Shown here: piece by piece, positions 1 through 20,502 of the stretch
Layout: each line of letters begins with the position of its first letter
Position numbering within the stretch: position 1 is the stretch's first letter
From: Naegleria gruberi
Lineage: Eukaryota
Reading direction: 5' to 3' (one strand)
Length of the DNA stretch: 20,502 nt
Assembly (NCBI GenBank): GCA_000004985.1
Contig: GG738953.1
Made by a program: the position numbers and the translations under genes
Notes under the pieces: generated by a model
Told to the model about the DNA's origin: nothing
The model's database searches: none
Seen by the model: only the letters and a program-made list of their open reading frames with translations

Positions 1-4
1 TCCT

Positions 5-634
5 TTAGCAGGACTTGAAATTATTGAAATAAGTTTTGGTATTCTCTGAAAATTCGGTAAATTGTTCCTTCACTTTTTCATGGGAGTGTTTCATTTCAAA
101 ATTAATATCAAGAATGTTCTTTTCCAATTCTACTGATTTCTTATCACAATTACCACTTCCAGTCATTGCCTCCTTCAATTCAATACCTCTCTTGAAAGCA
201 TGAGCAGATTCTAAATAATCCCCACAATGATACAATGCCACACCATAAACAAAATTCCACACATAGGTCGCATCCAAACTCTCATCCAAATGCAATGCAA
301 GTTTGATATCCTCCAAAGCTCCCTCATATTTCATAGCAGCCAATCTCACCACAGCTCTCTGCACATGCAATCTGGCAACTTGTGGATCTTGTGTAGTGTC
401 GGCCTTGATCTTTCCTTCCAATTTACTCTCAGCAATTAATTGTTTTCGGAATAAAATCTTCTCCTTCAAGTCCTTTGAAATATGACTCACTCCACTCTCA
501 ATCTTTTCATTATTCTTTCTGATGCTAACATCAATGGAATGAACCAAATTGATGACCCGAGAAACAGCTAACATTCCCACTCCTAAAGGAAAGAAGAGAA
601 TGAGAAGAGGTCCTGAAATTGGTGAGCCACACAT
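5..634 (-). CDS. TPR-repeat protein with N-terminal transmembrane anchor (Tom70/Tom20-like architecture); partial, because the 3' end continues past the window start.
   Basis: The ATG at 634-632 sits in an 'aacaacATGt' context. The N-terminal hydrophobic helix LLILFFPLGVGMLAVSRVI is followed by a charged linker. Two TPR-like helix pairs follow (AAMKYEGALEDIKLALHLD and YVWNFVYGVALYHCGDYLESAHAFKRGIEL). The open frame runs to the window edge with no stop. Confidence 0.5.
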   Translation of the reverse strand: MCGSPISGPLLILFFPLGVGMLAVSRVINLVHSIDVSIRKNNEKIESGVSHISKDLKEKILFRKQLIAESKLEGKIKADTTQDPQVARLHVQRAVVRLAAMKYEGALEDIKLALHLDESLDATYVWNFVYGVALYHCGDYLESAHAFKRGIELKEAMTGSGNCDKKSVELEKNILDINFEMKHSHEKVKEQFTEFSENTKTYFNNFKSC

Positions 635-1076
635 GTTGTTTCTTGACTTTAGATAACGATGATGAATTTGGTGTTTATAATAAACAGGTGATAGATACCA
701 AAATCCTGGTTTTCAACGTTTTTTTTTGAAGAAATACTGGAACTACGCATCACCAAGTTCATCACAGTAAAAATTCTGATGCAAATATACATTCACATTA
801 CCTCTTTCTTAAATGACCAAAATGGAGAATGCTCAAGGTCTTTTCTTATTGATTACACTCAAGTAAATCCCTAATACAATTCAGTTTTGAGATAGGATAT
901 GAAGATGAAACATGAAGGATTGTATTGTGGTTGATTAATAAATTTTAATTAAGAGGTAGCTCAATATGAACTCTATCCTTAATAATGAAATATTGAGCAA
1001 CTTGGAACTTGCAGCATCTACTAAATCAAAGTGAGTCTGTTATCACCAGACATATGTGAACAATTTAGTTTAAATC

Positions 1077-1359
1077 TCAAACAATGAAAGAAAATATTAA
1101 TCCCATATTCGAACCTATACTAATACCAAAGAGCAAGAAAAAGGTCATCATTGTTCCAGCAATTTCCTTCTCGTTATTCTCTACACACTGAGGAGCAAAC
1201 ATCATCAATAATGAGCACAAGTAACCATTCGAAATTGAGACAAGGAAAATTGAAAAGAGTGGGAAGGCGTCGTAAACATAATCATTATAACCAAATAGGC
1301 TAGGTCTATAATAAAATAAAAAGAGTGGTACGAAAAATACTCTCAATAACACTGGAATG
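1077..1359 (-). CDS. C-terminal fragment of a polytopic membrane protein; the 5' part is lost in the N run.
   Basis: The open frame emerging from the N run ends at TGA 1077-1079. Its ~90 aa are strongly hydrophobic and look like 2-3 TM helices (IPVLLRVFFVPLFLFYY..., MTFFLLFGISIGSNMGLIFSFIV). No family assignment is possible. Confidence 0.3.
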
Positions 1360-4300
1360 NNNNNNNNNNNNNNNNNNNNNNNNNNNNNNNNNNNNNNNNN
1401 NNNNNNNNNNNNNNNNNNNNNNNNNNNNNNNNNNNNNNNNNNNNNNNNNNNNNNNNNNNNNNNNNNNNNNNNNNNNNNNNNNNNNNNNNNNNNNNNNNNN
1501 NNNNNNNNNNNNNNNNNNNNNNNNNNNNNNNNNNNNNNNNNNNNNNNNNNNNNNNNNNNNNNNNNNNNNNNNNNNNNNNNNNNNNNNNNNNNNNNNNNNN
1601 NNNNNNNNNNNNNNNNNNNNNNNNNNNNNNNNNNNNNNNNNNNNNNNNNNNNNNNNNNNNNNNNNNNNNNNNNNNNNNNNNNNNNNNNNNNNNNNNNNNN
1701 NNNNNNNNNNNNNNNNNNNNNNNNNNNNNNNNNNNNNNNNNNNNNNNNNNNNNNNNNNNNNNNNNNNNNNNNNNNNNNNNNNNNNNNNNNNNNNNNNNNN
1801 NNNNNNNNNNNNNNNNNNNNNNNNNNNNNNNNNNNNNNNNNNNNNNNNNNNNNNNNNNNNNNNNNNNNNNNNNNNNNNNNNNNNNNNNNNNNNNNNNNNN
1901 NNNNNNNNNNNNNNNNNNNNNNNNNNNNNNNNNNNNNNNNNNNNNNNNNNNNNNNNNNNNNNNNNNNNNNNNNNNNNNNNNNNNNNNNNNNNNNNNNNNN
2001 NNNNNNNNNNNNNNNNNNNNNNNNNNNNNNNNNNNNNNNNNNNNNNNNNNNNNNNNNNNNNNNNNNNNNNNNNNNNNNNNNNNNNNNNNNNNNNNNNNNN
2101 NNNNNNNNNNNNNNNNNNNNNNNNNNNNNNNNNNNNNNNNNNNNNNNNNNNNNNNNNNNNNNNNNNNNNNNNNNNNNNNNNNNNNNNNNNNNNNNNNNNN
2201 NNNNNNNNNNNNNNNNNNNNNNNNNNNNNNNNNNNNNNNNNNNNNNNNNNNNNNNNNNNNNNNNNNNNNNNNNNNNNNNNNNNNNNNNNNNNNNNNNNNN
2301 NNNNNNNNNNNNNNNNNNNNNNNNNNNNNNNNNNNNNNNNNNNNNNNNNNNNNNNNNNNNNNNNNNNNNNNNNNNNNNNNNNNNNNNNNNNNNNNNNNNN
2401 NNNNNNNNNNNNNNNNNNNNNNNNNNNNNNNNNNNNNNNNNNNNNNNNNNNNNNNNNNNNNNNNNNNNNNNNNNNNNNNNNNNNNNNNNNNNNNNNNNNN
2501 NNNNNNNNNNNNNNNNNNNNNNNNNNNNNNNNNNNNNNNNNNNNNNNNNNNNNNNNNNNNNNNNNNNNNNNNNNNNNNNNNNNNNNNNNNNNNNNNNNNN
2601 NNNNNNNNNNNNNNNNNNNNNNNNNNNNNNNNNNNNNNNNNNNNNNNNNNNNNNNNNNNNNNNNNNNNNNNNNNNNNNNNNNNNNNNNNNNNNNNNNNNN
2701 NNNNNNNNNNNNNNNNNNNNNNNNNNNNNNNNNNNNNNNNNNNNNNNNNNNNNNNNNNNNNNNNNNNNNNNNNNNNNNNNNNNNNNNNNNNNNNNNNNNN
2801 NNNNNNNNNNNNNNNNNNNNNNNNNNNNNNNNNNNNNNNNNNNNNNNNNNNNNNNNNNNNNNNNNNNNNNNNNNNNNNNNNNNNNNNNNNNNNNNNNNNN
2901 NNNNNNNNNNNNNNNNNNNNNNNNNNNNNNNNNNNNNNNNNNNNNNNNNNNNNNNNNNNNNNNNNNNNNNNNNNNNNNNNNNNNNNNNNNNNNNNNNNNN
3001 NNNNNNNNNNNNNNNNNNNNNNNNNNNNNNNNNNNNNNNNNNNNNNNNNNNNNNNNNNNNNNNNNNNNNNNNNNNNNNNNNNNNNNNNNNNNNNNNNNNN
3101 NNNNNNNNNNNNNNNNNNNNNNNNNNNNNNNNNNNNNNNNNNNNNNNNNNNNNNNNNNNNNNNNNNNNNNNNNNNNNNNNNNNNNNNNNNNNNNNNNNNN
3201 NNNNNNNNNNNNNNNNNNNNNNNNNNNNNNNNNNNNNNNNNNNNNNNNNNNNNNNNNNNNNNNNNNNNNNNNNNNNNNNNNNNNNNNNNNNNNNNNNNNN
3301 NNNNNNNNNNNNNNNNNNNNNNNNNNNNNNNNNNNNNNNNNNNNNNNNNNNNNNNNNNNNNNNNNNNNNNNNNNNNNNNNNNNNNNNNNNNNNNNNNNNN
3401 NNNNNNNNNNNNNNNNNNNNNNNNNNNNNNNNNNNNNNNNNNNNNNNNNNNNNNNNNNNNNNNNNNNNNNNNNNNNNNNNNNNNNNNNNNNNNNNNNNNN
3501 NNNNNNNNNNNNNNNNNNNNNNNNNNNNNNNNNNNNNNNNNNNNNNNNNNNNNNNNNNNNNNNNNNNNNNNNNNNNNNNNNNNNNNNNNNNNNNNNNNNN
3601 NNNNNNNNNNNNNNNNNNNNNNNNNNNNNNNNNNNNNNNNNNNNNNNNNNNNNNNNNNNNNNNNNNNNNNNNNNNNNNNNNNNNNNNNNNNNNNNNNNNN
3701 NNNNNNNNNNNNNNNNNNNNNNNNNNNNNNNNNNNNNNNNNNNNNNNNNNNNNNNNNNNNNNNNNNNNNNNNNNNNNNNNNNNNNNNNNNNNNNNNNNNN
3801 NNNNNNNNNNNNNNNNNNNNNNNNNNNNNNNNNNNNNNNNNNNNNNNNNNNNNNNNNNNNNNNNNNNNNNNNNNNNNNNNNNNNNNNNNNNNNNNNNNNN
3901 NNNNNNNNNNNNNNNNNNNNNNNNNNNNNNNNNNNNNNNNNNNNNNNNNNNNNNNNNNNNNNNNNNNNNNNNNNNNNNNNNNNNNNNNNNNNNNNNNNNN
4001 NNNNNNNNNNNNNNNNNNNNNNNNNNNNNNNNNNNNNNNNNNNNNNNNNNNNNNNNNNNNNNNNNNNNNNNNNNNNNNNNNNNNNNNNNNNNNNNNNNNN
4101 NNNNNNNNNNNNNNNNNNNNNNNNNNNNNNNNNNNNNNNNNNNNNNNNNNNNNNNNNNNNNNNNNNNNNNNNNNNNNNNNNNNNNNNNNNNNNNNNNNNN
4201 NNNNNNNNNNNNNNNNNNNNNNNNNNNNNNNNNNNNNNNNNNNNNNNNNNNNNNNNNNNNNNNNNNNNNNNNNNNNNNNNNNNNNNNNNNNNNNNNNNNN

Positions 4301-5705
4301 NNNNNNNNNNNNNNNNNNNNNNNNNNNNNNNNNNNNNNNNNNNNNNNNNNNNNNNNNNNNNNNNNNNNNNNNNNNNNNNNNNNNNNNNNNNNNNNNNNNN
4401 NNNNNNNNNNNNNNNNNNNNNNNNNNNNNNNNNNNNNNNNNNNNNNNNNNNNNNNNNNNNNNNNNNNNNNNNNNNNNNNNNNNNNNNNNNNNNNNNNNNN
4501 NNNNNNNNNNNNNNNNNNNNNNNNNNNNNNNNNNNNNNNNNNNNNNNNNNNNNNNNNNNNNNNNNNNNNNNNNNNNNNNNNNNNNNNNNNNNNNNNNNNN
4601 NNNNNNNNNNNNNNNNNNNNNNNNNNNNNNNNNNNNNNNNNNNNNNNNNNNNNNNNNNNNNNNNNNNNNNNNNNNNNNNNNNNNNNNNNNNNNNNNNNNN
4701 NNNNNNNNNNNNNNNNNNNNNNNNNNNNNNNNNNNNNNNNNNNNNNNNNNNNNNNNNNNNNNNNNNNNNNNNNNNNNNNNNNNNNNNNNNNNNNNNNNNN
4801 NNNNNNNNNNNNNNNNNNNNNNNNNNNNNNNNNNNNNNNNNNNNNNNNNNNNNNNNNNNNNNNNNNNNNNNNNNNNNNNNNNNNNNNNNNNNNNNNNNNN
4901 NNNNNNNNNNNNNNNNNNNNNNNNNNNNNNNNNNNNNNNNNNNNNNNNNNNNNNNNNNNNNNNNNNNNNNNNNNNNNNNNNNNNNNNNNNNNNNNNNNNN
5001 NNNNNNNNNNNNNNNNNNNNNNNNNNNNNNNNNNNNNNNNNNNNNNNNNNNNNNNNNNNNNNNNNNNNNNNNNNNNNNNNNNNNNNNNNNNNNNNNNNNN
5101 NNNNNNNNNNNNNNNNNNNNNNNNNNNNNNNNNNNNNNNNNNNNNNNNNNNNNNNNNNNNNNNNNNNNNNNNNNNNNNNNNNNNNNNNNNNNNNNNNNNN
5201 NNNNNNNNNNNNNNNNNNNNNNNNNNNNNNNNNNNNNNNNNNNNNNNNNNNNNNNNNNNNNNNNNNNNNNNNNNNNNNNNNNNNNNNNNNNNNNNNNNNN
5301 NNNNNNNNNNNNNNNNNNNNNNNNNNNNNNNNNNNNNNNNNNNNNNNNNNNNNNNNNNNNNNNNNNNNNNNNNNNNNNNNNNNNNNNNNNNNNNNNNNNN
5401 NNNNNNNNNNNNNNNNNNNNNNNNNNNNNNNNNNNNNNNNNNNNNNNNNNNNNNNNNNNNNNNNNNNNNNNNNNNNNNNNNNNNNNNNNNNNNNNNNNNN
5501 NNNNNNNNNNNNNNNNNNNNNNNNNNNNNNNNNNNNNNNNNNNNNNNNNNNNNNNNNNNNNNNNNNNNNNNNNNNNNNNNNNNNNNNNNNNNNNNNNNNN
5601 NNNNNNNNNNNNNNNNNNNNNNNNNNNNNNNNNNNNNNNNNNNNNNNNNNNNNNNNNNNNNNNNNNNNNNNNNNNNNNNNNNNNNNNNNNNNNNNNNNNN
5701 NNNNN
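1360..5705. other. Run of 4346 N (assembly gap or hard-masked repeat).
   Basis: A literal n-run is present. The odd length suggests an estimated-size scaffold gap or masked repeat. Confidence 0.99.
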
Positions 5706-6273
5706 TAATAATCGACATGTTGATATCATGAAGCATGATTTGATACTATTCTCGTTCAATGGAACGGGAAAGACGTGGCTTACTTGTTTGTATTGTTTGC
5801 AACAAATATTGGCGGGAAAAGTTAGGAGAGTCATTGTAGTTTGTCCAATATTGGAATATTGTCATCAATATGAAGAAAACTTAAAGACAATGATTGGATC
5901 TACTACTGATTCACAAGATGTTTTCTCATTCAAAATATTGAATAGTGCAACAGAAACGAAGGAATCAACGAAACATGTTAATATTATCATTAGTAGTTTA
6001 TCGAGATTGTTGGGATTTATTAGAAGAGGAATTATTGATACAACAGATGTGGATTTAATTATAGTGGATGATTTCGAATATTCAAAATCGTTGAATTCAT
6101 TGCAAGATTTCAAATATTTCTTTTCAAGATTTAACAACGCAAGAGCGATTGTTTCAACTGAAGGTGATAAGAAGATAATTCCACCAGTATTGAATAATCC
6201 TGCAATACTTTGTAGTATTCCTTTCAGTAATGAAAGTTATTACAATTACATCAATTTTGTTGGAAATCATTGA
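5706..6273 (+). CDS. Helicase-like P-loop ATPase domain fragment (SF1 UvrD/PIF1-like RecA domain 1A: motifs I, Ia, II, III); the 5' end is in the gap and the frame ends at TGA 6271-6273.
   Basis: The frame is open from the gap edge. Walker A is FNGTGKTWL. A motif Ia-like VIVVCPILEYCHQ follows. A motif II-like LIIVDDFEYS (compare UvrD VDEFQD, PIF1 LIIDEISM) lies ~93 aa after Walker A. A motif III-like IVSTEGDKKIIPPV (compare GDxxQLPPV) lies ~30 aa later. The order and spacing are canonical. The DE->DD and SAT/LVGD->STEG substitutions suggest a degenerate or inactive ATPase. Confidence 0.5.
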
Positions 6274-6322
6274 GCATATCAACATCACTAATCTTTTGAT
6301 ATCTCAAAAATTGGATTTGAAG

Positions 6323-6386
6323 AACCATTGATTTGTACCTAAAGCGAGTATTGGAGTATTGGCATACAGTTATTAGTTTACCAAAT
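6323..6386 (+). CDS. Putative upstream exon of the F-box-like gene (the 5' boundary is uncertain and there is no ATG, so a further upstream exon is required).
   Basis: In frame after TGA 6318-6320 the sequence reads ..IDLYLKRVLEYWHTVISLPN. It ends in a complete codon at 6386, followed directly by the donor GTAAGG (6387-6392). Joining it to the 6529 exon gives ISLPN|VVSLSLVCKEWNRI, which is F-box consensus ..LP..L..L.VCK.W..I. Alternative acceptor AGs lie at 6321/6322 or 6343/6344. Confidence 0.3.
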
Positions 6387-6528
6387 GTAAGGGCCTTGCC
6401 TAGTGTTATGAGTTATTATCGTGCACATGGAGTGAGTCCATCCCCAAACGTGTTATTAAATGAAACTAAACAAATTATAATTTAATAATTGAAAATGCAT
6501 AAACTAATCATTTCTGGATTATTCACAG

Positions 6529-7188
6529 GTTGTAAGTCTCTCCCTTGTATGCAAGGAGTGGAATCGGATAGCAAGTTGCAATGATTTGTGGGAATTTTAC
6601 TTTCATTTACTTTCGAATAATCGGAAGGGAAAAACAAAAGTTTCTTCCGATACTATTTCACAAGATGAAAATTTCTGGAAACACAAAATGAGAGATAATT
6701 TCACTCAATATGCTTGCAGAGTTTCTAACAAGATTACACTTTATCAAAATTATTTACAAATTTGTGAATTGAAAGGAAATTTCCCTAACAAGTTTTCATC
6801 ACAATTGACCAGAATGATTCTAGCAAGAATGATGATCAATTCCATTCAATATACAGATGATTTAAACCTTAAACCATTCCAACAATATTTGGGGTTTAAA
6901 GAGCACTTTCATGCAACTATACATTTCAAGTTGACTGTGAAAATTAGTGGAATTGATGAGCCACTAATTGTAAGAACCAACTCGTATATTTACAAAGGAG
7001 ATATACCCTATTTTAGTTATCATTATTTAGATAATTATTACTTGTACTTTGCTAAGGAAAGTGATGACAAATTAAGGAATGAAATATTTATGAATGAGCC
7101 TTGTCCAGTTTACCGAATAAACGTGATTTTCCGCTTTTCGATTTCTTTTCGGTTGCGTTTTGTTAATAAAATTTTTGTTTTTATTTGA
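6529..7188 (+). CDS. F-box-like protein, main exon (the second half of the F-box is followed by a ~200-aa domain of unknown function).
   Basis: The acceptor is ttctggattattcacag|GTT at 6528/6529, with a branch-like 'aaactaat' ~20 nt upstream. The exon opens with VVSLSLVCKEWNRIASCNDLW, the diagnostic C-terminal half of an F-box. The open frame continues 220 codons to TGA 7186-7188. The last ~30 codons (EPCPVYRINVIFRFSISFRLRFVNKIFVFI) are low-complexity and overlap the 3' end of the transposase gene on the other strand, so the true stop or 3' exon is uncertain. Confidence 0.5.
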   Translation, partial: VVSLSLVCKEWNRIASCNDLWEFYFHLLSNNRKGKTKVSSDTISQDENFWKHKMRDNFTQYACRVSNKITLYQNYLQICELKGNFPNKFSSQLTRMILARMMINSIQYTDDLNLKPFQQYLGFKEHFHATIHFKLTVKISGIDEPLIVRTNSYIYKGDIPYFSYHYLDNYYLYFAKESDDKLRNEIFMNEPCPVYRINVIFRFSISFRLRFVNKIFVFI

Positions 7189-8086
7189 AAAGAACATTTG
7201 GTGGTTGTTTGCGGACAGGTTGAAAGCTGAGTGACAAGTTTGTCAACTTAGAGCAAATACGAACAATTCGTTGGTGCTTTTTAAGGTCACCTCTATAGGT
7301 ATGATGTACTATTTTAAACTTTTTAAATCTTCCGATTACTTGTTCAACAACAACTCTTCCTTGTCCTAATGTCTTGTTGTAGGATGCATCAAACGAAGAG
7401 AGCGATTGTCCTTTTTTCGCTTTCACTGGCGAAATTACGTGTTTTGCTTTTTTGTACGCTTTATCACCTAACACTCTTTCGTCTGGACCAATGTTCGGTT
7501 CTTTTTCTTGCAACCATTCATCCCACATCTTTTTGTCATGCATCGCACCAGGATACGCATTTGAAACATCAAGAATTTTCGCTGTTGTCAAACTCACTAA
7601 CATTTGATACTTCAATGCATGCATTCGCTTTTTATACGAATAATACAATTTCTGTTTGGCCCATAGTTTTTGCTTTTCGATTCTGCTTAATCCGGATTTC
7701 TTTCTACCAGACGGATTTTCAATCCTACATTCTGTACCATCAACAACAACTTTAATCCTTCTGAACATACCAGTAGCTGTGTTATTAATATCTTTTCTAT
7801 CATCAATATTTAGTGGTGGTAGATTGTTATCTAATACTTTTTGTCCTTTTTCAATGTTTGTGAAATATGATGAACGTGAAACATTCCAGTAAACAGGATG
7901 AACAAGTGAATTCGGATAAAGTGTTAAATATTCCATCAATATTAAAAACCATTTTTCACTCAATTTGTACTTGATGAATTTGTTGTAAATATATTGAAGT
8001 TGAGTAGAAGAAAAGCCAAATGATGCTCTAAAAGCACGTTCGTTTCCTTTTGGAAAGATGTTTTTGTATGTTGAAAAGAGAGGCAT
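7181..8086 (-). CDS. PIF/Harbinger-superfamily DDE transposase (DDE_Tnp_4-like), an intact 301-aa ORF.
   Basis: An N-terminal HTH-like segment (RAFRASFGFSSTQLQYI) is followed by the three acidic-residue motifs in canonical order and spacing. These are VVDGTECRIENP (D1), AYPGAMHDKKMW (D2, compare G.PGS.HD) and LGDKAYKKAK (D3, compare LGDSGY). The C-terminal motif YNKTLGQGRVVVEQVIGRFKKFKIV (compare R..VE..FG.LK.RF..L) follows. There are no internal stops, the start is ATG at 8086-8084 and the stop is TAA at 7183-7181. Confidence 0.85.
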   Translation of the reverse strand: MPLFSTYKNIFPKGNERAFRASFGFSSTQLQYIYNKFIKYKLSEKWFLILMEYLTLYPNSLVHPVYWNVSRSSYFTNIEKGQKVLDNNLPPLNIDDRKDINNTATGMFRRIKVVVDGTECRIENPSGRKKSGLSRIEKQKLWAKQKLYYSYKKRMHALKYQMLVSLTTAKILDVSNAYPGAMHDKKMWDEWLQEKEPNIGPDERVLGDKAYKKAKHVISPVKAKKGQSLSSFDASYNKTLGQGRVVVEQVIGRFKKFKIVHHTYRGDLKKHQRIVRICSKLTNLSLSFQPVRKQPPNVLFK

Positions 8087-8148
8087 TTTATTCGAATCCT
8101 AAATATTTAAATTTAAAAAATATTCGAATAAAAAGTTTCGAAAAAAAA
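8087..8148. promoter_or_regulatory. 62-bp AT-rich divergent intergenic region with three TTCGAA-core palindromes (a putative bidirectional promoter or protein-binding site).
   Basis: The region lies between the ATG at 8086 (- strand) and the ATG at 8149 (+ strand). ATTCGAAT occurs at 8090-8097, TATTCGAATA at 8121-8130 and TTTCGAAA at 8136-8143. Confidence 0.35.
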
Positions 8149-9249
8149 ATGCCTCCAAAGAAAGCCACTTCAGGAAAAGAAAAACCAAAAGAGAAACCGG
8201 TAGAGAAAAAAGCGGTTGAAGCGAAGCCTCGGTTTTTAGCAGCAGACAAGGTAAAATTAAAGGATTTTTACTTAAAAAACAAGAAAGCAGGTGTAAAGCA
8301 AGAGAGTGTGTTTACTTCATTCGGCCAACTTTATGGTTATTCTAATTCACAAGTGAGAAGAGCATATTATTCGATTTTCGGTAAACAAAAAACAAAAAAC
8401 GAAACCGAAACCGAACCGGAAGATGACGATGTTTCCGAAAATGTTGATGATGATATGATAGAAAGACAAGAATTTACTGATAGAATGGACAGTTATCTTG
8501 CTGAATCTGAGCAAAAAACTGAGAAGAAGAGAAAGAGACAACTTGAGAAGGAGCCAACTTATGATGATGATGATGATGAATGTGATTACGAACAATCAGA
8601 TGAAGATTACGAATATTCGGATGAAGATATTTTACCGGCAACTCCGTCGAAAGTAACAAAAGTAGTGAGCATTAATGACAAATCAACAAGTTTATTCCGT
8701 CCTTTTAGATTCGAATCAGAAACTCATCGCTTCATCATTTATAGATTTCCCACATGGACTGATTTTAAATTTTCACATGTGGAGATGTCAAAAGAAAAGA
8801 TGATAGTTATTCATGTGAAGATTAATGCTAAACTTTCCGAAAGTTGTGTAGTAGAATCTTTCGCTCCATTTGCGAAAAATTTAAAAGCGAACACTGACAG
8901 AAAGGATGAACAGTTCACCATCAAAGAACCGGTTCCGAAAGATGTTGATGTTAAAACTGTAAAGTGTGGTCCTTTGAATTTGAAAGGCGTTTACGATTTG
9001 GATGACCGTGTATTCGCAGTGCTATTAGAAAAGAAATTGCAAACATTCGCACCAACTTTTGATGCTAATGAATTGTCAAATTTCATTGCGAAGGCTTCTG
9101 TTACAAGTAGCTCTTCTGACACACAACTTGTCAACACTCAAACATCACAAGCGCTTACCAGCAACTCCACTGCCGCCACAACAGAAGATGCAACCGGCAA
9201 CAAAGAAATCGCAAACGCAACTCAAAACACAAGAGAAGAGTCTGAATAA
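8149..9249 (+). CDS. Lysine-rich N-terminal / acidic-central protein (366 aa); a possible Harbinger ORF2 partner or a host chromatin-type protein.
   Basis: ATG 8149 sits in an 'aaaaaaaaATGc' context. The ORF is uninterrupted to TAA 9247-9249. The N-terminal region is rich in K/E/P (MPPKKATSGKEKPKEKPVEKK). A helix-rich aromatic segment (FLAADKVKLKDFYLKNK...FGQLYGYSNSQVRRAYYSIF) is followed by an acidic tract DDDDDECDYEQSDEDYEYSDED, then a beta-rich segment and an S/T-rich tail. The longer ORF start at 8050 was rejected because it overlaps the transposase start on the opposite strand. Confidence 0.55.
   Translation: MPPKKATSGKEKPKEKPVEKKAVEAKPRFLAADKVKLKDFYLKNKKAGVKQESVFTSFGQLYGYSNSQVRRAYYSIFGKQKTKNETETEPEDDDVSENVDDDMIERQEFTDRMDSYLAESEQKTEKKRKRQLEKEPTYDDDDDECDYEQSDEDYEYSDEDILPATPSKVTKVVSINDKSTSLFRPFRFESETHRFIIYRFPTWTDFKFSHVEMSKEKMIVIHVKINAKLSESCVVESFAPFAKNLKANTDRKDEQFTIKEPVPKDVDVKTVKCGPLNLKGVYDLDDRVFAVLLEKKLQTFAPTFDANELSNFIAKASVTSSSSDTQLVNTQTSQALTSNSTAATTEDATGNKEIANATQNTREESE
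8563..8580 (+). repeat. (GAT)5-GAA microsatellite inside the CDS, encoding DDDDDE.
   Basis: The literal sequence gatgatgatgatgatgaa lies in frame with the 8149 ORF. Confidence 0.6.
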
Positions 9250-9326
9250 ACAATTTCACTTCTGCTTTCATTCGAATTTCCGAATTTTCCTGTTTTTCCG
9301 TTAAGTCGGACACAGCTCAATAATGG

Positions 9327-12250
9327 NNNNNNNNNNNNNNNNNNNNNNNNNNNNNNNNNNNNNNNNNNNNNNNNNNNNNNNNNNNNNNNNNNNNNNNNNN
9401 NNNNNNNNNNNNNNNNNNNNNNNNNNNNNNNNNNNNNNNNNNNNNNNNNNNNNNNNNNNNNNNNNNNNNNNNNNNNNNNNNNNNNNNNNNNNNNNNNNNN
9501 NNNNNNNNNNNNNNNNNNNNNNNNNNNNNNNNNNNNNNNNNNNNNNNNNNNNNNNNNNNNNNNNNNNNNNNNNNNNNNNNNNNNNNNNNNNNNNNNNNNN
9601 NNNNNNNNNNNNNNNNNNNNNNNNNNNNNNNNNNNNNNNNNNNNNNNNNNNNNNNNNNNNNNNNNNNNNNNNNNNNNNNNNNNNNNNNNNNNNNNNNNNN
9701 NNNNNNNNNNNNNNNNNNNNNNNNNNNNNNNNNNNNNNNNNNNNNNNNNNNNNNNNNNNNNNNNNNNNNNNNNNNNNNNNNNNNNNNNNNNNNNNNNNNN
9801 NNNNNNNNNNNNNNNNNNNNNNNNNNNNNNNNNNNNNNNNNNNNNNNNNNNNNNNNNNNNNNNNNNNNNNNNNNNNNNNNNNNNNNNNNNNNNNNNNNNN
9901 NNNNNNNNNNNNNNNNNNNNNNNNNNNNNNNNNNNNNNNNNNNNNNNNNNNNNNNNNNNNNNNNNNNNNNNNNNNNNNNNNNNNNNNNNNNNNNNNNNNN
10001 NNNNNNNNNNNNNNNNNNNNNNNNNNNNNNNNNNNNNNNNNNNNNNNNNNNNNNNNNNNNNNNNNNNNNNNNNNNNNNNNNNNNNNNNNNNNNNNNNNNN
10101 NNNNNNNNNNNNNNNNNNNNNNNNNNNNNNNNNNNNNNNNNNNNNNNNNNNNNNNNNNNNNNNNNNNNNNNNNNNNNNNNNNNNNNNNNNNNNNNNNNNN
10201 NNNNNNNNNNNNNNNNNNNNNNNNNNNNNNNNNNNNNNNNNNNNNNNNNNNNNNNNNNNNNNNNNNNNNNNNNNNNNNNNNNNNNNNNNNNNNNNNNNNN
10301 NNNNNNNNNNNNNNNNNNNNNNNNNNNNNNNNNNNNNNNNNNNNNNNNNNNNNNNNNNNNNNNNNNNNNNNNNNNNNNNNNNNNNNNNNNNNNNNNNNNN
10401 NNNNNNNNNNNNNNNNNNNNNNNNNNNNNNNNNNNNNNNNNNNNNNNNNNNNNNNNNNNNNNNNNNNNNNNNNNNNNNNNNNNNNNNNNNNNNNNNNNNN
10501 NNNNNNNNNNNNNNNNNNNNNNNNNNNNNNNNNNNNNNNNNNNNNNNNNNNNNNNNNNNNNNNNNNNNNNNNNNNNNNNNNNNNNNNNNNNNNNNNNNNN
10601 NNNNNNNNNNNNNNNNNNNNNNNNNNNNNNNNNNNNNNNNNNNNNNNNNNNNNNNNNNNNNNNNNNNNNNNNNNNNNNNNNNNNNNNNNNNNNNNNNNNN
10701 NNNNNNNNNNNNNNNNNNNNNNNNNNNNNNNNNNNNNNNNNNNNNNNNNNNNNNNNNNNNNNNNNNNNNNNNNNNNNNNNNNNNNNNNNNNNNNNNNNNN
10801 NNNNNNNNNNNNNNNNNNNNNNNNNNNNNNNNNNNNNNNNNNNNNNNNNNNNNNNNNNNNNNNNNNNNNNNNNNNNNNNNNNNNNNNNNNNNNNNNNNNN
10901 NNNNNNNNNNNNNNNNNNNNNNNNNNNNNNNNNNNNNNNNNNNNNNNNNNNNNNNNNNNNNNNNNNNNNNNNNNNNNNNNNNNNNNNNNNNNNNNNNNNN
11001 NNNNNNNNNNNNNNNNNNNNNNNNNNNNNNNNNNNNNNNNNNNNNNNNNNNNNNNNNNNNNNNNNNNNNNNNNNNNNNNNNNNNNNNNNNNNNNNNNNNN
11101 NNNNNNNNNNNNNNNNNNNNNNNNNNNNNNNNNNNNNNNNNNNNNNNNNNNNNNNNNNNNNNNNNNNNNNNNNNNNNNNNNNNNNNNNNNNNNNNNNNNN
11201 NNNNNNNNNNNNNNNNNNNNNNNNNNNNNNNNNNNNNNNNNNNNNNNNNNNNNNNNNNNNNNNNNNNNNNNNNNNNNNNNNNNNNNNNNNNNNNNNNNNN
11301 NNNNNNNNNNNNNNNNNNNNNNNNNNNNNNNNNNNNNNNNNNNNNNNNNNNNNNNNNNNNNNNNNNNNNNNNNNNNNNNNNNNNNNNNNNNNNNNNNNNN
11401 NNNNNNNNNNNNNNNNNNNNNNNNNNNNNNNNNNNNNNNNNNNNNNNNNNNNNNNNNNNNNNNNNNNNNNNNNNNNNNNNNNNNNNNNNNNNNNNNNNNN
11501 NNNNNNNNNNNNNNNNNNNNNNNNNNNNNNNNNNNNNNNNNNNNNNNNNNNNNNNNNNNNNNNNNNNNNNNNNNNNNNNNNNNNNNNNNNNNNNNNNNNN
11601 NNNNNNNNNNNNNNNNNNNNNNNNNNNNNNNNNNNNNNNNNNNNNNNNNNNNNNNNNNNNNNNNNNNNNNNNNNNNNNNNNNNNNNNNNNNNNNNNNNNN
11701 NNNNNNNNNNNNNNNNNNNNNNNNNNNNNNNNNNNNNNNNNNNNNNNNNNNNNNNNNNNNNNNNNNNNNNNNNNNNNNNNNNNNNNNNNNNNNNNNNNNN
11801 NNNNNNNNNNNNNNNNNNNNNNNNNNNNNNNNNNNNNNNNNNNNNNNNNNNNNNNNNNNNNNNNNNNNNNNNNNNNNNNNNNNNNNNNNNNNNNNNNNNN
11901 NNNNNNNNNNNNNNNNNNNNNNNNNNNNNNNNNNNNNNNNNNNNNNNNNNNNNNNNNNNNNNNNNNNNNNNNNNNNNNNNNNNNNNNNNNNNNNNNNNNN
12001 NNNNNNNNNNNNNNNNNNNNNNNNNNNNNNNNNNNNNNNNNNNNNNNNNNNNNNNNNNNNNNNNNNNNNNNNNNNNNNNNNNNNNNNNNNNNNNNNNNNN
12101 NNNNNNNNNNNNNNNNNNNNNNNNNNNNNNNNNNNNNNNNNNNNNNNNNNNNNNNNNNNNNNNNNNNNNNNNNNNNNNNNNNNNNNNNNNNNNNNNNNNN
12201 NNNNNNNNNNNNNNNNNNNNNNNNNNNNNNNNNNNNNNNNNNNNNNNNNN
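9327..12250. other. Run of 2924 N (gap or masked) interrupting the EGF-repeat gene.
   Basis: A literal n-run is present. Confidence 0.99.
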
Positions 12251-13782
12251 CGGCTAGAATACCATTACACTTTGGGATTGAACAAAATCTTCCTCCCCAA
12301 TGAGTTTCATCATTACATTTGCAAATGTCATCTGCCAAACAATTTCCTCTTCCATTACAAACATTTTCCATGGTCGACAAAGTGCCATTACACTTCAAGA
12401 TTTGACAGTCATTACCACCAAATGCATACGTATCGAAACATTGACATTGATTTGGGGAAATGCATTGACCTCTGGAATTGCAAACTGTTGGATCTGATGC
12501 TGATGTCAAATTACATTTTGGAACGTCACATTTCAATCCATTCCATTGAGATTGATCTCTACAGACACATGTATCATGAGATACACAATCACCTCTTCCT
12601 GAACAAACACTGCTTGTTTGATTTGCTATTATTCCAAAACATACTGGAATTTCACATTTCTCACCAACATATCTTGACGTGTTGAAGCATTGACAGGTAT
12701 TAAGTGCAATACAAGAGCCATTTCCTGAACAAACTGTTTCATCATTTGCTAAAGTACCATTACATTTTGGAATTTCACAATTTTCACCTCCATAATTAGA
12801 ATTACATTTACAATAATTGTAACGTTCACAAATTCCATTACCATTACATGCAGTAGATGAGTTTGAAAACTTTCCAAAACATGTTGTTACTGTACACTCA
12901 GGTCCATAATAATTTTCATTACACATGCATGTATTCACATCAACACATGTTCCATTTCCATGACATGCTAAAAAAGGATATTTGCTTTCAGATGATTTCC
13001 CATAACATTCAGGAAGACATGTTCTTCCATCACCACTCAACACATAACCAACACCATCACAATATGGATAAACCTTCTTAATCAATCCAGCAACATCATC
13101 AGCAATATAAATCTCATTCTTATTCTCCCTCACAAAAACATTAAAAGGAGAATCCAAGTAACAATTCACTGGATCAGAATTGTCTGGACATCCACTCGAG
13201 GAATTTGTACTTCCAGCAATGATTTCCACTTGTCTATTTTGAATCTTTTTAACCTGCTTCAATCCAGGATCAGCAACAAACAATTCATCATGTGCTGTGT
13301 AATATAATCCCATTGGATTATTCCATGGAGTGGCTGTGAAATTTGCATCATTGAATGGTGGATACTCTGGATAAGGATTCCAATCTGGAGTGCTAGCACT
13401 GAATATGGTGTATGTTTCAGGAAGAACTAATCTCATAATTTTCCCATAATAAATATAGTAAATGTCACCTGTTAGTGGTGATGCAACTATTCCACCATCG
13501 GTAGGTGATAAACCACAATTAGTGAACCAGTTAAATGAATTATAATTTGCCAAACTATAGTAACCCACGCAATTGTTACCAACATCCATGAAAAGCAACC
13601 AATTGTGAAATTTATCGATGGAAAGCATCTTTCCAAAGTACATGACATTAGGTAGAGTTGTAATAGTTGTTTTTCCATAGTTGAGTGCTCTTATTTTCAT
13701 ACTAAAATATTCAGATAGGTAGACTTTCTCTTGTGCTTCATCAACAGCAATAAAAGGTTGATCTATAAATCTTTCGTTTCGA
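12251..13782 (-). CDS. Secreted NHL-repeat beta-propeller plus tandem tenascin-type EGF repeat protein, exon 2; the 3' end continues into the N run.
   Basis: A 1.5-kb frame is open on the minus strand. NHL-like blades are present (NNPMGLYYTAHDELFVADPGLKQVKKI; LDSPFNVFVRENKNEIYIADDVAGLIKKV; RFIDQPFIAVDEAQEKVYLSEY). At least 6 tandem ~39-aa repeats follow, each C-x(10-12)-C-x-G-x-G-x-C-x5-C-x-C-x(7-8)-G-x-x-C-x-x-P-K (for example CNGTLANDETVCSGNGSCIALNTCQCFNTSRYVGEKCEIPV). There are many N-x-S/T sites. The acceptor is ttctaaactag|T at 13783/13782, and a proximal alternative is tattttag|T at 13702/13701. Both are in phase with exon 1. Confidence 0.75.
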
Positions 13783-13895
13783 CTAGTTTAGAATAGTTTA
13801 CTTACTGCCAAGAGGAGCCATAAAAACGCTCAAAGTTCCATTAAAAACAGTTCTAATTAATTTAAATAATTAGTAAACTGTGAAAAATCACTTAC

Positions 13896-14095
13896 AATAT
13901 CCTATTTTTGTAATAGTTGTTTTCATTGTTGTGTTCTGCAATGAACATGTCTCCATTGGCCAACACATGTACTGCTCGTGGCATGTTCAACGAGCTGACA
14001 GCTGTCGTGATTTTGAACTTGACATTTAATGCACTGCACATGCCCAACAAAAGCACGAGGACAAATGCAAATAAAAACGTAAGGTTATTATGCAT
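13896..14095 (-). CDS. Exon 1 of the NHL/EGF protein gene, carrying the signal peptide and the first NHL-like segment.
   Basis: ATG 14095-14093 sits in a 'caaaaaaaATGc' context. The signal peptide is MHNNLTFLFAFVLVLLLGMCSA|LNV. The segment VHVLANGDMFIAEHNNENNYYKNRI is NHL-like. The exon ends in phase 2 (..ATA TT) and is followed by a consensus donor GTAAGT at minus-strand 13895-13890. Joining to 13782 gives ..KNRIF RNERFIDQPFIAVD.. in frame. Confidence 0.6.
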
Positions 14096-14309
14096 TTTTT
14101 TGTGGAGTCATGAAGATGCAACAACTATTTCACAAGTGCAAAAAAGAATGACATCTGAATGAATACTATCAATTTTAGAGAGTGAAAGTAATGAACTAAC
14201 GGTTCAATGTTCCATTTCAGACAATATTACAATAATATCACATATTATTCTCATGATTATTGGTTATACAATAGATTATGATTCAGCTTTGGATGAACTT
14301 TAAATTATA

Positions 14310-14330
14310 CAATTAGATTAGATCTAATTG
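14310..14330. repeat. Perfect 9-3-9 palindrome, caattagat-tag-atctaattg, ~215 bp upstream of the NHL/EGF gene start.
   Basis: Read directly from the sequence. It is a candidate dimeric transcription-factor site, and nothing more can be said. Confidence 0.3.
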
Positions 14331-14480
14331 GTTTGTTCCATTTGGATTTTGCATATTTTTCTATACGTTTACCAATTGAAATGTTACAAATATCACATAC
14401 AACAAAACTTTTATCAATTAATAGAACATTATCAACAACACTTTCTTGTTATTAGTCAACATGTTACCACAGTGGAAGGA

Positions 14481-17400
14481 NNNNNNNNNNNNNNNNNNNN
14501 NNNNNNNNNNNNNNNNNNNNNNNNNNNNNNNNNNNNNNNNNNNNNNNNNNNNNNNNNNNNNNNNNNNNNNNNNNNNNNNNNNNNNNNNNNNNNNNNNNNN
14601 NNNNNNNNNNNNNNNNNNNNNNNNNNNNNNNNNNNNNNNNNNNNNNNNNNNNNNNNNNNNNNNNNNNNNNNNNNNNNNNNNNNNNNNNNNNNNNNNNNNN
14701 NNNNNNNNNNNNNNNNNNNNNNNNNNNNNNNNNNNNNNNNNNNNNNNNNNNNNNNNNNNNNNNNNNNNNNNNNNNNNNNNNNNNNNNNNNNNNNNNNNNN
14801 NNNNNNNNNNNNNNNNNNNNNNNNNNNNNNNNNNNNNNNNNNNNNNNNNNNNNNNNNNNNNNNNNNNNNNNNNNNNNNNNNNNNNNNNNNNNNNNNNNNN
14901 NNNNNNNNNNNNNNNNNNNNNNNNNNNNNNNNNNNNNNNNNNNNNNNNNNNNNNNNNNNNNNNNNNNNNNNNNNNNNNNNNNNNNNNNNNNNNNNNNNNN
15001 NNNNNNNNNNNNNNNNNNNNNNNNNNNNNNNNNNNNNNNNNNNNNNNNNNNNNNNNNNNNNNNNNNNNNNNNNNNNNNNNNNNNNNNNNNNNNNNNNNNN
15101 NNNNNNNNNNNNNNNNNNNNNNNNNNNNNNNNNNNNNNNNNNNNNNNNNNNNNNNNNNNNNNNNNNNNNNNNNNNNNNNNNNNNNNNNNNNNNNNNNNNN
15201 NNNNNNNNNNNNNNNNNNNNNNNNNNNNNNNNNNNNNNNNNNNNNNNNNNNNNNNNNNNNNNNNNNNNNNNNNNNNNNNNNNNNNNNNNNNNNNNNNNNN
15301 NNNNNNNNNNNNNNNNNNNNNNNNNNNNNNNNNNNNNNNNNNNNNNNNNNNNNNNNNNNNNNNNNNNNNNNNNNNNNNNNNNNNNNNNNNNNNNNNNNNN
15401 NNNNNNNNNNNNNNNNNNNNNNNNNNNNNNNNNNNNNNNNNNNNNNNNNNNNNNNNNNNNNNNNNNNNNNNNNNNNNNNNNNNNNNNNNNNNNNNNNNNN
15501 NNNNNNNNNNNNNNNNNNNNNNNNNNNNNNNNNNNNNNNNNNNNNNNNNNNNNNNNNNNNNNNNNNNNNNNNNNNNNNNNNNNNNNNNNNNNNNNNNNNN
15601 NNNNNNNNNNNNNNNNNNNNNNNNNNNNNNNNNNNNNNNNNNNNNNNNNNNNNNNNNNNNNNNNNNNNNNNNNNNNNNNNNNNNNNNNNNNNNNNNNNNN
15701 NNNNNNNNNNNNNNNNNNNNNNNNNNNNNNNNNNNNNNNNNNNNNNNNNNNNNNNNNNNNNNNNNNNNNNNNNNNNNNNNNNNNNNNNNNNNNNNNNNNN
15801 NNNNNNNNNNNNNNNNNNNNNNNNNNNNNNNNNNNNNNNNNNNNNNNNNNNNNNNNNNNNNNNNNNNNNNNNNNNNNNNNNNNNNNNNNNNNNNNNNNNN
15901 NNNNNNNNNNNNNNNNNNNNNNNNNNNNNNNNNNNNNNNNNNNNNNNNNNNNNNNNNNNNNNNNNNNNNNNNNNNNNNNNNNNNNNNNNNNNNNNNNNNN
16001 NNNNNNNNNNNNNNNNNNNNNNNNNNNNNNNNNNNNNNNNNNNNNNNNNNNNNNNNNNNNNNNNNNNNNNNNNNNNNNNNNNNNNNNNNNNNNNNNNNNN
16101 NNNNNNNNNNNNNNNNNNNNNNNNNNNNNNNNNNNNNNNNNNNNNNNNNNNNNNNNNNNNNNNNNNNNNNNNNNNNNNNNNNNNNNNNNNNNNNNNNNNN
16201 NNNNNNNNNNNNNNNNNNNNNNNNNNNNNNNNNNNNNNNNNNNNNNNNNNNNNNNNNNNNNNNNNNNNNNNNNNNNNNNNNNNNNNNNNNNNNNNNNNNN
16301 NNNNNNNNNNNNNNNNNNNNNNNNNNNNNNNNNNNNNNNNNNNNNNNNNNNNNNNNNNNNNNNNNNNNNNNNNNNNNNNNNNNNNNNNNNNNNNNNNNNN
16401 NNNNNNNNNNNNNNNNNNNNNNNNNNNNNNNNNNNNNNNNNNNNNNNNNNNNNNNNNNNNNNNNNNNNNNNNNNNNNNNNNNNNNNNNNNNNNNNNNNNN
16501 NNNNNNNNNNNNNNNNNNNNNNNNNNNNNNNNNNNNNNNNNNNNNNNNNNNNNNNNNNNNNNNNNNNNNNNNNNNNNNNNNNNNNNNNNNNNNNNNNNNN
16601 NNNNNNNNNNNNNNNNNNNNNNNNNNNNNNNNNNNNNNNNNNNNNNNNNNNNNNNNNNNNNNNNNNNNNNNNNNNNNNNNNNNNNNNNNNNNNNNNNNNN
16701 NNNNNNNNNNNNNNNNNNNNNNNNNNNNNNNNNNNNNNNNNNNNNNNNNNNNNNNNNNNNNNNNNNNNNNNNNNNNNNNNNNNNNNNNNNNNNNNNNNNN
16801 NNNNNNNNNNNNNNNNNNNNNNNNNNNNNNNNNNNNNNNNNNNNNNNNNNNNNNNNNNNNNNNNNNNNNNNNNNNNNNNNNNNNNNNNNNNNNNNNNNNN
16901 NNNNNNNNNNNNNNNNNNNNNNNNNNNNNNNNNNNNNNNNNNNNNNNNNNNNNNNNNNNNNNNNNNNNNNNNNNNNNNNNNNNNNNNNNNNNNNNNNNNN
17001 NNNNNNNNNNNNNNNNNNNNNNNNNNNNNNNNNNNNNNNNNNNNNNNNNNNNNNNNNNNNNNNNNNNNNNNNNNNNNNNNNNNNNNNNNNNNNNNNNNNN
17101 NNNNNNNNNNNNNNNNNNNNNNNNNNNNNNNNNNNNNNNNNNNNNNNNNNNNNNNNNNNNNNNNNNNNNNNNNNNNNNNNNNNNNNNNNNNNNNNNNNNN
17201 NNNNNNNNNNNNNNNNNNNNNNNNNNNNNNNNNNNNNNNNNNNNNNNNNNNNNNNNNNNNNNNNNNNNNNNNNNNNNNNNNNNNNNNNNNNNNNNNNNNN
17301 NNNNNNNNNNNNNNNNNNNNNNNNNNNNNNNNNNNNNNNNNNNNNNNNNNNNNNNNNNNNNNNNNNNNNNNNNNNNNNNNNNNNNNNNNNNNNNNNNNNN

Positions 17401-18365
17401 NNNNNNNNNNNNNNNNNNNNNNNNNNNNNNNNNNNNNNNNNNNNNNNNNNNNNNNNNNNNNNNNNNNNNNNNNNNNNNNNNNNNNNNNNNNNNNNNNNNN
17501 NNNNNNNNNNNNNNNNNNNNNNNNNNNNNNNNNNNNNNNNNNNNNNNNNNNNNNNNNNNNNNNNNNNNNNNNNNNNNNNNNNNNNNNNNNNNNNNNNNNN
17601 NNNNNNNNNNNNNNNNNNNNNNNNNNNNNNNNNNNNNNNNNNNNNNNNNNNNNNNNNNNNNNNNNNNNNNNNNNNNNNNNNNNNNNNNNNNNNNNNNNNN
17701 NNNNNNNNNNNNNNNNNNNNNNNNNNNNNNNNNNNNNNNNNNNNNNNNNNNNNNNNNNNNNNNNNNNNNNNNNNNNNNNNNNNNNNNNNNNNNNNNNNNN
17801 NNNNNNNNNNNNNNNNNNNNNNNNNNNNNNNNNNNNNNNNNNNNNNNNNNNNNNNNNNNNNNNNNNNNNNNNNNNNNNNNNNNNNNNNNNNNNNNNNNNN
17901 NNNNNNNNNNNNNNNNNNNNNNNNNNNNNNNNNNNNNNNNNNNNNNNNNNNNNNNNNNNNNNNNNNNNNNNNNNNNNNNNNNNNNNNNNNNNNNNNNNNN
18001 NNNNNNNNNNNNNNNNNNNNNNNNNNNNNNNNNNNNNNNNNNNNNNNNNNNNNNNNNNNNNNNNNNNNNNNNNNNNNNNNNNNNNNNNNNNNNNNNNNNN
18101 NNNNNNNNNNNNNNNNNNNNNNNNNNNNNNNNNNNNNNNNNNNNNNNNNNNNNNNNNNNNNNNNNNNNNNNNNNNNNNNNNNNNNNNNNNNNNNNNNNNN
18201 NNNNNNNNNNNNNNNNNNNNNNNNNNNNNNNNNNNNNNNNNNNNNNNNNNNNNNNNNNNNNNNNNNNNNNNNNNNNNNNNNNNNNNNNNNNNNNNNNNNN
18301 NNNNNNNNNNNNNNNNNNNNNNNNNNNNNNNNNNNNNNNNNNNNNNNNNNNNNNNNNNNNNNNNN
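14481..18365. other. Run of 3885 N (gap or masked).
   Basis: A literal n-run is present. Confidence 0.99.
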
Positions 18366-18555
18366 TGCATTTTTTAGTTATTAATTTTTTCTCGAGAAGC
18401 GTGGTGGAAATTAAGCTTTGATCGGAATGACAACAAACTAACACCTTCATCAAAGCATGAATATTTATGATATTATTATTCGCAGTTAACTGCAATTTCA
18501 AAATCTCTGAGAATAAGAATCTCATCCACACCAATGAAACTAACGATTTAAAAAA

Positions 18556-19050
18556 ATGTCAAACTTTGTTGATCTGCCATCCGAGTTGCAAATTGAAATA
18601 TTTTCCATTCTCTCTGTTAAACATTTGAGAAATATTCTTTCAATTAACAAATCAATTCATGAGCAATTGATTCAATCAGAAACATTTTGGAGAACCTTGA
18701 TCAAGAATTATTCGAAAGTGATCGGAGAAAGTGCTTATGGAGTTGAACAAGCATCACAAGAATTATTCGAAATTGAAAATGTCAAGAAACAGTTAATTGA
18801 AATGATAGAAATAAAAAAGAGAAAAACTAAACAATTCCAACAGATGTCTATGGAATTAGAATACATGTTAAGAGAATTAGAAATGGTTCAGAGAGAAATG
18901 AATGCACGAAATGAAAGTACTTTGCTATTGGGAGGAAACATCAGTGATCAATTCAAAAATCAAATTGAAAGTTTGAAGCAAAAAGGTGAAAGTGTGAAAA
19001 AGGAAACGGAAGAAATTGCAGAAAAGTTAAAGAAAACGATTATTGATTAA
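18556..19050 (+). CDS. F-box domain protein (164 aa) with a C-terminal coiled-coil-like region.
   Basis: ATG 18556 sits in an 'aaaaaaATGt' context. The N-terminal F-box is LPSELQIEIFSILSVKHLRNILSINKSIHEQL (LP.E..IEIFS.L....L.....K). The remainder is K/E-rich with heptad-like hydrophobic spacing. The stop is TAA at 19048-19050. Confidence 0.7.
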   Translation: MSNFVDLPSELQIEIFSILSVKHLRNILSINKSIHEQLIQSETFWRTLIKNYSKVIGESAYGVEQASQELFEIENVKKQLIEMIEIKKRKTKQFQQMSMELEYMLRELEMVQREMNARNESTLLLGGNISDQFKNQIESLKQKGESVKKETEEIAEKLKKTIID

Positions 19051-19112
19051 GTCATTATCAATAGAAAATCCAAGCTCTGCAAATAAAGAAATCTATGAAT
19101 AATTTTGCAAAC

Positions 19113-19116
19113 AAAA
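19113..19116 (-). terminator. Pol III terminator, a T4 run 6 nt downstream of the tRNA 3' end.
   Basis: The minus-strand sequence after the discriminator base is GATAGTTTTGTTTGC. Confidence 0.4.
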
Positions 19117-19121
19117 CTATC

Positions 19122-19193
19122 CTCCCATGCCGGGAATTGAACCCGGACCTCCTGGGTGAAAGCCAGGTATCCTAGCCATTGGACTACACGGGA
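19122..19193 (-). tRNA. tRNA-Glu(UUC): tRNA-Glu, anticodon UUC (72 nt, with no encoded CCA, as expected in eukaryotes).
   Basis: The minus-strand sequence is TCCCGTG TA GTCC AATGGCTA GGAT A CCTGG CT-TTC-AC CCAGG AGGT CCGGG TTCAATT CCCGG CATGGGA G. It has a 7-bp acceptor stem (one G-U), a 4-bp D stem and 5-bp anticodon and T stems. The T-loop GTTCAATTCC matches the B-box and TAGTCCAATGG matches the A-box. It closely resembles metazoan tRNA-Glu-TTC and is followed by a T4 terminator. Confidence 0.9.
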
Positions 19194-19298
19194 ATATATT
19201 CAACTCGAAAATGTACCCTTAATGGACTAGTAGGAAAATGCTGTGAGCAAAAAGATTATTTTTTCTCAACATGGTTTTTTTTTCACTTAATGATTTAG

Positions 19299-19362
19299 AC
19301 GGGAAGCCTGCCAGGAATATGGCGACTGTCCCGCTACAGTCTTTGACTGTATGAACTGTGAG
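19299..19362 (+). other. Candidate 64-nt GC-rich internal micro-exon (or structured RNA element) framed by consensus splice signals; the parent gene is unknown.
   Basis: A pyrimidine tract plus acceptor (ggtttttttttcacttaatgatttag|A, AG 19297-19298) is followed by ~64 nt of locally GC-rich sequence containing the hairpin GACTGT-cccgct-ACAGTC. The donor GAG|GTACGT follows at 19363-19368. Only one frame is open: (A)REACQEYGDCPATVFDCMNCE, which has 4 Cys. Confidence 0.2.
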
Positions 19363-19664
19363 GTACGTCGTCTTTCGAGTCAGTAAGAGAGTGATTGGAA
19401 GAAGAGGAACTGAGTTAGTTGATTCATTGATTTTAAAATTGATCAACTAGATAAAAAGTATTTTGGTTAAAAAAATTCATAATTTGATCAACAAGTATTA
19501 CATTCGAATCTAAAGTTACAAAGGAAAAGTTTCAGCCACGTTATAAAACTAAATTGTGAAATTGATGAAAATTGTCTAAACTTTATGAGATAGTCAACAA
19601 TGAAAATAAGCAACATTGGAATTCCACTGAAATGAAGATTATTTACATGTTAGTTTTTTAATAT

Positions 19665-20201
19665 TTACAATTTGTTGGATAACCAATCCAATCCCTCGAA
19701 TAAACCAGAACCATTCAAAGCACTACATGGCTGTATGTACCAATCTTGCTTGATTGAATTTAATTGTAGATTCTTTGCAATATCTGTGACATTAGCAGCT
19801 CTCGGTAAATCTTGCTTATTAGCCCACACCAATAACTTGGCATTTGACAATGATGGATCCTCCATCACTTTATGCAATGTTTCTGACACTTCTTCAAATC
19901 TCTCTCTATCATTCGAATCTACAATGAAAATCACAGCATCTGTTCCATTGTAATAGTGTCTCCACAAGGTTCTAATCATATCCTGACCACCAATGTCAAA
20001 AACTCTGAATTGAACTCTCTTGTATTGAATCACTTCGGCATTGAAACCAATGGTAGGTATAGTACTGACATTCTCATCTAATTGTATCTTGTACAGAGTT
20101 GAGGTTTTACCAGCTGCATCCAAACCTAGGAAGAGAATTTTGGCTTCCTTTTGTTCGAATAAGGACAAGCCCTTGATCATGTTAGAAAGTAATTGACCCA
20201 T
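19665..20201 (-). CDS. ARF: ADP-ribosylation factor (ARF-family small GTPase, ARF1-like), an intronless 178-aa ORF.
   Basis: ATG 20201 sits in a 'caaaaATGG' context. The protein starts with Gly2 (N-myristoylation). G1 is GLDAAGKT, G3 is DIGGQ and G4 is [26 protein letters not shown] and the C-terminal [13 protein letters not shown] are near-identical to ARF1 signatures. The stop is TAA at 19664-19662. Confidence 0.9.
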
Positions 20202-20502
20202 TTTTGAATTAATTATTGAAGAATGATATAATTGAAGTTTTGTTGTTTTTTTTCAAATTGTTGTTGAGTAATTTTCAGTAATATTCTGCAGTTTTAAAGT
20301 GAAATCCACGCAATTCTGTCGTCATCATTTTTTTGTAAACTTGAAAAATGTCGTCAGCAGCAGATAAATATAGATTGTCTTGTAAATTTACCATAGTAGT
20401 GTTTGGTGTAGTGACAAAGCTCAAAAAGCTATTGACTCGACAATCACGTGATTATGTGTTAATGTTTCAATTGAAAACATGAAAGAATAAAAGCAAAAGT
20501 AA

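What the first reader, a model, noticed from the sequence alone, without database searches (positions are those of the whole stretch)
5706..6415. Degenerate SF1 helicase core fragment directly upstream of an F-box exon on the same strand
Motifs I, Ia, II and III appear in correct order and spacing. The catalytic signatures are substituted, though (DDFE for DExx, STEGD for the motif III GD box). The ORF stops about 100 aa after motif III, with no domain 2A. About 50 bp downstream on the same strand an exon encoding the first half of an F-box begins. The F-box helicase family (FBH1/FBXO18) is a UvrD-type SF1 helicase with an F-box, but there the F-box is N-terminal. So this is one of three things: two adjacent genes, a mis-ordered or novel fusion, or a helicase pseudogene (Helitron-derived?) bordering the 4.3-kb N run. 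Any of these would be informative.
Basis: partly seen in the sequence, partly recalled or inferred. Interest (0 to 1): 0.5.

Follow-up and report, generated by a model that had tools for sequence, protein, structure and literature searches.

The report
Truncated DEAD-box-like gene beside F-box gene
The "helicase" is a real but crippled, half-length relative of DEAD-box RNA helicases (not the UvrD/SF1 type) in the amoeba Naegleria gruberi. It is a separate gene from the F-box gene downstream, so there is no new helicase–F-box fusion and the finding is ordinary.

Summary
The window is a whole 20,502-bp Naegleria gruberi scaffold, and its N runs are most simply scaffold gaps. ORF 5707-6273(+) is a real helicase-type P-loop domain, but it is SF2 DEAD-box RecA1 (Pfam DEAD 3.3e-11; the fold matches eIF4A, DDX41 and Sub2), not SF1/UvrD/Helitron. 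Motif I (GTGKT) and the Q glutamine are kept. PTRELA, GG, TPGR, DEAD (now DDFE) and SAT (now STE) are degenerate. The ORF stops 36 aa after motif III, not about 100 aa, and has no RecA2. It is already annotated as a 127-aa "predicted protein" (NAEGRDRAFT_76293), with a near-identical copy on a 417-kb scaffold. Among 1.84 billion representative proteins it has no close relative except that copy.

The proposed F-box "first-half exon" (6345-6386) is not supported. In a 99%-identical metagenome contig (L001) and a 53%-identical relative (L002), the F-box gene has its own ATG and a complete F-box in one piece, with no intron. In the window, 46 nt at that spot are replaced by a 19-nt inverted copy, which removes the ATG and 13 codons. 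A Harbinger-type transposon also interrupts the 3' end.

Verdict: two adjacent genes, a catalytically dead DEAD-box remnant and a decaying F-box gene. There is no FBH1-like fusion. Low interest.

The parts
5707..6273 (+). Readable 3' part (188 codons plus stop) of a DEAD-box-like RecA1-only ORF. The annotated model NAEGRDRAFT_76293 (P0031, 127 aa) is 5890-6273. The 5' part lies in the gap; the relative L001 shows at least 95 more codons.
   Evidence: Pfam DEAD 3.3e-11. The best PDB sequence hits are archaeal DeaD proteins, then CshA, Dhh1 and eIF4A, apart from a likely chance cytidylyltransferase hit ranked third. AF2 model pLDDT 79, and the Foldseek top 50 are all DEAD-box RecA1 domains. P0031 is 100% identical. 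The L001 ORF 3-854 is open for 283 codons.
5752..5775 (+). Motif I / Walker A, SFNGTGKT. G, G, K and T are intact.
   Evidence: Invariant columns G19, G21 and K22, with T23 nearly invariant, in alignments with DEAD-box helicases.
5842..5868 (+). Motif Ia, degenerate: PTRELAxQ becomes PILEYCHQ. P, E and Q are kept.
5992..6009 (+). Motif Ib, degenerate: TPGRL becomes SLSRL. Only R is kept. The upstream GG motif is lost (FKI, 5929-5937).
6067..6078 (+). Motif II / Walker B: DEAD becomes DDFE. The first Asp is kept; the catalytic Glu is replaced by Asp.
   Evidence: D121 is invariant, while position 122 is E in at least 90% of the helicases.
6154..6162 (+). Motif III: SAT becomes STE. The stop follows 36 codons later (6271-6273), at about the RecA1/RecA2 boundary.
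6274..6489 (.). Intergenic spacer. There is no F-box signal and no relic of helicase domain 2.
   Evidence: Identical to L001 except for 2 SNPs; in L001 it lies upstream of the F-box ATG. Pfam finds nothing relevant in its translations. The RecA2 HMM's best score over 6230-6494 is -1.5 bits, and 36% of shuffles do as well.
6490..6508 (.). A 19-nt segment that is the reverse complement of L001 1099-1117 and replaces 46 nt of L001 (1072-1117). This inversion-deletion removes the F-box gene's ATG and its first 13 codons.
   Evidence: Alignment and exact inverted match. L001 reads MELNDHLLVYAFSFLDYSQVV... and L002 reads MSHDILCHAFSFLDYSH....
6508..7188 (+). F-box gene remnant. The F-box residue stretch SFLDYSQVVSLSLVCKEWNRIASCNDLWEFYF is at about 6508-6600. 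The frame opens after TAA 6505-6507. The first in-frame ATG is at 6688, past the F-box. The 3' end runs into a transposon from 7096.
   Evidence: F-box-like 32.5 bits covering profile positions 14-43 of 47. ORF and ATG positions. Orthologues P0002 and P0003.
7096..9326 (.). PIF/Harbinger-type transposon insertion, absent from L001. It has a DDE_Tnp_4 transposase at 7181-8086(-) and an acidic ORF at 8149-9249(+). Its far end is lost in the next gap.
   Evidence: The alignment breaks at 7095/7096. Pfam DDE_Tnp_4 4.1e-29. The terminal 20-mer occurs only once in the window.

Best explanation
These are two separate, same-strand neighbouring genes on a small Naegleria gruberi scaffold.

Gene 1 (readable 5707-6273; annotated 5890-6273) is a lineage-specific orphan derived from the N-terminal RecA1 half of a DEAD-box (SF2) RNA helicase. 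It keeps the adenine-reading Q glutamine (seen in L001), the P-loop GTGKT and the Mg-binding Asp of Walker B, so it could still bind a nucleotide. It has lost the catalytic Glu (DEAD to DDFE), SAT, GG, and most of PTRELA and TPGR. It also lacks the whole RecA2 domain with motifs IV-VI. DEAD-box ATP hydrolysis and RNA clamping need the cleft between RecA1 and RecA2, including the motif VI arginines (established knowledge). It therefore cannot work as a helicase or an RNA-dependent ATPase. It is either a decaying truncated paralogue or a non-catalytic protein. I put these at roughly even odds, leaning slightly towards a remnant with no helicase-related function.

Gene 2 is an ordinary small F-box protein gene with its own ATG and no intron in its relatives. 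On this scaffold its start and the first third of the F-box were removed by a 46-to-19-nt inversion-deletion, and its 3' end is interrupted by a Harbinger-type transposon. Here it is probably a pseudogene.

Shown: domain identity, motif states, the stop position, absence of RecA2 within 1.5 kb downstream, colinearity of the F-box in relatives, and the rearrangement. Inferred: loss of catalysis, and the functional status of either gene.
For: - Organism: the closest protein is an NCBI N. gruberi predicted protein, 99% identical.
- Sequence family: Pfam DEAD 43.6 bits, E 3.3e-11, with no SF1 family hit. The best phmmer matches in the PDB are archaeal DeaD proteins, then CshA, Dhh1 and eIF4A, apart from a likely chance cytidylyltransferase hit ranked third.
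- Fold: the Foldseek top 50 against the PDB are all DEAD-box RecA1 domains.
- Motif states come from alignments with 7 and 24 DEAD-box proteins.
- The stop is 36 aa after STE.
- The same stop appears in the window model P0031 (100% identical), in P0001 on the 417-kb scaffold, and in the independently assembled contig L001.
- L001 shows no RecA2 in the 1.5 kb downstream, and the spacer holds no RecA2 relic.
- A full HMMER scan of 1.84e9 representatives found only the copy on the 417-kb scaffold (P0001). The next hits are generic, mostly bacterial, DEAD-box proteins at 20-31% identity, E >= 1e-6.
- A 283-codon open frame in this AT-rich DNA has a chance probability of about 1.7e-10. The frame was therefore kept while the motifs diverged.
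- F-box gene: L001 1079-1255 scores F-box-like 4.5e-10 and F-box 1.9e-8 in one continuous ORF starting with ATG, and P0003 behaves the same way.
- The window lacks this start because of the inversion-deletion. The first in-frame ATG is at 6688.
- The spliced-exon model scores lower than the colinear reading.
Against: - The 5' end of gene 1 is hidden in the gap, and L001 is cut at its own end, so the full architecture is unknown.
- No transcript data were available, so read-through or splicing on this haplotype cannot be excluded directly.
- Three weak, phase-compatible GT sites exist (6151, 6187, 6259) that could join to the AG at 6343-6344.
- The haplotypes and strains differ by only about 0.5% (3 substitutions in 564 nt: 1 non-synonymous, 2 synonymous). 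Selection on gene 1 therefore cannot be measured.
- The AF2 model was built with a DEAD-box alignment, so the fold match is partly circular.
- The rearrangement at 6490-6508 could be an assembly or cloning artefact of the old Sanger scaffold.
Confidence: 0.8

Rival explanations
1. The helicase-like ORF and the F-box are exons of one gene: a novel helicase-N / F-box-C fusion, an inverted FBH1-like architecture. It would be spliced from a donor near 6187 or 6259 to an acceptor at 6345, and then from 6386 to 6529.
For: The two lie on the same strand and close together. The exon at 6345-6386 has no ATG of its own. GTAAGG at 6387 and CACAG at 6524-6528 look like splice sites. Three phase-0 GT sites exist in the ORF's 3' end.
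Against: In L001 the supposed intron contains the true ATG and the first half of the F-box, colinear with the rest, and L002 agrees. The 6345-6386 peptide contributes nothing to the F-box profile and lowers the score (25.1 against 32.5 bits). The candidate donors (GTTTCA, GTATTG, GTTGGA) are weak, and none fits the 6323 acceptor. The annotated models of both copies end at the ORF's stop. The helicase part is not UvrD-like.
Confidence: 0.04
2. It is an SF1 helicase fragment (UvrD, Pif1 or Helitron Rep-Hel derived), that is, a transposon-related pseudogene.
For: A transposon does lie nearby (7096 onwards), but it is of the Harbinger type.
Against: Pfam gives DEAD, ResIII and PhoH only. All PDB sequence matches to helicases and all top 50 structure matches are SF2 DEAD-box RecA1 domains. 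The Q-motif context and the PxxExxxQ / xxxR / D-x-x-x / S-x-x pattern align column for column with DEAD-box proteins.
Confidence: 0.02
3. It is a complete, working DEAD-box helicase gene whose RecA2 half is simply not seen, because of misassembly, a long intron or the scaffold gaps.
For: The scaffold is gap-rich and looks like an alternative haplotype. The ORF ends right at the RecA1/RecA2 boundary, where an intron could sit.
Against: An independent metagenome assembly (L001) has the same stop and the same downstream sequence, with no Helicase_C in the next 1.5 kb. Even with a RecA2, DDFE, STE, and the loss of GG, TPGR and PTRELA argue against normal activity. No RecA2 relic is detectable.
Confidence: 0.07
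4. The RecA1-only protein is a maintained, functional pseudo-helicase: a nucleotide- or partner-binding module that no longer unwinds RNA. It is not a dying gene.
For: An open frame of at least 283 codons was kept despite deep divergence from every DEAD-box protein (chance about 1.7e-10). The P-loop and Q glutamine are retained. The predicted fold is confident over the core (pLDDT about 90 over residues 20-60 and 90-150). Two genomic copies or alleles and a third strain all keep it intact.
Against: No orthologue turned up in any other organism among 1.84e9 representative proteins. The neighbouring gene is visibly decaying, and the region carries a transposon. The three copies are too similar to show constraint.
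Confidence: 0.35

Closest known systems
DEAD-box RNA helicases (SF2; eIF4A, Dhh1/DDX6, Sub2/UAP56, bacterial CshA/DeaD), RecA1 'DEAD' domain PF00270
   Same: Same fold and same motif order: Q, I, Ia, Ib, II, III. Walker A GTGKT, the Q glutamine, the Ia P/E/Q residues, the Ib Arg, the first Asp of motif II and the Ser of motif III all sit in the aligned columns.
   Different: There is no RecA2 domain and so no motifs IV-VI. DEAD is DDFE, SAT is STE, GG is lost, and PTRELA and TPGR are degenerate. Identity to any helicase is only 20-31%. No orthologues were found outside N. gruberi.
FBH1 / FBXO18 (F-box DNA helicase 1)
   Same: Only the co-occurrence of 'a helicase-like domain' and 'an F-box' in one neighbourhood.
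   Different: FBH1 is a single polypeptide with an N-terminal F-box and a UvrD-type SF1 core (my own knowledge of the family). Here the helicase-like part is SF2 DEAD-box RecA1, the F-box lies downstream, and the two belong to separate genes.
Small F-box-only proteins (Pfam F-box PF00646 / F-box-like PF12937)
   Same: The downstream gene in L001 and L002 has a canonical N-terminal F-box of about 40 aa followed by an uncharacterised C-terminal region.
   Different: In the window the first third of the box and the ATG are missing, and a transposon truncates the 3' end. L001 carries a frameshift and a TAG.

Membership tests
DEAD-box helicase (SF2) | RecA1 domain matching Pfam DEAD above the gathering score | tested here: met
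   43.6 bits against a cutoff of 26, E 3.3e-11. Fold matches to eIF4A, DDX41 and Sub2 RecA1.
DEAD-box helicase (SF2) | Q motif and motif I (AxTGxGKT) | tested here: met
   In L001, SSIQ has the invariant Q87. GTGKT is present in both the window and L001. The Q motif itself lies in the window's gap.
DEAD-box helicase (SF2) | Motif II D-E-A-D with the catalytic Glu | tested here: not met
   DDFE at 6067-6078. Glu is replaced by Asp, Ala by Phe and Asp by Glu.
DEAD-box helicase (SF2) | Motif III S-A-T, plus motifs Ia PTRELA, GG and Ib TPGR | tested here: not met
   STE, PILEYC, FKI and SLSRL.
DEAD-box helicase (SF2) | RecA2 / Helicase_C domain with motifs IV, V and VI | tested here: not met
   The ORF stops 36 aa after motif III. 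There is no Helicase_C in the protein, in the 6230-6494 frames, or in the 1.5 kb downstream in L001.
SF1 helicases (UvrD/Rep, Pif1, Helitron Rep-Hel) | Match to the UvrD-helicase, AAA_19, PIF1 or Helitron helicase profiles or folds | tested here: not met
   No such Pfam hit at E <= 1. None appears among the PDB sequence hits or the top 50 Foldseek hits.
FBH1 / F-box helicase | F-box and helicase core in one polypeptide | tested here: not met
   Separate ORFs. The F-box gene has its own ATG in L001 and L002. The annotated helicase-like models end at the stop. This was not tested with transcripts.
F-box proteins (downstream gene) | Complete F-box motif of about 40-47 aa matching PF00646 or PF12937 | tested here: inconclusive
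   The window holds only profile positions 14-43, at 32.5 bits (above the cutoff of 24.3), with no ATG upstream of it. The F-box is complete in L001 (38.5-39.6 bits) and in P0003.
F-box proteins (downstream gene) | Binding to Skp1 / assembly into an SCF ligase | not testable with these tools

The most novel reading that the evidence does not exclude
Naegleria gruberi maintains a stand-alone protein derived from DEAD-box RecA1 alone. It would have an intact P-loop and Q motif but no catalytic Glu and no RecA2, and would act as a non-catalytic nucleotide- or partner-binding module, for example a decoy for partners of eIF4A-type helicases. That would make it a lineage-specific 'half-helicase' pseudoenzyme rather than a pseudogene.
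Probability: 0.3. Interest if true: 0.35.

Novelty: new member of a known kind. Interest (0 to 1): 0.12.

Why it matters
It matters little beyond annotation. The work corrects the family assignment from SF1 to SF2 DEAD-box RecA1. It removes a tempting but false reading as a reversed FBH1. It shows that the public 127-aa model NAEGRDRAFT_76293 is the tail of a longer ORF of at least 283 codons. It also documents small-scale haplotype differences in N. gruberi: an inversion-deletion that kills an F-box gene's start, a transposon insertion polymorphism, and independent lesions in another strain. If the half-helicase proved to be expressed and maintained, it would be a modest example of a pseudoenzyme born from a helicase half.

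Tried and rejected
1. Recovering the hidden upstream sequence or the allelic 417-kb scaffold. The look-up of encoding contigs failed for P0001, the transposase, the acidic ORF, the TPR ORF and the Arf ORF. N. gruberi gene positions appear not to be on record.
2. The third homologous-protein search, with the 283-aa L001 protein, returned nothing, not even P0001. I treat that as a tool quirk.
4. Two metagenome scans, one for the helicase-like protein and one for the F-box alignment A3, found no relatives. Synteny in more distant relatives could not be tested.
5. The 400 nt upstream of the F-box gene in L002 hold no helicase-like ORF, but only about 30 codons of a neighbouring gene are visible, so this is uninformative.
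6. Hypothesis: the spacer 6230-6494 holds frame-shifted relics of RecA2. tblastn with 27 DEAD-box proteins gave only noise-level hits. A RecA2 HMM scored at most -1.5 bits, and 36% of shuffles did as well. Rejected.
7. Hypothesis: the frame-2 peptide MKVITITSILLEIIEHINITN (6230-6331) is the true F-box first half. It raises the Pfam score to 34.4 bits when artificially joined. However, it has no GT donor and hits a stop at 6329-6331, and L001 and L002 show a different, colinear first half. Rejected as chance.
8. A search for the far end of the transposon through its terminal 20-mer found nothing in the readable sequence.
9. Two literature searches, for Naegleria DEAD-box/F-box and for Naegleria haplotype scaffolds, returned nothing relevant.

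Full report
**What the window is**

The best database match to the ORF is a 127-aa 'predicted protein [Naegleria gruberi]'. Its cluster has two members:
- EFC43803.1 / NAEGRDRAFT_68225, on a 417,575-bp scaffold.
- EFC36037.1 / NAEGRDRAFT_76293 (P0031), on a contig of exactly 20,502 bp, which is the length of this window.

P0031 is 100% identical to window 5890-6270. The window is therefore a whole small scaffold of the N. gruberi reference assembly. It is most likely an alternative haplotype or a recent duplicate of part of the large scaffold. The three N runs (1360-5705, 9327-12250, 14481-18365) are most simply scaffold gaps. The DNA is eukaryotic and 30-37% G+C.

Neighbouring features:
- a nucleoside-transporter C-terminus at 1080-1358(-)
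- a TPR ORF at 5-634(-)
- a DDE_Tnp_4 transposase at 7181-8086(-)
- teneurin-like EGF repeats at 12252-13700(-)
- a second F-box-like ORF at 18556-19050(+)
- an Arf GTPase at 19665-20201(-)

**Checking the observation**

The frame-1 translation of 5707-6273 is open from the gap edge to a TGA at 6271-6273. It matches Pfam DEAD (PF00270) at 43.6 bits (gathering score 26; E 3.3e-11). Weaker matches are the related P-loop families ResIII and PhoH. No UvrD, PIF1, AAA_19 or Helitron family appears at E <= 1.

Other evidence agrees:
- phmmer against the PDB gives archaeal DeaD proteins as the best two hits, then CshA, Dhh1/DDX6, eIF4A and Sub2. A likely chance cytidylyltransferase hit ranks third.
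- An AlphaFold2 model (pLDDT 79, pTM 0.76) was searched with Foldseek against the PDB. The top 50 hits are all DEAD-box RecA1 domains.
- That model used a DEAD-box alignment, so this last point is only corroboration.

So the helicase-like motifs are real and far above chance. The superfamily, however, is SF2 DEAD-box, not SF1.

**Motif states**

These come from alignments with 7 and with 24 DEAD-box proteins and from coordinates computed.

| Motif | Consensus | Here | Window coordinates |
|---|---|---|---|
| Q | PTPIQ | SSIQ, invariant Gln kept | in the gap; seen only in L001 |
| I | AxTGxGKT | SFNGTGKT, intact | 5752-5775 |
| Ia | PTRELAxQ | PILEYCHQ | 5842-5868 |
| GG | GG | lost (FKI) | 5929-5937 |
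| Ib | TPGRL | SLSRL | 5992-6009 |
| II | DEAD | DDFE, catalytic Glu replaced by Asp | 6067-6078 |
| III | SAT | STE | 6154-6162 |

That is about where RecA1 ends in DEAD-box proteins. There is no RecA2/Helicase_C domain.

**A near-identical relative fills part of the gap**

A search with the downstream F-box ORF found two ENA metagenome proteins, and their contigs could be read. L001 (2,340 bp) is about 99.5% identical to window 5706-7095 and extends 286 nt into the window's gap.

In L001 the helicase-like ORF is open for 283 codons, right up to the contig edge, and ends at the same stop. An open frame of that length in DNA of this composition has a chance probability of about 1.7e-10. The reading frame was therefore preserved while the catalytic motifs drifted.

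The public 127-aa models are thus only the tail of a longer ORF. Nothing in the 1.5 kb downstream of the stop in L001 resembles Helicase_C.

**The F-box**

In L001 the sequence just upstream of 'VVSLSLVCKEW' reads ATG GAG CTA AAC ..., giving MELNDHLLVYAFSFLDYSQVVSLSLVCKEWNRIASCNDLWEFYF. This is a complete F-box in one continuous ORF, scoring F-box-like 4.5e-10 and F-box 1.9e-8. L002 comes from a more distant relative (53-54% protein identity). It begins the same way, MSHDILCHAFSFLDYSHTTNLSLVCKEW. The gene is therefore intronless here, has its own start codon, and lies 225 nt downstream of the helicase-like stop.

In the window, 46 nt of L001 (1072-1117) are replaced by a 19-nt segment (6490-6508). 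That segment is the exact reverse complement of L001 1099-1117. The replaced stretch is bounded by the inverted microhomology TGAAAA/TTTTCA. The change removes the ATG and 13 codons. The F-box frame now opens only after a TAA at 6505-6507, and its first in-frame ATG (6688) lies beyond the F-box.

Pfam scoring of the alternative readings shows this:

| Reading | F-box-like score | Note |
|---|---|---|
| Spliced model with exon 6345-6386 | 25.1 bits | match starts only at residue 19, in the second exon |
| Colinear window peptide SFLDYSQVV... | 32.5 bits | profile positions 14-43 of 47 |
| Intact L001 form | 38.5 bits | profile positions 7-42 |

**Fusion or not**

Both annotated N. gruberi models stop at ...FVGNH. 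Phase-compatible GT sites in the ORF's 3' end are GTTTCA (6151), GTATTG (6187) and GTTGGA (6259). All are weak. They fit only the acceptor giving an exon start at 6345, and none fits the 6323 acceptor. The supposed target exon is intergenic in the relative with the intact gene. I therefore rate a helicase-F-box fusion at about 4%.

The FBH1 analogy fails on both defining features: there is no UvrD-type core and no single polypeptide.

**Is anything left of RecA2?**

I tested whether the spacer holds frame-shifted relics of domain 2.
- tblastn with 27 DEAD-box proteins gave only noise.
- A RecA2 HMM scored at best -1.5 bits on the three forward frames of 6230-6494, and 36% of shuffled controls did as well.

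No relic is detectable.

**How isolated is the helicase-like protein?**

A full HMMER scan of 1.84 billion representative proteins returned only P0001, the copy on the 417-kb scaffold, as a close hit (E 3.4e-75). It returned 27 generic DEAD-box proteins at 20-31% identity with E >= 1e-6. The best of those that carry names are bacterial, from a Planctomycetota MAG and from Breznakia CshA/DeaD. No orthologue from any other eukaryote stands out. Metagenome contig scans found nothing further. The gene is an orphan within the N. gruberi group.

**Mechanistic reading**

Shown:
- a RecA1-type fold
- an intact P-loop and Q glutamine
- the Walker B Asp
- loss of the catalytic Glu, SAT, GG and most RNA-contact motifs
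- absence of RecA2

Inferred from established DEAD-box biochemistry: ATP hydrolysis and RNA clamping need closure of RecA1 on RecA2, with the motif VI arginines and motif V. The protein therefore cannot be a helicase or an RNA-dependent ATPase. At most it binds an adenine nucleotide or a partner protein.

Whether it is still functional is open.
- For function: the long open frame maintained through deep divergence, and three intact copies.
- Against function: no orthologues, truncation exactly at the domain boundary, and a neighbourhood that is visibly decaying.
- The three copies differ by only 3 substitutions in 564 nt (1 non-synonymous, 2 synonymous), similar to the spacer (2 in 212). Selection cannot be measured.

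The decay in the neighbourhood consists of:
- the window's F-box gene has lost its start and is hit by a Harbinger-type transposon from 7096
- L001's copy has a 2-nt deletion
- L001's copy has a TAG where the window has TCG

**Verdict**

The helicase motifs and the downstream F-box are real. The SF1 assignment, the '100 aa' tail and the F-box exon are wrong.

The thing itself is a degenerate, truncated DEAD-box RecA1-like orphan ORF, already annotated as a hypothetical protein, next to a broken F-box gene. This is an ordinary outcome of gene duplication and decay on a repeat-rich alternative-haplotype scaffold. Interest is low.

Noticed in passing
window 7096-9326: A PIF/Harbinger-type transposon insertion that is absent from the 99%-identical contig L001. 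It has the terminal sequence GAGCCTTGTCCAGTTTACCG, a DDE_Tnp_4 transposase ORF at 7181-8086(-) and a divergently oriented acidic 366-aa ORF at 8149-9249(+) with no Pfam match. Its far end is lost in the next gap. It interrupts the 3' part of the F-box ORF.
   Followed up: partly
window 6490-6508 (L001 1072-1117): A 46-nt stretch is replaced by a 19-nt inverted copy of its own 3' end. It is bounded by the inverted microhomology TGAAAA/TTTTCA. This looks like a template-switch inversion-deletion, or else a Sanger assembly artefact.
   Followed up: yes
L001 1255 and 1585-1587 (window 6649-6650 and 6981-6983): The relative's F-box gene carries its own lesions: a 2-nt deletion causing a frameshift after the F-box, and a TAG where the window has TCG. 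There is also a 3-nt indel (window 6829-6831). These are independent defects in two haplotypes or strains. L002's protein ends at about the position of the TAG, so the ancestral stop position is unclear.
   Followed up: partly
window 6230-6331, frame 2: A short ORF, MKVITITSILLEIIEHINITNLLISQKLDLKNH, overlaps the end of the helicase-like ORF. Its middle mimics the first half of an F-box: 34.4 bits when artificially joined to the real second half. It has no splice donor, so I judged it chance.
   Followed up: yes
window 18556-19050 (+): A second small ORF with an N-terminal F-box-like motif (MSNFVDLPSELQIEIFSIL...). It scores F-box-like 22.1 bits, just below the cutoff, and is followed by a coiled-coil-like acidic tail.
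   Followed up: no
window 12252-13700 (-) and 13892-14095 (-): A large ORF with teneurin-type EGF repeats (EGF_2 1.2e-21) runs into the gap at 12250. A possible signal-peptide exon lies upstream of it.
   Followed up: no
window 1080-1358 (-), 5-634 (-), 19665-20201 (-): Three flanking genes: the C-terminus of an equilibrative nucleoside transporter running into the first gap (2e-19), a TPR-containing ORF, and an Arf-family GTPase (2.2e-63).
   Followed up: no
window 5890-6273 against 5707-6273 and L001 3-854: The public gene models (127 aa, starting at MIGSTTD) cover only the last 45% of an ORF that is open for at least 283 codons. The models omit motif I and the Q motif.
   Followed up: yes

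What the first reader, a model, noticed from the sequence alone, without database searches (positions are those of the whole stretch)
7181..9249. Intact Harbinger/PIF DDE transposase paired head-to-head with an uncharacterised 366-aa ORF
The transposase ORF has all three catalytic-motif blocks and the C-terminal RF..L motif with no frameshifts. This suggests a recent, possibly active copy or a domesticated HARBI1-like gene. Harbinger elements are two-gene transposons, and the partner gene normally encodes a Myb/SANT-like protein needed for nuclear import and TIR binding. Here the only nearby ORF, 62 bp away and divergently transcribed, is a K-rich/acidic protein with an aromatic-spaced helical N-domain (F..FY...F..YGY...YY). 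It may be a diverged ORF2. I could not find TIRs. This points to one of three cases: the termini lie in the adjacent N run, the pair is domesticated (like HARBI1/NAIF1), or the partner ORF is an unrelated host gene.
Basis: partly seen in the sequence, partly recalled or inferred. Interest (0 to 1): 0.6.

Follow-up and report, generated by a model that had tools for sequence, protein, structure and literature searches.

The report
Two-gene Harbinger-like transposon in Naegleria
This is a complete, compact (2.2 kb) cut-and-paste DNA transposon of the amoeba Naegleria gruberi that carries a transposase gene and a second, DNA-binding-type helper gene; it looks recently mobile, but it is an ordinary member of a known transposon superfamily.

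Summary
A 301-aa DDE_Tnp_4 transposase (7181-8086, minus strand) lies 62 bp head-to-head with a 366-aa ORF (8149-9249). The window is a whole Naegleria gruberi scaffold.

A second copy on a metagenome contig is about 99.8% identical over window 7096-9318 only, and its flanks are unrelated. That boundary coincides with imperfect 27-bp terminal inverted repeats (19/27 matching) and a 3-bp target duplication: AAT here, ATT in the other copy.

A diverged sister element (transposase 41% identical, partner 29%) has the same head-to-head gene pair, a perfect 17-bp TIR and an ATT duplication. The partner ORF is therefore the element's own second gene. The pair is a recently mobile transposon, not a domesticated HARBI1/NAIF1-like pair.

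The A-N-T duplication and a second ORF with no recognised motif match the published "Pangu"/Harbinger2 group, not canonical TWA Harbingers. The partner is not detectably Myb/SANT. It has a predicted homeodomain-like three-helix domain, an acidic linker with a KKRKR motif, and a predicted alpha-crystallin-like beta-sandwich.

Stand-alone homologues exist in N. fowleri. A Repbase N. gruberi PIF_Harbinger family already exists, so novelty is low.

The parts
7093..7095 (.). Left 3-bp target-site duplication, AAT
   Evidence: The same AAT recurs at 9319-9321. In the second copy (L001) both flanking triplets are ATT in element orientation, so the middle base differs between copies but matches within each copy.
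7096..7122 (+). Left terminal inverted repeat, GAGCCTTGTCCAGTTTACCGAATAAAC
   Evidence: It starts exactly where similarity to L001 begins. It matches the reverse complement of 9292-9318 at 19 of 27 positions; only 19 of 2,000,000 random 27-mer pairs from the window reach that level. GAGCNNTGTCC occurs exactly only at the two ends, in inverted orientation.
7181..8086 (-). Transposase gene, 301 aa, uninterrupted
   Evidence: Pfam DDE_Tnp_4 at E 4.1e-29 with full profile coverage. It also matches NCBIfam IS5-family model NF033581 at E 6e-16, below that model's cutoff. It is 99% identical to the L001 copy and 41% identical to the L003 copy.
7238..7744 (-). DDE catalytic core (aa 115-283) with D116, D208 and E248
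   Evidence: Extent of the Pfam match. Residue positions were computed directly. All three residues are invariant in alignment A3.
8087..8148 (.). 62-bp divergent intergenic region, presumed bidirectional promoter, with two ATTCGAAT palindromes (8090-8097 and 8122-8129)
   Evidence: Sequence read directly. ATTCGAAT occurs 6 times in the window against 0.4 expected, and 4 of the 6 lie inside the element. The promoter function is inferred.
8149..9249 (+). Second gene (ORF2, NAEGRDRAFT_82314), 366 aa
   Evidence: 100% identical to the annotated N. gruberi protein. It lies inside the TIRs. A homologue is paired head-to-head with a homologous transposase in L003. Only seven homologues were found among 1.84 billion representative proteins; those that carry a name are from Naegleria.
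8230..8388 (+). ORF2 N-terminal homeodomain-like three-helix domain (about aa 28-80)
8401..8643 (+). Acidic low-complexity linker (35 D/E in 81 aa) containing KKRKR (aa 126-130, nt 8524-8538), a possible nuclear localisation signal
   Evidence: Composition and motif positions were computed. pLDDT is low here. The copies differ by one in-frame GAT within the poly-D run. The NLS role is inferred.
8695..9039 (+). ORF2 C-terminal beta-sandwich resembling the alpha-crystallin (small heat-shock protein)/CS domain (about aa 183-297)
9292..9318 (-). Right terminal inverted repeat; its reverse complement reads GAGCTGTGTCCGACTTAACGGAAAAAC
   Evidence: It ends exactly where similarity to L001 ends.
9319..9321 (.). 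Right 3-bp target-site duplication, AAT

Best explanation
Window 7096-9318 is one complete, apparently autonomous and recently mobile copy of a 2,223-bp two-gene cut-and-paste DNA transposon of Naegleria gruberi. It belongs to the PIF/Harbinger-ISL2EU-Spy (PHIS, IS5-related) superfamily.

Shown:
- Imperfect 27-bp TIRs.
- A 3-bp A-W-T target duplication.
- An intact DDE transposase.
- A co-inherited second gene.
- Two near-identical copies at different loci.

Inferred mechanism, by analogy with Harbinger3_DR and Ping/Pong, where both proteins are needed:
- The two genes are transcribed divergently from the 62-bp spacer.
- The ORF2 protein enters the nucleus (K-rich N-terminus, KKRKR) and binds the element's ends through its homeodomain-like helix-turn-helix domain.
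- ORF2 uses its alpha-crystallin-like beta-sandwich to dimerise and/or hold the transposase.
- The transposase (D116/D208/E248) excises the element at the TIRs and reinserts it with a 3-bp staggered cut at A-N-T sites.

By target duplication and gene content the element fits the 'Pangu'/Harbinger2 type rather than canonical TWA Harbingers.
For: Species: the partner protein is 100% identical to NAEGRDRAFT_82314, on a contig of 20,502 bp, which is the window's length.

Element boundaries: L001 1133-3360 matches window 9319-7095 at 99.6%, and neither flank matches. Inside the element the two copies differ by 5 substitutions and one in-frame 3-bp indel.

TIRs: 19 of 27 positions match, a level reached by about 1e-5 of random 27-mer pairs, and they sit exactly at the copy boundaries.

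Target duplications: AAT/AAT in the window, ATT/ATT in L001 (element orientation) and ATT/ATT in L003.

Sister element L003: a DDE_Tnp_4 transposase of 307 aa (41% identical) lies head-to-head with a 330-aa ORF2 homologue (29% identical), between perfect 17-bp TIRs AGAGTCTGTAAAATTCC.

Transposase: Pfam E 4e-29 with full-length profile coverage, and a conserved DDE triad. IS5 affinity is shown by NCBIfam and by bacterial IS relatives at 26-41% identity.

ORF2 domains.

Literature: Pangu elements have A-N-T duplications, 11-40 bp TIRs, and two ORFs of which the second has no known motif (PMC4482050). Harbinger2 in Repbase corresponds to Pangu (PMC12730594). Harbinger transposition needs the second protein, which binds subterminal DNA and co-localises the transposase to the nucleus (PMC9710019 background).
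Against: - No transposition, expression, DNA-binding or protein-interaction data exist. The role of ORF2 rests on analogy.
- Only three insertions (two families) define the target duplication. Because the outer A and T never vary, a 3-bp A-W-T duplication cannot be formally separated from a 1-bp duplication with T...A element ends; both predict the same empty site.
- The second copy comes from a metagenome, so it may be from another strain.
- The window's TIR begins GA, not the AG/GG reported as usual for Pangu.
- Phylogenetic placement was not tested. A Repbase N. gruberi family (PIF_Harbinger-1_Ngru, possibly this element) falls outside the Harbinger2/Pangu clade in a published tree, with weak support (bootstrap 35).
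- The homeodomain similarity is marginal (E about 0.015), and the WFxNxR signature of helix 3 is absent.
- The C-terminal fold comes from a model built on a shallow 7-sequence alignment.
- Stand-alone ORF2 homologues with no transposase nearby exist, so the family is not strictly transposon-bound.
Confidence: 0.8

Rival explanations
1. ORF2 is a passenger: a host-derived gene captured between the TIRs, or a gene with a role unrelated to transposition such as a chaperone-like or regulatory protein. On this reading the transposase alone mobilises the element.
For: Stand-alone homologues with both domains sit among ordinary genes with no transposase nearby. This holds in N. fowleri (FDP41_012129, same neighbours in two assemblies: L005, L006) and on metagenome contig L002. 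ORF2 has no detectable Myb/SANT/MADF domain. The alpha-crystallin-like fold is typical of chaperones.
Against: The gene pair and its head-to-head arrangement persist across elements whose proteins have diverged to 41% and 29% identity, with both ORFs intact. That persistence argues for selection on ORF2 within the element. Two-gene organisation with an obligatory DNA-binding helper is the rule in this superfamily (PMC4482050, PMC9710019). ORF2 has an HTH-type domain and a basic NLS-like motif, as such helpers do.
Confidence: 0.12
2. The pair is a domesticated, immobile HARBI1/NAIF1-like host gene pair.
For: Both ORFs are intact, and stand-alone ORF2 homologues exist in Naegleria.
Against: TIRs and target duplications are present. 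A copy about 99.8% identical sits at an unrelated locus between an ornithine-cyclodeaminase-like gene and a probable sterol-reductase gene tail (read by eye). A further copy lies on another N. gruberi scaffold (P0002). The insertion in the window lands inside a host ORF.
Confidence: 0.03
3. It is a canonical PIF/Harbinger element with a TWA target duplication and a Myb/SANT-type ORF too diverged to detect.
Against: The duplications are AAT/ATT in all three insertions; none is TWA. None of the 7 family members has a Myb_DNA-bind or MADF Pfam hit at E<=10. Profile comparison favours homeodomains (Prob 85%) over Myb repeats (0.3%). The homeodomain-versus-Myb control also scores only 0.5%.
Confidence: 0.05

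Closest known systems
'Pangu' group of the PHIS superfamily (Han et al. 2015, PMC4482050), equivalent to Harbinger2 in Repbase (PMC12730594)
   Same: 3-bp A-N-T/A-W-T target duplication. Short TIRs (11-40 bp reported; 27 and 17 bp here). Size of 2-3 kb. A DDE_Tnp_4 transposase with no other recognised domain. A second ORF of 170-590 aa in which no known motif is detected. Affinity to bacterial IS5.
   Different: Pangu was not reported from Naegleria or any heterolobosean, although both N. gruberi and N. fowleri were among the 836 genomes screened. The window's TIR begins GA rather than AG/GG. Clade membership of the transposase was not tested. ORF2 here has a predicted homeodomain-like plus alpha-crystallin-like architecture, which has not been described for the group.
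Canonical PIF/Harbinger elements (Harbinger3_DR, Ping/Pong, PIF)
   Same: Two-gene cut-and-paste transposon: a DDE transposase plus a separate HTH-type helper, a 3-bp duplication and short TIRs. The likely division of labour is the same (helper binds the ends and supplies nuclear import; transposase cuts).
   Different: The target is A-W-T, not T-W-A. The helper is not detectably Myb/SANT/MADF. The element is unusually compact (2.2 kb, transposase only 301 aa, no introns).
Repbase family PIF_Harbinger-1_Ngru (named only in the tree file of PMC12730594)
   Same: A PIF/Harbinger-type transposase family from the same species. In the published tree it sits close to the bacterial IS5 family, as this transposase's NCBIfam and GTDB hits would suggest.
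   Different: It could instead be the sister family seen in L003.
Bacterial IS5-family insertion sequences
   Same: The transposase core is homologous: NF033581 at E 6e-16, and 26-41% identity to multi-copy IS transposases in Robiginitomaculum, Rhodobacteraceae, Bdellovibrionales and Nostoc genomes.
   Different: Bacterial IS elements carry a single gene with no ORF2. The score is below the NCBIfam family cutoff (58.6 against 140 bits). The host here is a eukaryote.
HARBI1/NAIF1 and other co-domesticated Harbinger gene pairs
   Same: A transposase plus a helper protein derived from the same kind of element. The stand-alone ORF2 homologues in Naegleria could be analogous to NAIF1.
   Different: The pair in this window still has TIRs, target duplications and near-identical copies elsewhere, so it is a transposon and not a host gene pair.

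Membership tests
PHIS (PIF/Harbinger-ISL2EU-Spy) superfamily | DDE_Tnp_4/IS5-like transposase with an intact D-D-E triad | tested here: met
   Pfam PF13359 at E 4.1e-29, covering profile positions 1-158 of 158. D116, D208 and E248 are present and conserved.
PHIS (PIF/Harbinger-ISL2EU-Spy) superfamily | Terminal inverted repeats at the element boundaries | tested here: met
   27-bp TIRs with 19/27 matches lie at the boundaries defined by the second copy. The sister element has a perfect 17-bp TIR.
Canonical PIF/Harbinger | 3-bp T-W-A (TAA/TTA) target-site duplication | tested here: not met
   The duplication is AAT in the window, ATT in L001 (element orientation) and ATT in L003.
Canonical PIF/Harbinger | Second ORF with a Myb/SANT/MADF/trihelix domain | tested here: not met
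   None of the 7 family members has a Pfam hit at E<=10. hhalign against c-Myb/TRF-type repeats gives Prob 0.3%. Caveat: MADF and Myb_DNA-bind_3/4/5 were tested only through hmmscan, not by profile-profile comparison.
Pangu / Harbinger2 group | 3-bp A-N-T target-site duplication | tested here: met
   Three insertions in two families carry AAT or ATT. The definition comes from PMC4482050.
Pangu / Harbinger2 group | Two ORFs: a DDE transposase with no other domain, and a second ORF with no known motif | tested here: met
   Compare Table S3 of PMC4482050.
Pangu / Harbinger2 group | TIR of 11-40 bp, usually starting AG or GG | tested here: inconclusive
   The lengths fit (27 and 17 bp). The L003 TIR starts AG, but the window's TIR starts GA.
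Pangu / Harbinger2 group | Transposase clusters within the Pangu/Harbinger2 clade | not tested
   No reference sequences were available. In the published tree, PIF_Harbinger-1_Ngru lies outside that clade, with bootstrap 35.
Homeodomain (for the ORF2 N-terminal domain) | Three-helix homeodomain fold with profile-level similarity | tested here: met
   The AF2 three-helix bundle has pLDDT above 90. The top 7 PDB profile hits are PBX1/Exd, E 0.015-0.08. hhalign gives Prob 85%. Foldseek hits homeodomains. All of this is marginal to moderate in strength.
Homeodomain (for the ORF2 N-terminal domain) | Helix-3 WFxNxR signature with Asn51 | tested here: not met
   The family has QV(R/K)xxx(Y/W)Y at this position and no conserved Asn/Arg pattern. 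I therefore call it homeodomain-like, not a homeobox protein.
Small-HSP alpha-crystallin / CS domain (for the ORF2 C-terminal domain) | Seven- to eight-stranded beta-sandwich of the HSP20/CS fold | tested here: met
Small-HSP alpha-crystallin / CS domain (for the ORF2 C-terminal domain) | Sequence-level match to the HSP20 or CS families | tested here: not met
   No Pfam hit. No PDB sequence or profile hit to small HSPs.
Domesticated HARBI1/NAIF1-like pair | Loss of TIRs and target duplications, single copy, conserved synteny | tested here: not met
   TIRs and duplications are present, and copies exist at unrelated loci.

The most novel reading that the evidence does not exclude
The helper protein is not a diverged Myb protein. 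It may be a lineage-specific replacement, a homeodomain-like plus alpha-crystallin-like protein so far found only in Naegleria and in unidentified (probably related) sequences. This family exists both inside transposons (the window, L001, L003) and as stand-alone chromosomal genes (N. fowleri FDP41_012129, L002, and possibly NAEGRDRAFT_62561 and NAEGRDRAFT_72928). Two histories are possible. Either a host DNA-binding gene was captured and took over the accessory role in an IS5-like eukaryotic transposon, or the transposon's helper has been domesticated on its own, without the transposase, as a Naegleria regulator. Either case would be accessory-gene turnover or solo-helper domestication in this superfamily.
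Probability: 0.3. Interest if true: 0.5.

Novelty: new member of a known kind. Interest (0 to 1): 0.3.

Why it matters
- Annotation. NAEGRDRAFT_82314 and its partial twin (P0002) are transposon genes, not host genes. The adjacent transposase ORF appears to be unannotated: its exact sequence is absent from the protein collection that does hold its neighbour.
- Transposon biology. The element gives a fully delimited A-N-T-type Harbinger relative in Heterolobosea, a lineage in which the main survey reported none. It also offers a first structural guess for the 'no known motif' second ORF of such elements: an HTH domain plus a beta-sandwich.
- Practical use. A 2.2-kb, intron-less, apparently recently active two-gene transposon could be a starting point for insertional tools in Naegleria. 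To my knowledge few genetic tools exist for this organism.

None of this overturns current understanding.

Tried and rejected
- Single-sequence searches of ORF2 against Pfam, NCBIfam and PDB found nothing useful.
- A word-indexed search with the family alignment returned only 3 proteins, because low-complexity candidates swamped it.
- Exact-protein look-ups of P0001, P0002, P0004, P0006 and the window's transposase found no contig on record. I therefore could not see whether the other N. gruberi paralogues sit next to transposases.
- Two JGI metagenome scans (transposase alignment, then ORF2 alignment) and one viral scan found no relatives. One alignment was too variable to search with.
- The afdb50 fold library was unavailable.
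- The generic inverted-repeat finder did not rank the true TIRs among its top 25 pairs. They emerged only from the copy-to-copy comparison.
- A candidate subterminal motif, TTTCCG(M)(W), occurs 4 times in the window, all inside the element and all on the plus strand. It is not convincingly enriched (5 of 100 shuffles reach 4), and the related motif in L003 is not enriched either.
- ATTCGAAT is not conserved in L003.
- I tried to read the target duplication of the related bacterial IS in Robiginitomaculum. The ends read TAGACTCG...CGAGTCTA, but no consistent 3-bp duplication emerged, so this is inconclusive.
- No TIR-like repeats flank the stand-alone homologues in L005 or L002.
- I could not identify the organism behind assembly GCA_050043615.1, the source of L003.


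Full report
**What the window is.** The 366-aa ORF at 8149-9249 is 100% identical to Naegleria gruberi hypothetical protein NAEGRDRAFT_82314. That protein's only contig is 20,502 bp long, the same length as the window. The window is therefore a whole small scaffold of the N. gruberi assembly. It has three long N gaps, and about 33% G+C in the sequenced parts. Around the finding lie ordinary host genes: a DEAD-box helicase fragment (5706-6273) and an EGF-repeat protein (12251-13700, minus strand). Two more are read by eye only: an F-box-like ORF (18556-19050) and an ARF-type GTPase (19665-20201, minus strand).

**Checking the observation.** The transposase is 7181-8086 on the minus strand (301 aa), and the partner is 8149-9249 on the plus strand (366 aa). 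They are exactly 62 bp apart.
- The 301-aa protein matches Pfam DDE_Tnp_4 at E 4.1e-29 over the whole profile (1-158 of 158).
- The catalytic residues are D116 (VVVDGTE), D208 (LGDKAY) and E248 (VVVEQVIGR). All three are conserved in a relative that is only 41% identical.
- As a single sequence, the partner has no Pfam, NCBIfam or PDB hit.

**Finding the ends.** The word-indexed protein search returned one near-identical transposase (P0003, 99%) from an ENA metagenome contig. That contig, L001 (4,014 bp), carries the same head-to-head pair.

BLASTN shows that L001 1133-3360 equals window 9319-7095 at 99.6%, and nothing else matches. On the far sides L001 has an ornithine-cyclodeaminase/mu-crystallin gene and the tail of what looks by eye like a sterol-reductase gene. 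These are unrelated to the window's flanks.

The shared block is therefore a discrete mobile unit. Its ends are:
- Left end: GAGCCTTGTCCAGTTTACCGAATAAAC (7096-7122).
- Right end: the reverse complement of 9292-9318, GAGCTGTGTCCGACTTAACGGAAAAAC.

They match at 19 of 27 positions. Only 19 of 2,000,000 random 27-mer pairs from the window do as well. The core GAGCNNTGTCC occurs exactly only at these two places, in inverted orientation.

Immediately outside the ends, the window has AAT on both sides (7093-7095 and 9319-9321). Read in element orientation, L001 has ATT on both sides. The middle base differs between copies but agrees within each copy, which is what a target-site duplication looks like. 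The right end lies 8 bp before the N run, so the termini are not hidden in the gap.

Inside the 2,223-bp element the two copies differ by only five substitutions and one in-frame GAT in a poly-Asp run. Three of the substitutions are non-synonymous changes in the transposase, and two are silent changes in ORF2. Such near-identity at different loci points to recent transposition.

A further copy exists on a 13,269-bp N. gruberi scaffold. Its annotated product is the partial protein P0002. Part of that gene model reads the acidic region in a shifted frame.

**Is the partner ORF part of the element?** Yes.
- It lies between the TIRs and travels with the transposase in both fully sequenced copies.
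- An exhaustive HMMER search of 1.84 billion representative proteins found only seven homologues. The named ones are all Naegleria: N. gruberi NAEGRDRAFT_62561 (43% identical) and NAEGRDRAFT_72928, and N. fowleri FDP41_012129.
- One unnamed homologue, P0005 (24-29% identical), sits on contig L003 of assembly GCA_050043615.1. There it lies head-to-head, 115 bp apart, with a 307-aa DDE_Tnp_4 protein that is 41% identical to the window's transposase.
- That pair is bounded by a perfect 17-bp TIR (AGAGTCTGTAAAATTCC / GGAATTTTACAGACTCT) and flanked by ATT on both sides.

The same gene pair, the same orientation, a TIR and an A-T-T duplication all recur in a family this diverged. That shows the second ORF is a constitutive gene of this transposon lineage. 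It also rules out both the 'domesticated pair' and the 'unrelated host neighbour' readings for the copy in the window.

**Which kind of element?** Canonical PIF/Harbinger elements duplicate T-W-A. All three insertions seen here duplicate A-A-T or A-T-T.

Han et al. 2015 (PMC4482050) split the PHIS superfamily by exactly this feature. Their 'Pangu' group has:
- 5'-ANT-3' duplications;
- TIRs of 11-40 bp, usually starting AG or GG;
- a DDE transposase with no other domain;

They noted that the A-N-T duplication is shared with bacterial IS5. Their Table S3 lists elements of 2-8 kb with transposases of 216-537 aa and second ORFs of 170-592 aa. Kojima 2025 (PMC12730594) equates Pangu with Repbase 'Harbinger2'.

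The Naegleria element fits on target duplication, TIR length, size and gene content. Its IS5 affinity is visible in two ways. It matches NCBIfam IS5 model NF033581 at E 6e-16, below that family's cutoff. It is also 26-41% identical to multi-copy IS transposases in alphaproteobacterial, Bdellovibrionales and Nostoc genomes.

Two caveats apply:
- The window's TIR starts GA, although the L003 TIR starts AG.
- I could not run a phylogeny against reference Pangu sequences.

N. gruberi and N. fowleri were among the 836 genomes Han et al. screened, yet no family was reported from them. The Newick tree in PMC12730594, however, contains a Repbase entry named PIF_Harbinger-1_Ngru. It sits, weakly supported (bootstrap 35), near the IS5/ISL2EU part of the tree rather than inside Harbinger2. 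That entry may be this very element. I could not obtain its sequence. I therefore file the element as A-N-T-type ('Pangu-like') by structure, with clade membership untested, and I treat its existence in this species as probably already catalogued.

**What the second protein looks like.** The seven family members share two conserved blocks separated by an acidic, low-complexity linker.

N-terminal block (residues about 28-80):
- AlphaFold2 folds it confidently into three helices, with pLDDT above 90 both without and with the alignment.
- A profile of the family searched against all PDB sequences returns TALE homeodomains (PBX1, Extradenticle) as its seven best hits, E 0.015-0.08. The alignment covers the basic arm, helix 1 and the '...G(F/I)T.SQV...' recognition helix.
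Against c-Myb/TRF-type Myb repeats it gives 0.3%. A homeodomain-versus-Myb control gives 0.5%.
- The helix-3 WFxNxR signature of true homeodomains is missing.

I call this block homeodomain-like. It is a DNA-binding-type HTH, but it is neither a tested Myb/SANT domain nor a bona fide homeobox.

Linker: it carries 35 Asp/Glu in 81 residues and a KKRKR motif at residues 126-130. The extreme N-terminus is Lys-rich.

**How it most likely works.**

Shown: an intact DDE transposase, TIRs, 3-bp duplications, recent copies, and a conserved second gene.

Inferred from work on Harbinger3_DR and rice Ping/Pong, as summarised in PMC9710019. In those systems both proteins are required, the helper binds subterminal DNA, it binds the transposase, and it is needed for the transposase's nuclear localisation. 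By analogy:
- The two genes here are expressed divergently from the 62-bp spacer.
- The ORF2 protein supplies nuclear import (KKRKR and the Lys-rich N-terminus; the transposase has no comparable basic cluster).
- ORF2 recognises the ends through its HTH domain.
- Its beta-sandwich, a fold that typically mediates dimerisation or client binding, pairs two helper molecules and/or docks the transposase.
- The transposase then cuts at the TIRs and inserts with a 3-bp stagger at A-N-T sites.

I give about 0.8 to the identification as a mobile two-gene transposon whose ORF2 is an element gene. I give roughly 0.5 to the specific helper mechanism.

**Rivals.**
- ORF2 as a passenger or captured host gene (0.12). 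Stand-alone homologues favour it: N. fowleri FDP41_012129 sits among ordinary genes with the same neighbours in two assemblies, with no transposase within 10 kb and no flanking inverted repeats. The same holds for metagenome contig L002. The conserved pairing across deep divergence argues against it.
- A domesticated pair (0.03). This is contradicted by the TIRs, the duplications and the multiple loci.
- A canonical Harbinger with a cryptic Myb domain (0.05). This is contradicted by the target duplication and by the profile tests.

**Novelty and interest.** This is a well-formed but ordinary member of a known transposon superfamily, and a Repbase family from the same species already exists.

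Modestly new points:
- the exact delimitation of the element (TIRs and duplications);
- its A-N-T type in a heterolobosean;
- the unannotated transposase gene;
- the predicted homeodomain-like plus alpha-crystallin-like architecture of the second protein;
- the coexistence of transposon-borne and stand-alone members of that protein family in Naegleria.

The last point leaves open solo-helper domestication or accessory-gene capture (probability about 0.3). Overall interest: 0.3.

Noticed in passing
window 6586-7095, continuing past 9322: The element sits inside a host ORF whose upstream part reads F-box-like (...SLSLVCKEWNRIASCNDLWEF...). The frame runs ...EIFMN into the insertion. With the element and one AAT removed it would read on (...ATG AAT AAT GG...) into the N gap. 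The insertion therefore probably disrupts, or truncates near the C-terminus, a host gene. The ORF has no Pfam hit.
   Followed up: partly
window 8090-8097, 8122-8129, 8709-8716, 9270-9277 (also 19502 and 19911): The 8-bp palindrome ATTCGAAT occurs 6 times in the window against 0.4 expected. Four of the six are inside the element, two of them within the 62-bp divergent spacer. It could be a promoter element or a protein-binding site. No TTCGAAW site, and hence no ATTCGAAT, occurs in the sister element L003.
   Followed up: partly
window 7181-8086 (-): The transposase ORF appears to be unannotated in N. gruberi. Its exact sequence is absent both from the 5.8-billion-protein collection and from the gene-position index, yet the neighbouring NAEGRDRAFT_82314 is present from NCBI.
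   Followed up: partly
window 9327 (start of the N run), 8 bp after the right target duplication: The assembly gap begins almost exactly at the element's right boundary. This is what one expects when a multi-copy repeat breaks an assembly.
   Followed up: no
L005 10001-10984 (N. fowleri VFQX01000013.1) and L006: A stand-alone homologue of ORF2 (FDP41_012129) has both domains and lies between a multi-pass membrane protein gene and a 1,061-aa gene. There is no transposase within 10 kb and no flanking TIRs. The gene order is the same in a second assembly. It may be a domesticated helper or an ancestral host gene.
   Followed up: partly
P0002 (N. gruberi EFC35876.1, 13,269-bp scaffold): This 'predicted protein, partial' is another copy of ORF2. 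Its gene model reads the acidic region in a shifted frame: MKIFYRQLRR corresponds to the +1 frame of ...gatgaagatattttaccggcaactccgtcg.... It is either a decayed copy or a sequencing or annotation artefact.
   Followed up: partly
L009-L017 (Robiginitomaculum sp. MAG chromosome OZ245059.1): At least nine copies of IS5-type elements of about 1 kb occur here. Their transposases are 33-41% identical to the Naegleria transposase core. The copies fall into two or more sub-families about 73% identical at the DNA level. Their ends read TAGACTCG...CGAGTCTA, and I could not derive a consistent 3-bp duplication.
   Followed up: partly
window 7128, 8432, 8834, 9277 (+); L003 584, 2677 (+): All four TTTCCG(M)(W) sites in the window lie inside the element and on the same strand, including one near each end. 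The related motif TTCCGMW lies near each end of L003. The enrichment is statistically weak, but these could be subterminal binding sites.
   Followed up: partly

What the first reader, a model, noticed from the sequence alone, without database searches (positions are those of the whole stretch)
12251..14095. Secreted NHL-propeller / tenascin-type EGF tandem-repeat glycoprotein whose repeat array coincides with a 2.9-kb gap
The protein has a signal peptide exon and at least 5 NHL-like blades. It then enters a tandem array of ~117-bp (39-aa) 6-Cys EGF modules that runs straight into the N run. A diverged tandem coding array is exactly what collapses assemblies, so the gap probably hides many more repeats (about 25 more if it is uniform). 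The NHL plus tenascin-EGF combination is the teneurin-like toolkit in the reverse order. The protein is heavily N-glycosylated, so it is likely a surface or adhesion molecule.
Basis: partly seen in the sequence, partly recalled or inferred. Interest (0 to 1): 0.5.

Follow-up and report, generated by a model that had tools for sequence, protein, structure and literature searches.

The report
Naegleria NHL-propeller/EGF-repeat surface protein, gap-truncated
This is the front half of an ordinary, already catalogued Naegleria gruberi gene for a cell-surface protein (a six-bladed NHL propeller on a long EGF-repeat stalk), and the part hidden by the assembly gap can be read from an identical copy elsewhere in the same genome assembly: about 11.5 more EGF repeats, a short stalk and a membrane anchor.

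Summary
The window is a complete 20.5-kb Naegleria gruberi scaffold, and 54% of it is N. On the minus strand (ATG at 14095, two 43-nt introns, open frame to the gap edge at 12251) it encodes a signal peptide, an N-terminal domain that folds as a six-bladed NHL-type propeller, a Cys hairpin, and six complete EGF modules plus 6 residues of a seventh. The EGF modules are of the EGF_2/teneurin type. They are 39-42 aa long (about 123 bp, not 117 bp).

The gene is already annotated as NAEGRDRAFT_76295, with an artefactual C-terminus. NAEGRDRAFT_49505, on a 417-kb scaffold of the same assembly, matches it at 465 of 465 residues and continues for 628 aa past the gap edge. That continuation gives 18 EGF modules in total, a stalk of about 120 aa, a Ser/Pro linker and a terminal hydrophobic tail that is GPI-signal-like.

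So the gap most likely does hide more repeats, but about 11.5 rather than 25, plus non-repeat sequence. The causal claim fails. The modules are only 44-60% identical in DNA, the array is a continuous X-free product on the other scaffold, and every contig of this scaffold ends in a gap.

The protein is not a teneurin or a tenascin. It belongs to an uncharacterised heterolobosean family of NHL-EGF surface proteins. Interest is low.

The parts
13896..14095 (-). Exon 1: start codon (14095-14093), signal peptide (residues 1-22, 14095-14030) and most of propeller blade 1
   Evidence: ORF and splice-site reading. Hydrophobic core with KD mean 2.7 and C-S-A at -3..-1. The N-terminus is identical in public model P0001.
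13853..13895 (-). Intron 1, 43 nt, GTAAGT...TAG
   Evidence: The same junction is used by P0001. No transcript evidence was available.
13806..13852 (-). Exon 2, 47 nt (residues 67-82, TVFNGTLSVFMAPLG), the outer strands of blade 1
13763..13805 (-). Intron 2, 43 nt, GTAAGT...TAG
13062..13762 (-). The part of exon 3 that encodes propeller blades 2-6 (residues ~83-316). Blades 5-6 (13415-13062) carry the recognisable NHL sequence signature.
   Evidence: The AlphaFold2 model has 24 strands, pLDDT 84.6 and pTM 0.85. Foldseek against the PDB gives NHL propellers at E 1e-13 to 1e-15 and TMq 0.67-0.73. phmmer against the PDB gives SOQ1 NHL at 1.2e-6 and Pizza6 at 1.4e-5. The homology signal is concentrated in domain residues 200-300.
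13008..13061 (-). Cys-containing beta-hairpin/linker (residues 317-334, CDGVGYVLSGDGRTCLPE) between the propeller and the EGF array
   Evidence: Strands E300-302 and E309-311 in the model. Similar PxC...GxC junctions are visible in segments of N. gruberi paralogues P0052 and P0124.
12270..13007 (-). Six complete 6-Cys EGF modules (residues 335-580; 42, 39, 41, 42, 41, 41 aa), with pattern C-x10-13-C-x5-C-x5-C-x-C-x8-10-C-x4
   Evidence: Pfam EGF_2 5e-21 and EGF_Teneurin 1.3e-18. Module dissection. DNA repeat spacings are multiples of about 123 bp.
12251..12269 (-). First 6 codons (CNGILA) plus 1 nt of EGF module 7, cut by the gap
   Evidence: The continuation GNSSQCLGRGDC... is read from P0032.
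9327..12250 (.). Assembly gap (2924 N). It is inferred to hold the remaining 1886 nt of the CDS (rest of module 7, modules 8-18, stalk, Ser/Pro linker, hydrophobic C-terminus, stop) plus about 1 kb of 3' UTR and intergenic sequence.
   Evidence: P0032 (NAEGRDRAFT_49505) is identical over the 465-aa overlap and extends 628 aa further. The left flank is the 3' end of a convergent gene.
12626..12644 (-). 19-nt GT..AG 'intron' used only by public model P0001 to leave the EGF frame and reach a stop at 12533-12535. This is an annotation artefact, not part of the gene.
   Evidence: The P0001 C-terminus QIKQAVF...NGMD is the +1 frame. P0032 reads straight through in the EGF frame.
8143..9249 (+). Convergent neighbour NAEGRDRAFT_82314 (366 aa; stop at 9247-9249). 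It bounds the space available for the EGF gene's 3' end.

Best explanation
The region is the 5' 48% of a Naegleria gruberi gene for a surface protein of about 1214 aa. From N- to C-terminus it has a cleavable signal peptide, a six-bladed NHL-type beta-propeller, a short Cys hairpin, 18 tandem EGF modules (17 canonical and one degenerate), a non-EGF stalk of about 120 aa, a Ser/Pro-rich linker and a hydrophobic tail at the very C-terminus. That tail is GPI-attachment-signal-like, or otherwise a tail-less TM segment.

Shown: the domain composition, the fold of the propeller, the module count in the identical twin, and the enrichment and positional conservation of N-glycosylation sequons in the C1-C2 loop.

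Inferred: the protein is anchored in the plasma membrane by its C-terminus. The rigid, glycosylated EGF rod, roughly 45-55 nm long if each module contributes 2.5-3 nm, holds the propeller away from the cell surface. There the top face of the propeller binds a ligand on substrate, prey or another cell. In other words it acts as an adhesion or recognition receptor.

The gap is an ordinary low-coverage break in a leftover small scaffold whose EGF-gene contig duplicates a locus assembled on a 417-kb scaffold. It most likely hides the rest of module 7, 11 more modules, the stalk, the anchor and about 1 kb of non-coding DNA. It is not a collapsed repeat.
For: - Organism and annotation: 100% match to N. 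gruberi proteins P0001 (this scaffold) and P0032 (417,575-bp scaffold).
- Gene model.
- EGF: Pfam EGF_2 and EGF_Teneurin above their cutoffs in the window part. In the full-length twin, EGF_2 is 1.5e-50 and EGF_TEN 137 bits against a cutoff of 65.
- Propeller: AF2 pLDDT 84.6, pTM 0.85 and 24 strands. Foldseek top hits are PknD/Pizza6, teneurin NHL and SOQ1 NHL. PDB phmmer hits. An exhaustive phmmer search gives 5187 hits, and 9 of the 10 proteins sampled are PF01436/TEN_NHL proteins.
- Gap content: the 465/465 identical overlap continues with 628 more residues, or 1886 nt, which is less than 2924 nt.
- Anchor: the only hydrophobic 19-mers outside the signal peptide are at 1190-1214, with 0 residues after them. 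Relatives end either in a TM segment plus basic tail or in the same kind of terminal hydrophobic tail.
- Glycosylation: 30 sequons against 19.7 +/- 3.8 expected (P=0.007), and 14 of 18 modules have one in loop 1 (P=0.0013).
- The gap is not repeat-driven: TRF finds nothing. DNA identity between modules is 44-60% and the longest shared exact word is 13 nt. Across all 18 modules the maximum aa identity is 51% and the longest shared peptide is 11 aa. The assembly is Sanger-based. The scaffold is 54% N, and other gap edges cut a DEAD-helicase ORF and another ORF.
Against: - The DNA of the 417-kb scaffold could not be retrieved. Identity is therefore known only at protein level, and the nature of the twin (same locus assembled twice, allele, or very recent duplicate) is unresolved.
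- The gene across the gap (NAEGRDRAFT_82314) has no twin on the 417-kb scaffold. A Harbinger-type transposase ORF lies 1.2 kb from the left gap edge. So this copy's 3' end could differ from the twin's.
- Pfam's NHL HMM does not hit this protein, and blades 1-4 have almost no sequence matches.
- The AF2 alignment was built from NHL proteins, which could bias the model.
- No signal-peptide or GPI predictor, transcript data or experimental data were available, so function is inferred from architecture only.
- Module 13 is degenerate and might be a gene-model artefact in the twin.
Confidence: 0.78

Rival explanations
1. One reading: the EGF array is a long, uniform tandem repeat that collapsed or broke the assembly. 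The gap would then hold about 25 more EGF modules.
For: The array runs in frame straight into the N run. The gap divided by the unit length gives about 24-25 (own arithmetic). More EGF modules do follow in the twin.
Against: The twin has only about 11.5 further modules, followed by 163 non-EGF residues. The modules are 44-60% identical in DNA with no shared word longer than 13 nt, and TRF finds no array. Sanger reads span several such modules. The twin's product runs through the whole array without X. Gaps bound every contig of this scaffold.
Confidence: 0.05
2. This scaffold carries a separate, recently duplicated and 3'-truncated copy of NAEGRDRAFT_49505 whose downstream part was replaced or interrupted by mobile-element DNA. 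The gap would then hide a TE junction rather than the rest of the gene.
For: There is a DDE_Tnp_4 (Harbinger/PIF) ORF at 7184-8098, E=4.2e-29. The adjacent gene has only a 79% paralogue on another small scaffold and no twin on the 417-kb scaffold. The twin's model departs from the window sequence at 13647-13657, so the two copies are not base-for-base identical everywhere.
Against: There are no amino-acid differences in 465 residues, and the frame is intact up to the last base before the gap. No terminal inverted repeats were found. The gap estimate comfortably fits the missing 1886 nt. Mate-pair joins to repeat-bearing contigs are a common cause of such mixed small scaffolds (own knowledge).
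Confidence: 0.15
3. The protein is a secreted (non-anchored) matrix or cyst-wall glycoprotein rather than a membrane-anchored receptor.
For: It has a signal peptide, Cys-rich EGF repeats and many sequons. Tenascin-like EGF arrays occur in matrix proteins (own knowledge).
Against: The twin ends in a 22-residue hydrophobic segment preceded by a Ser/Pro-rich linker. Paralogues P0021, P0016 and P0002 have clear TM segments plus cytoplasmic tails.
Confidence: 0.15

Closest known systems
N. gruberi / heterolobosean NHL-EGF surface-protein paralogues (e.g. P0021, N. gruberi predicted protein, 589 aa; P0016 and P0017 of N. lovaniensis; EGF-array proteins of Acrasis kona)
   Same: The order of parts is the same: signal peptide, NHL propeller, tandem EGF modules of the same CNGT/CFG...C-x-C type, then a C-terminal membrane anchor. 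P0021 aligns over 85% of the query, and the propeller-to-EGF junction aligns.
   Different: Identity to P0021 is only 26-29%. This protein has 18 EGF modules against 2-13 in the relatives. Blades 1-4 are so diverged that Pfam NHL fails. It has a terminal hydrophobic tail (GPI-like) instead of a TM segment plus basic tail as in P0021 and P0016.
Teneurins (animal type II transmembrane adhesion proteins)
   Same: Both combine an EGF array with a six-bladed NHL propeller. Pfam's teneurin-derived profiles EGF_Teneurin and EGF_TEN score above cutoff. Teneurin NHL domains are among the best structural matches, with TMq up to 0.73.
   Different: The domain order is reversed and the membrane topology is opposite (N-terminal signal peptide, C-terminal anchor). 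There is no intracellular domain, TTR, FN-plug, YD/RHS shell, ABD or Tox-GHH. TEN_NHL does not hit this protein. The resemblance is shared generic modules, not family membership.
Tenascins
   Same: Both have a tandem array of short 6-Cys EGF modules with a C-x-C motif in a glycosylated extracellular protein.
   Different: Pfam EGF_Tenascin scores 13.8 bits against a cutoff of 25. The modules are about 41 aa with a long C1-C2 loop, against about 31 aa in tenascins (own knowledge). There are no FN3 repeats, fibrinogen globe or N-terminal assembly domain.
PknD extracellular sensor domain (M. tuberculosis) and its designed derivative Pizza6
   Same: These are the best fold matches: a six-bladed NHL propeller with E 8e-15 to 2e-13, TM 0.81-0.86 normalised to the target and about 17-21% identity. 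Pizza6 is also found by sequence, E=1.4e-5. In both cases the propeller is an extracellular ligand-sensing domain tethered to a membrane.
   Different: PknD is bacterial, is linked to a Ser/Thr kinase and has no EGF array. Its blades are near-identical, whereas here they are strongly diverged, with a low-confidence insertion of about 30 residues between blades 4 and 5.
LDL-receptor family YWTD propeller-EGF units
   Same: A six-bladed propeller is directly followed by EGF modules in a surface receptor. Megalin appears among the structural hits at rank 47.
   Different: That propeller belongs to a different sequence family (YWTD/LY repeats). The match is much weaker (rmsd 12.6). No LDL-A repeats are present.

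Membership tests
NHL-repeat beta-propeller | Pfam PF01436 (NHL) or PF25021 (TEN_NHL) hit at or above the gathering score | tested here: not met
   No NHL or TEN_NHL hit at E<=10 for the 586-aa window protein, and none at E<=0.01 for P0032.
NHL-repeat beta-propeller | Significant sequence similarity to proteins that are bona fide NHL-repeat proteins | tested here: met
   phmmer against the PDB: SOQ1 NHL domain 1.2e-6, Pizza6 1.4e-5. The exhaustive search gives 5187 hits at E<=1e-3. Of the 10 proteins sampled, 9 carry PF01436 and TEN_NHL far above cutoff. The signal is confined mainly to blades 5-6.
NHL-repeat beta-propeller | Six four-stranded blades forming a closed propeller that superposes on solved NHL propellers | tested here: met
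   The AF2 model has pLDDT 84.6, pTM 0.85 and 24 strands. Foldseek against the PDB places PknD/Pizza6, teneurin and SOQ1 NHL domains on top, E 1e-13 to 1e-15. Caveat: this is a predicted structure and the alignment was made of NHL proteins.
EGF-like domain (EGF_2 / teneurin-type EGF) | Six-cysteine module with a C-x-C motif that scores above the Pfam gathering threshold and is tandemly repeated | tested here: met
   EGF_2 75.2 bits (cutoff 22.1) and EGF_Teneurin 67.2 bits (cutoff 24.3), six stretches each. The regular Cys spacing is shown.
Tenascin | Tenascin-type EGF (PF18720) above threshold | tested here: not met
   13.8 bits against a cutoff of 25.
Tenascin | FN3 repeats and a C-terminal fibrinogen-like globe | tested here: not met
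   Pfam on the full-length twin returns only EGF families. The C-terminal 167 aa have no Pfam hit.
Teneurin | Type II topology: N-terminal cytoplasmic domain, then TM, then EGF array upstream of the NHL propeller | tested here: not met
   There is an N-terminal cleavable signal peptide, the NHL propeller precedes the EGF array, and the hydrophobic anchor is at the C-terminus.
Teneurin | YD/RHS shell, TTR, FN-plug and Tox-GHH/ABD domains | tested here: not met
   No such Pfam families in the window protein or in P0032.
Teneurin | EGF_TEN (PF25024) profile above threshold | tested here: met
   137.1 bits against a cutoff of 65 in the full-length twin. The window part alone scores only 48 bits. 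This shows EGF-type similarity only.
Heterolobosean NHL-EGF surface-protein paralogue group (informal) | Signal peptide, then NHL propeller, then tandem EGF modules of the CNGT/CFG type, then a C-terminal membrane anchor | tested here: met
   The reconstructed 1214-aa protein has all four parts. P0021 shows the same order with Pfam NHL+EGF and a TM segment.
GPI-anchored protein | C-terminal hydrophobic segment with no cytoplasmic residues, preceded by a polar linker with small omega-site residues | tested here: inconclusive
   The twin ends ...SERLSSAISLFSNVALISTVLVVGVVFY with 0 residues after the hydrophobic stretch. No GPI predictor was available, and the spacer between the candidate SSA site and the hydrophobic run is short.
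GPI-anchored protein | Release by PI-PLC, or a lipid anchor detected | not testable with these tools
   Needs experiment.

The most novel reading that the evidence does not exclude
Heterolobosean amoebae independently assembled a teneurin-like toolkit (NHL propeller plus long EGF rod) into a family of lipid- or TM-anchored recognition receptors. In this member, blades 1-4 have diverged beyond sequence recognition because the ligand-binding face is under diversifying selection for prey, substrate or mating/self recognition. This would be a protist analogue of animal adhesion receptors.
Probability: 0.1. Interest if true: 0.45.

Novelty: new member of a known kind. Interest (0 to 1): 0.14.

Why it matters
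It matters little for biology at large. The gene is already in GenBank and UniProt as two partial models (D2W4G3 and D2VH00), and it is built from two very common extracellular modules.

The practical gains are modest:
- Neither public model is complete. Joining them gives the first full-length reading (1214 aa) and shows that an entry annotated only as 'EGF-like domain-containing' actually has a signal peptide and an unannotated NHL propeller.
- Both models carry identifiable artefacts: a 19-nt pseudo-intron in one and an out-of-frame start in the other.
- The case shows that a coding repeat touching an N run is not evidence that the repeat caused the gap.

The NHL-EGF surface-protein family of Naegleria and Acrasis is uncharacterised. 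It could be relevant to adhesion or prey recognition in free-living and pathogenic Naegleria, but nothing here shows that.

Tried and rejected
- Tandem Repeats Finder on 12251-14480 found no array, only a 10-nt microrepeat in intron 2.
- Pfam on the window protein at E<=10 gave no NHL family.
- A word-index homology search with the N-terminal domain alone found only the protein itself. It also missed the identical twin, which only the exhaustive HMMER search found.
- The look-up of encoding contigs for P0032 and P0001 returned nothing, because N. gruberi is not in the positional index. The twin's DNA, its flanks and nucleotide-level identity could therefore not be examined.
- I tested whether the whole scaffold is a duplicate of the 417-kb scaffold by searching the gene across the gap. 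The result was negative: only a 79% paralogue on another small scaffold.
- An inverted-repeat search for transposon termini around the DDE ORF found nothing convincing.
- The C-terminal stalk had no Pfam hit and only a marginal BLASTP match to P0017, E=0.23.
- The literature holds no paper mentioning either locus tag or accession, and none on Naegleria NHL/EGF proteins. The genome paper (Cell 2010) is not in the library.
- I considered and rejected filing the protein as a teneurin or tenascin homologue (see the membership tests).
- I did not use the second structure job on the stalk, because no usable alignment exists.
Full report
WHAT THE WINDOW IS. The 20,502-base window is one entire scaffold of the Sanger-based Naegleria gruberi NEG-M assembly. 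The spliced product of the finding matches 'predicted protein [Naegleria gruberi]' (P0001 = NAEGRDRAFT_76295, XP_002668785.1, D2W4G3) at 100%, and that protein's only contig is 20,502 bp long. The sequencing technology is taken from Table 1 of PMC9928731. The scaffold consists of four short contigs (1359, 3621, 2230 and 2137 bp) separated by N runs of 4346, 2924 and 3885 bases, so 54% of it is N.

THE OBSERVATION. The gene lies on the minus strand. The ATG is at 14095-14093. Exon 1 runs to 13896. A 43-nt intron (GTAAGT...TAG) precedes a 47-nt exon 2 (13852-13806), and a second 43-nt intron precedes exon 3, which starts at 13762. Exon 3 is open all the way to 12251, the first base after the N run. 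The public model uses exactly these junctions.

The product visible in the window is 586 aa. Residues 1-22 form a typical signal peptide, with a 14-residue hydrophobic core and C-S-A before the predicted cut. Residues 335-580 form six complete six-cysteine EGF modules of 42, 39, 41, 42, 41 and 41 aa, followed by the first six residues (CNGILA) of a seventh. Pfam supports them strongly: EGF_2 at 5e-21 and EGF_Teneurin at 1.3e-18, six stretches each. The tenascin EGF model does not reach threshold (13.8 bits against 25).

The unit is therefore about 123 bp rather than 117 bp. DNA direct-repeat spacings of 123, 126, 246, 249 and 372 bp agree with this.

THE N-TERMINAL DOMAIN. Other evidence nevertheless supports an NHL propeller.
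- phmmer against PDB sequences finds the NHL domain of SOQ1 (1.2e-6) and the designed NHL propeller Pizza6 (1.4e-5).
- An exhaustive HMMER scan of 1.84 billion representatives gives 5187 hits at E<=1e-3. Nine of the ten proteins sampled carry PF01436 and TEN_NHL far above cutoff.
- The signal is concentrated in the last two blades (domain residues about 200-300). Blades 1-4 have almost no matches.
- An AlphaFold2 model of residues 23-334 with a 21-sequence alignment is confident (mean pLDDT 84.6, pTM 0.85). It has 24 strands, which is six four-stranded blades, plus a small C-terminal hairpin. The only poorly predicted part is an insertion of about 30 residues between blades 4 and 5.
- Foldseek against the PDB ranks six-bladed NHL propellers first: Pizza6 and PknD (E 8e-15 to 2e-13, TM 0.81-0.86 on the target), teneurin NHL domains (TMq up to 0.73) and SOQ1.

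The domain is thus a six-bladed, strongly diverged NHL-type propeller. One caveat is that the alignment given to AlphaFold2 consisted of NHL proteins.

WHAT THE GAP HIDES. The exhaustive search also returned P0032, 1105 aa, identical to the window protein. It is NAEGRDRAFT_49505 (XP_002676640.1, D2VH00), annotated on a 417,575-bp scaffold of the same assembly. From window residue 122 to the last residue before the gap, 465 of 465 residues are identical. P0032 then continues for 628 more residues.

Joining the two gives a 1214-aa protein:
- signal peptide, residues 1-22
- propeller, 23-316
- Cys hairpin, 317-334
- 18 EGF modules, 335-1051 (17 canonical; module 13 at 822-852 is degenerate)
- a non-EGF stalk, about 1052-1170, with no Pfam match
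- a Ser/Pro-rich linker
- a hydrophobic segment at 1193-1214 that ends the protein

The missing coding sequence is 1886 nt. That fits within the estimated 2924 nt and leaves about 1 kb for UTRs and the spacer to the convergent neighbour, whose stop codon is at 9247-9249.

WHY THERE IS A GAP. The proposed cause, collapse of a diverged tandem array, is not supported.
- Within the window the modules are 44-60% identical in DNA, and their longest shared exact word is 13 nt. Tandem Repeats Finder detects nothing.
- Across all 18 modules, amino-acid identity averages 38% with a maximum of 51%, and the longest shared peptide is 11 residues. The hidden part is therefore no more repetitive than the visible part.
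- Sanger reads of several hundred bases (read length from own knowledge) span several such modules.
- The twin's product runs through the whole array without X.
- Every contig of this scaffold ends in a gap. Two other gap edges cut non-repetitive ORFs: a DEAD-box helicase fragment opening at 5707 and a hydrophobic ORF opening at 1358.

The simplest reading is a leftover, low-coverage scaffold whose 2.2-kb contig duplicates a locus assembled elsewhere.

UNRESOLVED POINTS. I could not obtain the DNA of the 417-kb scaffold. Whether the twin is the same locus assembled twice, an allele or a very recent duplicate therefore remains open.

The gene across the gap (NAEGRDRAFT_82314) has no twin on the 417-kb scaffold, only a 79% paralogue on a 13-kb scaffold. 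A Harbinger/PIF-type DDE_Tnp_4 ORF lies next to it (E 4e-29). A truncated duplicate flanked by mobile DNA therefore remains a minor rival (about 0.15).

ANNOTATION ARTEFACTS. P0001 leaves the EGF frame through a 19-nt GT..AG 'intron' (12626-12644) and ends at a stop at 12533-12535. Its last 30 residues are out-of-frame sequence.

P0032 starts at an out-of-frame ATG: its MEKQLLQ is another frame of window 13678-13658. It then contains GDPLD, which is encoded nowhere in the window, before joining the true frame at VMYFGK. Neither public entry therefore shows the full architecture.

HOW IT PROBABLY WORKS. Shown: the domain order, the fold, the module count, the terminal hydrophobic tail, and significant sequon enrichment. 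There are 30 sequons against 19.7 +/- 3.8 expected (P=0.007), and 14 of 18 modules carry one in the C1-C2 loop (P=0.0013). For the window part alone, 11 against 7.6 is not significant.

Inferred: a C-terminally anchored surface glycoprotein in which the EGF rod projects the propeller, the likely ligand-binding head, tens of nanometres from the membrane. The anchor is GPI-like because nothing follows the hydrophobic segment, although relatives use either this kind of tail or a TM segment plus a basic tail. The likely role is an adhesion or recognition receptor. No experimental or literature evidence exists for this protein.

COMPARISON WITH KNOWN FAMILIES. The nearest relatives are uncharacterised heterolobosean proteins with the same layout. 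They include N. gruberi P0021 (NHL x6, EGF x4, TM, tail), N. lovaniensis P0016 and P0017, and EGF-array proteins of Acrasis kona.

The protein is not a teneurin. The order and topology are reversed, and there is no YD shell, TTR, FN-plug or toxin domain. It is not a tenascin either: the tenascin EGF model is below threshold, and there is no FN3 or fibrinogen domain. 'Teneurin toolkit in reverse order' is a fair description of two shared generic modules and nothing more.

VERDICT. This is a real feature that was read largely correctly. It is ordinary, already in the databases, and its gap is explained by an identical copy in the same assembly. Novelty: a new (uncharacterised) member of known kinds. 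Interest: about 0.14.

Noticed in passing
window 7184-8098 (-): An intact-looking 305-aa ORF with a DDE_Tnp_4 (Harbinger/PIF transposase) domain, E=4.2e-29. It lies 1.2 kb from the left edge of the gap. No terminal inverted repeats were found within 5706-9326.
   Followed up: partly
window 8143-9249 (+): NAEGRDRAFT_82314 (366 aa, acidic/lysine-rich, no Pfam domain) is convergent with the EGF gene. Its only relative is a 79%-identical partial protein on another small (13,269-bp) N. gruberi scaffold. It may be a transposon-associated second ORF or part of a dispersed repeat.
   Followed up: partly
window 12533-12644 (-): Public model NAEGRDRAFT_76295 (P0001) uses an implausible 19-nt GT..AG intron (12626-12644) to shift frame and terminate at 12533-12535 before the gap. 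Its last 30 residues (QIKQAVF...NGMD) are artefactual.
   Followed up: yes
window 13647-13678 (-) compared with P0032 residues 1-12: The twin model NAEGRDRAFT_49505 starts with MEKQLLQ (another frame of the window) followed by GDPLD, which no frame of the window encodes. GDPL(E) is the peptide encoded by the pUC18 polylinker GGGGATCCTCTAGAG (own knowledge). The 417-kb scaffold may therefore carry an untrimmed vector remnant or a local misassembly here. This could not be verified without that DNA.
   Followed up: partly
window 13658-13673 and 13908-13923: There is an exact 16-nt direct repeat, TTGTAATAGTTGTTTT, in exon 3 and exon 1, read in different frames. The twin model departs from the window sequence exactly at 13658, the edge of one copy. 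This may be chance.
   Followed up: no
window 5707-6270 (+) and 1080-1358 (-): Other gap edges also cut open reading frames: a DEAD/DEAH helicase fragment (E=3.3e-11) opens at the edge of gap 1, and a hydrophobic ORF runs into the other side of the same gap. Truncation by gaps is the rule on this scaffold.
   Followed up: partly
window 6508-7185 (+), 18544-19047 (+), 19668-20252 (-), 8-712 (-): Further gene fragments are present: two F-box-like ORFs, an Arf-family small GTPase (E=2.9e-63) and a weakly TPR-like ORF.
   Followed up: partly
P0032 residues 713-743 (= reconstructed residues 822-852, inside the gap): EGF module 13 is degenerate (CFGILANESNACNDTDQFCYAPNDCKPKNPL). It lacks the C-x-C motif and the last cysteine. 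It could be a real decayed module or a gene-model artefact in the twin.
   Followed up: no
tool behaviour: The word-index homology search never returned the 100%-identical twin P0032. Only the exhaustive HMMER scan did. Relying on the first tool alone would have left the gap content unknown.
   Followed up: no
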